Shown: positions 1-64,000 of the stretch, piece after piece
Numbering within the stretch: the first letter of the stretch is position 1
How the letters are laid out: each line of letters starts with the position of its first letter
Assembly: GCA_039621445.1 (NCBI GenBank)
Contig: CP154954.1
Location: 47,409,847-47,473,846, forward strand
Origin: Euglena gracilis
Lineage: Eukaryota
Reading direction: 5' to 3'
DNA length: 64,000 nt
Notes under the pieces: model-generated
Databases searched by the model: none
What the model was told of the DNA's origin: nothing
The model's input: the letters and a program-made list of their open reading frames with translations, nothing else
Position numbers and translations under genes: made by a program

Positions 1-79
1 CTCCATGGTAGTCGGGAAGAGTTCAGAGGGCTGGGGGATGCGGGCACGGGCCAGCGAGTGGTGGGGGGTGGGGGGTGCA

Positions 80-991
80 TCATGGGGTGTGATCGGGGTC
101 GGACCATGGTACGGCGGGGAAGGATCCAACACCGACGGTGCGCTGCCGTTGTTGCGGCGGATGAGTTGGGAGAGGAATCCCGGGGACGCAACGTGGGTCA
201 TCGGAAGGATCCAACAGCGGTGGCGGTGGTCGGAATACGTGTTCTTGGATCCATTCGACGATGCACTCCGCCACCACCCCCGCGGACGTGTCGGAGTTGG
301 TGTGGACCGCATTGGGTATGGGGTTCTGGACGGGCATGTGGGTGGGCGGGTGCTGCCGCGGCTGGCTGTGTCCCACGGCGGGGTGGGGGGTGTGGACGCT
401 GGTGTGTGCGCTGCTGTGGTGGCACGCGGGCAGCGCGCCCTCCAGGATGGGTCGGAGTGTGGGCCAACAGCCCTTGGCGAACGCGTGACTGCGGTGGGCC
501 AAACCGGCGAATACCACCCCGGATACGGAGCAGGTTTCCAAGGATTGGCCACCGGACCGACATTCCCGCATCCCCAGTTGCCGCAGGATCTTGGGAAAGG
601 CGGGGTCGTCCCAGGGGATGTGCCGCCAGAGGGCGTCGGCTGCGGGCCGGCTCCGTTCGATGGCCGCCTCCACCCGGTCGATCCACCCGCACCACCGCTC
701 GGCGGGGACGTCCGCGGGCCGGGCCGGGTAGCCCCGCCGGGCGCGGGCCAGTAGGCATTTCCAGTACCAAAATTCCGCGTCCGTCCACAGGCGCCCGCCC
801 GATGGCCGGGGATGCCGCTGCCGATGCTCCGCCTCGAGCCGCTGGCGGTGTTCGGCCTGTTCGACCAGCGCGGCGCGCTTGCGCTTGGCGTACCACCGGG
901 CGCTGGCGACCTTCTTGCGGAGTTTGCGGTGGCGGGTCCACTCCTCCGGGGTGACGGCGGCCCGGCGCACGCGCGGACATCGTTGGCGCAT
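80..991 (-). CDS. Hypothetical protein, 303 aa, with N-terminal basic region + helical segment (bZIP-like, possibly DNA-binding)
   Basis: ORF intact in both copies. RHRKLRKKVASARWYAKRKR is followed by a helical E/Q/R-rich segment. The C-terminal half looks less coding-like. Confidence 0.55.
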   Translation of the reverse strand: MRQRCPRVRRAAVTPEEWTRHRKLRKKVASARWYAKRKRAALVEQAEHRQRLEAEHRQRHPRPSGGRLWTDAEFWYWKCLLARARRGYPARPADVPAERWCGWIDRVEAAIERSRPAADALWRHIPWDDPAFPKILRQLGMRECRSGGQSLETCSVSGVVFAGLAHRSHAFAKGCWPTLRPILEGALPACHHSSAHTSVHTPHPAVGHSQPRQHPPTHMPVQNPIPNAVHTNSDTSAGVVAECIVEWIQEHVFRPPPPLLDPSDDPRCVPGIPLPTHPPQQRQRTVGVGSFPAVPWSDPDHTP

Positions 992-2006
992 CTACTGCCC
1001 GAACAGGTGCTGCAGGGAGCGGGAGAGGGTGGATTCGGCCAGGGGTACCCGGTGGTACTTCACCAGATTTTGGGGGTGGGTGAGGGAACTCAGGGGGTGG
1101 TGCGCCGCCCGGGTGAGCTGGGACCAGGACTCCGGGGTGAGTTCCGTGCGGGTGGGTGTCTTCGGGTGCGTGAGCCCCACGGACGGATCCGCCCCCCGGA
1201 TGTTGGCCACCCGCTCCGGCTCCACCGCCTTCAGGTGCTGGTGATCCGCGGGGGCGGGCAGACGGCGCCGCTCCATCTCGCGCTTCATGCGGTCGAGGAA
1301 GACGCAGAGGACCTCCGTCTCCTCGGGGAACCATTCGGCCACGTTCCAGTCGAGGCACCCCAGGGAGTTGTTGATGCAGATGCCGTTGAAGTTCTTGTCG
1401 ACCTCCCCGGTGCGGGGGTTGACGACGGAGCAGGTGTGCTGGTTGTAGATCCCCTTGAATTCCCGGAAGCGCTCGTAGTGTCCGGTCATGGAGATGAGCT
1501 CCCGGTAGATGCTTTCCAGGAGTTTTTCGTTGGTCGTTGGTCACGCGGGGTGTGGGTGACGTTCTGCCGGAGGAACGGGGACAGGGTGTGCCCCGAGGTC
1601 AGCGAGTGGTAGCACAGGCAGACGCTGAGCCGCTTGTGGCGGGCGACGGACAGCAGCCCCACGAAGTGGCGGTCGGTCCGGAAGGCCTCGTTCATCCCCA
1701 CGTCGTCCAGCCAGAGGAAGGTCCGGGGGATGGCGTGGGGGGCGACGGTGGCGTCCGTCCGCTGCAGGAACGCCGCGGAGAGGTCGGGGTGTACTCCGAG
1801 GTGATGAACACCTTGTCCCGGAACGGCTGGAGCCACGCGTACGAGTTCGCGGCCTCGAACAGGTACGTGGGCAGGACCAGGAAGTACTGGTCGAACACGT
1901 TGTTGCGGAGCAGCCACATGAGCAGCGTCATGACCCGGAAGGACTTGCCGCCACCCTTCTGTCCCAGGCACAACAGGATGGGCGCCTGGTACGGGTCGCG
2001 GAACAT
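992..2006 (-). CDS. A32/FtsK-HerA-like genome packaging ATPase (frameshifted in copy 1)
   Basis: Walker A LCLGQKGGGKS, Walker B FLWLDD, ARHKRLSVCLCYHS motif. Split by indels near 1790 and 1535 relative to the intact copy 2. Confidence 0.8.
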
Positions 2007-2062
2007 CTCCTGCAGCTGCGCCTGGAGGTCCACCTGGGGCGGCGACACCGCCGCGGTGTCGC

Positions 2063-2299
2063 CTAGCTGCGGGCGAAGTTGTACCGGGGCAGCCACGGCA
2101 GGCGCGCGGCGAGCGCCAGCGGGCGCTGCAGGACGTTGTTGTTGCGGGGCTCCTTGCCGCTGCGCCATCGGTTGGCGGGACGGAGCGTGCCGCCCCGGAT
2201 CAGAACGTCGCGGAGGGGGGTGAAGGCGCGGGACTGCTTGGACGCTCCGGGGGAGACGATGTGCCCGGCGACCGTGGACGCGGTGGAGCGGCGGGGCAT
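2063..2299 (-). CDS. Small basic (Arg-rich) protein, ~78 aa, possible core/DNA-condensing protein
   Basis: ATG lies 7 nt after GTTGGATCC. Strongly G/C-ending codons. Conserved in copy 2 with an in-frame indel. Confidence 0.55.
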   Translation of the reverse strand: MPRRSTASTVAGHIVSPGASKQSRAFTPLRDVLIRGGTLRPANRWRSGKEPRNNNVLQRPLALAARLPWLPRYNFARS

Positions 2300-2320
2300 G
2301 CGCGAAGGATCCAACGACAC

Positions 2321-5300
2321 CTATTGACCGCTGGAGGCGAAGCTTTCGAGTGAGTCCCGGAAGCGGTTGCACCGGCGCCAGGCGGGGACCATGGCCTCGC
2401 GCAGGGGGGCGAAGACCCGCTGCAGGCGGGCCTGGCCGGGATGGATGACGTGGCGGGCCACGACGTTGAACCGCCCCGGGGCGTACGCCTGCACGGGGCC
2501 CGGGCTGCTCCCCCCCGACGCGTACGCCTGCACGGGCCCCTGGCTCGGCAGCGGATCCAGTAGGGCCGAGGGTGGTCCCATCCAGGCGGGGGAGTCCACG
2601 AACTGGGTGGGTAGGGGGGTGTTGTCGAAGATGCGGGCTGGCGGGCTGCTGCCGGCAAGCGTTTGGGTGGACGGGCTGTCGCCGATGATCGTTTGGGTGG
2701 AGAGGGTGGCCTCCGACCCGGTGGGAGCCGTGGACCGTCCGCTCCCCCCGACCACCGCGGGGGGTCGTACCTCGTGGAAAAAATTCCAGTGGCGCTTGGC
2801 GTCGGCCACTTCGGGGGGGTCGAACAGGCGGTCGTCGTCGGGCAGTTGCACGTCCCGCGGGCCCTGCCATCCCGGTGGCAGTTTCCGCTGGCGAACGAGT
2901 TCGTCGAAGATGAACTTGCGCCGTGCGATGTGGTAGAACAGGTGCAGTTCCAGACGCACGTGTTTGTTGTCCCAGTGACTGGCCAGCCTCCGGGCCTCGA
3001 CGCGGTCGCCCCTCCGGATTGCGCCCGTGAAGGCCTCCACCCAGTCCTCCGCCTGGGTGCGGAGGGTGTCGATCCAGCGCTGCGCGCGCACCAGAACGTC
3101 GCGGTTGGTGGGAAATTCGACATCCATCATCACGGGCCCGTCGCCCCCCATCCCCCCCGGGAGTTCGGGCAGGTTGGTTTCGTTTGGGAGGTCGTCGACG
3201 ACCTCGTCGTACACCTGCCATTGGTAGATAACTTTGTCGTCGTCGTCCTCACTGCGGGCTGTGAGCTGTGTGGACTGGGTCGGTTGTGTGGACTGGTTCG
3301 GGATGGTGAACTGCGTCGACTGTGACTGTGGCTGTGTCGATTGCGGTGCGGTGGACTGGGTGTTGATGAGGTGCCACGAGGCCTGCGAATCGTCGGGGGG
3401 GTCCGGCAACGGGTGCCATTGCTCGTGAAACAGGCGGCGGATGTTCCCCGCGCTGTCCTGGGGTCGCCAGTCGTAGCGGAACCGCATCATCCGGGACCCG
3501 TAGTCCCACCATTGGTTGCGGAATTCGGGGCGCATCGGCAGTGTCGGGGCGGGGCGGACCGGGGGTACGGGCAGCCGCGCGAGGGTCTGCCAGACCCCGA
3601 GTTCCGAGCCGGAGTTGGGGAACTCCCGGGCCACGGACGCCAACCACTGGTTGCGGACCGCCGCGAGTTGGACCAGGACCTCGCGCTGCGTGGGGGTCCA
3701 GTAGGCCGTCCCCATCCGCTGGTCGTTTACGACACCCTCCCATCGGGGTCCGGGGTCCCACAGGCCGTTCGCGGCGGCGTAGAGGACGACGTCCAGGTCG
3801 GTCTGCACCTCCTGGACGCTCTGTGGCACCTCTCGGTCGTCGTACGGCGGAATCTCCCGCCGGGGCCAGGTCCCCTGGATGCCGCGGAACACGCCGTGTT
3901 GTACCAGGTACTGGTAGGGGTATACCCACAGGCTGTTGTCGTCCATCCGGTTCCGGAGACGGGCCTCCAGGTTCCGGATCATTTTTTTCACGTCCGCCTT
4001 CATCGATGCGTCCATTTTTCCGCCCAGGATGCGCTCCAGGGCCGCGTCGTCCCGTAGCAGGGACAACTGCGCGGCCACGATCGCCCAGTACCGGGCGAAG
4101 GTGTACGGGGTGCGGTTTCGCAGGGCATCCAGGTCGAGTTCGTCCGCGTGGTTGCCGAAGTCCCGCCGCAGCCTTCCGAGGATGCGCCGCTGCTGTTCCG
4201 CCGCGCTGCGCGATGCGGCCCGGGGGCTGGGTGTGTGATCGACGGGTGCGCCCGGCGGGGCCGGGAGTGCGATGACGGACGGGGTGGACGACGGGGTGAC
4301 GGACATATCCGCGTCCCCCCCCCTCCGGAGACCCGCCGGGGCTGCTGCGGATCAACGTGGCGGTGGAGGGGGTCGCGGTGGTCGGGGAGGCGGGGGGTGA
4401 GAGCCGGTCCACGTACGCCTGGGCCAGGGGGTGCAGTTCCATGCGCGGGGGCGGTTGTCCCGCACGCCCCACGACGGACAGGGCCTGGGAGGGTTTCGGT
4501 GAGGACGCGACGGGTATCGGGGAGTCCGCGACGACGGTCGCGTTGCGCTTCTTCTCCTTCCGGGCCTCGTCCCGCAGTTTCCGCTGCTCGCGCTCCCACT
4601 CGGCCCGCCGCGCGGGGTCCCGGGGCCGGCCCTTGGGCGGTCCCCGTTTGCGCCCCGCGGGGGGGACGACCACGACCTGCGACAGCCGGATCATGTCGTC
4701 CGGACCGCCGGGCGGTACGCGCCGCCGGCTGGGAGTCTGCCAGCCGGTGGTGGTGGACGAGGCGGCCGCGGGGTTCGCGGCCGCGGCCGCGGCCCGCTCC
4801 TCCTCCGCCTGCGCCTGGGACCGGGTGACCACCCGGCTCCGCCCGATGTTGGTGCGCGCGCGGTACAGGTTGGGGTACAACTGCGAACCCACCCGGGCGA
4901 GGCGCCGCTGCACGGCGGCCCGCGCCAGTTCCGACCGGGGGACCTGGCTCCCGATGACGCGTCGGGGGCGGACCCCGCCCAGTCGCACCCGCAGCGGTGC
5001 GCTGGTGGGTGCCGGGGCCGGTGGTGGGGCTACGGCTCCCGAACCCGCCCCGGCGGGGTCGTCTGCCATGGACAACTGGGTGGCGTCTTCGTCGTCGTCC
5101 GCGTCCAGAACGGTGGCCTGCGTGTCGTCGGGAACGGTCACCGCGGACGCCGCGGACGGCGGCGGCGGCGGTGCCGTGGAGGGGGTGAGGGTGGAGAGCG
5201 GGGTGCTCGCGTCCGGGGAGAACAACGGTGCGGACGCGTCGTCGTCCGCCGCCGCCGGCGGGGGTGAATCCGAGTCGGAGAACAGCGGCATAGACTCCGC

Positions 5301-6092
5301 CTCGATCTTCTCCTCCGCCGCGGCGGCGACCGCCCGTTGCCGGGCAGCCTCCACCGCTTCGTCGCGCTTTTGTGAGCGCTGGAATTCGGCCTGCCGTCGA
5401 TTCCGGGGCCGGGACGGCTCCGCCTCGTAGTCCGGTATCCAGGCGTCCTTGACGTTGTCCTGGGCGCCCACCGCGGCCACCTGGGTGGTGTCGTGCAGCG
5501 GGGGCTCGACGGCCGGCAGCCCCTTGTCGGTGTACTCCGCCAGCCGCTCCATCACCATGAGCGTCATGGTCGTCTTGTTGGCCTCGCTGATCACGTCGTG
5601 CTGCCAGTGCGCGTCGTTGATGTACGGGACGCCGTCCGTGGTGGATGACGTCGCGGCCCCCTCCCCCTCCGCCACCGGGTTGGTGCGGAAGTAGCCCCCC
5701 ATGTCGGGGATGACGGAGTGGTCGCTCTTCAGCATGAGGTACGCGAACTCGGTGCGGGTGACCTTCCCCGTCTTCACCAGCTCCTTCCAGTGGGCGGCGA
5801 GGTAGCCCTGGGCCCGCCGGGTCATTCCGGCGATGCTCTGCAGCACCTCCGCATCCAGTTGCCAGTCGGAACCGGGGTCGGGCGGTTTCGCCCGCAGCCG
5901 CCGGTACAGCTCGCGGGTCAGCAGGGATCGGGTGTAGTCCGTCCACAGCCGGTCCAGGCGCCGGCGCTCCGCGCTGGTCAGGCTCCGCCCCACTGCGGCC
6001 CGCAGGCGGTCGTTGGTGAACGCCGCGGTGGTGTGGGTGATCCGCACCTCGGTGTCGTCGTCGACGACGGGAACGGTGGGTGCCGAGGCCAT
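2321..6092 (-). CDS. Large low-complexity protein (~1,250 aa), unknown function
   Basis: The 947-aa and 661-aa ORFs join across a C-homopolymer at ~4315-4323, where copy 2 reads through (GGDADMSV). Start is preceded by GTTGGATCC. Confidence 0.65.
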
Positions 6093-6101
6093 GCGTCGCT
6101 G

Positions 6102-6177
6102 GGATCCAACAGCGGGGGTGGTGGTTGCGATTCAATCAGTACTGCCAACTCGGCGAACAACCCGGTTTGTTGGATCC
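6102..6177. promoter_or_regulatory. Divergent pair of GTTGGATCC motifs (putative bidirectional promoter)
   Basis: GGATCCAAC at 6102-6110 points to the minus-strand ATG at 6092. GTTGGATCC at 6169-6177 points to the MCP ATG at 6192. Same arrangement in copy 2. Confidence 0.65.
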
Positions 6178-6191
6178 TTTTTTTGCGCACC

Positions 6192-7805
6192 ATGTCGGAC
6201 CACTACGCCGTCGTGGGACAGAACAATCGGAACCTGCTGGTGCAGTCGCGGCGCCTGGCGCCCTTCCACGAGGACATCACGCGCCGGCAGCCCTTCGAGC
6301 CGGCCAGTGTGGCCCCGGGCCAGTACACCCGCATCAAGCTGGATTTCAAGCACGCCACGGACCGGGAGCTGGTGCTGAACGACATCCGGCTGCGCTTCGG
6401 CCTGGACTTCAGCGCCCGGCCCAACACGGGCAACGTCTTCGCCGTGCGGGCCCCGGACCTGAGCCGGGAGATGACCATCAAGATCAACGAGGACATCGTA
6501 TTCCGCGCCGACCGCATGCGCGAGCTCACCCACCTCTACGTGATGAACGCCGCCAAGCTGGCGGGCGAGCGCAACGAGGTCCGCGACGCCTTCCTGATGA
6601 ACGCCGGGGTGGTCCCGGCGGGCTACAGTCCGACCTTCAGCTACCGGACCGCGGACAAGGGCTGGTACGTCGACAGCGGCAGCCAGCTGTCCATCGACAA
6701 CGTCAACATCAAGGTGAGCGACGTGACCCGCGCGGGTCTGGAGCGGGACGACGGTCTGCCCCGGATGATCTGGAGTGACAAGGTCACCGGGACGCCGTAC
6801 AAGTTCGTCTTCGACATCAGCCTCAACCAGTTGTGCGGCCCCATCTTCCACCGCCTGCACCTGCGGCGCGTGGAGTTCGTGCAGATCGACCTCATGTTCG
6901 AGCCGTGGGTGTCCGCCCAGCAGACCCAAAAATTCCTGCTGTTCGCCACCGACCCGTCGTCCGGGGGCGCCCACCCCTACTCCGTGGCCCGCATCACCGA
7001 CCTGGAGGTCCGGCAGTACCGCACCACCCTCCTGGACGGCATCCACGGGTTCACGCTGCCCCCGGCGCGCATGCTGTCGTGGCTCATGCACCGCTACAGC
7101 ATGCGGGAGTACAACTTCGACTTCAGCAACCCGTCCAACTTCCTGGACATCCCCCTCAACGACTGGGAGATCCGGACGAACATCGTCCGCATCTGGTGGA
7201 TGCTGGCCCCGAAGAACCCCCAGCCGAACGGCAACGGCTTCGAGCCGCTGTTCGCGCCCTGCGAGCCCTACGAGCGCCTGATCGGCGTGGAGATCCGCTG
7301 GAAGAACGACAAGGTCCTGGACCTCGACACCCTGTTCCAGGTGTACCGCCACTACGTGCTGTCGGACAACAAGCGCTTCAGCCTGGCGGACCCCTACGTG
7401 CGCTTCCAGCGCCTGCTGGCCCCCGACCCCCCGGGGCGCCAGGTGGACACCGACCTCACCTACTACACGTGGAACGAGACGACGCGCGACCCCAACCTCA
7501 TCGGGCGCGAGCGCTACGAGATCCCCATGTACCACGTCGACCTCTCCATGAACATCCAGTCCGGGGTGCCGGGGGCGGAGATCGTGGGGGGCATCGTCAA
7601 CGACACCAGCGACTACGTCATCCGCCTCAAGAACGTCATCCGCGACGACAGCGCCCCCACCAGCGACCCGTTTGTGCACGCCGCCGACGGGGTGCGGAAG
7701 ATCTACGTGTGGATCGAGTACCAGACCCTCGTCAACCTCGCGGCCCACTCCAACCAGTTCTCGCGCTGCAGCCAGGTGGTCACCAAGCAGCTCAACGTAC
7801 AGTGA
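6192..7805 (+). CDS. Major capsid protein, double jelly-roll type (537 aa)
   Basis: Size and alternating-hydrophobic beta-strand pattern in two halves (RIKLDF, IRLRFGLDF, VQIDLMF, IVRIWWML, IYVWIEY). Very high GC3. Linked to a packaging ATPase. Confidence 0.75.
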   Translation: MSDHYAVVGQNNRNLLVQSRRLAPFHEDITRRQPFEPASVAPGQYTRIKLDFKHATDRELVLNDIRLRFGLDFSARPNTGNVFAVRAPDLSREMTIKINEDIVFRADRMRELTHLYVMNAAKLAGERNEVRDAFLMNAGVVPAGYSPTFSYRTADKGWYVDSGSQLSIDNVNIKVSDVTRAGLERDDGLPRMIWSDKVTGTPYKFVFDISLNQLCGPIFHRLHLRRVEFVQIDLMFEPWVSAQQTQKFLLFATDPSSGGAHPYSVARITDLEVRQYRTTLLDGIHGFTLPPARMLSWLMHRYSMREYNFDFSNPSNFLDIPLNDWEIRTNIVRIWWMLAPKNPQPNGNGFEPLFAPCEPYERLIGVEIRWKNDKVLDLDTLFQVYRHYVLSDNKRFSLADPYVRFQRLLAPDPPGRQVDTDLTYYTWNETTRDPNLIGRERYEIPMYHVDLSMNIQSGVPGAEIVGGIVNDTSDYVIRLKNVIRDDSAPTSDPFVHAADGVRKIYVWIEYQTLVNLAAHSNQFSRCSQVVTKQLNVQ

Positions 7806-7813
7806 CCGCGCGA

Positions 7814-8209
7814 ATGGCAACGTTGGATAATTTCGCGACCGTCTACGGTCCGGGCTCCCGCGCCCGGCAGACCAGCTACGCCGACCGCCTGCGCAACCTC
7901 CAGTACAACCTCCCCGACTCCGCGGCGCGGGGGTGGGACCTGCGGTCCGCGCTGCCGGTGGCCCCCGTCCAGCCGTACGACCCGGGGATGCACACCTCGG
8001 AGCGCCCCAGCCCCCTGATCGAGGAGCGGCGGACGCCGCGGGGGATGCAGGGCTATTTCGTGCCGCTGGTTCCCCGCCCCCAGCGCCGGGTGGGCGACAC
8101 GGCCGACGGGGTGCTGCTGTACGACGCCCGCGGGAACGTCGGCGCGCAGTGGCTCCGGCGGACCACGGCCCCGGTCCGCACCTACGGCCGCTTCCATCCC
8201 TACGTGTAA
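7814..8209 (+). CDS. Hypothetical protein, 131 aa
   Basis: Fills the gap after MCP, high GC3, conserved in copy 2. Confidence 0.6.
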   Translation: MATLDNFATVYGPGSRARQTSYADRLRNLQYNLPDSAARGWDLRSALPVAPVQPYDPGMHTSERPSPLIEERRTPRGMQGYFVPLVPRPQRRVGDTADGVLLYDARGNVGAQWLRRTTAPVRTYGRFHPYV

Positions 8210-8238
8210 CCACCACCGTCCTTGGATTCTTCGGGTCC

Positions 8239-8547
8239 ATGGCGCTGTTGCAGAACACCATGGTGCAGCCCCTGCATTTCGGGTCCCAGCTCATCCAGGA
8301 GCTGGGCCACGCGATCCACCCCCTGGTGCACGCCGTGGAGCAGCCCATCGACAACGTCGTGCGGAACACCACCAACGTGGTCTCGGGGGTCTTCCGTCTG
8401 AATCTGGCCCTGTTGGCCGCCCTTCCCTACGCCGCCGTGGCCTTCATGGGCTGGACCTTCGTCGGCAACTTCTTCCCCCGGGAGAAGCGCCGTCTGGAGG
8501 CGTCGGTGGGTTCGGCGGTGCGCCGGATCCGGCGCCGTCTCCTCTGA
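8239..8547 (+). CDS. Small putative membrane protein, 102 aa
   Basis: Hydrophobic LNLALLAALPYAAVAFMGWTFV followed by a basic tail. TTGGAT motif upstream. Confidence 0.65.
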   Translation: MALLQNTMVQPLHFGSQLIQELGHAIHPLVHAVEQPIDNVVRNTTNVVSGVFRLNLALLAALPYAAVAFMGWTFVGNFFPREKRRLEASVGSAVRRIRRRLL

Positions 8548-8578
8548 AACCACCCGCACCGTTGGATTGTACCGTGGC

Positions 8579-9268
8579 ATGGCGTGGTTGCTCGGCCCCC
8601 CGAACGATCCCCGGATGGTGGCCGGTGGCAAGCGGGGGCTCGACGAGCGCATCCGGCAGGATCCCGTGCTGAACATCCTGTGGCGACAGCGACCCCAGCG
8701 GCCGGTGATCCTCACCGGGAACCTCATCGTCGGCGGGGGGCAGAAGCCCCTGGACCCGGCGCTGCCGCTGCCGGACCACCCCGAACGCTACCCCCACGTG
8801 GCCCTGCTCCCCGCGGACTACGAGAACGTCGCCAACGGACGGCCCATCGAGCACACCGCGGACGGCGAGCCCATCGCCCGCAACGCGTGGGAGCACCTCC
8901 GGTGGCAGGCGACGTACCACCCGTGGACCCTGGTGCGCGCCGTCTTCGAGACCTTCGGCCGCGCGGCGGGCTGGGTGGTGTGGAACTACGCGGACTTCGC
9001 GGCGCAGTTCCGCGCCTGGGACGGGACCTGGACGGGTCTCGTGCACCACAGCGCGCTGATCTGGCGGGGGTTGGTGGTGGCGGCGCTGACGCTGGGCCTC
9101 GTGGAGGTGGGGCCCCTCCTGGGCGCCCTGGCCCAGTGGACGCGGCTCGTGTGGGAGCTCCTGCGTGCGGCGTTCGGGTTGGCCGCGGATGCGGCGCAGG
9201 TCCTGTGGTGGTCCCTCGGCCGCCTGTGGGACGACGTTGTAGGCATGGTTGGCATCGGACGATCCTAA
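8579..9268 (+). CDS. Trp-rich putative membrane protein, 229 aa
   Basis: Hydrophobic LIWRGLVVAALTLGLVEVGPLLGALA and amphipathic Trp-rich helices. GTTGGAT upstream. Confidence 0.65.
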   Translation: MAWLLGPPNDPRMVAGGKRGLDERIRQDPVLNILWRQRPQRPVILTGNLIVGGGQKPLDPALPLPDHPERYPHVALLPADYENVANGRPIEHTADGEPIARNAWEHLRWQATYHPWTLVRAVFETFGRAAGWVVWNYADFAAQFRAWDGTWTGLVHHSALIWRGLVVAALTLGLVEVGPLLGALAQWTRLVWELLRAAFGLAADAAQVLWWSLGRLWDDVVGMVGIGRS

Positions 9269-9300
9269 TCGCCACCGTTGGATCTTTTTGACAAAGCGGC

Positions 9301-10413
9301 ATGATTCACCGTCTGCGCATCAACAACTCCACCGAGTTCCTCCCCTCCCGGGGGGGCACGGTCCCCGACGACAAGGGAAAGGTGCAAATCGCCGGAAACT
9401 ATTTTTATCCGGTGGGTGACAGCATGGTCACCCCGCCCGAGCCCCAGGCCTACAAGGACGTGAGCTCGGACCGCCGGGAGGGGCTGTCCAGCTTCTTCGC
9501 GTTCGGGAAGCGCTCCGCGGAGCGCGGGGCCTTCCAGCAGGCCCACATGACCCCGAGCGGGGAGCCCGGGGTGCTGAACCTGGCGCTGATGAACAACCAG
9601 GGGGTCCCCATCGCCGGGGCCCCCTTCAAGTGGGGCAACCGGCGCATGCGCACCGATGCCAAGGGCATGTTCAAGTACGTGGACCGGGACTACTTCCAAA
9701 CGGCCATCTCCCTCGAAAACGAGCGCGTGTCCTACGTGACCCAGATGATTTCGCTGGTGATCGGCATGCCGGCCGAGAACGTGATCAACCTGTTCGGATG
9801 GGACTTCTACGAGGCGCTGGCCGGGGACGCGGACCCCTACCCCGTGGGGGAGAACGCCCGGAAGGCGGTGGACCTGTACGCGAGCTACCTCAGCACGGCC
9901 GGGATCACCGAGGACGTGGCCCGGCGCAAACTGCAACTCTTCAGCCGCTACGCGGACGCGGAGTGCTCCCCCGAGATCATCAGCAACTTCGGCGACAACG
10001 ACCCCGAGTGGAGCCGGTCCTTCAACAAGCTCGCCCTGCTCATCGAGTACCAGCCCACCGCCATCCTGTTTGACCACGGATCCCTGGATCCCCTCGACGC
10101 CGCGGGGGTGATCCACGGCGACAAGGGGGCCCACAACGTGGGCCCGTTGTCCGAGGACGCCCAAAACATACAGACCGCCGCCCGTGTAAAACCCATGTCC
10201 CAGAGCTTCGCGGACTCCAACCGACCGGGCACGAACATGCGGACCCGGAGCAAGGCGGCGGAGGCGGCAATGGCAGCAGAGGCCGCCATGGCGGCTCAAA
10301 AACAGGCCGAGATACAACAACAACAGGCCATAGCACAACAACAGGCAATGGCACAACAACAGGCACAGGTATACACCCAACAAAATGCCTTAGCCCTCAT
10401 GCCGAACGTGTAA
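9301..10413 (+). CDS. Hypothetical protein, 370 aa, Ala/Gln-rich C-terminal coiled coil
   Basis: Intact in both copies with mostly synonymous differences. GTTGGATC upstream. Confidence 0.75.
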   Translation: MIHRLRINNSTEFLPSRGGTVPDDKGKVQIAGNYFYPVGDSMVTPPEPQAYKDVSSDRREGLSSFFAFGKRSAERGAFQQAHMTPSGEPGVLNLALMNNQGVPIAGAPFKWGNRRMRTDAKGMFKYVDRDYFQTAISLENERVSYVTQMISLVIGMPAENVINLFGWDFYEALAGDADPYPVGENARKAVDLYASYLSTAGITEDVARRKLQLFSRYADAECSPEIISNFGDNDPEWSRSFNKLALLIEYQPTAILFDHGSLDPLDAAGVIHGDKGAHNVGPLSEDAQNIQTAARVKPMSQSFADSNRPGTNMRTRSKAAEAAMAAEAAMAAQKQAEIQQQQAIAQQQAMAQQQAQVYTQQNALALMPNV

Positions 10414-10437
10414 CAACACGACGTTGGATCCCTCGCC

Positions 10438-11019
10438 ATGAAGTTCTCCGCCATGTGGGTGAACGACCCTGCCACCAAGACGAAGCCCATGTCGTCCTTC
10501 CGGCTGAACCTCCGCGACTCCCTGCAGCCCGCGGGCGTCCTCGCGGACGGGGGGCTCGTGGGGCAGAGTCTTCACCTCGACCAGGTGCACGTCCAGTTCC
10601 GGCCCTCGGTCGACATCCAGCCCGCCGAGTTCGCCCCGGGGGACTCCGCGGACCGCAACTGGCGGGCGGAGACCTGCGCGCTGTACGTGCGCACGGATCC
10701 CGGGATGCGCTGCGTCCTCTACTCCAGCCCCGCGCTCGGCGACGGGGGGGTGCACCGCAGCCTCGTGTACAGCACCGCCCTGTTCTGCACGCCGGCCCTC
10801 AGCGGGAGCGAGGACTACTGGTGTCGCACCTACCGCCCCGACCTGCCCGTGGCCACGGACCTCCTGGCCGGGGGCGACCCCGAACTGGGCATCCACCTGT
10901 TCTGGCCGCTGCTGCAGGGGGGTTCCTCCGTCACCAACAGCCCCACCAACAATTGGTACGTCCCGGACTACCGCATCCTGCGGGTGCTCTGCGACTTCAG
11001 TCTGCGACCTCTCGCCTGA
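10438..11019 (+). CDS. Putative minor capsid (penton, single jelly-roll) protein, 193 aa
   Basis: Beta-rich pattern (FRLNL, LHLDQVHVQF, LYVRTD, LGIHLF, LRVLCDFSL). Sits in the structural cluster directly before the fibre-like genes. Confidence 0.5.
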   Translation: MKFSAMWVNDPATKTKPMSSFRLNLRDSLQPAGVLADGGLVGQSLHLDQVHVQFRPSVDIQPAEFAPGDSADRNWRAETCALYVRTDPGMRCVLYSSPALGDGGVHRSLVYSTALFCTPALSGSEDYWCRTYRPDLPVATDLLAGGDPELGIHLFWPLLQGGSSVTNSPTNNWYVPDYRILRVLCDFSLRPLA

Positions 11020-11054
11020 GTTGTTGGATCTTTTTTTTTGTTTTGTTTTGGCAT

Positions 11055-11771
11055 ATGGCGGACTACAACCGGGACCCATTGTCGGCGGTGTTCACCGCGG
11101 ATCTGCTGCAACGGCTGCGCGTCCTGGCGAGCGGCGGCACAACGGGGGGCGGTACCGTGGACCTGGGTCCGGTGAACGCGACCGTCGCGACCCTGCAAAC
11201 CCAGGTGAATCAGTTTGCCACCCAGCAGAGCCAACTCAGCACCCAACTCGGTCAGCTCAGCAGCCAGGTCAGCCAACTTTCCAGCCAGGTGGGTCAGCTC
11301 AGCAGCGGTAGCAGCAACCACCCGCCCGCCAACACCGTGAAGGGGTGGATCCTGGGGGCGGGCCTGACGCGGCCCGTGGCCGTGCTCAGCAGCTCGGCCA
11401 CCATGGACGCCACCGCGTGGCAGAGCTGGATCATGCTCAACGGGGACCGGGGCACCCTGACCCTCGGGGCGCCCACGTCGGGCGGGACCACCATGGCCCT
11501 CGCCAACTTCTGGACGGACCGCGTGCCGAACCAGTTCCCCTTCGCCCCCGCCAACTGGGGCAACGACGCCGCGCCCAGCGGGGCGTGGACGCTGATCTGC
11601 AACATCGGGGGCAGCGCCTGGAACATCGCCCTGCCGGCGGGGACCTCGGGCAAGAACTCCGCGGGGAGCTACATCGGCGGCGCGCAGACGGATTCCCTCG
11701 CCCCGGGGAAAATGGCCTTCGCCATGTGCTGGGCCAAGGACATGCCCGGTTTCTTCTACTGGGCGTTTTAA
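11055..11771 (+). CDS. Fibre/spike-like protein, 238 aa
   Basis: N-terminal heptad repeats (QLSSQVS), Gly/Ser linker, C-terminal Gly/Trp-rich beta domain. GTTGGATC upstream. Confidence 0.6.
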   Translation: MADYNRDPLSAVFTADLLQRLRVLASGGTTGGGTVDLGPVNATVATLQTQVNQFATQQSQLSTQLGQLSSQVSQLSSQVGQLSSGSSNHPPANTVKGWILGAGLTRPVAVLSSSATMDATAWQSWIMLNGDRGTLTLGAPTSGGTTMALANFWTDRVPNQFPFAPANWGNDAAPSGAWTLICNIGGSAWNIALPAGTSGKNSAGSYIGGAQTDSLAPGKMAFAMCWAKDMPGFFYWAF

Positions 11772-11775
11772 AAAA

Positions 11776-12714
11776 ATGTACGGCGTTGGATACTTCGTGG
11801 ACACGGCGGCCATGGACGAGGTGCGGCGGCAGATTGCGCAGTTGCAGACGTCGGTCACCAGCCTCAGCACGTCGGGGACGGCGCCCCTGGCGGTGGACCT
11901 CTCGGCCTACGCCACGACCGCGGCCGTCACCGCGCGGCTGGCGGACTACCTCACGGCGGCCGCCGCCGCGGCCACCTACGCCACCAAATCCGCCCTGGAG
12001 GCGCTGTCGGGCACCGTGACCACGGTGAGCAACAGTCTGGGCGGTTTTCTGACCAAAACGGAGGCGGCGGCCACCTACGCCACCAAGACCGCCCTGGAGG
12101 CATTGTCGGGAACGGTCAGCAATGCACTGGGAAATTTCCTGACCAAAGCGGATGCCACATCCACCTACGCCACGCAGACCGCCCTGAAGGCGCTCTCGGA
12201 CACCGTGGCGTCCCTGCCCGCCAACCAGGCGGGTGGGGGGCGCGAAATCCGCATGGCCTACGGCGTCAATTCCGGTCAGGGTGGATTCGGTGTGCACTGG
12301 CGGTTGTTGGAAAACGGCACGGGACTCGTCCACGACAACTCGGGGAGTCCAAATTTCTCCAACGGGACGAAATCGAGGCTGATCGTGAACGTCCAATGGA
12401 CGCTCTCGTTCCAACCAACAGGCGACGGATATCGCGCCGCGCTGTTGTACTTCTATCCACAAGACACGACCGCATTGCGGAAGGTGGTGGGCTACGCTTA
12501 CCACTATCATCAACACGACGACGGCAACGGGTCCAGTCTGTCGTCCAACGCTACGTTTCCGTTGGAACCCGGTGGCGGTTTCCACATCGAGTGCCGGGGC
12601 ACACTGATCACCAACGCGGATGCCGCCAACCCGTACGTACCGGAGCTTTCATTCTACGATCCGATGGCCCGGTACCCGGGAACAATCACCATACTGGCCA
12701 TGCCAGAGGTGTAA
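11776..12714 (+). CDS. Fibre-like protein with repeated shaft and C1q/TNF-like head (true start possibly 11812)
   Basis: Three YAT(K/Q)xALxALSxTV repeats and DLSAYAT. C-terminal SSLSSNATFPLEPGGGFHIEC resembles C1q-type strands. A GTTGGAT motif at 11785 precedes the ATG at 11812. Confidence 0.6.
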   Translation: MYGVGYFVDTAAMDEVRRQIAQLQTSVTSLSTSGTAPLAVDLSAYATTAAVTARLADYLTAAAAAATYATKSALEALSGTVTTVSNSLGGFLTKTEAAATYATKTALEALSGTVSNALGNFLTKADATSTYATQTALKALSDTVASLPANQAGGGREIRMAYGVNSGQGGFGVHWRLLENGTGLVHDNSGSPNFSNGTKSRLIVNVQWTLSFQPTGDGYRAALLYFYPQDTTALRKVVGYAYHYHQHDDGNGSSLSSNATFPLEPGGGFHIECRGTLITNADAANPYVPELSFYDPMARYPGTITILAMPEV

Positions 12715-12727
12715 CACAACCCGTTGG

Positions 12728-13003
12728 ATGCAACCCCCACCCAACCAACTGGAACACTGGCTGGACGACGCCGCCCAGATGGGCCTGATGCTCTACCGGA
12801 TGCGGATGGACTCCCGGTGGCAGCAGCGCGTGGTGCACGCCCCCCAGTTGCCCCCGTACCGACAAACCCCCCCACCCCCGCCACCACCGCCGCATCCCCC
12901 GCCGCACACCCCGGGTGTTGGATCCTTTTTGTACCGCCCCGCCAACCCACCGCCCTTGGAGCTCGCCACCGTCCGGTACACCCCCCAACCCGACCTCCGG
13001 TGA
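12728..13003 (+). CDS. Small Pro-rich hypothetical protein, ~91 aa
   Basis: ORF fills the gap between genes. ATG overlaps the GTTGGAT motif. Copy 2 is frameshifted in C-runs. Confidence 0.45.
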   Translation: MQPPPNQLEHWLDDAAQMGLMLYRMRMDSRWQQRVVHAPQLPPYRQTPPPPPPPPHPPPHTPGVGSFLYRPANPPPLELATVRYTPQPDLR

Positions 13004-13006
13004 ATC

Positions 13007-13339
13007 ATGTCGATGTCCGCCGCGTTCAACCCCGAAATGATCCCGCTCGGCGACCCCGCGGGCGCCGCGGCCACCCGGCCGGGCGGGTGGATCGTCCGCA
13101 TGGCCGACGAGGCGGCCTACCTGACCATCATGCTGTACATCTCGGACGCCACCAACTTCACCAGCTTCTTCTACCCCGTGCCGCTGATGATGGCCCGGGA
13201 CCCGGTGATCGTCCAGTGCCTGCGGTACGGGATGCAGTTCGCCACGCTGAAGGAGATCCAGCACTGGCTGGAGGCCGTGGGCATCCCCACCCGGCTGTTC
13301 GGTCACTACCTGGCCGGCATCACCGAGCGCGTCCTCTGA
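13007..13339 (+). CDS. Hypothetical protein, 110 aa
   Basis: High GC3, identical in copy 2. Confidence 0.7.
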   Translation: MSMSAAFNPEMIPLGDPAGAAATRPGGWIVRMADEAAYLTIMLYISDATNFTSFFYPVPLMMARDPVIVQCLRYGMQFATLKEIQHWLEAVGIPTRLFGHYLAGITERVL

Positions 13340-13363
13340 CCGCCACCGCCGTAGGATACTACG

Positions 13364-13720
13364 ATGGACGTCGACGGACCCGCGGTCCGCAGTGAGCGAT
13401 TCAAGCCCTACGACGCGACCACCATCCCGTGGAAGCGCCGGGCCAACATCGGCAACTGGACCGGCGCCCGCCGGCCCCGGTACCCCGTGGTGTGGCGGCC
13501 GTACACCAACAACCCGCACCGTCACATCATCGGGGACCGATCGGTCATCACCCGCATGCACCACACCGGCTATGCCAAGGATGTCATCGGGTCGTTCAAC
13601 CGGAGCGCGACGCCCCTTCTCCCGCTGTCCGCCCGCTCCGCGTTCGACGGTGCGCCCAACGTCCTTCGGAGCGTCCCCGCCCTCGGGGGACGACGCCATT
13701 GGTTCTTCGACGAGACCTGA
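13364..13720 (+). CDS. Basic hypothetical protein, 118 aa
   Basis: High GC3, variant motif GTAGGAT upstream, identical in copy 2. Confidence 0.65.
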   Translation: MDVDGPAVRSERFKPYDATTIPWKRRANIGNWTGARRPRYPVVWRPYTNNPHRHIIGDRSVITRMHHTGYAKDVIGSFNRSATPLLPLSARSAFDGAPNVLRSVPALGGRRHWFFDET

Positions 13721-14126
13721 TGCGCACCACCCCTGGCATCTGACCCGCGCGTGCTGGTTCCACGTCCGCAACTGGCTTCGCCGGATGTAGTGGATCCGCG
13801 GCACCTACGTCGAACCCTTCCTGTACCGTCACAGCCAACGCTTCGCCCCGCCGCTTCCCTGACCCGCTCCGCTGCGTCGCTGTACACTCCGCCCCCGCTC
13901 CCCGGACACTCGAGACTGAACCGCCGCCCGTTGGGCACTGAGAGATTCCCCGCCGTTGCTTCGTGCCTCGTCTCTTCGTGTTAATGGAAGGATGGATGGG
14001 TCACAATGGTTTTTAGAGGGGTTTGGGATGGAATTGGGATTGGGATGTCGGGGGAATAATATACAAACAAAAAAAAATCAATTTCGCCGTTCTCGCACAG
14101 ATCTCTTGCGACCAACCCGCCACAGC

Positions 14127-15717
14127 ATGCAACTCATCAAGCGGAACCGCGACAGCCAGCAGTACCGCGTGGGCGACCTGCGCCTCGGTGCGGGCTCCCA
14201 GCTGGTGCAGTTCAGCGTCATGGTCCGCAACGCGCCCTCCGACCCGGCGTCGACCACCTCGTGGCGCACGTTCCGGGCCGTGGTGGACGTACCCCCGGGC
14301 AGCCCCAACGAGCAGGAGCGGGTGGAGGAGATCATCCGCACCGAGCTCAAAACCAACTTCGCCGCCTTCGGGATGTACGCCCGCGACAACCTCCCCGACC
14401 TCTACTGCGACCCCGCCACCCAGGAGCCCGTGGCGGTGTGGAACGGCTCGCAGCAGGTGCTCACCAACGAGGACGTCTTCCGCATCCTCGCCCGCGGCTC
14501 CGACGCCGACCGGGACACCATCCTGCGGCGCCAGAAGGACTACTTCTCCCGGCGCAAGTGCTTCGGCTACCTCGACGACATCCGCCCCAAGCACCGCTCC
14601 TTCCGCTACCACATCCAGGGGGTGGACGTGCCGACGCTGATGCGCCTCATCCCCGACGAGATCGCGGCCCACGAGTGCAACCGCATGTGCGCCTACGACA
14701 TGCTGCGGGAGCGCAACCCCCCCTCGGAGCGCGGCCGTGCAATGCCCAATCGGATGTTCGAGCCCGCTGTGGTCAACGAGTGGCTGAACGCCAACGGCCA
14801 CGCCGTGGGGACACTCACCGACGGACTCTCCCCCGCGGACATCCAGGCGCACGCCGAGGCCTTCCGCTACGGCCACGCCGCCCTCGACATCACGCGCGGC
14901 ATCATCCTCCTGCACATCCCGGAGAAGCCCCGCAAGGACTTCCGCACCGTCGCCTACACCGTCGTGGGCGATCACGTCATCCCCTTCACGGACAAGGATG
15001 TGATCAAAAGCATCATGCACGGCCGCCCACCGCCTCGGACGGCGTCGCTTCACCGGCTACCACATGATGGACGGACCAGCGGGGACTCCACAACGGACAC
15101 GAGACGGAGACCACCCCCAACCGCCGCAAGCGCATGCGTCCCTGGACCGCGTCCTGCACCCGGACACCACCCCGGCCTCACAGCGGGACGCGGAGGCAGT
15201 CGCCGGACCCGACGCCCCCATCGACTGGGAGGTGGACGAGCGCGAGGACGACTTCGAGGACGTGCAGTCGGTCCGGTCGGGCGTCGACCGCGTGGGCAAC
15301 GCCAACAAAAAGACGACGCCCCAGTACCCCCTCGTGACGGACACCGACCGCTTCCACTTCTTCACCAAGGCTGACGACCAAGCCCTCGTCCGCGCCAAGC
15401 TCCGCCCCGACTACCAGGAGGGCCCCCACGCCCACCTGGTCCATTTCTACATCTGCACCGATGAGCCCGACGTCGAGTTCCTCTACCACTACTGCACCCG
15501 CATCCTCGCTTGGGACCCCACCACCGCCGCGCGCAGCTTCAACGGCCAATGCAAACAGCTCCGCATCAAGAACGTCATCTGGGTGGCCATCCCGGACATC
15601 CACCAACTCCTCAAGCTGCACACCCTCCTCTACCCCAAGGAGCCCTTCCGCCCCGTGGGCATCGCCTCTTACGCCTGGCGCATGTTGTACAAGGAGCTGT
15701 CGCGGATCGCGCTTCGG
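14127..15717 (+). pseudogene. 5' third of the replicase (pPolB-helicase) gene, truncated
   Basis: Matches 35472-37066. Frameshifts at ~15020-15140. Ends abruptly at the minisatellite. Confidence 0.8.
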
Positions 15718-15887
15718 AATTCTCAGCATTACGGTGTGTAATTCTGAGCATTACGGGGTGTAATGCTCAGCATTACGGGGTGTAATGCTCAGCATTACGG
15801 GGTGTAATGCTCAGCATTACGGGGTGTAATGCTCAGCATTACGGGGTGTAATGCTCAGCATTACGGGGTGTAATGCTCAGCATTACG
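15718..15887. repeat. 22-bp tandem repeat x~7.7 (AATGCTCAGCATTACGGGGTGT) containing the palindrome GTAATGCT-C-AGCATTAC
   Basis: Read directly. The first two units are slightly degenerate. Confidence 0.95.
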
Positions 15888-16482
15888 CATCTGTGAATTC
15901 AATCACTGAGATGCTTGAAACGCAGCAACAAGTACAGGGGTGGGTGGATGTGAACTTGTGGATGATATGGCAAAGTATGTTTTGTTTTTGTTTTTATATT
16001 TATTTTTCCATTTTTTTCTCCTTGCAGTTACTACAGCAGAAGCAGCTGCCCCACCACTTGCCCCATCAATTCCATCTGTGACTGGTGTGAATTTTTTGTA
16101 AAAAGCAGGAAAAATGTTTCTTCTCACAGCACTGAATGGAAGAAACAATCCACAGCCCTCATCCTCGAATGCACAAGCTCCTGCTCCTCCTACAGGTGTA
16201 TTTCATTTTCAGAATAATTTATTTGTTTTTCATTCTCACAGCACTGAACCCTGGCCATGTTGTGCCGATTCAAATTCCTCAACACATTTCCCAAGGAGTC
16301 CAAGTCACTCCACAATCAAACAAAAAAGAAGTATGCCATGGCTGGAGAAGGTCTGAAAGATTGATGGCCAAGAGGCAGAGACTTTAAACGTTGACAAACA
16401 TTTTGGGCTGTGTGGTGACCCACAAACCATTACGTACATTTCTTTTTGTTTTCTTTGCTACAAAAAAAATTCATATGAGTCA

Positions 16483-16800
16483 TTTGACCAAAAGTGTTTT
16501 TTATAAAAAAGCCAGGCCTTTTCTCGAAAAAAAATTTTTCCCCCCCCCCCCCGAAAAAAAAATAAAAATAGAAAAAAATATTTTAAAAATTTTTTTTGAC
16601 CAAAAGTGTTTTTTATAACAAAGCGGGGCATTTTCTCGAAAAAAAATTTTTTTGCCCCCCCCCCCGAAAAAAAATACAAGTCGAAAAAATTTTTTTGAAA
16701 ATTTTTTTTGACCAAAAGTGTTTTTTATGATAAAACGGGACATTTTCTCAAAAAAAAATTTGCCTCCCCCCCTCCCCGAAAATTTTTTTTGACAAAGCAC
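16483..16800. repeat. ~112-bp AT-rich tandem repeat x~3
   Basis: TTTGACCAAAAGTGTTTTTT recurs at ~16483, ~16595 and ~16707, each followed by TTTTCTC(G/A)AAAAAA and a C-run. Confidence 0.85.
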
Positions 16801-17029
16801 CTGGGTGCCAGGAGCCAAATTTTTTTTTTCAAAAAAGTCGTTACTACCGAGGACGGGAGGGAATTTTTTTTTGAAAACCCCTCACTCGTCGGAAGCAGCC
16901 AATGCGTGCTCCCCCCTCACCTCGCTCACTGCCACCACGCCACGCTCTCTGACCCTCGGTGCTCCCTCGTTCGCTGCCTTCCTTCTTTTTTTGGCTCCTT
17001 GACCCCTTTGCCCTTTACGTCTCGCTCAA

Positions 17030-17365
17030 GCCACGGAGACGTCGGCCCCCTCCTCCTCCTCGGGAGGGAGGAGGTCTACGCCGACCTGTGGGAGCGCCAC
17101 ACACCCGCCCCCACACAAAACTCTCCTACCCCGGAACGAGGCCGGGGAGCGGGTGGTGGCCTCCCGCACGTTCGTGCGCCGGGGCATGGCCGACGCCGAG
17201 GAGTGGTGCTTCTTCTTCTGCCTCTCCCAGCACCTGACCTGCCGGGACCACGAGGTGGTCGTCCGGGGGGGGCCGGACGGGCCTCCGGGCCTACGTCGCC
17301 CGGGACCTGCCGCAACGGCTGGGACCCGGATTTTACGATTTGACCTTTGTTTCCTGACCTTCTGA
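17030..17365 (+). pseudogene. Degraded small ORF at the left end of copy 2
   Basis: Coding-like fragments (LLLLGREEVYADLWERH, MADAEEWCFFFCLSQHLTCRDHEVVVR) in different frames after a pyrimidine tract + AG. Confidence 0.3.
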
Positions 17366-17439
17366 CGTGACACGCACGCCATCGCCGCCGCCCGGGGCGG
17401 AACGGGGCGCCCACGGCACGCACAACCATTGCCCCCCCG

Positions 17440-17517
17440 CCCCCGGCGAGGTGGAGTGGTCCCCCCCCGTGGCGCCGTCTACGCGAGCGACCCCGGGTTC
17501 GAACCCCGGTCGGGGAC
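17440..17517 (+). tRNA. Degenerate tRNA-Asp(GTC)-like sequence (pseudo-tRNA or Pol III RNA)
   Basis: Perfect T-arm CCGGG-TTCGAAC-CCCGG (17493-17509). Acceptor CCCCCGG/TCGGGGA. 7-nt loop CC-GTC-TA closed by TGGCG/CGCGA. A-box-like GTGGAGTGG. The D-arm is poor. Confidence 0.5.
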
Positions 17518-17920
17518 GGGGGTACTCCCAGACCGTCCCATTCAGGGTCGCAAAAAATAAACATAGGCTGTGCTCTGGCGCAACCGTGACGGGCGCGTGA
17601 CAGCCCCGTCTCTTGGACGGATGGTCCACGAATGAATCACCACCGCTCCCCCACCACACGGTGTGTAACGTGCGCCGCGCGCCCCCCCCTCCGCTGGACG
17701 CCGAGTTCGACGACGACGAGGACCCCGACGCCGCCGTACGCGCCCCACCCCCCGCACGCCGCACGCACACCGCACACGAACGGAGAATGGGTGTGTGTTC
17801 CCAAACGGATCATCAGCCGTCCACCCCGCACAGGGGGCAGCCTATCGTGGAACGGTCTGGGGGTTTTTTGTTTTTAATTTTTTTTTTGCCGCAGGCTTTT
17901 CGTCCCGTTTTCCTCCCGCG

Positions 17921-19977
17921 ATGCTCAATTTCCACGGCCTGGAGATCCCCGCGGCGCATGCCGGCGGGGACGATTGGTTCTGGCCGCCGACGACACCCAG
18001 CCGGCGACCCTGCCACCGCACCGCCACCGGGCCCGGCGACCCCGCGGAGCTCCGCTACAGCCGGGTGGTGTGACCTGCTGCGCGTGGTGGTGCGCGGTGA
18101 AGCGGCAGCGATGCGGGCCGCCGGCGCGCATCCCCACGGAGGTGGTTCACCGGGTGCTGGCGTTCTGCGACCTGACCACCCTCCTCGTCCTGAACCGGAC
18201 GTCCGGACCGCTCCGGCGGGCGCTGAACGACCCGCGGATGGTGGTGCAGTGGGCAGTCCACCGCCTGGTTTCCTCAAGCCCCGCGCCTGCGGCTGCGAGC
18301 GCAACCTGTTCTACGTGGACGCGTGCGTCTACCTGGAGTTCACGAACGACTGCGTGGGGCTGACGGGCCATCGACGGCGGAGGACGCCCTGCGGTGCGTG
18401 CGCCGCGCCCGGCGGGACGCGGCGGGGATGGGCTTCCACACGCTCGTGCACAACCGCCCCGAATGCTTCGCGCCCGGCGTCCTGGACGCCTACGCGGAGA
18501 ACTGGGTGGTCCCCGCGCCGCGCATGCTGGGCCTCCCCGTGGAGGACGCGGTGGTGGACCGCCTGCGGGCCGATCCCCGACCCGCTCTGGGGTTACTACC
18601 ACGCGGGCCCGGAGGACGACGACGGGGACGAGCAGAGCTGGGTGGAGGATCCCCGCCGACGAGTCGGAGGCGGCCCGGCGGGAGCGCTGGAACGCGGCGC
18701 AGGAGCGGCGCTGGCGCCGCCAACCCCCCCCCGCCCTCGGCGCTGTTCGTTGGCCCCACCACCGACCTGCAACGCCGCCTACCTGCTTGGACTGCGCCCG
18801 GCACGACCCGCGACCCGCACAACCCCGGCGAGGACGCGACGACCTGCGGGGCTTCCACGCGGCGCGCTGGGCGCGGGCGGCGCCTGCTGGAGACGGCGGT
18901 GGGGGTGCAGACCTACCCGCACTACGGCTGCCTCCGACAGAGCGAGCTGCCGGGGCGACGTGCCGCACCGCCGGGGCACCGACTACATCGAGCGGCAAGT
19001 ACCTGCCGTGCCGCGCCTCGCCACGCTGCCCGGTCTGTCGGAGTAACGCCCTTGATGGATTTCACCGGGAGGTGTGTTCCACCCCCGCGCGGTACGACAA
19101 CGAGGCCGGGGACTTCGTCCCCTGGGCGCTGTCGACGCTGGCCGTGCTGCAACGGCCTGTACGTGCACGCGTGGGTACAACGGGGTGCACTACCTGATGG
19201 AGGCGGTGATGATCGCCTTCGGCCAGCGCACTTGGCCCCGGGAGAACGGAGCGGACGGCGCTGCGCTGCCGGGGCCCCGGATGGCCCAGCGGTGGACGTA
19301 GTACCTCCAGGGGTGCTGTTCCTCGGGGAGGCGGTTGCACCCGTACAGCGATGGGGACCCCGACGGGCAGATGTCCGCCGCGGTGCGGGCGGCGACGCCG
19401 CCACCGGGGGTCCGGTGGACGGCGACAGCGCGACCAGCGCCGCGCAGCAGGTGCGCCCTGGCGATGCGGCTGCTGGCCGACCCGGACTTCGTCGCCGAGA
19501 ACCGCTGGATGGCCACGCGGTCGGTTGGCACGGTTGCCCCCATGAACAGTAAACCTGACGCCGCTGCTGCCAGGACACGGCGGGGTTGCTGCAAACCGCC
19601 CGTTCGCGCCCCGGCGCGACGACGTCGGCGCTGCTGGAGGAGGTTGGCCCACGCGCTGCGCGCGGGTGGAGTACGTGTGTGCGCTTCGCGGAGGCCTTCG
19701 GGCCCCCTGGCGGAACGCGGAGACGTCCGCGGCGGTGGCACCGCAGCACCGGTCTGTCGCTCTTCCTCGGCTGGGGCACCTCCCTGCGGATCGCCGCGCC
19801 CAGCCTGCGGCGGACGGCGATCTTGGCGCCCCTCAGCGGTGGGACACCTCGAACGAGAACCTGGCGACCGTACTCCGCGACCCATCCCAGTCCCCCCGGG
19901 TGTGCATCGTTACCGAACAACCACAGTGCGCTACCGACTACCGCTACCAGAACTTCCTGACCCGGCGGTCGGCCTGA
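17921..19977 (+). pseudogene. F-box-domain protein, many frameshifts
   Basis: RIPTEVVHRVLAFCDLTTLLVLNRTSGPLRRAL (~18127-18225) matches the F-box consensus. High-GC3 coding fragments hop between frames up to TGA at 19977. Confidence 0.55.
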
Positions 19978-20108
19978 CGGGCGCCGGCGCACGGTGAGGC
20001 GAACAGCGGGGGCACGCAAACAAAAGCGAAGGCATTCGTTGGAACGGGTTCGGGTAACGGGTCGGGGCGGCCGATGGCTCTCTTCCCCGGTGAGGGTGTG
20101 GTCAGTAG

Positions 20109-21445
20109 TCAGTTCGTATGCACAGAGTCACTCGGTTGGGTCCAGTCCTCCGCGGGGGATGCCGGGGGGCGGCGGGCGGGGGGACGGCGTGGGCGGAAGG
20201 AGTCGGCGGAGGGTGGGGGGGGCGGACGGCGCGGCGGGGGGGGGGGAATGGTTAGGATCAGAAGCAGCGCTGCGTCGGGGACGTCCGTGCTCCGTTGGGC
20301 CTCTTCGGCGGGGGTGCGGCCGTGTCCGGCTGGGTCCTCCGCTGCTGCGGGCGGCGGCCCGTCCTCCTCGGAGGAGGAGGAGGACACCACCACCACCGGG
20401 GCGGTGTGGGGCGCCACCGTCCCGTCCGTCTCCTCCGTCTTGATCGCCGCTGCATCGTCGTCATCCGCATTGTGGGTGAACACCCGCCGCCGGCGGCGCT
20501 GGCGCTGCGGGCGGGCCGACTCCGCCGGTTCTTCCGCCGGGCGGCAACGCCTGACGCCGTGACTCCCCCGACGTCCGCGTCTCCGTCCGCCGGGCTCGCC
20601 TCCTCCACCGTTGTCCAATCGTGGTCCACCCCCTCCGGTGGTGTGGGTGTCGCGTTGCAGGGAATTTCTTCCGCGGGGATGCGGGCGGGGGAATTCATGA
20701 ACGGGTTGGGAATCGGCTGCGGAGAGGGATCGGAGAAGGCGAAGAGGTTCGGGACGGTGTTGGAGGGGGGTCGCTCCCCCACCACGGCGCGGTGCAGTCG
20801 CTTGGCGGCCAGCACGCCCACCAGCTGCATCCAGGGAGGGGTGGTCCCGATCCACCGGGTGGACTGCGCCACCAGATGCTGCAGCGCGGGGCTGCGGACG
20901 ACGTCCTCGGATGCCAGGCCGGCCAGCCGGCCGGCCAGGTGCAGCACCACCGCGGACACGTCCTCCCCGAACTCCCGCACGCACAGACCACCCCCGCCAC
21001 TGACCCACGGTCCGCCACTGCCACCGTCACCGCCCGCCGCTGTGGTTGTGATCTGCTGCAACTTGCGCTTCAACAGGCCGGGGAGGACCCGCCAGGCGGA
21101 GTTGCCGGTGGGGGTGGGGGGTTGGGTGCCGGCGTTGGCCCGGCGGCGGTGGAGCCGCCAGGCGGTGACCCCCGCGGGGCTCAGACGGGGGGCGGGCGGG
21201 CCGGGCGGGGGAAGCGGAGGTGGTCCTGCTGGGGCAGCCGGAGGGTGGTTTGGTTAGGGGTCGGCGGAACATCAGGGACGGGTGGCGGGAATGAATGCGC
21301 CGCGCGTCCCAGCGGACGCCGCGACTGGGATTTGAAAAGCTCCATGGTAGTCGGGAAGAGTTCAGAGGGCTGGGGAGGCGGGCACGGCCCGGGGGGGGGT
21401 GGGGGTTGGGGGGTGCATCATGGGGTGTGATCGGGGTCGGACCAT
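20109..21445 (-). CDS. Hypothetical Pro-rich protein with a central helical domain (frameshifted)
   Basis: ATG at 21445 follows GTTGGATCC. Core FGEDVSAVVLHLAGRLAGL...PPWMQLVGVLAAKRL lies in ORF 20258-21073. Acidic/Pro-rich tail. Confidence 0.45.
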
Positions 21446-22329
21446 GGTACGGCGGGGAAGGATCCAACACCGACGGTGCGCTGCCGTTGTTGCGGCGGAT
21501 GAGTTGGGAGAGGAATCCCGGGGACGTGACGTGGGTCATCGGAAGGATCCAACAGCGGTGGCGGTGGTCGGAATACGTGTTCTTGGATCCATTCGACGAT
21601 GCACTCCGCCACCACCCCCGCGGACGTGTCGGAGTTGGTGTGGACCGCGTTGGGTATGGGGTTCTGGACGGGCATGTGGGTGGGCGGGTGCTGCCGCGGC
21701 TGGCTGTGTCCCACGGCGGGGTGGGGGGTGTGGACGCTGGTGTGTGCGCTGCTGTGGTGGCACGCGGGCAGCGCGGCCTCCAGGATGGGTCGGAGTGTGG
21801 GCCAACAGCCCTTGGCGAACGCGTGACTGCGGTGGGCCAAACCGGCGAATACCACCCCGGATACGGAGCAGGTTTCCAAGGATTGGCCACCGGACCGACA
21901 CTCCCGCATCCCCAGTTGCCGCAGGATCTTGGGAAAGGCGGGGTCGTCCCAGGGGATGTGCCGCCAGAGGGCGTCGGCCGCGGGCCGGCTCCGTTCGATG
22001 GCCGCCTCCACCCGGTCGATCCATTCGCACCACCGCTCGGCGGGGACGTCCGCGGGCCGGGCCGGGTAGCCCCGCCGGGCGCGGGCCAGTAGGCATTTCC
22101 AGTACCAAAATTCCGCGTCCGTCCACAGGCGCCCGCCCGATGGCCGGGGATGCCGCTGCCGATGCTCCGCCTCGAGCCGCTGGCGGTGTTCGGCCTGTTC
22201 GACCAGCGCGGCGCGCTTGCGCTTGGCGTACCACCGGGCGCTGGCGACCTTCTTGCGGAGTTTGCGGTGGCGGGTCCACTCCTCCGGGGTGACGGCGGCC
22301 CGGCGCACGCGCGGACATCGTTGGCGCAT
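21418..22329 (-). CDS. Hypothetical basic/bZIP-like protein, 303 aa (copy 2)
   Basis: Paralog of 80-991. Confidence 0.55.
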   Translation of the reverse strand: MRQRCPRVRRAAVTPEEWTRHRKLRKKVASARWYAKRKRAALVEQAEHRQRLEAEHRQRHPRPSGGRLWTDAEFWYWKCLLARARRGYPARPADVPAERWCEWIDRVEAAIERSRPAADALWRHIPWDDPAFPKILRQLGMRECRSGGQSLETCSVSGVVFAGLAHRSHAFAKGCWPTLRPILEAALPACHHSSAHTSVHTPHPAVGHSQPRQHPPTHMPVQNPIPNAVHTNSDTSAGVVAECIVEWIQEHVFRPPPPLLDPSDDPRHVPGIPLPTHPPQQRQRTVGVGSFPAVPWSDPDHTP

Positions 22330-23346
22330 CTACTGCCCGAACAGGTGCTGCAGGGAGCGGGAGAGGGTGGATTCGGCCAGGGGTACCCGGTGGTACTTCA
22401 CCAGATTTTGGGGGTGGGTGAGGAAACTCAGGGGGTGGTGCGCCGCCCGGGTGAGCTGGGGCCAGGACTCCGGGGTGAGTTCCGTGCGGGTGGGTGTCTT
22501 CGGGTGTGTGAGCCCCACGGACGGATCCGCCCCCCGGATGTTGGCCACCCGCTCCGGCTCCACCGCCTTCAGGTGCTGGTGATCCGCGGGGGCGGGCAGA
22601 CGGCGCCGTTCCATCTCGCGCTTCATGCGGTCGAGGAAGACGCAGAGGACCTCCGTCTCCTCGGGGAACCATTCGGCCACGTTCCAGTCGAGGCACCCCA
22701 GGGAGTTGTTGATGCAGATGCCGTTGAAGTTCTTGTCGACCTCCCCGGTGCGGGGGTTGACGACGGAGCAGGTGTGCTGGTTGTAGATCCCCTTGAATTC
22801 CCGGAAGCGCTCGTAGTGTCCGGTCATGGAGATGAGCTCCCGGTAGATGCTTTCCAGGAGTTTTTCGTTGGTCACGCGGAAGAGCAGGGTGTGGGTGACG
22901 TTCTGCCGGAGGAACGGGGACAGGGTGTGCCCCGAGGTCAGCGAGTGGTAGCACAGGCAGACGCTGAGCCGCTTGTGGCGGGCGACGGACAGCAGCCCCA
23001 CGAAGTGGCGGTCGGTCCGGAAGGCCTCGTTCATCCCCACGTCGTCCAGCCAGAGGAAGGTCCGGGGGATGGCGTGGGGGGCGACGGTGGCGTCCGGCCG
23101 CTGCAGGAACGCCGCGGAGAGGTCGGGGGTGTACTCCGAGGTGATGAACACCTTGTCCCGGAACGGCTGGAGCCACGCGTACGAGTTCGCGGCCTCGAAC
23201 AGGTACGTGGGCAGGACCAGGAAGTACTGGTCGAACACGTTGTTGCGGAGCAGCCACATGAGCAGCGTCATGACCCGGAAGGATTTGCCGCCCCCCTTCT
23301 GTCCCAGGCACAACAGGATGGGCGCCTGGTACGGGTCGCGGAACAT
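22330..23346 (-). CDS. A32/FtsK-HerA-like packaging ATPase, intact (~338 aa from the first nearby ATG)
   Basis: GQKGGGKS, FLWLDD, ARHKRLSVCLCYHS and LSPFLRQNVTHTLLF all in one frame. Confidence 0.88.
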   Translation of the reverse strand: MFRDPYQAPILLCLGQKGGGKSFRVMTLLMWLLRNNVFDQYFLVLPTYLFEAANSYAWLQPFRDKVFITSEYTPDLSAAFLQRPDATVAPHAIPRTFLWLDDVGMNEAFRTDRHFVGLLSVARHKRLSVCLCYHSLTSGHTLSPFLRQNVTHTLLFRVTNEKLLESIYRELISMTGHYERFREFKGIYNQHTCSVVNPRTGEVDKNFNGICINNSLGCLDWNVAEWFPEETEVLCVFLDRMKREMERRRLPAPADHQHLKAVEPERVANIRGADPSVGLTHPKTPTRTELTPESWPQLTRAAHHPLSFLTHPQNLVKYHRVPLAESTLSRSLQHLFGQ

Positions 23347-23402
23347 CTCCTGCAGCTGCGCCTGGAGGTCCACCTGGGGCGGCGACACCGCCGCGGTGTC
23401 GC

Positions 23403-23636
23403 CTAGCTGCGGGCGAAGTTGTACCGGGGCAGCCACGGCAGGCGCGCGGCGAGCGCCAGCGGGCGCTGCAGGACGTTGTTGTTGCGGGGCTCCTTGCCGC
23501 TGCGCCATCGGTTGGCGGGGCGGAATGCGCCGCCCCGGATCAGACCGTCGCGGGGGGTGAAGACGCGGGACTGCTTGGCCGCTCCGGGGGAGACGATGTG
23601 CCCGGCGACCGTGGACGCGGTGGAGCGGCGGGGCAT
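23403..23636 (-). CDS. Small basic protein (copy 2)
   Basis: Paralog of 2063-2299. Confidence 0.55.
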   Translation of the reverse strand: MPRRSTASTVAGHIVSPGAAKQSRVFTPRDGLIRGGAFRPANRWRSGKEPRNNNVLQRPLALAARLPWLPRYNFARS

Positions 23637-23657
23637 GCGCGAAGGATCCAACGACAC

Positions 23658-26600
23658 CTATTGACCGCTGGAGGCGAAGCTTTCGAGTGAGTCCCGGAAG
23701 CGGTTGCACCGGCGCCAGGCGGGGACCATGGCCTCGCGCAGGGGGGCGAAGACCCGCTGCAGGCGGGCCTGGCCGGGATGGATGACGTGGCGGGCCACGA
23801 CGTTGAACCGCCCCGGGGCGTACGCCTGCACGGGGCCCGGGCTGCTCCCCCCCGACGCGTACGCCTGCACGGGCCCCTGGCTCGGCAGCGGATCCACCAG
23901 GGCCGAGGGTGGTCCCATCCAGGCGGGGGAGTCCACGAACTGGGTGGGTAGGGGGGTGTTGTCGAAGATGCGGGCTGGCGGGCTGCTGCCGGCAAGCGTT
24001 TGGGTGGACGGGCTGTCGCCGATGATCGTTTGGGTGGAGAGGGTGGCCTCCGACCCGGTGGGAGCCGTGGACCGTCCGCTCCCCCCGACCACCGCGGGGG
24101 GTCGTACCTCGTGGAAAAAATTCCAGTGGCGCTTGGCGTCGGCCACTTCGGGGGGGTCGAACATGCGGTCGTCGTCGGGCAGTTGCACGTCCCGCGGGCC
24201 CTGCCATCCCGGTGGCAGTTTCCGCTGGCGAACGAGTTCGTCGAAGATGAACTTGCGCCGTGCGATGTGGTAGAACAGGTGCAGTTCCAGACGCACGTGT
24301 TTGTTGTCCCAGTGACTGGCCAGCCTCCGGGCCTCGACGCGGTCGCCCCTCCGGATTGCGCCCGTGAAGGCCTCCACCCAGTCCTCCGCCTGGGTGCGGA
24401 GGGTGTTGATCCAGCGCTGCGCGCGCACCAGAACGTCGCGGTTGGTGGGAAATTCGACATCCATCATCACGGGCCCGTCGCCCCCCACCCCCCCGGGAGT
24501 TCGGGCAGGTTGGTTTCGTTTGGGAGGTCGTCGACGACCTCGTCGTACACCTGCCATTGGTAGATAACTTTGTCGTCGTCGTCCTCACTGCGGGCTGTGA
24601 GCTGTGTGGACAGGGTCGGTTGTGTGGACTGGTTCGGGATGGTGAACTGCGTCGACTGTGACTGTGGCTGTGTCGATTGCGGTGCGGTGGATTGGGTGGT
24701 GATGAGGTGCCACGAGGCCTGCGAATCGTCGGGGGGGTCCGGCAACGGGTGCCATTGCTCGTGAAACAGGCGGCGGATGTTCCCCGCGCTGTCCTGGGGT
24801 CGCCAGTCGTAGCGGAACCGCATCATCCGGGACCCGTAGTCCCACCATTGGTTGCGGAATTCGGGGCGCATCGGCAGTGTCGGGGCGGGGCGGACCGGGG
24901 GTACGGGCAGCCGCGCGAGGGTCTGCCAGACCCCGAGTTCCGAGCCGGAGTTGGGGAACTCCCGGGCCACGGACGCCAACCACTGGTTGCGGACCGCCGC
25001 GAGTTGGACCAGGACCTCGCGCTGCGTGGGGGTCCAGTAGGCCGTCCCCATCCGCTGGTCGTTTACGACACCCTCCCATCGGGGTCCGGGGTCCCACAGG
25101 CCGTTCGCGGCGGCGTAGAGGACGACGTCCAGGTCGGTCTGCACCTCCTGGACGCTCTGTGGCACCTCTCGGTCGTCGTACGGCGGAATCTCCCGCCGGG
25201 GCCAGGTCCCCTGGATGCCGCGGAACACGCCGTGTTGTACCAGGTACTGGTAGGGGTATACCCACAGGCTGTTGTCGTCCATCCGGTTCCGGAGACGGGC
25301 CTCCAGGTTCCGGATCATTTTTTTCACGTCCGCCTTCATCGATGCGTCCATTTTTCCGCCCAGGATGCGCTCCAGGGCCGCGTCGTCCCGTAGCAGGGAC
25401 AACTGCGCGGCCACGATCGCCCAGTACCGGGCGAAGGTGTACGGGGTGCGGTTTCGCAGGGCATCCAGGTCGAGTTCGTCCGCGTGGTTGCCGAAGTCCC
25501 GCCGCAGCCTTCCGAGGATGCGCCGCTGCTGTTCCGCCGCGCTGCGCGATGCGGCCCGGGGGCTGGGTGTGTGATCGACGGGTGCGCCCGGCGGGGCCGG
25601 GAGTGCGATGACGGACGGGGTGGACGACGGGGTGACGGACATATCCGCGTCCCCCCCCTCCGGAGACCCGCCGGGGCTGCTGCCGATCAACGTGGCGGTG
25701 GAGGGGGTCGCGGTGGTCGCGGAGGCGGGGGGGGAGAGCCGGTCCACGTACGCCTGGGCCAGGGGGTGCAGTTCCATGCGCGGGGGCGGTTGTCCCGCAC
25801 GCCCCACGACGGACAGGGCCTGGGAGGGTTTCGGTGAGGACGCGACGGGTATCGGGGAGTCCGCGACGACGGTCGCGTTGCGCTTCTTCTCCTTCCGGGC
25901 CTCGTCCCGTAGTTTCCGCTGCTCGCGCTCCCACTCGGCCCGCCTCGGGGGGGCCCGGGTCCGGCCCTTGGGCGGTCCCCGTTTGCGCCCCGCGGGGGGA
26001 CGACCACGACCTGCGACAGCCGGATCATGTCGTCCGGACCGCCGGGCGGTACGCGCCGCCGGCTGGGAGTCTGCCAGCCGGTGGTGGTGGACGAGGCGGC
26101 CGCGGGGGTTCGCGGCCGCGGCCGCGGCCCGCTCCTCCTCCGCCTGCGCCTGGGACCGGGTGACCACCCGGCTCCGCCCGATGTTGGTGCGCGCGCGGTA
26201 CAGGTTGGGGTACAACTGCGAACCCACCCGGGCGAGGCGCCGCTGCACGGCGGCCCGCGCCAGTTCCGACCGGGGGACCTGGCTCCCGATGACGCGTCGG
26301 GGGCGGACCCCGCCCAGTCGCACCCGCAGCGGTGCGCTGGTGGGTGCCGGGGCCGGTGGTGGGGCTACGGCTCCCGAACCCGCCCCGGCGGGGGCGTCGC
26401 CGCCATGGACAACTGGGTGGCGTCTTCGTCGTCGTCCGCGTCCAGAACGGTGGCCTGCGTGTCGTCGGGAACGGTCACCGCGGACGCCGCGGACGGCGGC
26501 GGCGGCGGTGCCGTGGAGGGGGTGAGGGTGGAGAGCGGGGTGCTCGCGTCCGGGGAGAACAACGGTGCGGACGCGTCGTCGTCCGCCGCCGCCGGCGGGG

Positions 26601-27431
26601 GTGAATCCGAGTCGGAGAACAGCGGCATAGACTCCGCCTCGATCTTCTCCTCCGCCGCGGCGGCGACCGCCCGTTGCCGGGCAGCCTCCACCGCTTCGTC
26701 GCGCTTTTGTGAGCGCTGGAATTCGGCCTGCCGTCGATTCCGGGGCCGGGACGGCTCCGCCTCGTAGTCCGGTATCCAGGCGTCCTTGACGTTGTCCTGG
26801 GCGCCCACCGCGGCCACCCGGGTGGTGTCGTGCAGCGGGGGCTCGACGGCCGGCAGCCCCTTGTCGGTGTACTCCGCCAGCCGCTCCATCACCATGAGCG
26901 TCATGGTCGTCTTGTTGGCCTCGCTGATCACGTCGTGCTGCCAGTGCGCGTCGTTGATGTACGGGACGCCGTCCGTGGTGGATGACGTCGCGGCCCCCTC
27001 CCCCTCCGCCACCGGGTTGGTGCGGAAGTAGCCCCCCATGTCGGGGATGACGGAGTGGTCGCTCTTCAGCATGAGGTACGCGAACTCGGTGCGGGTGACC
27101 TTCCCCGTCTTCACCAGCTCCTTCCAGTGGGCGGCGAGGTAGCCCTGGGCCCGCCGGGTCATTCCGGCGATGCTCTGCAGCACCTCCGCATCCAGTTGCC
27201 AGTCGGAACCGGGGTCGGGCGGTTTCGCCCGCAGCCGCCGGTACAGCTCGCGGGTCAGCAGGGATCGGGTGTAGTCCGTCCACAGCCGGTCCAGGCGCCG
27301 GCGCTCCGCGCTGGTCAGGCTCCGCCCCACTGCGGCCCGCAGGCGGTCGTCGTGGTGAACGCCGCGGTGGTGTGGGTGATCCGCACCTCGGTGTCGTCGT
27401 CGACGACGGGAACGGTGGGTGCCGAGGCCAT
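23658..27431 (-). CDS. Large low-complexity protein (copy 2, several frameshifts)
   Basis: Paralog of 2321-6092. Indels at different positions from copy 1, mostly in G/C runs. Confidence 0.6.
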
Positions 27432-27530
27432 GCGTCGCTGGGATCCAACAGCGGGGGTGGTGGTTGCGATTCAATCAGTACTGCCAACTCGGCGAACAAC
27501 CCGGTTTGTTGGATCCTTTTTTCGCGCACC

Positions 27531-29144
27531 ATGTCGGACCACTACGCCGTCGTGGGACAGAACAATCGGAACCTGCTGGTGCAGTCGCGGCGCCTGGCGC
27601 CCTTCCACGAGGACATCACGCGCCGGCAGCCCTTCGAGCCGGCCAGTGTGGCCCCGGGCCAGTACACCCGCATCAAGCTGGATTTCAAGCACGCCACGGA
27701 CCGGGAGCTAGTGCTGAACGACATCCGGCTGCGCTTCGGCCTGGACTTCAGCGCCCGGCCCAACACGGGCAACGTCTTCGCCGTGCGGGCCCCGGACCTG
27801 AGCCGGGAGATGATGACCATCAAGATCAACGAGGACATCGTATTCCGCGCCGACCGCATGCGCGAGCTCACCCACCTCTACGTGATGAACGCCGCCAAGC
27901 TGGCGGGCGAGCGCAACGAGGTCCGCGACGCCTTCCTGATGAACGCCGGGGTGGTCCCGGCGGGCTACAGTCCGACCTTCAGCTACCGGACCGCGGACAA
28001 GGGCTGGTACGTCGACAGCGGCAGCCAGCTGTCCATCGACAACGTCAACATCAAGGTGAGCGACGTGACCCGCGCCGGTCTGGAGCGGGACGACGGTCTG
28101 CCCCGGATGATCTGGAGTGACAAGGTCACCGGGACGCCGTACAAGTTCGTCTTCGACATCAGCCTCAACCAGTTGTGCGGCCCCATCTTCCACCGCCTGC
28201 ACCTGCGGCGCGTGGAGTTCGTGCAGATCGACCTCATGTTCGAGCCGTGGGTGTCCGCCCAGCAGACCCAAAAATTCCTGCTGTTCGCCACCGACCCGTC
28301 CGGGGGCGCCCACCCCTACTCCGTGGCCCGCATCACCGACCTGGAGGTCCGGCAGTACCGCACCACCCTCCTGGACGGCATCCACGGGTTCACGCTGCCC
28401 CCGGCGCGCATGCTGTCGTGGCTCATGCACCGCTACAGCATGCGGGAGTACAACTTCGACTTCAGCAACCCGTCCAACTTCCTGGACATCCCCCTCAACG
28501 ACTGGGAGATCCGGACGAACATCGTCCGCATCTGGTGGATGCTGGCCCCGAAGAACCCCCAGCCGAACGGCAACGGCTTCGAGCCGCTGTTCGCGCCCTG
28601 CGAGCCCTACGAGCGCCTGATCGGCGTGGAGATCCGCTGGAAGAACGACAAGGTCCTGGACCTCGACACCCTGTTCCAGGTGTACCGCCACTACGTGCTG
28701 TCGGACAACAAGCGCTTCAGCCTGGCGGACCCCTACGTGCGCTTCCAGCGCCTGCTGGCCCCCGACCCCCCGGGGCGCCAGGTGGACACCGACCTCACCT
28801 ACTACACGTGGAACGAGACGACGCGCGACCCCAACCTCATCGGGCGCGAGCGCTACGAGATCCCCATGTACCACGTCGACCTCTCCATGAACATCCAGTC
28901 CGGGGTGCCGGGGGCGGAGATCGTGGGGGGCATCGTCAACGACACCAGCGACTACGTCATCCGCCTCAAGAACGTCATCCGCGACGACAGCGCCCCCACC
29001 AGCGACCCGTTTGTGCACGCCGCCGACGGGGTGCGGAAGATCTACGTGTGGATCGAGTACCAGACCCTCGTCAACCTCGCGGCCCACTCCAACCAGTTCT
29101 CGCGCTGCAGCCAGGTGGTCACCAAGCAGCTCAACGTACAGTGA
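27531..29144 (+). CDS. Major capsid protein (copy 2), 537 aa
   Basis: Near-identical to 6192-7805, with two compensating single-codon indels. Confidence 0.75.
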   Translation: MSDHYAVVGQNNRNLLVQSRRLAPFHEDITRRQPFEPASVAPGQYTRIKLDFKHATDRELVLNDIRLRFGLDFSARPNTGNVFAVRAPDLSREMMTIKINEDIVFRADRMRELTHLYVMNAAKLAGERNEVRDAFLMNAGVVPAGYSPTFSYRTADKGWYVDSGSQLSIDNVNIKVSDVTRAGLERDDGLPRMIWSDKVTGTPYKFVFDISLNQLCGPIFHRLHLRRVEFVQIDLMFEPWVSAQQTQKFLLFATDPSGGAHPYSVARITDLEVRQYRTTLLDGIHGFTLPPARMLSWLMHRYSMREYNFDFSNPSNFLDIPLNDWEIRTNIVRIWWMLAPKNPQPNGNGFEPLFAPCEPYERLIGVEIRWKNDKVLDLDTLFQVYRHYVLSDNKRFSLADPYVRFQRLLAPDPPGRQVDTDLTYYTWNETTRDPNLIGRERYEIPMYHVDLSMNIQSGVPGAEIVGGIVNDTSDYVIRLKNVIRDDSAPTSDPFVHAADGVRKIYVWIEYQTLVNLAAHSNQFSRCSQVVTKQLNVQ

Positions 29145-29152
29145 CCGCGCGA

Positions 29153-29548
29153 ATGGCAACGTTGGATAATTTCGCGACCGTCTACGGTCCGGGCTCCCGC
29201 GCCCGGCAGACCAGCTACGCCGACCGCCTGCGCAACCTCCAGTACAACCTCCCCGACTCCGCGGCGCGGGGGTGGGACCTGCGGTCCGCGCTGCCGGTGG
29301 CCCCCGTCCAGCCCTACGACCCGGGGATGCGCACCTCGGAGCGCCCCAGCCCCCTGATCGAGGAGCGGCGGACGCCGCGGGGGATGCAGGGCTATTTCGT
29401 GCCGCTGGTTCCCCGCCCCCAGCGCCGGGTGGGCGACACGGCTGACGGGGTGCTGCTGTACGACGCCCGCGGGAACGTCGGCGCGCAGTGGCTCCGGCGG
29501 ACCACGGCCCCGGTCCGCACCTACGGCCGCTTCCATCCCTACGTGTAA
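29153..29548 (+). CDS. Hypothetical protein (copy 2)
   Basis: Paralog of 7814-8209. Confidence 0.6.
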   Translation: MATLDNFATVYGPGSRARQTSYADRLRNLQYNLPDSAARGWDLRSALPVAPVQPYDPGMRTSERPSPLIEERRTPRGMQGYFVPLVPRPQRRVGDTADGVLLYDARGNVGAQWLRRTTAPVRTYGRFHPYV

Positions 29549-29577
29549 CCACCACCGTCCTTGGATTCTTCGGGTCC

Positions 29578-29886
29578 ATGGCGCTGTTGCAGAACACCAT
29601 GGTGCAGCCCCTGCATTTCGGGTCCCAGCTCATCCAGGAGCTGGGCCACGCGATCCACCCCCTGGTGCACGCCGTGGAGCAGCCCATCGACAACGTCGTG
29701 CGGAACACCACCAACGTGGTCTCGGGGGTCTTCCGTCTGAATCTGGCCCTGTTGGCCGCCCTTCCCTACGCCGCCGTGGCTTTCATGGGCTGGACCTTCG
29801 TCGGCAACTTCTTCCCCCGGGAGAAGCGCCGTCTGGAGGCGTCGGTGGGTTCGGCGGTGCGCCGGATCCGGCGCCGTCTCCTCTGA
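29578..29886 (+). CDS. Small membrane protein (copy 2)
   Basis: Paralog of 8239-8547. Confidence 0.65.
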   Translation: MALLQNTMVQPLHFGSQLIQELGHAIHPLVHAVEQPIDNVVRNTTNVVSGVFRLNLALLAALPYAAVAFMGWTFVGNFFPREKRRLEASVGSAVRRIRRRLL

Positions 29887-29917
29887 AACCACCCGCACCG
29901 TTGGATTGTACCGTGGC

Positions 29918-30607
29918 ATGGCGTGGTTGCTCGGCCCCCCGAACGATCCCCGGATGGTGGCCGGTGGCAAGCGGGGGCTCGACGAGCGCATCCGGCGGGA
30001 TCCCGTGCTGAACATCCTGTGGCGACAGCGACCCCAGCGGCCGGTGATCCTCACCGGGAACCTCATCGTCGGCGGGGGGCAGAAGCCCCTGGACCCGGCG
30101 CTGCCGCTGCCGGACCACCCCGAACGCTACCTCCACGTGGCCCTGCTCCCCGCGGACTACGAGAACGTCGCCAACGGACGGCCCATCGAGCACACCGCGG
30201 ACGGCGAGCCCATCGCCCGCAACGCATGGGAGCACCTCCGGTGGCAGGCGACGTACCACCCGTGGACCCTGGTGCGCGCCGTCTTCGAGACCTTCGGCCG
30301 CGCGGCGGGCTGGGTGGTGTGGAACTACGCGGACTTCGCGGCGCAGTTCCGCGCCTGGGACGGGACCTGGACGGGTCTCGTGCACCACAGCGCGCTGATC
30401 TGGCGGGGGTTGGTGGTCGCGGCGCTGACGCTGGGCCTCGTGGAGGTGGGGCCCCTCCTGGGCGCCCTGGCCCAGTGGACGCGGCTCGTGCGGGAGCTCC
30501 TGCGTGCGGCGTTCGGGTTGGCCGCGGATGCGGCGCAGGTCCTGTGGTGGTCCCTCGGCCGCCTGTGGGACGACGTTGTAGGCATGGTTGGCATCGGAGG
30601 ATCCTAA
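29918..30607 (+). CDS. Trp-rich membrane protein (copy 2)
   Basis: Paralog of 8579-9268. Confidence 0.65.
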   Translation: MAWLLGPPNDPRMVAGGKRGLDERIRRDPVLNILWRQRPQRPVILTGNLIVGGGQKPLDPALPLPDHPERYLHVALLPADYENVANGRPIEHTADGEPIARNAWEHLRWQATYHPWTLVRAVFETFGRAAGWVVWNYADFAAQFRAWDGTWTGLVHHSALIWRGLVVAALTLGLVEVGPLLGALAQWTRLVRELLRAAFGLAADAAQVLWWSLGRLWDDVVGMVGIGGS

Positions 30608-30639
30608 TCGCCACCGTTGGATCTTTTTGACAAAGCGGC

Positions 30640-31752
30640 ATGATTCACCGTCTGCGCATCAACAACTCCACCGAGTTCCTCCCCTCCCGGGGGGGCACGG
30701 TCCCCGACGACAAGGGAAAGGTGCAAATCGCCGGAAACTATTTTTATCCGGTGGGTGACAGCATGGTCACCCCGCCCGAGCCCCAGGCCTACAAGGACGT
30801 GAGCTCGGACCGCCGGGAGGGGCTGTCCAGCTTCTTCGCGTTCGGGAAGCGCTCCGCGGAGCGCGGGGCCTTCCAGCAGGCCCACATGACCCCGAGCGGG
30901 GAGCCCGGGGTGCTGAACCTGGCGCTGATGAACAACCAGGGGGTCCCCATCGCCGGGGCCCCCTTCAAGTGGGGCAACCGGCGCATGCGCACCGGTGCCA
31001 AGGGCATGTTCAAGTACGTGGACCGGGACTACTTCCAAACGGCCATCTCCCTCGAAAACGAGCGCGTGTCCTACGTGACCCAGATGATTTCGCTGGTGAT
31101 CGGCATGCCGGCCGAGAACGTGATCAACCTGTTCGGGTGGGACTTCTACGAGGCGCTGGCCGGGGACGCGGACCCCTACCCGGTGGGGGAGAACGCCCGG
31201 AAGGCGGTGGACCTGTACGCGAGCTACCTCAGCACGGCCGGGATCACCGAGGACGTGGCCCGGCGCAAACTGCAGCTCTTCAGCCGCTACGCGGACGCGG
31301 AGTGCTCCCCCGAGATCATCAGCAACTTCGGCGACAACGACCCCGAGTGGAGCCGGTCCTTCAACAAGCTCGCCCTGCTCATCGAGTACCAGCCCACCGC
31401 CATCCTGTTCGACCACGGATCCCTGGATCCCCTCGACGCCGCGGGGGTGATCCACGGCGACAAGGGGGCCCACAACGTGGGCCCGTTGTCCGAGGAAGCC
31501 CAAAACATACAGACCGCCGCCCGTGTAAAACCGATGTCCCAGAGCTTCGCGGACTCCAACCGACCGGGCACGAACATGCGGACCCGGAGCAAGGCGGCGG
31601 AGGCGGCAATGGCAGCAGAGGCCGCCATGGCGGCTCAAAAACAGGCCGAGATGCAACAACAACAGGCCATGGCACAACAACAGGCAATGGCACAACAACA
31701 GGCACAGGTATACACCCAACAAAATGCTTTAGCCCTCATGCCGAACGTGTAA
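30640..31752 (+). CDS. Hypothetical protein, 370 aa (copy 2)
   Basis: Paralog of 9301-10413. Confidence 0.75.
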   Translation: MIHRLRINNSTEFLPSRGGTVPDDKGKVQIAGNYFYPVGDSMVTPPEPQAYKDVSSDRREGLSSFFAFGKRSAERGAFQQAHMTPSGEPGVLNLALMNNQGVPIAGAPFKWGNRRMRTGAKGMFKYVDRDYFQTAISLENERVSYVTQMISLVIGMPAENVINLFGWDFYEALAGDADPYPVGENARKAVDLYASYLSTAGITEDVARRKLQLFSRYADAECSPEIISNFGDNDPEWSRSFNKLALLIEYQPTAILFDHGSLDPLDAAGVIHGDKGAHNVGPLSEEAQNIQTAARVKPMSQSFADSNRPGTNMRTRSKAAEAAMAAEAAMAAQKQAEMQQQQAMAQQQAMAQQQAQVYTQQNALALMPNV

Positions 31753-31776
31753 CAACACGACGTTGGATCCCTCGCC

Positions 31777-32364
31777 ATGAAGTTCTCCGCCATGTGGGTG
31801 AACGACCCTGCCACCAAGACGAAGCCCATGTCGTCCTTCCGGCTGAACCTCCGCGACTCCCTGCAGCCCGCGGGCGTCCTCGCGGACGGGGGGCTCGTGG
31901 GGCAGAGTCTGCGTCTCGACCAGGTGCACGTCCAGTTCCGGCCCTCGGTAGACATCCAGCCCGCCGAGTTCGCCCCGGGGGACTCCGCGGACCGCAACTG
32001 GCGGGCGGAAACCTTCGCGCTGTACGTGCGCACGGATCCCGGGATGCGCTGCGTCCTCTACTCCAGCCCCGCGCTGGGCGACGGGGGGGTGCACCGCAGC
32101 CTCGTGTACAGCACCGCCCTGTTCTGCACGCCGGCCCTCAGCGGGAGCGAGGACTATTGGTGCCGCACCTACCGCCCCCTGCGCGACCTGCCCGTGGCCA
32201 CGGACCTCCTGGCCGGGGGCGACCCCGAGCTGGGCATCCACCTGTTCTGGCCGCTGTTGCAGGGGGGTTCCTCCGTCACCAACAGCCCCACCAACAATTG
32301 GTACGTCCCGGACTACCGCATCCTGCGGGTGCTCTGCGACTTCAGTCTGCGACCTCTCGCCTGA
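31777..32364 (+). CDS. Putative penton (copy 2), 195 aa
   Basis: Paralog of 10438-11019 with a 2-codon insertion. Confidence 0.5.
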   Translation: MKFSAMWVNDPATKTKPMSSFRLNLRDSLQPAGVLADGGLVGQSLRLDQVHVQFRPSVDIQPAEFAPGDSADRNWRAETFALYVRTDPGMRCVLYSSPALGDGGVHRSLVYSTALFCTPALSGSEDYWCRTYRPLRDLPVATDLLAGGDPELGIHLFWPLLQGGSSVTNSPTNNWYVPDYRILRVLCDFSLRPLA

Positions 32365-32399
32365 GTTGTTGGATCTTTTTTTTTGTTTTGTTTTGGCAT

Positions 32400-33116
32400 A
32401 TGGCGGACTACAACCGGGACCCATTGTCGGCGGTGTTCACCGCGGATCTGCTGCAACGGCTGCGCGTCCTGGCGAGCGGCGGCACAACGGGGGGCGGGAC
32501 CGTGGACCTGGGTCCGGTGAACGCGACCGTCGCGACCCTGCAAACCCAGGTGAATCAGTTTGCCACCCAGCAGAGCCAACTCAGCACCAAACTCGGTCAG
32601 CTCAGCAGCCATGTCAGCCAATTTTCCAGCCAGGTGGGTCAGCTCAGCAGCGGTAGCAGCAACCAACCGACCGCCAGCACCGTGAAGGGGTGGATCCTGG
32701 GGGCGGGCCTGACGCGGCCCGTGGCCGTGCTCAGCAGCTCGGCCACCATGGACGCCACCGCGTGGCAGAGCTGGATCATGCTCAACGGCGACCGGGGCAC
32801 CCTGACCCTCGGGGCGCCCACGTCGGGCGGGACGACCTTGGCCCTCGCCAACTTCTGGACGGACCGCGTGCCGAACCAGTTCCCCTTCGCCCCCGCCAAC
32901 TGGGGCAACGACGCCGCGCCCAGCGGGGCGTGGACGCTGATCTGCAACATCGGGGGCAGCGCCTGGAACATCGCCCTGCCGGCGGGGACCTCGGGCAAGA
33001 ACTCCGCGGGGAGCTACATCGGCGGCGCGCAGACGGATTCCCTCGCCCCGGGGAAAATGGCCTTCGTGATGTGCTGGGCCAAGGACATGCCCGGTTTCTT
33101 CTACTGGGCGTTTTAA
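32400..33116 (+). CDS. Fibre/spike-like protein (copy 2)
   Basis: Paralog of 11055-11771. Confidence 0.6.
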   Translation: MADYNRDPLSAVFTADLLQRLRVLASGGTTGGGTVDLGPVNATVATLQTQVNQFATQQSQLSTKLGQLSSHVSQFSSQVGQLSSGSSNQPTASTVKGWILGAGLTRPVAVLSSSATMDATAWQSWIMLNGDRGTLTLGAPTSGGTTLALANFWTDRVPNQFPFAPANWGNDAAPSGAWTLICNIGGSAWNIALPAGTSGKNSAGSYIGGAQTDSLAPGKMAFVMCWAKDMPGFFYWAF

Positions 33117-33120
33117 AAAA

Positions 33121-34059
33121 ATGTACGGCGTTGGATACTTCGTGGACACGGCGGCCATGGACGAGGTGCGGCGTCAGATCGCGCAGCTGCAGACGTCGGT
33201 CACCAGCCTCAGCACGTCGGGGACGGCGCCCCTGGCGGTGGACCTCTCGGCCTACGCCACGACCGCGGCCGTCACCGCGCGGCTGGCGGACTACCTCACG
33301 GCGGCCGCCGCCGCGGCCACCTACGCCACCAAATCCGCCCTGGAGGCGCTGTCGGGCACCGTGACCACGGTGAGCAACAGTCTGGGCGGTTTTCTGACCA
33401 AAACGGAGGCGGCGGCCACCTACGCCACCAAGACCGCCCTGGAGGCATTGTCGGGAACGGTCAGCAATGCACTGGGAAATTTCCTGACCAAAGCGGATGC
33501 CACATCCACCTACGCCACGCAGACCGCCCTGAAGGCGCTCTCGGACACCGTGGCGTCCCTGCCCGCCAACCAGGCGGGTGGGGGGCGCGAAATCCGCATG
33601 GCCTACGGCGTCAATTCCGGTCAGGGTGGATTCGGTGTGCACTGGCGGTTGTTGGAAAACGGCACGGGACTCGTCCACGACAACTCGGGGAGTCCAAATT
33701 TCTCCAACGGGACGAAATCGAGGCTGATCGTGAACGTCCAATGGACGCTCTCGTTCCAACCAACAGGCGACGGATATCGCGCCGCGCTGTTGTACTTCTA
33801 TCCACAAGACACGACCGCATTGCGGAAGGTGGTGGGCTACGCTTACCACTATCATCAACACGACGACGGCAACGGGTCCAGTCTGTCGTCCAACGCTACG
33901 TTTCCGTTGGAACCCGGTGGCGGTTTCCACATCGAGTGCCGGGGCACACTGATCACCAACGCGGATGCCGCCAACCCGTACGTACCGGAGCTTTCATTCT
34001 ACGATCCGATGGCCCGGTACCCGGGAACAATCACCATACTGGCCATGCCAGAGGTGTAA
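33121..34059 (+). CDS. Fibre-like protein with C1q/TNF-like head (copy 2)
   Basis: Protein identical to 11776-12714. Confidence 0.6.
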   Translation: MYGVGYFVDTAAMDEVRRQIAQLQTSVTSLSTSGTAPLAVDLSAYATTAAVTARLADYLTAAAAAATYATKSALEALSGTVTTVSNSLGGFLTKTEAAATYATKTALEALSGTVSNALGNFLTKADATSTYATQTALKALSDTVASLPANQAGGGREIRMAYGVNSGQGGFGVHWRLLENGTGLVHDNSGSPNFSNGTKSRLIVNVQWTLSFQPTGDGYRAALLYFYPQDTTALRKVVGYAYHYHQHDDGNGSSLSSNATFPLEPGGGFHIECRGTLITNADAANPYVPELSFYDPMARYPGTITILAMPEV

Positions 34060-34072
34060 CACAACCCGTTGG

Positions 34073-34350
34073 ATGCAACACCCCACCCAACCAACTGGAA
34101 CACTGGCTGGACGACGCCGCCCAGATGGGCCTGATGCTCTACCGGATGCGGATGGACTCCCGGTGGCAGCAGCGCGTGGTGCACGCCCCCCAGTTGCCCC
34201 CCTACCGACAAAACCCCCCCACCCCCGCCGCCACCGCCGCATCCCCCGCCGCACACCCCGGGTGTTGGATCCTTTTTGTACCGCCCCGCCAACCCACCGC
34301 CCTTGGAGCTCGCCACCGTCCGGTACACCCCCCAACCCGACCTCCGGTGA
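34073..34350 (+). CDS. Small Pro-rich protein (copy 2, frameshifted)
   Basis: Paralog of 12728-13003. Confidence 0.4.
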
Positions 34351-34353
34351 ATC

Positions 34354-34686
34354 ATGTCGATGTCCGCCGCGTTCAACCCCGAAATGATCCCGCTCGGCGA
34401 CCCCGCGGGCGCCGCGGCCACCCGGCCGGGCGGGTGGATCGTCCGCATGGCCGACGAGGCGGCCTACCTGACCATCATGCTGTACATCTCGGACGCCACC
34501 AACTTCACCAGCTTCTTCTACCCCGTGCCGCTGATGATGGCCCGGGACCCGGTGATCGTCCAGTGCCTGCGGTACGGGATGCAGTTCGCCACGCTGAAGG
34601 AGATCCAGCACTGGCTGGAGGCCGTGGGCATCCCCACCCGGCTGTTCGGTCACTACCTGGCCGGCATCACCGAGCGCGTCCTCTGA
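34354..34686 (+). CDS. Hypothetical protein, 110 aa (copy 2)
   Basis: Paralog of 13007-13339. Confidence 0.7.
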   Translation: MSMSAAFNPEMIPLGDPAGAAATRPGGWIVRMADEAAYLTIMLYISDATNFTSFFYPVPLMMARDPVIVQCLRYGMQFATLKEIQHWLEAVGIPTRLFGHYLAGITERVL

Positions 34687-34710
34687 CCGCCACCGCCGTA
34701 GGATACTACG

Positions 34711-35067
34711 ATGGACGTCGACGGACCCGCGGTCCGCAGTGAGCGATTCAAGCCCTACGACGCGACCACCATCCCGTGGAAGCGCCGGGCCAACATCGGC
34801 AACTGGACCGGCGCCCGCCGGCCCCGGTACCCCGTGGTGTGGCGGCCGTACACCAACAACCCGCACCGTCACATCATCGGGGACCGATCGGTCATCACCC
34901 GCATGCACCACACCGGCTATGCCAAGGATGTCATCGGGTCGTTCAACCGGAGCGCGACGCCCCTTCTCCCGCTGTCCGCCCGCTCCGCGTTCGACGGTGC
35001 GCCCAACGTCCTTCGGAGCGTCCCCGCCCTCGGGGGACGACGCCATTGGTTCTTCGACGAGACCTGA
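34711..35067 (+). CDS. Basic hypothetical protein, 118 aa (copy 2)
   Basis: Paralog of 13364-13720. Confidence 0.65.
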   Translation: MDVDGPAVRSERFKPYDATTIPWKRRANIGNWTGARRPRYPVVWRPYTNNPHRHIIGDRSVITRMHHTGYAKDVIGSFNRSATPLLPLSARSAFDGAPNVLRSVPALGGRRHWFFDET

Positions 35068-35471
35068 TGCGCACCACCCCTGGCATCTGACCCGCGCGTG
35101 CTGGCCACGCCCGCAACTGGCTTCGCCGGATGCAGTGGATCCGCGGCACCTACGTCGAACCCTTCCTGTACCGTCGCAGCCAACGCTTCGCCCCGCCGCT
35201 TCCCTGACCCGCTCCGCTGCGTCGCTGTACACTCCGCCCCCGCTCCCCGGACACTCGAGACTGAACCGCCGCCCGTTGGGCACTGAGAGATTCCCCGCCG
35301 TTGCTTCGTGCCTCGTCTCTTCGTGTTAATGGAAGGATGGATGGGTCACAATGGTTTTTAGAGGGGTTTGGGATGGAATTGGGATTGGGATGTCGGGGGA
35401 ATAATATACAAACAAAAAAAAATCAATTTCGCCGTTCTCGCACAGATCTCTTGCGACCAACCCGCCACAGC

Positions 35472-38400
35472 ATGCAACTCATCAAGCGGAACCGCGACAG
35501 CCAGCAGTACCGCGTGGGCGACCTGCGCCTCGGTGCGGGCTCCCAGCTGGTGCAGTTCAGCGTCATGGTCCGCAACGCGCCCTCCGACCCGGCGTCGACC
35601 ACCTCGTGGCGCACGTTCCGGGCCGTGGTGGACGTACCCCCGGGCAGCCCCAACGAGCAGGAGCGGGTGGAGGAGATCATCCGCACCGAGCTCAAAACCA
35701 ACTTCGCCGCCTTCGGGATGTACGCCCGCGACAACCTCCCCGACCTCTACTGCGACCCCGCCACCCAGGAGCCCGTGGCGGTGTGGAACGGCTCGCAGCA
35801 GGTGCTTACCAACGAGGACGTCTTCCGCATCCTCGCCCGCGGCTCCGACGCCGACCGGGACACCATCCTGCGGCGCCAGAAGGACTACTTCTCCCGGCGC
35901 AAGTGCTTCGGCTACCTCGACGACATCCGCCCCAAGCACCGCTCCTTCCGCTACCACATCCAGGGGGTGGACGTGCCGACGCTGATGCGCCTCATCCCCG
36001 ACGAGATCGCGGCCCACGAGTGCAACCGCATGTGCGCCTACGACATGCTGCGGGAGCGCAACCCCCCCTCGGAGCGCGGCCGTGCAATGCCCAATCGGAT
36101 GTTCGAGCCCGCCGTGGTCAACGAGTGGCTGAACGCCAACGGCCACGCCGTGGGGACACTCACCGACGGCCTCTGCCCGGCGGACATCCAGGCGCACGCC
36201 GAGGCCTTCCGCTACGGCCACGCCGCCCTCGACATCACGCGCGGCATCATCCTCCTGCACATCCCGGAGAAGCCCCGCAAGGACTTCCGCACCGTCGCCT
36301 ACACCGTCGTGGGCGATCACGTCATCCCCTTCACGGACAAGGATGTGATCAAAAGCATCATGCACTCGGCCGCCCACCGCCTCGGACGGCGTCGCTTCAC
36401 CGGCTACCACATGATGGATGGACCAGCGGGACTCCACAACGGACACGAGACGGAGACCACGCCCAACCGCCGCAAGCGCATGCGTTCCCTGGACCGCGTC
36501 CTGCACCCGGACACCACCCGGCCTCACAGCGGGACGCGGAGGCAGTCGCCGGACCCGACGCCCCCATCGACTGGGAGGTGGACGAGCGCGAGGACGACTT
36601 CGAGGACGTGCAGTCGGTCCGGTCGGGCGTCGACCGCGTGGGCAACGCCAACAAAAAGACGACGCCCCAGTACCCCCTCGTGACGGACACCGACCGCTTC
36701 CACTTCTTCACCAAGGCTGACGACCAAGCCCTCGTCCGCGCCAAGCTCCGCCCCGACTACCAGGAGGGCCCCCACGCCCACCTGGTCCATTTCTACATCT
36801 GCACCGATGAGCCCGACGTCGAGTTCCTCTACCACTACTGCACCCGCATCCTCGCTTGGGACCCCACCACCGCCGCGCGCAGCTTCAACGGCCAATGCAA
36901 ACAGCTCCGCATCAAGAACGTCATCTGGGTGGCCATCCCGGACATCCACCAACTCCTCAAGCTGCACACCCTCCTCTACCCCAAGGAGCCCTTCCGCCCC
37001 GTGGGCATCGCCTCTTACGCCTGGCGCATGTTGTACAAGGAGCTGTCGCGGATCGGCCGCTTCGGCACCGGTCTCTGGGACTGCCTGTCGCAGTACCCCC
37101 CCAACCTCCAACGCCTCCTCGACAACCACCACCCCTACCACCGCCCCAAGCTCCTCCAGAAGACCTTCCACCCCCCCTACGCCCTCCCCGAGCGGGACGA
37201 CACACCCCCCGCCGAGCTCATCCCCGAGAACCAGCGCCGGCGCGTGGACCTCATCCGCAGCTACACGGCCACCCTCCTCGCCATGCACGCGGACCGCGAC
37301 GAGTTCCCCATCCACGACCTCACCAACCGCGTGGTCCCCTTCGACCCCGTCGAACACGCCGCGATCCCCATCGGACACTACCTCGTCCGCATCCCCTCCG
37401 CCGCCGAGCGGCAAACCCGCGGAACCCACGCCGACTGAGAGCGCCTCCCCTGCTTCGCCCCCGACGCGGAGAAGCGCACCATGAGCCACCGCATGCTCCG
37501 TGCCCTCCTCCACCGCGGCCTCCTCACCCACGCCGACGTGGAGCTCGTGTGCACCACCCACGCCCGCCGTCAGTCCAACTTCGGCGCGGCCCTCGTCACC
37601 GCCTTCGTCAACCTCATCGACACCGTCTACAAACACCCGGGACTCCAGGACCCCGCAGACGCCGCCATCCCCAAGAAGCTCATCAACCAGCTCGTCGGCC
37701 TGTGCAACGGCACCACCGTCCCCTACTCCGGCAACCGCTACGTCTTCCGCAGCCTCGAGGAGATGTACCAGCTCATGCTCCGCGTCTACACCGAGGATCA
37801 GCTGGCCAAGGTCAAGCTGTCCCGCGTCTACGGCCGCGACCCCTACTGGGACCGCACGGAGTACTGCCACTACGAGATGACGACCAGCGGCTGGACCTAC
37901 CGCTCCTTCCACCTGCAGCCCGTCTACAACGTCGTCCTCGAGGACCAGGCCATCCGCATGTTCGACCTCTGTCGGCCCATCCCGCTCAACGCCCTCATCC
38001 AGCTCAACATCGACGCCGTGGAGTACCGCATTCGCCCCGAACACCGCCACGCGGAATGGGTGCGCACCCTGAAACACAATCGCCAGAACATGGACGGCGC
38101 CGACACCCTCACCACGCGGCACCTCCTGGAACAGGGCTTCATCGGCCGCTACAAGTCCGAGGCCATCAAGACCGTCGACAAATGGAAGACCTACTACTAC
38201 AACTACCAACAGGCCCGCACGGACGGACGGATCAAGAAATTCCTCCTCACCGCCCCGGACGCGGCCCCCGAACTCGAGGACCCGGAGTCCCGCGACTGGC
38301 TCGCCTCCTGGCGCTCCACCCTGCGCATCGTCCGTCCGGGGGACGGGGTGCGCGACGGCCGGTACCTGGACGACCTCTGCGGCGAGTGGTTCCGCGAGGC

Positions 38401-40227
38401 CGACACCGAGCGCAGCGGTCTCGTCATCACCGGCCCGGCCGGCACCGGCAAGACCCACCTCCTGCGGCGCCTCCACGACTACGCCGTCCGCCTCTAGTGG
38501 AACGTCGTCCGCACGTCGTTCACCCACGCCGCCTGCGTCGAGTTGGGCTTCGACGCCCTCACCCTCAACAGCCTCTTCGGCCTCGACGGCCGCAACGACC
38601 CCCGCTGCACCATCGTGTACAGCAAGCGCTTCGCCGCCCACCTCCGCCACCTCGAGATCGATCTGTTGATCGTCGACGAGATCTCCATGATCCCCCTCGC
38701 CCTCCTCGAGTGCCTCGTCCTCTTCCACCGCGTCTCCACCCAGACCCGCATCGTCCTCTCGGGCGACTTCCACCAACTGCCCCCCGTCGAGCCCTACGTC
38801 TACGCCCTCCCCTCGGACGACTACAACTACTTCGACAACACCGACATCTTCCCCTACCTCGTCTACGACCGCGTCCGCAACGTCGGCGGTCGATGGGTCC
38901 AGTTGACGGAATGCATGCGCACCGATGACCCCCTCGTCCAGGCCATCTGCGCCAACCCCGCGTGCGTCACCACCACCCTCCGCCCCGAGGACTTCCCCGT
39001 CCGCCCCAACGTCCCCATGTGGCGCTTCCTCTGCCACACCAACCAGACGCGCAAGGCCTGCAACTGGTACTGCATGACGCGCTGGATGGAGCACCACCCC
39101 GATCGCACCGTCTATCCCTTCGACCTCGAGACCGTCTACGTCGACTTCAAGACGTCCCTCAACAACCCCCGCTTCGACGCCGCGCACTTCCGCAAGGAGT
39201 TCCACACCCTCATGGACACCGTACAGCCCGGCGCCTGGCGCAAGCGCAACAACACCAACCAGGAAGCGGTCAAAGATGCGGACGACCCCGCCACGGCGGC
39301 CGACACCACGTGGAATCCGGAGCAGCTCGCCCCGAGGTGGTCGGTCCGGTACCCGACAAGTCGCTGATGAACCCCGGATGGACCCGGCGCGCCCCCCGCC
39401 ACTGGGAGTACCTCCAGAACTTCGTCTACGGCGAGGGCATGGAGGTTGTTAGCCGCAACACCCTCCGCGACCGGAAGCAGCCCGACGGCAGCAACACCCC
39501 CGAGGTCGTCAACAACCGCCGCGCCGTCCTCCAGGCCATCGACCCCGAGAAGCGCACCGTCACACTGCGATGGGTCGACGGCCTCCGGAGAGGCCAACCG
39601 GACGACGACGCGGACACCGCCGACGACGTCGTCCTCACCTTCTTCGACTTCGCCTTCAACTTCACCCCCGGCTTCTGCGTCACCAGCCACATGGCCCAGG
39701 GGGAGACGATCCGCGAGCACTACGGCGTCCTCGACTGGAACCAGATCCGCGCCAACCCCCGCATGGCCTATGTCGCCGTCACCCGCGCCGCCCACCCCGA
39801 CTTCCTCCACATCATCCCCAACTACTACGCCGACCCCTGGGACATCCGCTCCAACGCCCACCTGCCCACCAACGTCCTATGGAAGCTCCACACCGTCCTG
39901 AGCACCGACTCCCTCAACGCCTTCCCGTGGCACCGCATCCTCCTCACCCTCTACCGCGACTGGCTGAAGGACCTCACCGGCACCGACGGCGGCGCCGTCT
40001 TCTGCGCGGAGTGCAACGGGCCGCTGAAGCTGAAGGGCTACATGGACAACGACAACGCCCAGTTCGTCTTCATTAAGGACCCTAACTGGTCCGCTGCGCC
40101 GTCCCCCGATCCTTCCGCTCCCTCCTCCGCCATGCTTCGCATGGTGTGCAAGGCCTGTCACTACGCCATTCTGTTTCCGGACAAGGACCAGGGCAAGGGA
40201 AAGGGCAAGGGCTCCGCTGTACCATGA
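35472..40227 (+). pseudogene. Multidomain replicase: OTU-like protease, pPolB palm, SF1B (Pif1/RecD-like) helicase, C-terminal Zn finger; 2 in-frame stops and 2 frameshifts
   Basis: PolB-like VDLIRSY (A), KKLINQLVG (B), LNIDAV (C). Helicase GPAGTGKT, SFTHAA, IVDEISM, GDFHQLPPV, TSHMAQGET, YVAVTRA. C-terminal CAEC...CKAC. Stops are TGA 37436 and TAG 38495. Frameshifts at ~36519 and ~39300-39365. Confidence 0.85.
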
Positions 40228-40339
40228 GTCTGACCGCCTGCTCGTACTCCTCTCGCACCGGCTTTCAGTGACTTCCCAACCTCTTCTTCGTGCCGCGCGT
40301 CTTCTTCTTCTTTCTTTTTTTTTTCTTCAGCAATAAATC

Positions 40340-40560
40340 AAAAAATTAATTAAAAACAATTAAAAACAATTAAAAATAATTAAAAACAATTAAAAAACAA
40401 CTAAAAGTAATTAAAAACAATTAAAATTTAATTAAAAACAATTAAATTTAATTAAAAACAATTAAAATTTAATTAAAAACAATTAAAATTTAATTAAAAA
40501 CAATTAAAATTTAATTAAAACCAATTAAAAATAATTAAAAACAATCAAATAAAATCAAAA
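40340..40560. repeat. AT-rich tandem repeat (AATTAAAAAC / AATTAAAATTT units) at the right edge of the viral island
   Basis: Read directly. Confidence 0.9.
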
Positions 40561-41901
40561 TTACAAGTTTTTTCCTAATTAATTTCTAATTACATTCAAA
40601 TTACCTTCAAAATTACTCCAAATAACACACAAATCACACAGACAATTCCCAAGTCTCATCGCTCTTTTCCCTCTGCCAAACACCCCAAACAGACAAGGGG
40701 GGGGGGGGGCTTAAAAAATCTCGTTAGGAAAAGAATACCTCGGGCTTCCCGCCTACCTTACCTTACCACTTTCAAAAGCGGCACAAAGCAAGAGCTGGTC
40801 TTACGCCACACAGAAATCTGTGCAACTGACAATCTGCAACGTGGGCAGAAGATAAGTGCCAGGGCGAGGATATTGAGGGATATTATGAAGAACAACATGG
40901 ACTAATCATCCAAGCGAAAGTGGTGCATTCTTATGCGCACGCCATGGACTACATTCCAGCTTGCCTAAGTGGTGAAGACTTGCTTTGAAGGCCTCCGTGT
41001 TGCCTTGATTTCATTCCTGCTCTGCACAAAACGTCACAAGAAAAAGGTGAGTCTTGGAATCAAAAGTACCTTAGAAAACGCTTCGAAATGTAAATGATGG
41101 TGAAATTGGGTTCAGGGGGCTCAGAAAGCCGGCGGAATGGTCGTTGGAATTCGGGGTTAATTTTATGCCGGGATCCTCTGGAGAAGCATCGGACCCTTTG
41201 CCTAACCATTCTGTGCCTTCCTCAAGGCCAAAAAGGGGCCGAAAATAAAAACAAATTATTGAGTGGCGGAGCATTTGGAAGTGATAGACATTCCTTCAAA
41301 ACACCAAACCCCACTGTTTCCGGCTCTCTGGACGACCTGGGGCTCTGGGGCAAAAAAACACTTCCCACCAGGAAATTGAGGATTCCCCGGGCGAATTACA
41401 ACGAAAAACGCTATAGATTTTGTGAGGCAAATTCCTATTTAGTGTGCTAATTCCTAATTTTAGGGCAAATCCTTTTTTTCATGTGTGTATTCCTGATTTT
41501 TAGTGACAAATGCCTAATTTTGGGTGTAAAATACTGAAATTTGAGAGGTAATCCCAAATTGGGTGTGTCGGTACCTAATTTTGAGTGGCAAACTCCTATT
41601 TACAACGGAGAGGCACAATTGTTGGACCCGGTCGGTCATTTTCGTTGGCCCCTGCCAGGCAAAAAATGGGAGAATGGAGGAAATTTCCATAGGGCCCCTG
41701 GAGACATGAATAGTTGACCCTCTGACCCATGAAATTCAGGCAAAGCTAGCTCTCAAAATTTCACAAATGTGGGAAGTGAAGGATCATACAACAACTGCTC
41801 CAAAAGCTGTTCCTCAAAGTCTCGCATTGGAATGCCATCAATCCACATGGATGGCCACACTTTACATTAGCTTCCAAAAATTTTCTCCGACGGCAACTCT
41901 A

Positions 41902-42385
41902 GGAGGCTAGGCACAGTGGGGGGAGGGGGGGGGGGTCCAGGGGGGCGAGCGGGCCGCGCTCGTGCGGCCGCTCGGGGGAAGGACGGGGCGGGGGTCCAGG
42001 GCGCGGCGGCGGCGGCCGCGATCACCATAGGCGGGCGGAACGCATCCTAAAATCGGTGATTTTCGGGTCCAAAAATTGGTCATTTTTTTTGCCATTTTTG
42101 GGCCATTTTTGACCAAAAAAGTGCTTTTTTGGCCGCGCGCAGAGCGCGCGGCCCCCAAATTTGCCATTTTGTGTCCGAAAATGGTCATTTTTGGTCCTTT
42201 TTGGGCCTCAAAAAATCGCGATTTTTTCACCAAAAATTTTTTTCTTGGCTATGCTAGGCACAGTGGGGGGAGGGGGGGTCCAGGGGGGGGGGGGGCGAGC
42301 GGCCTCGCGGGCGGCCGCGCAGGGGCCGCGCAAGGGGGGGGGAGGGGGGGTCCCGGACCCCCCCGAGCGGCGCGCCTAGCCTCCC
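41902..42385. mobile_element. MITE with TIR GGAGGCTAGGC/GCCTAGCCTCC and TA target duplication
   Basis: TA at 41900-01 and 42386-87. An empty paralogous site is present in inverted orientation at ~55345-55395. Confidence 0.75.
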
Positions 42386-43499
42386 TAGGGTACAAGCAAC
42401 CTCTTCTAAAGTCTTCCTAAAGCAAAATTGTTCACTTTGGGTTGGAAAAAAACAGCTTTGCCATCACTGTGCATCATGCAAAGCCAGAGGCAATAACAAT
42501 GTGACGGGACGCACCGCTTTTCAAAAACATTTGAAGCTCTGCAATAACCTTCAAAAAATCTACAAAGAATAAAAAAAGGTTCCCCTATGACCTCTGGCTC
42601 CCCTGTGACCTCTGTGACCCCCTTGTGACCCCGGCAATCCAGGGTTTCGTCTCCCAACACCCACAGGGGTCTTTTTTTGCAAAATGAGCAATGCGCGGGA
42701 CCCTCAAGCCATCAAATGCAAACATGAAGCCCAAAAAGAGAGGCGGCAACAAAAATGTGAATTTAGCAACGAAGTTTTCCCAAAGGATGAAGGACAGTTT
42801 ATGAATTCCTTTTGCTTTGCCTTTTTTCACATCGTGGGCATTGCCTCCCATGTGACCTCCCCTGTGACCCCCTGTGACCGCGGCCCACCCCCTTTGGGTG
42901 GAAGATGCGTGGCCATATTGTACAATCAATATGCAGACCCTTGAAGACATTCCCACCAATTCCATTTGAATCTTAGCATCTGCTGTGAAATTTTGAGTTC
43001 CTTGGTTCAGATTCTTACAGACGGGTTTCCCTGCAAAATTGTCTATCAGGGCGTTTTGGAGTTGCCAGTTGCGGAACCAGACAAGGGGGGTCCTCGACTC
43101 TCATCCTCTGTACCAAACCAAACTTGTCCACCAAAAATTCATGAAAAGTAATTCTAAAAAATGTGGCATTTCCCCCTCCCCCTCATGCTGCCCAAAAAAG
43201 GGGGTGCAGCCCGCCAAAGGGCGTTAATACAACCAATTTACCCTTAAAATTATTTGCATCTGCACTTCACAACCCAACAGCAAAGAAGGAGTTCGTAGAG
43301 GTCTGGGCTGTTCCTTGCAGTCGTTTCCATCCACCCAGAAAAATGTCACCGGTCTCACACTGAAGGGGGTTGAGCCCCGCGTTCCCCCCGCGTCCCCCCC
43401 CCGCGTCCCCCCCCCCCCCGCGTCCCCACCAAGTGGCTTGGTGCAGGGTTGCATATAGGTATAGGTTTGGCAAAAGACCTATACCTATATGGGGGCGTT

Positions 43500-43565
43500 T
43501 GGCCGGACCAACCTAGCCGGCTGGCCGGACCAACCTAGCCGGCTGGCAGACCAACCTAGCCAGCC
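43500..43565. repeat. ~22-bp tandem repeat x3 (GGCCGGACCAACCTAGCCGGCT)
   Basis: Read directly. Confidence 0.8.
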
Positions 43566-44068
43566 AACATGCCTGTCCCTAGCTGTCCGTCCAGATGAAA
43601 GCCACTTTCCCTAGCCGGCTACCAGACCAAACAATACGTCCGCCGCACGCAGTCATGGCTGCAGCAGGAAAAAAGTGTTTGTGTTCTGGATGGGAATAAG
43701 TTCGCGCGTGCCAAAGTTTGCTTGCACAAGGTCACCGTGCTGAATGTTCGGACCTAAATTCGGACCGCCTGTTGGCTTTATCCCGTGGGTGCTCCGGAAA
43801 AAAAGAAACCTGCCGAAGGCCCCCCCCCCAGAAAAACTGGACCCCACGTGTGGCACCAAAACTGGTTCCCACCTGTGGCACTGAAGGTGCTTCCCAAAAC
43901 TGGGGCAGTCTCAAAGAATTCTTTGCAAAAGATGGCACCAAACTGGGGGGGGGGCTCAACAGAATGATTTCAGAACAAGAACGCTACAACAAAGCCTTTT
44001 TCAAATGCCCTTGGCAAAAAAATGCACCCTGTCCCGCCGTCAGTCCAGGTGAAAGGAATTTTCTCTAG

Positions 44069-44107
44069 CCGTCCGTCCGTCCGTCCGTCCGTCCGTCCGT
44101 CCGTCCG
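44069..44107. repeat. (CCGT)n microsatellite
   Basis: Read directly. Confidence 0.95.
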
Positions 44108-46263
44108 CACGCCTCCTAGGAGCCTGAACCGGCGTTCTGAAACATGGCTTTCAAGGGCTTTCAGCGGATGACCTTAGATTCCCATTCTCTCAAGGGCTTT
44201 CAGCAGATGGCCTTAGATTTCAGCCGTGTTGTATGGTACTCTATTTCACAAAATGGCAAATTTGGCCAAATGGAAATTATTGCACAAAATATCCAATATC
44301 CAGCCAAATACCCCTCAAAACTGCTCAGATATGATTTGCCACATGCCTACAAGCCCTTTTGGACACTTTTTGGCACACCTACTTCCTGCCCGAACCGGCG
44401 TTCTGGACGCCGGTTCGGGCATGAAGCCAGAGCCCCAATACACGGTTTCAAAAGAAATATCTTCGTGATACATAAACTTTTTGGGCTCCCTCGGGGAGGA
44501 AGAATGAGTCTCCAAAAAAAAGTCCCCACCCCATCTCAAAACTTTTGCACACATAAATGCCTTCAGAAGGAAAGAGCACAGGAAGCGAAAATGATAACTC
44601 TTCTGCCTTGTTGATCGGATCACCAACACAACCGACTGTTTTTTGGGTCAGAGCTGCAAAACTGTGACAAAATCGGCAGTAAGGTCAGAAAGCTCCAAGG
44701 AGGGATTGTCTTCTAATACGAAAACTGTGTCCAGAACGCTGCTTCACAAAAAGTGCTGCTTCTACCACTATCTCATCCAACAAACTTCGATTGGAGTTTG
44801 CAAGATTTTTTGCACACTGGAAGTGCGCTCCATAGCTGGGAGGGGGTAGTGTCACTTATGGGGGGGGGTGTTTTCTGGGGTGGTCACTTTGCTTTTTGCA
44901 AATGCATACTCCAACCGGCGATGCAACAGGTGATAAAGGACGAAAGAGCATCCAACAAAAACACGGGCAAACAATTCCTTGCAATGTCGTTCATATTTCC
45001 CCCCCAAAATTGTTTTTGGTCACGACATATAGGAGATATAGGAGATATAGGAGGTGGAAAAACCTATACCTATACCTATACCTATACCTATATCTCCAAT
45101 ATCCCTATATTCCTATATGCGACCCTGCTTCGTGTCCCTTTTTGAAGAGGCTTTTCTGCAATGTCCCGTCATGCTTGCTGTGATGAAACAAAGAAGAGGG
45201 GAGAAGGAAAAAGAACGTTGCAAAAACAAGTGAGAAGTCAAAATAATTATCCTTGCCCCGACAAAAAGTGGTACTCTTTCGCACACTCACGCTTCGACTC
45301 TGCCATTTGGGGGGTGGGGGTTGTATAGCGAACAAGTACCCAAAAAACCAGTTGGCCCGCTTGTGATGGGTGAAGGTCAGGGTTGACGTTTTTTTTGTTT
45401 TTTTTTTTTTTTTTTTTTCATTTTTTTTCAAAAGCCACCCCACCATGTTTTTTGTTTTTTGCAAACCACAACCCCAAAAAACATGTTTTTTTTGAAAAAG
45501 CAAAAATTGACCTTTTTCCTTGCGAAATGACCATTTTTTTGAAGAAAATTTTCACGGGTGGTTCGGGTCACGAGGGGGGGGGTCACAGGGGGGGGGGTCA
45601 CGAGGGGGGGTCACATTTTCGGTGGCCAGACTAGAAATCACCGAAAACGAATTTTTGGGAAAAAATCCTTTTTAGGCTCCAAAATAGGAATCCCCCAAAC
45701 GAAAATTAGGAAATCTACCGGAATATTTTGTCAAATTAGGCATCACCGGCCAAGTTTTTCAGAAAAAAAAATGGCTGAACCGGGTCTTAGGTCGGGTTGG
45801 GGGAGGGGGGTCATGGGGGGAACACCCCCTGTGAAGTTTTTTTTTTCAAATGTGTGAAGGTATTTCCAAATCTGTTTTTCTGGTGTTAAAAATCATGCTT
45901 TCAACCCAAGAAATGAATGTTGTAGAGATAAAAAATGCACTTTTTCCCAAAAAAAAACATTGCAAAAAATTTTTCCCCCAAACCCTCCATGACGTTTTTT
46001 TTTGTTTTTTTTTGAAAGAAACATATTTTTTGAAAAAAACAAACCGTCAACCTTGGTGAAGGTCGTGACCTTGCAATTGTCCATTTGTTTCTTCCAGTTT
46101 GTTCGGCACGATCAATGCTACCACCCCCCCCCCTTTATTGTCCCCCCCCCTTTATTGTCCCTGGGCCCCGGCCGACGGGGGGAATTTTGGCCCGGCCAAT
46201 GAAATTCGTTTGGTACCCCTTTATTGTCCCCCCCCCCTCATTGTCCGGTAGGGCCTCCTGGGG

Positions 46264-47056
46264 TAAGGTTGTTTCGATTAATCGATTTTTTGATTAATCG
46301 TTCGCCACCCCTTGATTGATCGTTCATTCGGGGGGGTGATTAATCGAAATAATCGGTCTTCCCAAAGAAACCATTGAAAAAGCAGTGCAGGAAAACACTT
46401 GGGAGTGATAATTTTGGAGGCTCTGTCTCACAGAAATGTCACTGCGCGTTGCTTTCTTTTGGGGGAGCCCCGTTAGGAAACAAACGGGATATATTCATAC
46501 GCACAGACATCAGAGCACGGATGGAAGAGTCATCCAGCTTAGCGCGCAAGTCGCTATGCAGGAGACTCTAGTGAGAAAAACTGCGCTCAACATGGCCACT
46601 TCCTCAGCCTGTGCAATTTTGGGAGGGGGTTGCTTTGCATGTGCCGGTTTTGGCCAAAGTTGCAATTGCAATTTTCAGGTTTTCATTTCGGGTCACCCAT
46701 TGCCCCACCTCCCGTTTCAGCTGTTGCAAAAAAATATCACCCTCATGACCCATTTTTTTTTCAGTAAGGGTAGGCAGTGTGAGGTCAAGCGGTGTTCATC
46801 TTAGCTCTGTCGGCTGATGTCCAGGAAGAAAGGTCAGTTGTTGGTGAGAATGCACGTGCCAATAAGAAAGGGATCCCGGGAAAAAAAATATTTTTAAGGA
46901 AAAACGTTATTTTTCAAGGGAAATGAAGCGTTTGTTGGTCATCATAATGCTAGGAACCCAAAGGGGGCATTAATCGTTCGGTAATCGTTCGCCACCCCCC
47001 GATTAATCGGCATTAATCGTTCGGTGCCGTCGATTAAGATTAATCGTCCAACCTTA
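46264..47056. mobile_element. Non-autonomous hAT-like element nested in another repeat
   Basis: TIR TAAGGTTG/CAACCTTA, flanks CCTGGGG(G) on both sides, subterminal TTAATCG repeats at both ends. Confidence 0.65.
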
Positions 47057-49288
47057 CCTGGGGGCAGGTCGGTGGGACAATAAAGGGGGGGGGGTAATCC
47101 TAGAATGTTCCCCCGCAACCATTACACACATAGCTGGCACTTCGTTTAAAACGAAGTCAAAAAAAAACACGTTTTTTTAAAAAAAACATGTTTTTTTAAA
47201 AAAAACAAAAAAACGCCATTGAGGGTCCAGGGCAAAAAAAATTTTGCCTTTAATTTTAGCTTTTTTTTGCCCATCCTCGGTCAGAGAAAGACACCAAATT
47301 TGGGATGTTTCAAGTTAATTTGGAATGGTTTCCAGCCAAAATGGCAGAAAAATGCCCTATTTTGACCATTCTTGTTGAAGTTAACCAAAAGTATTGGTTT
47401 TGAGCTAAGATTGGTTCACCCTTGCGATCAAAGGTAAAATTTGGACCATCATTTTCCCCTTTGTTTTTTTTTGCCGTTTTTTTTGCCCGTTTTTTTAAAT
47501 AAAAAACAAAAAAAACATTTTTTTAAAAAAAAACAAAAAAACGCCAGCTATGATTACACACATTCCCCATTTGGTTCCTCTCATCTGGAAATTCTGATCA
47601 TGGTGCAGGTTGGATGGAGGTAGAGGGATATCCCTCTATGTCTAAGAAAATCCTGATGGGCCAAAACTTGTTCGCGTTAAAGTGATGTGAAAGCTGTGAG
47701 AAGATGGTGGTTGGGGGTGAAATTCTGATGAGAGAAATTTTGTTCCTTCTCATCTCAAAACGGTCGTTTTGAGGTTAATGGCTCATGGACTTCCATCAAA
47801 ATTTCTGACAACTTGCCAAAAATGCCATTTTTAGTCATTTCTGACGATTTTTGGCCCAAAAAAAGTGCGCTTGTGGTGAACTTCACCGGTGAAGTTCACC
47901 GTTGGGGTAGGGTTGAGGGAGGGAGAGAGGAGGACCACCAGTGCAGTTTCAAACGGTAAGCTTCACCGTTGGTGGGGGATCCAACTGGCCAAACTTTGCT
48001 GTTGTTTCAGGGTTTCTAAGGTCCGAAATTTTGCTGCTTTCTGATACTTCCTGCCTCAAGTCACCTTTTCACATGAGACTTGGTTTATTTGAGTAATTTT
48101 TTCTTTGATTTGGTTTGGTTTGACCATTTCAGAGTGACATAGAGGTGAGATAGAGGTTGAGGTAGAGGCGGAGGTCCACAACGTAGAGGTAGAGTCTTTC
48201 GACCTCTACCTCTACCTCTATCCAGCCCTGCATGGTGTACCCCCCCCTTATTTGCCCCCCCCTTAATTGAGCATTTGGGTCCGGGGAAAATTTTCTTTCA
48301 TGCGCCGAAGGCGCCGAGGATTTTTTTGCCCTTTTTCTAAAGGAATTTTTGACCCCCCCCTTGTTTGACCCCCCCCTAATTTGAGCATTTGGGGGGTCCG
48401 TTGGCCCGTGGGTGTGCTCAAATAAAGGGGGGGTATCCATGTTCAAAAGCAACCTTTCTTTGGATTTTCTCTCCACCCAACAACCCAGTTCCATCGGCTC
48501 TCTTACTCCCGCTGTCTAGCCAAACAAACTCCAGTGCTTGAATATAATTTTTTTTGAGAGGGAACTTTGTCAGGATATTCTTATCGACTTTTTTAGAGGA
48601 CAAGATTTTTGGGGGGTGTTCCCCCCATCACCCCCCGTGATCTGAGACCCTTTTCGGCCAAAATTTTTGGAAACAAATTTTGCCGGTGATGCCTACCCTG
48701 CCCCCCCCCCCCCGAGCTGTCCCCCCCCCTGACCTATTCCCACAGGGGGGGATGGTATAGTCCCTCGGCGTAAATTGTCCCCCCCCCCCGAAAATTTTCC
48801 CCCCTGAAATTTCGGAATTTTCCTGGATTTGCAAAAGGCTCCGAAACGGTCGAAACTCCCCACCCTTCAGCCCCAGAGGGGACCCCCTGGGGGGGTCCGG
48901 CCCGGACCCACCCCCCCCCCCACCCCCCTCCCCCCCCGGGGGGGGGTCTGCTGACTTAAAAAGAAGCCTGTTCGGAATAGTAGCCCAATTTCTGGCCGAA
49001 GACCCCCAAAAAACTGGTCAGGTGTGTTTACCACATGTCTGCAAACCATTTTCAATTCATTTTGGACACTTTTTGGCACTTTTAAGTTGGGTGCCCCAGA
49101 CGCCGGCTTCACACCCGAACCGGTGTCTGGGACGCCGATTCGGGCGTGAAGCCGGATCCCCCAAACAAGGTTTCAGGGTGGGGCCAAGTTTGCACGTTAC
49201 AGGGGGGGGGGGGATGCGCTGGATGGCCCTCGGAAAAAAATGCGCAAAAAATGCGCAAGAAATGTGCTCAGTTTGTACACTCCTAAGG

Positions 49289-50397
49289 TAGCATTGCGAC
49301 GTAATTTACAGTTGTAAGTTTCGCTTGTAACTTACACGTAACTTACAGCGTAATTCATTTTTTAATTTCCGCCGTGTAATTTATCTTCTGCTTTTTTTCA
49401 GAAATTTCAGAATGTTTCTCCCTTTTTTGTGTGCAAAGCACCCTTTTTTAAAAATTGGGTTTCTGTGTTGTTGTCATACAACAAACAAGTCAAAGGTCAC
49501 TGCAAAAAAATGAAGTTCAAGGTTTTTTTTTACAGCCAAAGGGGGGACTATTTTTGGGCCCGAAGGCAGCAACCTGCCTGAAAAAGTGCATTGGCTTGGA
49601 TGAATTCCAAAATAAAAATTGGCGGCTAAGTTAAATTTGGTTAAGGAAAATTGGGTGAAGTTAACTTCACTGGTGAAGTTAACTTCAATGGTGAAGTTCA
49701 CTACAAGAGCACTTGTTTGGCAAAAAAAATGGCTAAAAATGACAATCCTTAAGAAATTTTGATAAAAGTCCATGACAAATGCATACAAGTGACCATTAAT
49801 ATAATGGCGGAGCATGTCTTATGATGGTATGGTCGTGGGTTCGAAACCCACGAGGTCACACCGCTTTTTCCTTTGAGGGACGAGACTGCGCCGATTAAGT
49901 ACGTACCCTCACCCCCCTCAAAAATGCCCACCCCCCAAACGTGGTCAAAATTTTTGGCAAATTTCGGTTTATCCCCTCAAAGGGTTTACCCCTCATTTCC
50001 TTCGACACCAAAGGCGACAAAGGCCAAAATTTGACCTCCCCTCCAGAGTGCCCCCCCCCCCCCCGGAGTGGCCATTTGGGTCCCACGATGCCTGGAGGGT
50101 GGCCACTTTGAGGGGGGGGTGAGGGTAGTGAAATTAAGTTAGTTAAGCTAACATCACTGAGGCAGATGAGGGGGAGGGTTTCTGGAAACCCCCCCAGTTA
50201 ACTTCACCACAGTTTCAAACAATGAACTTCATGGGGGGTCAAAATGCAAGGAATGACTGAGCAAGGAAAGAGGGGTCCTGGGGTGTGTGATTTTTTAACT
50301 TTCATAACTTTCATAAATTTCAAAAATTACTGTAAGTTACGGTAAGTTACGGGTGTGTAATTTATAAATAATAAATTACGCAAAATTTGCAATGCTA
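49289..50397. mobile_element. Non-autonomous hAT-like element
   Basis: TIR TAGCATTGC/GCAATGCTA, exact 8-bp TSD TCCTAAGG (49281-88 and 50398-405), subterminal GTAACTTAC/GTAAGTTAC repeats. Confidence 0.85.
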
Positions 50398-53300
50398 TCC
50401 TAAGGGAAAAATTTCCAATAATAAGCCCAAAATTAAACCAAAATCACGAACGGCAAAGGCAGGTGGGTTGGGACTTTTTTTTTTATTTGTATGATGTGAA
50501 CCCTCAACGCATATTCTTGCAATACCCAAGCCTTGAAGCCATTGGTGGCAGAGCAATAAGACCCACCTCCCTGAAAAGAGGTGTTTGGGAATATATCATA
50601 ACAACCACACAATATCGGCAAATGAATTCCGAATGCCGGCAGGCTTCATGGCTTGAAAGAAAAGAAGACACTAGGGAGGGACAGGGCAAAGTGTCCGAAA
50701 CGGCCGAAATTCCCCCCCCCCCTTGGTCAAGAGCCCAAAAAACTCTCCTGGGGGGGGATTTATGCCCAGGGACTGATAGCTCACTGTCATGGCACTTGTT
50801 ATAAAGAACTTCTCAAAAAACTGGTCAAGAATCGAGCCACCAAAAATGCGGTGTTCCCCAAGTCCCCCCCCCCGTGACCCGAACCACCCCCTCGGCCATT
50901 TTTGGGTGTGAATGTGCATTGGGCGAACAAGGAGACGGTGATGGCGTGTGAAACTTCACTTTTTAAAGAAACCGCTCTGGTTATGATACCCAGAATGGTG
51001 GTGCCCCCGCGTCCCCCCCGCGTCCCCCCCCCCGCGTCCCCCCCGCGTCCCCAACACCCCCGAAGTGTCCACGGGGGCTCAACAAAAATGCTATCGGGGT
51101 CTAAAATTTCTTTTCCATTAGGAATCAATAATTTTGTCTGGGGGGGGGGAGGGTTCTCTGGAAGGTGTCCGCGGGGGACAACAAAACTTGGACGGGAGGG
51201 ATCTTCATTTTGTCCAAAAAATTCCCCACTCAAGTGTCTACTGAACTGTGATGGAACAACCGACAATTACGAACAAGAAAGGCAAGGCATGTCGGTAGGG
51301 AGGCCCGCAAACTGTAGCAACGTTTCAGGTCAAAATAAAACACATTTTTGATAGGGGGGCCCACCTTAGGGTCGACCCCAGGGTCGGTCCACGACTCTAG
51401 CCAAGGCCACCCATGACCCTAGAGCGACCCTAGGGTTGCTGGGGTCACTAGGATCGTACTCTCACCCCCCCCCCTAATTGCCCCCCCAATTAGCTAACTG
51501 GGGGTCCCAAAGGACGGTCCACTAGCTAATTAGGGGGGGTCAGCTATCGGCAAGGGTCCCCCACCCTGATTGGCTAATTGGGGGTCTGAAGGAGCCCGGC
51601 CATTAGCCAAATAGGGGGGGGGTGAGGGCATTGGGCTGACCCCGGGGTCCACCCCCCAGGCCAGTTCACCCCCCCCCCGAGTTTTATGTCCTGTTTGTTT
51701 TTTTTCTCCTCCACAAACGTCTCCTCTTTCAGGACACAAATTGTGGCAGTACACAAACTTGGTCCTTGCTTGCTCGGAAGAAATTCCCATGACCCCGGAC
51801 TCATGCCTGAGTCGGGGTCAAGACCTGAACTCGGCATATAAAGTCTGGGTCCTGGGTCTGAGTCTCTCTCAAGCCTGATTCCGAGTCTAGGGCTTGAGTT
51901 TGGGGGCCCTGCACCCGGTTTCAACAAAATCTCGAACTCCGAGGGCCTAAGATAAGTTTTGTTACAGATGGCATATGACCCCTTATGCCAAGTGCCTGTA
52001 GTCTTCTTTGTCAAAGACTCAGTTTGAAGGTTTTTGGAGTGCCACTCCCCAGACGTGCAGAGTATTTGTGTGGTCAGTGTTTGTATTAAGAGTGAGCATT
52101 TTGTTTTACACCTCGCCCCATTGGATTTGGGTTGTGTTTGGAGCTTCTGAATCCACCCCCTGGAGGTTGGACCTCCTCGGGGGGTGTCTCCCCCGCGTCC
52201 CCCCCGCGTCCCCTCCCGCGTCCCCCCCGCGTCCCACTTTGGAACCAAAATTTTGTTCTCGAGACAGCCAAATTTAGGAGGCTGATTCCTAATTTCAGGT
52301 ACATTTGAGGTTGGTGATTCCTAATTTGGTGTGGGTGATCCTTAACTTGCGGTGGGTGATTCCTAATTGGGGGTGGGTTTGTCCTAATTTGTTGTGGTAT
52401 CATCCTAATTTGGCTAAAATTTTCTCGCAGCAAATTCCTAATTTCACCATCCCAAAATGGCGTCTCCCCCGCGTCCCCCCCGCGTCCCCCCCCCCCCCCC
52501 CCCGCGTCCCAGACACCCCCTCGGCATGGCCGGAATTTGTTTGGCTGTTTTTTTTTCCCACGTTTGTGGTCAACATTTCAGAGTGGCTGATCCCCCCTTG
52601 GGGGGCGGGGGTGACTGACTTGTTTTCCTGAAGAAATGTAAGTGATTGGTTTTTGGAAGAATGGAAGTGACCCCTTGACCTTGAATACAGGTCCCACCCA
52701 AGGGGCTTAGCAGACCCATGGTGGGATCAAAACAAAAGAAAGAAGAAAAAGAAGAACCAGGAGTTTCTCAAATCACAAAATGTTTCGAAAATTTGAGAAT
52801 AATCCAGCTGCAAGTCCTCCATATCAAGGGGATTTCATTCAACCGTCTGTCCACATCAAAGGGATTTCAGCCAGCGATCCATCCATTTGTCTCTTTGCTC
52901 TTTCTCCAAAGCCAATTGACCACTTAAGATTTTTTCTAAAAAAATAATATGCTGCTCTACCACAAGGGTTCATTCTTGACACAAGTTTATTTTTTTTAAA
53001 AAATAAAAAAAGCACCACTGTCAATTGGTATCTTCAAGCATCCCTCCATGTCTTCATTGTCTGTCTTTATTTTTTTTGTTTGTCCAGTTTTTATGCATCA
53101 ATGTATTTGCTGAATTCCAGTGGAGGAGTTTTACCGGAACCTGATGGACTACAAGACTTATTCCCAGGTTCTGCCTCCTGTAATCAACGCCACCAGCAAA
53201 CGCGGTGCCTCAAGCGGTGACACTCGGGTGACACAAATGGTGACTCTCAAGTGACAAAGGACAAGCAAGGTGGTGACCTTGTGACACCTGAAAACCGACT

Positions 53301-56300
53301 GAGGGCAGATTTCTCTTTGTCATTTTACAATAGGAAAGGATTCTGGTTCATGTTTGGAAACTGAATTGTGACCTCGTTTCCACATTGTGAACCCTGAAAC
53401 CAGGTTCGGCCTGAGAACCAAACTTGGGTTTGTCAGTCAGTTCTTCTTACACCTAACAACCAACTTTTTTGCACAGCACCTCCTCTTCTTCAGCTGCAGG
53501 CCTCCAAAACAAAAAGGCAAACTTTCACAACATTTTTTCGACCACAACATTGCAAGATCAGAAACCGTAAACGTAAATCTGAAATTGCAATCAATCATGG
53601 ACATTTTTATCTACAACATCAACCAAGCAGACACCCCAATTTGTTTGCATTTAACCGCAAAAATGTTTGGATTTCACCCCAATTTGTTTGCATTTATCAC
53701 AAAAATATATCAACACCGTCCCAGAACTGTTTCTGCTTTTTCAGAAAATTTTTGCTTTGGATCTGGTTTTTTGCACAGTCGCCATTGGAAACTCCAAAGG
53801 ATTTTCCCCCAATGGTGAAAAAGTGCAAATACTTTAAAATACTTTTGGACGCAATGAATTTTTTTTGCCAGCTGTGGACAAATACATTTGAAGGCCATGG
53901 ACAATACACCTTGGGGCAAATATTTTTGCCAGGCATGGGCAAGAAATTTCAGTTGTTGGGTGCAGTCTTCCTCACCTTTCCCATGCCCCAACCTTGGACA
54001 GCCCCAAGAATTTTTTTGTAACTTTTTTGGTGGGTTGTTTGCAAAAAATGGTAAAAAAAATGTCAAGAACAGTTGCCAAAATGACGTTTTTGATGACGTC
54101 CCAAAAACCCCGACATTTTTCGACAATGCCGTAATGATGAGAAAAACCCCAGGGGCATTAATTGTTCATGATCGTTCAGACCCCCCCCCATAAATCGTCA
54201 AAAATCATTCAGCCCCTGTCGATGTCAGCAGCAACCTTCCCCTGCTTTGTTGGTGACCTTGGGTGGTTTCCGAGGTCAAATTGTCAAAATTTGGGTGGTG
54301 ACACCCAATCCCGGTAACAATATTCATTTCACTTTTGGAGCTTTCCAACATTGAAGCTTTCGAAAAGTTTTGGGGCAGGTGCTGATGGGGGGGTACCACC
54401 TCTTATTGTCCCCCCCCCCTTATTGTCCCTGGGCCCCGGCCGACGGGGGATTTTTTGGAAATCATTTGTGACACGTGTGAGGTTTCTTGAAAAGCAACAA
54501 TTTCTTCCAGAAAAAGAATTTTTTGAATGAATTTTTAGGTTGACAGGTTTGGTTTGGTAAACCTCCCCCCAAAAAAGCCTGGCGGGGCTCTTGTTCTTGG
54601 CGGGGGCCAAATAACTTGGCGGAGGGAGGGGCAAAAAAGATTATTCTGTTAATGTGACCCCCCCTCTATTTGTCCCCCCCCCTAATTGGCTAGAGCCCAG
54701 GTGGCCAATTAGGGGAGGGGGGGTTTACTCATTTCAAGGGAGAATGCCCTTATTCGGGTGTTTTACGGGGGTTCGCGATTATGAAGGACGGGTCCAGGTG
54801 GCCAATTAGGGGCGGAGGTTAACCCCCCCCTAATTGTCCCCCCCCCTAATTGGCCAGAAGGGGGGTCCGGGCGGCCCGGAGGGCGGCCAAATAAGGGGGG
54901 GGGGGGAGGTCACATACTTGGCACCCCTTTTTTTGACAAAATCCTTTTATGGCGCCGAAAAACCTTAACCTGGCGGGTGGGGGGGGGGGCATGGCAAAAA
55001 GTTGGTTCCAATGACCCGGCACCCCGCCAGGTTATTTTGGGGGGGGGTTACATCGGATGGGGGATGTCCAGGAACCTGCCTGTCTGGTTCCACAGCTGGT
55101 GTTTTTTTTGTTTTTTTTTGAAAAAAATCACAAACCCCCCCAAAACCCTTTTTTTGTTTTTTTTTCATTGAAATTTTATTGAATTTTTTTTTGAAGTTGA
55201 CTACAGAGCCCCAAATGTTTTTGAAAAGCAGTGCGTCCCGTCACATTCGCTGTTGCCTCTAGCTTTGCATGATGTGTAGTGATCACAAGCTTTTTTTTCA
55301 GTTTAATGTGAGCACAGAATGTTGCTTTAGGAAGACTTTGGGAAGAGGTTGCTTGTACCCTGGAGTTGCAGTCAGAGAAAAATTTTGGAAGCTCTCTAAA
55401 GCCCGGCCATCTGTGTGAATGCATGACATTCCGATGCGAGTGAGGAACAGCTTTGGAGCAGTCGTTGGATGATTCCTTCGCCTCCCACATTTGTGAAACT
55501 TTGAGAGCTAGCTTTGTACTAACTTGCGAAGTCATCTTGTACGATCAATATGCAGACTCTTGAATGCATTCCCAGCTGGCAGACACAATTGTTGGACCCA
55601 GCCGGACATTTTTGTTGGCCCCTGCTAGGCAAAAAAATGGGAGAATGGAGGACATTTCTATGGGGCCCCTGGGGACATGAATAGTTGACCCTCTGACCCA
55701 TGAAATTAAGGCCCCAATGGACAATTTTGTAGGGAAACCTGTCTGAAACAATCTGAACCAAGGAACTTACCAATTCACAGCAGATGCTAAGATTCAAATG
55801 GCATTGGTGGCTGTAGTGACACACCCCCTCTGATCAAAATCTTTTTCAGCTGCCGATGACCCGCCCAAGGGATTTTCCTTTGAAAATTGGACCCCCCCCC
55901 ACGTAAATGACACACTCGGGGTTTTTCAGGTGCTGGGGTGTCCGAGACCCCCTCCCACTCCCGGGACCCCCTGGTTGACCAACGAAGTCAACCGAAATGG
56001 AGGGGATGGGGGATCCACAACAAAGTCAACTGACCACCTATTTCCTTTTCCTTTGGTTCCATGATTCCTAACCCGGTGGTCCAAAATGCAGTTCTCCCCT
56101 CCCCCCCTGCATGACCGCCCATGACCCGACCCACCCCCATGAACCACCCCCATGTTAAGCAATGGTGTAGTTCGGGGGAAAAACCCACAAAAACGACGTC
56201 CGATGTCATTGGAGAATCACTCCAAGCCGATGTCTGCATTGTACACATGGCTCAGTGGTAGAGCTGATGGTTTTTTCATATACTTCTGTATAAGGCCGCA

Positions 56301-57589
56301 TTATGAAACCACTCTTTTTTTGAACGTTCTCGGTCCAGTGTGAAGGAAGTCTTTTTTTAAATAAAATTCAAGATTGAGCCTGACAAATTCCACAAGGCAC
56401 CGAACTTGCAACCATCAATTCATCATATATGCTAATTCCCATGATCCAAATAGCGCAAAATAGCGCCCTGATATCTGTGAACAGGTAGAGAAAACTGCCC
56501 ACAAATATTTGGGTGGCACATCTTGTGCTCAGGCATTTTTTGGTTGGTGTGCGCATTTTTCACAGTTCAACAAAAATTTTGATTTGGGTACTGCCTTTAC
56601 AAGGGGTGAGAGCGAGAAGGCAGGATTGGATAAAATGCAAACGAATTATTTATATATGTATGTATACATATATGTATAATATAATATAAATGTATAATTA
56701 TATATACATGTATTTGTTTTTGGCCTCGGTTTTCCTGGGAATTCTGTGTTTTTTTTTGCTGTTTTGTGGTTGGAATGACACAAAAACCCCTGGTCTCATC
56801 TCCCCAAAGTGAAAAATCACTGACAAAAACACCAAAATCCAGGTAACCGCCACTCCCCCTCAACTGCCCAGCATCCTAGATACATCCCAGTCAAAAGAGT
56901 CACAAAAAGAGCATACAAAAATGACATTTTCTGGACCCACTCTCGTGTCTTTTGAAAGAAGGTCAAATTGCAATTAGGGCAGGATCGGCAACACCAAGGT
57001 TTCAAGGGGAATGCCATCTTGGAAGTTGTAATTTTGGAAAGGTTGGTTTTTGTTTATTGTTTTATCACCGCCCCCCTGATTGAAATTTTGTGGTTCAAAC
57101 CAAGGGGGAGGGCAGAGGAGGGGGAGGAGAAACACGTTTCGCATTTTTTTTATATTTTTTTGTGCATTTTTCCCCTCAAATTTTCCAAAAATCCACAGTT
57201 TTTGCATGTTTTTTTACTTTATTTTTTTCAGCGCATTTTTTTGCGTTTTTTGTTGCATTGTACATGATTTACCCAATTTTTTTTTCGCTTTTTTTTTACC
57301 ATTTTTGCAGTTTGTTGCATTTTTTTTTGAAATTTTTTATTTTTTTTTGAAACTGACATTTTCCGGATAAACCCATCATCCAATTGTTGTGAATTTGGTG
57401 CCACTTTTTCATTTTTTTTTCCAGCAGTTTTTGCATTTGCATGATTTTTCCGCTTTTTCTCTCTCGGATTTTGAACATTTTTGCACATTTTAAAAAAATG
57501 CGCCATTTTTGTGCTTTTTTTGCATTTCTTTGCACATTTTTTTCGATGCCCTCCCCATGGGGAGGGCATGTGGGCAAAACAATACAGTC

Positions 57590-58305
57590 ACAAACAAACA
57601 ACCATCCCTTATTGGGGCTTTCGTCCTGCAGAGTCCACGGGTCGTTGACATCGTTGAAGCAAAGGTGCAAGCATGCCTCAAGGAGCGACGGGAGCAAGGT
57701 CCACCGAGACTGGCACCACACGAGCTCCGCCATGCAGAGCACAATGGCGTCATCCCACGAGTCCTCCCACTTCTCTGCCACGAACTCATGACGTGCTCCG
57801 ATTTCTTTCTCAGGTCTCCTGTCATGCCCCCCCCCCCCAAGCCGTTTAAGCATATGGTGTCATTGACGTCATCCACTTTCAAAAACAATTGCCCTGAGCT
57901 TTCAACCTGAAATCCTTGGAGGGAAAGGTGGCATTGGTTTTTCAAGGTGACCATTTTGGCAACATTGCCAGCAATCTTAGCCGTTTTCGGACCATCTCAC
58001 CAATGCCTGTTGTGTCACTTGGGGGGCCTCAGGGGAGGTTGGCACTTTGCTGTGGCCTTTAACTTGCCGGTCAGGTTTTTGACGGAGAGGTGTTTATGCG
58101 ACATTTCATCCATTCCCCTGCAGGCTCAATCTCCATGCTTTTATGGAGCAATTTGAGGACCTGCAATATGCCTCCATCACCCTCCACGACGCCAAGGAAC
58201 TGCTCATTGTCTTTCTCTTCCTCATCAATGGTCCGCAGCAGCAGTGGCTTGAAATAATAGTGCAACTGTTTGATCTTTGAAATCAATAATATGAATGCAA
58301 GCATT
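57590..58305 (-). pseudogene. Possible degraded transposase fragment
   Basis: Coding-like fragments (ELVWCQSRWTLLPSLL, HYYFKPLLLRTIDEEE). The SRW stretch recalls the hAT TRW motif. Weak. Confidence 0.25.
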
Positions 58306-61300
58306 CAAAATTTGGACTCCCTTTGATTAAAAGCTTCCACAAATTTCCCATATGGTCACAATATTTGGGATCGGGAGCTGAGTCACATTCGAAAAGGTTT
58401 CCATTATTTTTTTGGAGAAATTTGAAATTACACCTGATGCCCGTCTTTTCTGCATTTTACGCCAAGTTCTGGGCATTTTGTGTCAAAAATGTTTGCACCT
58501 GACACCAATTTGTTTGCAATTTATCTCCAAAATGTCTGCACATTATACCAAACATATTTGCACCTTTTCCGGAAAATTTGGATTGGGTGCGTTGCACAGT
58601 TGCTCTTTTCTATTCAATCACGCCAGAGCCCCAGAAATCAAGAGAGAGGCATCTGCACAAGATTGACCAAGGAGAAGTGGAATGGCTTTCTGCACCATCT
58701 GGGGAATATTCACTGGGGAAGAAATGGATTGACGGTCATTGGTGAACGTGAGGCTGTTTGTCATTGAGCAATAATGAGAAATTAAAAATACAAACAGACA
58801 GAGTGCAATTTTTTTTCAACAAGTGCAGATATTTTTGGAGCACAGTGCAAAAATTTTGCCAGCTGTGGGCAGTGTATTTGAACCAGCAATCAATCAAAAC
58901 ATGCAAGGTCAAAAACACAAAAATGCGTTTGTGTTTCCTTCCCTTGTGTGGATGGTGCAAAAAGAATTATGAACTGCTGAATCTTTTTGACCAATTCATT
59001 TACACTTTGCTAGCAAATTTTTTTGACCAAATGTGTCAGAGTTTTCGTCCACAGCCTTCAGACCATTGTATTTTTTTTGGGTGAACAGCATTCAAGATGA
59101 CCCAGAATTAGGCCAAAATGGTTGAAATTGGCCAAAAAAACAACCAAAAATTGGCAAAACGAACAAAAACTGGCCAAAAATTTTTAAGAGTACTTGAAAA
59201 TGGGCTAATAATGCAGCCAACAATGAACGTGACCTTGATGATTAAATGAGGAATTAACTTCAACAGTGCAAGAATGTGGATGACCTCATTTTCTTGTGAG
59301 ACACACATACACGCGGTTTGCTGACGGCTGGCTGACGGCATGCTCCCCCTAAAAGGAATTTGGAAGCCCTCAGGGGGGGGGCAGAGCCAAAACCTCCGAA
59401 AGTCGCTTTGAAACAATGCTTCATTCACCCCCTGGCGGGGGGGGGGGTTGGAGAGGAATTTATGTGTGTGCATCCGTGACTTTCGTTCACTGGTTTCAAG
59501 CAAATGGCGATTTGGTTACCCCCAATTAATACAATCCCTGCTACAAGTCAAAAAGATCAGCACCATATGGTCTCTAACTCCATGCAAAAAAAAAACAAAC
59601 TTGCTGACTGTTTTTGAAAGTGCAAAGTCGCGCCCGTGCACAACATGCTCAGTATTTTTAAGGCGTAAATCTCAAAATTATGTTTTTAATGTTTATTACG
59701 GCTTTTTTGAATTTTTTTAAAAAAATTTAAAGCCATTTCCCAATTTTTAAAGCATCCATTTTCCAAAGGAAGTCCCAGGGTCATCCCAGTATCGAGCAGG
59801 TCCAATATTAAAAAAGAAAAGCCGAAATACCCATTTTTTGGATAGACAATGATGTTCCAGTGATGCCAGAAATCATTTTTTCCTGAGTTGGCTTGTTTTT
59901 GCCAAGATTCTGTGACTTCATTTTTGGCTTGGATTTCAAAAAATTCCCAAAATGTTTTTTAAATACCTATTTTACGGTATATTAGGGGTTTTCAAGACAT
60001 TTAGGCCCTTTTGAGGCGTTTTTTATAATGTTTTTAAAGTTATTTTTAAGTCGCCTTAAAAATACACACCCCCTGTCGACATGCAATGCAGTCCCCGGCA
60101 CAATTATACGTTGCATACTACAATGTTTATTTTATGCAGTGATGAGGATGATGACCAGCGTTTCTGTTGCAAACAAGCCTGTCCTGTGAACCGCCCCGAA
60201 GCAAAGCAGGCGCAGCCCTCTCCACCCTGGCGTTCCGCTGCCTTTGCCGTCTTTTTGCCACGCCACATCTGCACCACAGCCATACTTCCCTTTAATGTTC
60301 TGCAGACCCCCCGGGGGGGGGGGGGGCTGTAGCAGCTGGCCTCAATTTTGGCCCAGCCCAGTCGCAGCAACCCCAGGAGTTGGTGCTGGCGCGGCTGGCC
60401 AGCTTTTTTTTTTTTTGCTGTCTCTGGCTGAAAGTGTTCAAAATGGCCAAAATGGTGTTTTTGGGGCTGTTGTGGCGCGTTTTTGACAGTTGCCAGATGC
60501 TCATTTTTTTCAACGCTGTGTTTTGCAGGTCATTTTTGGGGGCAGTTGTCTGATTTTGGCTCAGCCCGGCCCAGCTCAGGTGCAGCTGTGGTCCAGCCCC
60601 CCCCCCCCCCCGGCAAAAAAATTTTTAGCCCTAACCCAGCAACCCCCCAGTCCTTAAACAGATGTATGACCACAGCCTCTTCGTTGCGGCGCTTCAAGGC
60701 CTGTGTGTCACATTCCACCAAACCCAGGAGGTGTGCTTTAACCTCCAGGAGGTGCAGAGCAACTGAAAATCCTGTTAAAACTTCCATACAGCATTGCTGA
60801 GACAGTCAATGCACAACTGCACCGCGGGGTGCCTCATATACGAGTTTGATATGCACATGCATATTTATAATATGTGTTAAATAAATGACGGTTGATGCAA
60901 ATAATAAGTTATTTTGGGATCAGGGGTCCCCCTCAGGGACCCCAATTATTTTTCTTCCCCAGCGCGTTGCGCCAGGAATTTATGGTTTTTTTGCACTATT
61001 GTTTTGGTGATTTGCAAAAATAATTGCAGAATATCTCAGAACTTTCAAATAGGGGAAGTTGGCGAAAATCTGAAATTTCCTCCAAAAACACACCGGTTTT
61101 AAAATCAGAATTTGTCAAAAATATTTAATAATCATTCATTTTTGGCTGTACAGTTTTTCGGTTTTCCACATCCAAGCCCCCGACCGGCCCTTGACCACAC
61201 TTTTGGCCTGTAGGTGGTCTTTAAGGGAAGGAAGGGTCTAACAAAGAAGTCTGGTCTGGGGCCTGTGGAAGAGAATACATTAAGCCGTCATCCAGCCTGG

Positions 61301-62611
61301 AAAAGTATTAGTTTGTACACCCAAATATGGATTTTTCACCATATATTGATGATCAACACCTTCATTTCTATTTGAAAGAAATTGTGCCCAAGGTTGTAGT
61401 TTGATACCTGATATTGATTGGGCCTGATTGGATCAAAAGCTTCTCTCTAGTACGGGGGGCAATTATCTTTGTTGGGCACTGGTTTTTTTTTTAAAAAAAA
61501 AGTCTACAGACTGGATGTAACCTTCTCTTGGGTAGAACTTCCAATTTGAAAAATGGCTTAAAAATTCGTTTTTGTGTTTGCATGGCAGTACACACACATC
61601 TGTGATGTGGTAACATGTAAAATAACATATTGAAGATTATATGGTATATGCAATTGTCAGTCGCATGTCAAAACACCATTGCAGGGCGGAAGTGCAAATA
61701 TAAACACCTCAAATCAACTCATGCCCTGGTGCTGTCTTATTTCACCCGTTTTCCCCACTCCCAGGAATTTTACAAACGACCGCCGGATCTCCACCCACGT
61801 AAGGTGCTGAAGGAGCGCCTTGGAGTGTTGCAGAATCCCAATCCTCCTCCGCCGCCCAAGCCCCGACAGGTTTAACTTTCACTCTTTTGGATACATGTGG
61901 AGCAAATGCGAGGAAACCCCTCCTTTCAATAGTATCATGTTTAATTATTATCATCATTATCATTTTTTAAAGAGCAAGGATAAAAAGACCCAAAATTCTT
62001 AGACCCCCTCAACCACAATCAGGGACAGTAAGAAACACATCAAAATGTCAAATTTATTTTAATTTGATTTAATTAGAATTTAATTTTTGGGAAAGCCTAT
62101 TCTGGAAGTCATGCAAATTCTCAATCAGGCCTCATTTAGTACGTTGCGGGAATTGTCGAAGGGAATTTTTTTGTGTTTCTGCGCGAACCAGCAAGGCATT
62201 TCTTTCTGAAATTTTTCTGGAGCCCACGTTGGTCAAAAAAAATACCCCACTATCCCCCTGGAGCTTTCCAACAACAGAACAAGAAAAAGCAAGACCCCTG
62301 CCTCATTCTGGGGGGTAGATTCAATGAGAACCCAAACCCATTTACCAACCCAAACCCATCACCACCGATTTTTTTTTGTGCATCATGAAATTTTCTTCTG
62401 TGGAGGTTGTGTTAGGTTGGCTGGATCGAAACCTTGTGCTGAAGCTGTCACCCTGTAGGGGGGTCATTGTCCCTCTGGCAGCCTTTTAGCAACGTTACAT
62501 TATGAAACATTTTTCGGCTGTGGAAATGTGTTTCAAGGTTTTAAAAAAAACATTTCCATGTATACACCTATTGTACATAATATATATATTTCAGCCCTTG
62601 GCTGGAAGATA

Positions 62612-63468
62612 CAGTCAGTTCAAAAAGTCATGACCCAAGCTGGTTCAAAAAGTCATGACTCCTGAAAATTTCAAAAAAAATTTGTTCTCTTCCTTGCTAG
62701 ACCCCTATGTCAGGCAATGGGTTGGCAGTGGTGGAGGAGGTACCTGGATGCTCTGTGTGTGCCACCCTGCAGACTGCACCCCTGCACTGCTGCGCTGTGC
62801 ACGCCCGTGAGCTCCTTTTGACGCTGTGCCAGCACTCAGTGTTCTCCTCAAAATGCCAGAATCGCTCAGTGCAGCACATATGGGGATACACCGCAACCAA
62901 GGTTCTGGTCAGCTCGGCGGTGGTCTCAAAATTGTGAGGAGGCACAGGCGGTCGAATTTATCGCCACAGTTCGCAGGATCCGATTATGGTTTGGTTCGGT
63001 TTGATTCGGTTTGTATTTATGGCTATGGTCCTTGGGTCGGGGGTTGTGATGATAACAGATGGGGAAGTTTGATGGATTTTTTTGCTTATTTTTGGTGCAC
63101 GGCGATAAATTTGGCGATAAATTCGACCGCCTGTGCCTCCTCACAATTTTGAGACCACCGCCGAGCTGACCAGAACCTTGGTTGCGGTGTATCCCCATAT
63201 GTGCTGCACCGAGCGATTCTGGCATTTTGAGGAGAACACTGAGTGCTTGGCACAGCGTCAAAAGGAGCTCACGGGCGTGCAGCAGCGCAGCAGTGCAGGG
63301 GTGCAGTCTGCAGGGTGGCACACACAGAGCATCCAGGTACCTCCTCCACCACTGCCAACCCATTGCCTGACATAGGGGTCTAGCAAGGAAGAGAACAAAA
63401 TTTTTTTGAAATTTTCAGGAGTCATGACTTTTTGAACCAGCTTGGGTCAGGACTTTTTGAACTGACTG
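62612..63468. mobile_element. Non-autonomous Tc1/mariner-like element with ~355-bp TIRs
   Basis: TA-CAGTCAG...CTGACTG-TA ends. Arms 62612-62966 and 63112-63468 are near-perfect inverted copies. Internal direct repeat GTTCAAAAAGTCATGAC. Confidence 0.9.
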
Positions 63469-63535
63469 TATATTATGTACAATGTGGATACATGTCATGT
63501 TCAAGTTGAGGGTGCACCGAATTGTGTTTTGCCTC

Positions 63536-63716
63536 AGAGTTAGAGTCAGGGTTAGGGTTTTGGTTATTGTAAGGATTAGGGTTAGGGTCAGGTGTTTTCG
63601 GCCAAAATTTGCCCTGGGTTTAGGCTAAAGTCAGGCTTAAAGTTGGGCCTAAATTTGGGCTTAACTTGGTCCAAAAACTGCCTCAGAACGGAAATGTGAA
63701 TCCTAACCCTAACCCT
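63536..63716. repeat. Degenerate TTAGGG-like repeats in both orientations
   Basis: GGGTTAGGG at ~63549 and ~63579, CCTAACCCTAACCC at ~63702. Confidence 0.5.
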
Positions 63717-63834
63717 TGATGGTGAAAACGGCGAAGCTGACACCCACCAATGTGCTCATACAAGTGGGACCCACCCCAGGTCATACCACTGGGACCCCCC
63801 TCCCCCCGCTGGGAGGTCCCACAGGTTGCCATAT

Positions 63835-64000
63835 ATATTGTATTATATAAACATGTACATTATATTACATATACATGGATGGATATTGATCTGGATGTAT
63901 GATATAGATGCGTCTATAAAATCCTCATAAATTATTTATGTATATATGGTATATGTTTATGTATATGTACATGTATATGTATATGTATATGTATATGTAC
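63835..64000. repeat. (TA)-rich / (ATATGT)n simple repeat
   Basis: Read directly. Confidence 0.85.

Follow-up and report, generated by a model that had tools for sequence, protein, structure and literature searches.

A short, oriented DNA word, GTTGGAT, stands ahead of most genes on the capsid side of a viral element integrated in the genome of Euglena gracilis, and is missing from the region of its replication gene. With a probability of roughly 0.6, we read this word as a late gene-start promoter or initiator of the capsid-side (morphogenetic) gene set. From its orientation, placement and conservation we infer both that it acts in transcription and that the genes it marks are late ones.

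The element is an integrated polinton-like or virophage-like double-jelly-roll virus. Two copies of it lie within the window, that is, the whole stretch of 64,000 nucleotides analyzed here, with a repeat period of about 21.3 kb; copy 1 was taken as positions 1–15,740. The element has a GC content of 68% (0.65–0.73 along its length versus 0.40–0.53 in the flank). Its size, this GC contrast and a replication module with an SF1 helicase domain are as in polinton-like or virophage-like elements of about 15–40 kb. The AlphaFold2 model of the major capsid protein (pLDDT 83.4, pTM 0.86) matched PBCV-1 Vp54 in a Foldseek search (1.4e-13, probability 1.00), and the capsid proteins of Sputnik and mavirus were matched too. 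No sequence match to the solved virophage capsid proteins was detectable; it is the fold alone that agrees.

Other modules are harder to recognize. An ATPase-like ORF displays a Walker A (GQKGGGKS) and a Walker B-like (LWLDD) motif by eye; Pfam gave just AAA_22 at an E-value of 0.034, below the cutoff, and a sequence search of the PDB returned no match. The ORF that follows it, of 303 aa, gave nothing informative in an Atlas look-up (scores of 0.82 or less). Among the element ORFs there was no Pfam match to a single-jelly-roll penton, a maturation protease or an integrase, and the element ends carry no inverted repeat of at least 40 nt; all of these could be hidden by divergence or decay. Frame-breaking indels are found in both copies, so the element may indeed be decaying. 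Pfam searches of the ORFs likewise detected no methyltransferase or nuclease family and no RNA polymerase, and most ORFs match no family. Beyond the SF1 helicase, searches with Pfam on sets of 17, 6, 31 and 1 ORFs and with PDB, Rfam and ARAGORN gave nothing except a weak F-box-like match. A 370-aa protein was considered as the penton and rejected: its folded model is helical (pLDDT 71.6) and has no Foldseek match at E ≤ 0.001, and its place among the structural proteins is therefore at most putative.

Across its sites the word follows the consensus mACCnnCGnY-GTTGGAT-CCTTY. Copy 1 contains GTTGGAT 13 times versus 1.26 ± 1.12 expected from 1000 first-order Markov simulations (largest 7), and the 8-mer GTTGGATC occurs 19 times in the whole window versus 2.58 ± 1.63 in 100 dinucleotide shuffles (largest 7), which corresponds to an excess of about 10-fold and 7-fold, respectively. 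The 24-kb low-GC flank holds a single exact 8-mer, at 47978. Once two one-base variants are counted, copy 1 has 15 sites, all of which have a counterpart in copy 2, shifted by about 21,339–21,347 (Table 1). Moreover, of the five runs of at least five T found in the plus-strand array when read in sense, four abut the motif.

An earlier, sequence-only reading of this DNA had listed these sites. Every one of them is present and all 15 recur in the second copy, as it had claimed; its plus-strand coordinates were right, whereas the four on the minus strand were off by one, the true 8-mers lying at 123–130, 208–215, 2308–2315 and 6103–6110. The enrichment tests bear it out: the motif is in excess over randomized sequence, its positions are tied to the ATG and its strand is always sense.

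Table 1. Genes and motif sites of the element. For motif sites, coordinates are those of the seven-base core and distances to the ATG are counted from its first G.
Feature	Position	Strand	Context
Major capsid protein gene	6192..7805	+	537 aa, double jelly roll (predicted fold)
P-loop ATPase-like ORF	22333..23346	-	whole in copy 2, split in copy 1; no motif directly upstream
Replication gene region, SF1 helicase domain	35475..40227	+	frameshifted; motif-less
GTTGGAT(CCTTCC)	124..130	-	ATG 23 nt downstream; ORF just 27 aa in copy 2
GTTGGAT(CCTTCC)	209..215	-	ATG 14 nt downstream; 170-aa Pro-rich ORF in copy 2
GTTGGAT(CCTTCG)	2309..2315	-	ATG 16 nt downstream; 78-aa ORF ahead of ATPase-like ORF
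GTTGGAT(CCCAGC)	6104..6110	-	ATG 18 nt downstream; 947-aa ORF (3252-6092), first gene of minus-strand array
GTTGGAT(CCTTTTTTT)	6169..6175	+	ATG 23 nt downstream; capsid gene, first gene of plus-strand array
GTTGGAT(AATTTC), GTTGGATA	7822..7828	+	within first codons (M-A-T-L-D-N-F) of 131-aa ORF 7814-8209
Variant CTTGGAT(TCTTCG)	8221..8227	+	ATG 18 nt downstream; 102-aa ORF with hydrophobic stretch
GTTGGAT(TGTACC), GTTGGATT	8561..8567	+	ATG 18 nt downstream; 229-aa ORF
GTTGGAT(CTTTTT)	9277..9283	+	ATG 24 nt downstream; 370-aa ORF (9301-10413)
GTTGGAT(CCCTCG)	10423..10429	+	ATG 15 nt downstream; 193-aa ORF
GTTGGAT(CTTTTTTTTT)	11023..11029	+	ATG 32 nt downstream; 238-aa ORF with QLSSQV repeats
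GTTGGAT(ACTTCG), GTTGGATA	11785..11791	+	ATG 27 nt downstream (300 aa); in-frame ATG also 9 nt upstream
GTTGGAT(GCAACC), GTTGGATG	12723..12729	+	ATG overlapping core (5 nt after first G), second 56 nt downstream; short Pro-rich ORF, frame not the same in the two copies
GTTGGAT(CCTTTTT)	12917..12923	+	inside ORF; first ATG 90 nt downstream (110-aa ORF, 13007-13339)
Variant GTAGGAT(ACTACG)	13351..13357	+	ATG 13 nt downstream; 118-aa ORF, last gene of plus-strand array
Copy-2 minus-strand counterparts, 4	21462..27449	-	cores 21462-21468, 21547-21553, 23646-23652, 27443-27449
Copy-2 plus-strand counterparts, 11	27508..34704	+	core starts 27508, 29161, 29560, 29900, 30616, 31762, 32368, 33130, 34068, 34264, 34698

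The placement of the sites is closely coupled to the genes. All 15 face the same way as the ORF that follows. At 10 of them, an ORF of 100 aa or more starts from an ATG no farther than 35 nt away; when 20,000 positions were drawn at random from the same GC-rich DNA, 11.6% had such a start. At 12 sites the ATG follows the first G by 13–32 nt, which places it 5–24 nt past the 8-mer, in agreement with the spacing of 5–25 nt before the ATG given in the first description. Genes of the plus-strand array follow each other head to tail with gaps of 3–64 nt and no AATAAA between them. Between 7822 and 13351, eight of the ten sites fall into these gaps, which, summed from the ORF coordinates, cover about 290 nt in a stretch of about 7.5 kb. 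The gaps had been described as often made of little but the motif and a C/A-rich spacer, and those of 24–64 nt look just like this. Each of the two divergent arrays has the motif ahead of its first gene (6110 and 6169), and no site lies past the last plus-strand gene (13,720); the motif therefore tracks gene starts, not ends.

The replication gene is arranged differently. Its helicase domain was identified by Pfam as AAA_19 (1.2e-6; 29.2 bits with a cutoff of 25.1), with AAA_30 and PIF1 matching as well, and the region has an AT-rich patch upstream (35,400–35,430) and an AATAAA downstream, at 40,332. The motif has no match between 34,698 and 40,000, and the left arm of the element has no motif either.

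Can the same word be detected in relatives of the element? Metagenomes contain 119 homologues of the capsid protein, the longest of their contigs reaching 28 kb. DNA of relatives was found neither in IMG/VR, queried with the capsid protein, its alignment, P0056 and P0091, nor among genome contigs; the metagenome contigs yielded L001 and L002 only. Their major capsid proteins share 51–53% identity with that of the element, at about 48% GC, and in the two contigs five of five gene starts have TT[G/A]GAT on the sense strand, about 25 nt or less from the ATG. The L002 orthologue of the 947-aa gene has ATTAGATCTT ahead of it. At the level of the family, the core can be written as TT[G/A]GAT[C/A/T], with the longer forms GTTGGAT(C)(C)TT and GTTGGATCYTT.

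Protein databases provide a second route to the upstream DNA, as some homologues are annotated with over-extended N-termini. Ten of eleven such capsid homologues translate GTTGGAT (as VGSF, CWI or LDL, according to the three frames) at most 16 residues before the true Met, with a background of 6.6% for the any-frame pattern; for strict patterns, 7 of 11 compare with a background of 0.9%. Extended homologues of the 370-aa protein translate the motif in three of three cases, two of them near-identical, while 26 representative homologues of the 193-aa protein include no motif-bearing extended N-terminus and are uninformative either way. The motif is hence kept over relatives with 46–69% capsid identity and 48–68% GC, whose intergenic DNA is otherwise unalignable. 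As it also stands ahead of the capsid gene of these uncultured relatives, it is most likely the family's own late-gene start signal.

Some observations fit less easily. The end of the motif lies 5 nt before the capsid ATG in L002 and about 1 nt before it in P0229, so a start downstream of the motif would leave almost no leader. Within its coding sequence the L002 capsid gene contains GTTGGAT five times, and therefore the heptamer alone cannot suffice. At 7822 the only usable in-frame ATG is located 8 nt upstream of the motif; homologues of this 131-aa ORF begin with MATLDNF in three of three found, and the L002 version with MSLDNF. Transcription of this gene must then start before the core, or the gene is expressed in another way. 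The motif had been said to precede nearly every structural-module gene. This holds for the capsid gene; the other genes behind it have no recognized family, among them the unknown 947-aa protein and the 78-aa ORF that precedes the ATPase-like gene, whereas the ATPase-like ORF and the 303-aa ORF following it lack a motif of their own. Packaging ATPases are usually late genes. These two motif-less genes, the ATG position at 7822, the near-absent leaders of L002 and P0229, the in-gene heptamers of L002 and the possible decay of the element count against our main reading.

The notion of a late promoter or initiator, raised from the sequence at the outset, fits the uniform orientation of all 15 sites, the coupling to the ATG, the position before the first gene of each array and the conservation; the accompanying idea that a helper virus reads the motif is neither supported nor refuted. 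If the promoter reading is correct, late mRNA would begin at the motif or a few bases upstream, the start codon would be the first ATG past the motif, and the tightly packed genes on the same strand would give rise to nested transcripts. The helicase gene would be driven otherwise, with its AT-rich patch upstream and its AATAAA downstream. The outcome would be an early/late split as in baculoviruses, poxviruses and giant viruses. As for the reader of such a promoter, a helper giant virus and an element-encoded factor are equally tentative candidates, and a host factor acting alone is a less likely one.

Could the motif be a copy of something foreign? In pairs such as mavirus/CroV and Sputnik/mimivirus, a helper serves the smaller virus, and the word might similarly imitate a late promoter used by some giant virus of the same host, leaving the element silent until polymerase and late factors are supplied. 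We regard this as rather unlikely. The accessible parts of the literature describe a uniform short motif before most genes as characteristic of virophages, and the element, a compact double-jelly-roll virus of 20 kb, shows it; no RNA polymerase was recognized among the ORFs, although most of these match no family. In four RNA runs under the same species label (X3, X5, X6 and X7) the element was also essentially unexpressed, with 5, 3, 13 and 6 reads on positions 1–15,700, a weak argument because the strains may not carry the element: neither silence in nature nor its carriage by those strains follows from such near-absence. Most reads of X3, X5 and X7 fit only partly, and the four runs contain no starts and no joints. 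A leaf-litter metatranscriptome (X1) contains 0.06 of the sequence words. The helper-type motifs reported in the accessible texts, AAAATTGA, TCTA and WWWWWTGWWWWW, are all AT-rich, whereas the element has a high GC content and a replication gene whose signals look nuclear. In addition, conservation over so wide a range of capsid identity and GC would require an equally conserved helper lineage. A scan of IMG/VR for GTTGGATCCTT followed by an ATG within 3–30 nt gave at least 114 scattered loci, nearly every one on a contig of its own, and the matches listed include no giant-virus sequence that carries the motif. The sole contig matched twice among them (G001; 38 kb, 42% GC) was dismissed as unrelated, since it has TTGGAT throughout its coding regions with no tie to starts.

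Other explanations place the motif at the level of RNA or of DNA itself. As a leader element it would be a site of cistron processing, or an enhancer of translation or re-initiation, and its 3′ half, GAUCCUUC, is presumably complementary to a conserved 3′-terminal stretch of the small-subunit rRNA. The short distance to the ATG in relatives (1–5 nt) and the upstream ATG at 7822 would put the motif inside the transcript, and the head-to-tail plus-strand genes with their narrow gaps fit long multi-gene transcripts. Yet the first gene of each array has the motif with no cistron upstream, RNAalifold predicts 0 pairs common to the 15 sites, Rfam gives no match, and the motif is unlike a splice acceptor. 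The best-conserved half, GTTGGAT, is moreover not the one with the presumed rRNA complementarity, and on balance we find an RNA-level role improbable. A signal unrelated to expression is more doubtful by far: the core includes GATC, and the palindrome GGATCC is found 17 times in copy 1 and within 8 of the 15 sites, as might be expected of a methyltransferase or nuclease target, or of a recombination or packaging site between genes. A palindromic enzyme site would not be asymmetric and gene-oriented at 15 of 15 sites, though; seven sites do without GGATCC, conservation reaches past the palindrome, and methyltransferase and nuclease families were not detected.

The promoter reading has parallels in well-studied systems. 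In the baculovirus late initiator (A/G/T)TAAG and the poxvirus late TAAAT(G), initiation inside the motif is proven. Here, too, a very short, strictly oriented word would lie at or next to the point where the mRNA begins, ahead of the late ATGs by a few to tens of bases, and in those viruses early and replication genes have host-like promoters. They differ in their words and in encoding their own RNA polymerase, of which none was recognized here, and the initiation site in our element is a predicted one. Yeast cytoplasmic linear plasmids carry the upstream conserved sequence ATNTGA. They have one short motif before every ORF of a small linear dsDNA molecule, a resemblance to our element, and encode its reader, but they are AT-rich and cytoplasmic, have their own polymerase and capping enzyme, and lack a capsid module.

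Closer in genome type are virophages and polinton-like viruses, here compared on the parts of the publications that were accessible. Mavirus and type-4 EMALEs carry TCTA, the CroV late promoter, in AT-rich DNA, and such elements are silent in the host (PMC8547959). Virophage late motifs are likewise short and in sense, and most ORFs of these compact, integrated double-jelly-roll viruses (about 20 kb) have one no more than about 100 nt upstream. The word described here is unrelated to theirs and not AT-rich, spares the replication gene and has no known helper that shares it. The polinton-like virus PgVV-14T (Gezel-14T) has the Mimiviridae early promoter AAAATTGA upstream of start codons (10.1101/2022.07.28.501842). 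This motif also precedes start codons, but it is AT-rich and limited to five genes including those for the polymerase (TVpol) and the recombinase (Yrec), whereas ours is found at capsid-side genes and avoids the helicase. In the searchable text on polintons and virophages, TTGGAT gave primer or unrelated matches and is not reported as a promoter motif, though supplementary tables or figures could hold something similar.

To match virophages and polinton-like viruses to their giant-virus partners, and to predict which integrated copies can be woken, one currently relies mainly on promoter motifs, according to the same accessible texts, and every motif reported in them is AT-rich. A GC-containing, partly palindromic word that is kept across a capsid clade of uncultured viruses provides a search key for further members and possible helpers, and surveys restricted to AT-rich motifs would miss some families. 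The motif can also serve as bait for the protein that switches on the late genes. Furthermore, over-extended N-termini allow the recovery of upstream DNA motifs from protein databases where DNA is lacking, a trick that can be reused for other families.

A broader and more speculative view, to which we would give a minority chance, is that GTTGGATCYTT is the family-wide late signal of a large polinton-like clade, read by a virus-borne factor and not by a particular helper. Such a reader might be a late transcription factor encoded by the element, or else one of the unannotated ORFs might hide a polymerase; a reader of this kind would explain why the word stays constant while capsid identity and GC vary so widely. 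A switch of this kind was not found described in the accessible portion of the polinton-like-virus literature searched. If the view is true, a virus-borne reader would give the whole clade a baculovirus-like switch between early and late genes.

The word GTTGGAT(C)(C)TT stands ahead of most capsid-side genes in both copies of the integrated double-jelly-roll virus, and the simplest account is that it most likely acts as a late gene-start signal. In the window, GTTGGATC occurs 19 times where 2.58 ± 1.63 are expected, a count that none of 100 dinucleotide shuffles reaches. Within 1–15,740, GTTGGAT is found 13 times (9 plus, 4 minus), against 1.26 ± 1.12 and at most 7 in 1000 Markov-1 simulations. 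With the one-base variants cTTGGAT (8221) and GTAGGAT (13351), copy 1 holds 15 sites, and all 15 recur in copy 2. This enrichment and recurrence bear out the sequence-only reading, which described a motif repeated ahead of genes and kept in the second copy; all of its sites are present, with the minus-strand coordinates given one base too low. The aligned sites yield the consensus mACCnnCGnY-GTTGGAT-CCTTY, with A at position -9 in 11 of 15, C at -8 and -7 in 10, a pyrimidine at -1 in every site, C at +8 in 11, and T at +9 and +10 in 12 and 11, respectively. Runs of five to nine T directly extend four sites, and four of the five runs of at least five T on the sense strand of the plus-strand array adjoin a motif.

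The placement of the motif follows the genes closely. All 15 sites point toward the downstream ORF, and the first G lies 13–32 nt from the ATG at 12 of them. At 13 sites the first ATG past the motif opens a frame of 74 aa or longer; at 11 of them the frame reaches 100 aa or more. Since long open frames abound in GC-rich DNA, 20,000 random positions in 1–13,800 were used as a control: the first ATG opens at least 100 aa after 39% of them, and such an ATG lies within 35 nt of 11.6%, compared with 10 of the 15 motif sites. Inside the plus-strand array, eight of ten sites fall into intergenic gaps, which by ORF coordinates sum to about 290 nt of roughly 7.5 kb. Both divergent arrays open with the motif (6110 minus and 6169 plus, 58 nt apart) and none follows the last plus-strand gene, at 13,720; the motif is therefore tied to gene starts, not to gene ends.

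Genes and other features of the window, with their relation to the motif
Feature	Position (strand)	Length	Remarks
Copy 1	1–15,717		cut short at ~15,741, where 22-nt tandem repeats and then a kilobase of low GC take over
Copy 2	21,340–37,065		99.03% identical to copy 1 (116 mismatches, 22 gap openings); extends as far as 40,227
Word CTTGGATCC	244–252 (+)		matrix score 16.1; oppositely oriented, 29 nt from the 209–215 site; ATG 17 nt past it starts a 75-aa frame that runs antisense to the 303-aa ORF; perhaps a divergent partner, perhaps chance
303-aa ORF	(-)	303 aa	no motif; ATG abuts the ATPase-like stop (TAG then ATG) at 991–994
P-loop ATPase-like ORF			no motif; comes after the 78-aa ORF and the inverted repeat
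Inverted repeat GGCGACACCGC / GCGGTGTCGCC	2041–2063; copy 2 near 23,380	11 bp	perfect, 1-nt spacer; between the 78-aa ORF stop and the first ATG of the ATPase-like ORF; could be a hairpin or protein-binding site
78-aa ORF		78 aa	motif-led; upstream of the ATPase-like ORF
Major capsid protein	behind 6169 site (+)	537 aa	double jelly roll, pLDDT 83.4
Two small proteins			motif-led; hydrophobic stretches
Two fibre-like-looking proteins			motif-led; short serial repeats; Pfam matches sub-threshold only
193-aa protein		193 aa	motif-led; beta-rich-looking
370-aa protein		370 aa	motif-led; predicted fold mostly helical; no structural match
947-aa protein		947 aa	motif-led; family not recognised
Tandem repeat, unit GCTCAGCATTACGGGGTGTAAT	15,727–15,888		about seven copies of the 22-nt unit; terminates copy 1
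Low-GC stretch	15,900–16,900		~16,470–16,800: three repeats, unit rich in T, C and A runs
GGTTCGAACCCCGG stretch	17,440–17,560		like a tRNA T-arm, then AATAAA at 17,556; no tRNA called by ARAGORN; perhaps what is left of a tRNA at the left end of copy 2 or close to it
F-box-like match	17,878–18,360 (+)		weak (E 0.0031, under the cutoff); in the GC-rich left arm, where there are no motif sites
Right-arm gene region	35,475–40,227		no motif; SF1 helicase domain (AAA_19, 1.2e-6, above cutoff); AT-rich patch ahead, AATAAA at 40,332 behind
Minisatellite	40,330–40,560		AT-rich, units like AATTAAAAACAATTAAA; right border of the element, directly after the helicase-gene AATAAA

Genes with the motif had been described as a structural module. 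This is borne out for the capsid gene; for the others it is only plausible. The capsid protein has no Pfam match; a Foldseek search with its model retrieves PBCV-1 Vp54 (1.4e-13) as well as the capsid proteins of Sputnik, mavirus and many giant viruses. Its 119 metagenomic homologues (39–69% identity, on contigs up to 28 kb) are nearly all unnamed. The abutting stop and start codons of the ATPase-like and 303-aa genes, with no motif between, suggest coupled expression. No AATAAA occurs anywhere within the motif-bearing module. The element has a GC content of 0.65–0.73, and the adjoining flank, beginning at about 40.2 kb, of 0.40–0.53; this flank contains only short stop-to-stop frames, no tRNA by ARAGORN and no Rfam match, features that, together with the nature of the element, make it look eukaryote-like. 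The gap openings disrupt frames differently in the two copies: copy 2 keeps the ATPase-like ORF intact, which in copy 1 is split; copy 1 keeps the full 947-aa ORF, which in copy 2 is reduced to 38 aa. Such differences may reflect decay or homopolymer errors of the assembly.

How far does the motif extend beyond this genome? DNA relatives comprise two short metagenomic contigs, L001 and L002, whose intergenic DNA cannot be aligned with that of the window (GC 48–49% versus 68%). The core TT[G/A]GAT is present in sense at all five of their gene starts. L002 carries ATTGGATC 5 nt ahead of the capsid ATG, ATTAGATCTT 11 nt ahead of the ATG of the divergent gene and TTGGATAA within codons 3–5 of the gene that follows the capsid gene; L001 carries GTTAGATA 8 nt ahead of the ATG of its post-capsid gene and GTTGGATTCTT 22 nt ahead of that of the gene following it. 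Over both strands, L002 has 12 matches to the core and L001 has 4, so that a chance sense match is expected in about 5% of 40-nt windows. GTTGGAT also lies five times inside the L002 capsid gene; the heptamer by itself is thus insufficient.

Protein records offer independent evidence, as gene callers may start too far upstream and thereby translate the 5' leader. Eleven of the 119 capsid homologues have at least seven extra residues before the Met aligned with the family's usual start, the boundary being placed by visual inspection, guided by the conserved block and by an internal Met. In ten of these, [G/A]TTGGAT[C/T/A] is translated in one of three frames no more than 16 residues from that Met: as VGSF (P0021, P0028, P0049), CWI (P0005, P0011, P0094), YWI (P0099), LDL (P0004, P0063) or, with a TTG start, MD-H (P0072). 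Only the extension of P0045 lacks it. Across the sequence bodies of the full set of 239 proteins, the background is 0.0049 per residue, or 0.0007 when the weaker LD pattern is dropped, giving 6.6% and 0.9% expected per extension. All three extensions among homologues of the 370-aa protein also translate the motif (IGSF in the near-identical P0207 and P0220, HWI in P0229); for the 193-aa protein, the 26 representative homologues offer no usable extensions. Judged by these extensions and the gene starts of L001 and L002, GTTGGAT(C)(Y)TT stands ahead of the capsid gene across a clade spanning 48–67% capsid identity.

As a late gene-start signal, each motif would mark a transcription start or adjoin one, and ribosomes would use the first ATG. 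Nested or read-through transcripts would arise from the head-to-tail genes, which are not separated by poly(A) hexamers, and the helicase gene would be driven by its own ordinary-looking signals. This logic resembles that of late genes in baculoviruses, poxviruses, giant viruses and virophages. In relatives the motif may end 1–5 nt ahead of the ATG, and at the 7822 site the only usable ATG lies 8 nt upstream of the core, which together suggest that the motif itself is transcribed. We infer that transcription would begin in or before the C/A-rich spacer, in which case the motif would act as an initiator or a downstream element, not as an upstream box. The 7822 site stands as an exception, and the capsid mRNA may instead serve for translation of its 131-aa gene, whose MATLDNF is kept in all three homologues found (MSLDNF in L002). 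A 98%-identical copy of this protein (P0240) sits on a 998-nt public contig, and a leaf-litter metatranscriptome (run X1) contains a fraction of 0.06 of the words sampled from 5,900–13,900; neither is taken as a sign of expression or habitat.

A motif lying within the transcript would also suit a role in RNA processing or translation, the other option raised from the sequence. We regard this as improbable: the motif also heads the first gene of each array, its sites share no common structure and have no Rfam match, and the half with presumed complementarity to rRNA is not the conserved one. A methylation or restriction target is likewise unlikely, as the word is asymmetric, its orientation is strict, and GGATCC is missing at 7 of 15 sites.

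Which factor might read a late gene-start signal of this kind? The candidates put forward from the sequence were a helper giant virus and a factor encoded by the element. The uniformity of the motif is virophage-like, which leans toward a helper giant virus. Its constancy across GC and capsid divergence, together with the high GC and a nuclear-looking replication gene, leans slightly toward a factor travelling with the virus. An IMG/VR scan for the extended word retrieved no virus using the motif among the matches listed, and this capsid clade is absent there altogether by protein and alignment scans. Four RNA runs with the same species label have nearly no reads on the element, which is compatible with either factor; those strains may simply lack the element.

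Small double-jelly-roll viruses with a single short promoter word ahead of their genes are already well known. The running text of the literature searched reports AT-rich motifs for virophages and polinton-like viruses (TCTA, AAAATTGA and WWWWWTGWWWWW) and does not mention the present word. New here are the sequence of the word, the fact that it contains GC and is semi-palindromic, its confinement to non-replicative genes and its retention throughout a large unnamed clade.
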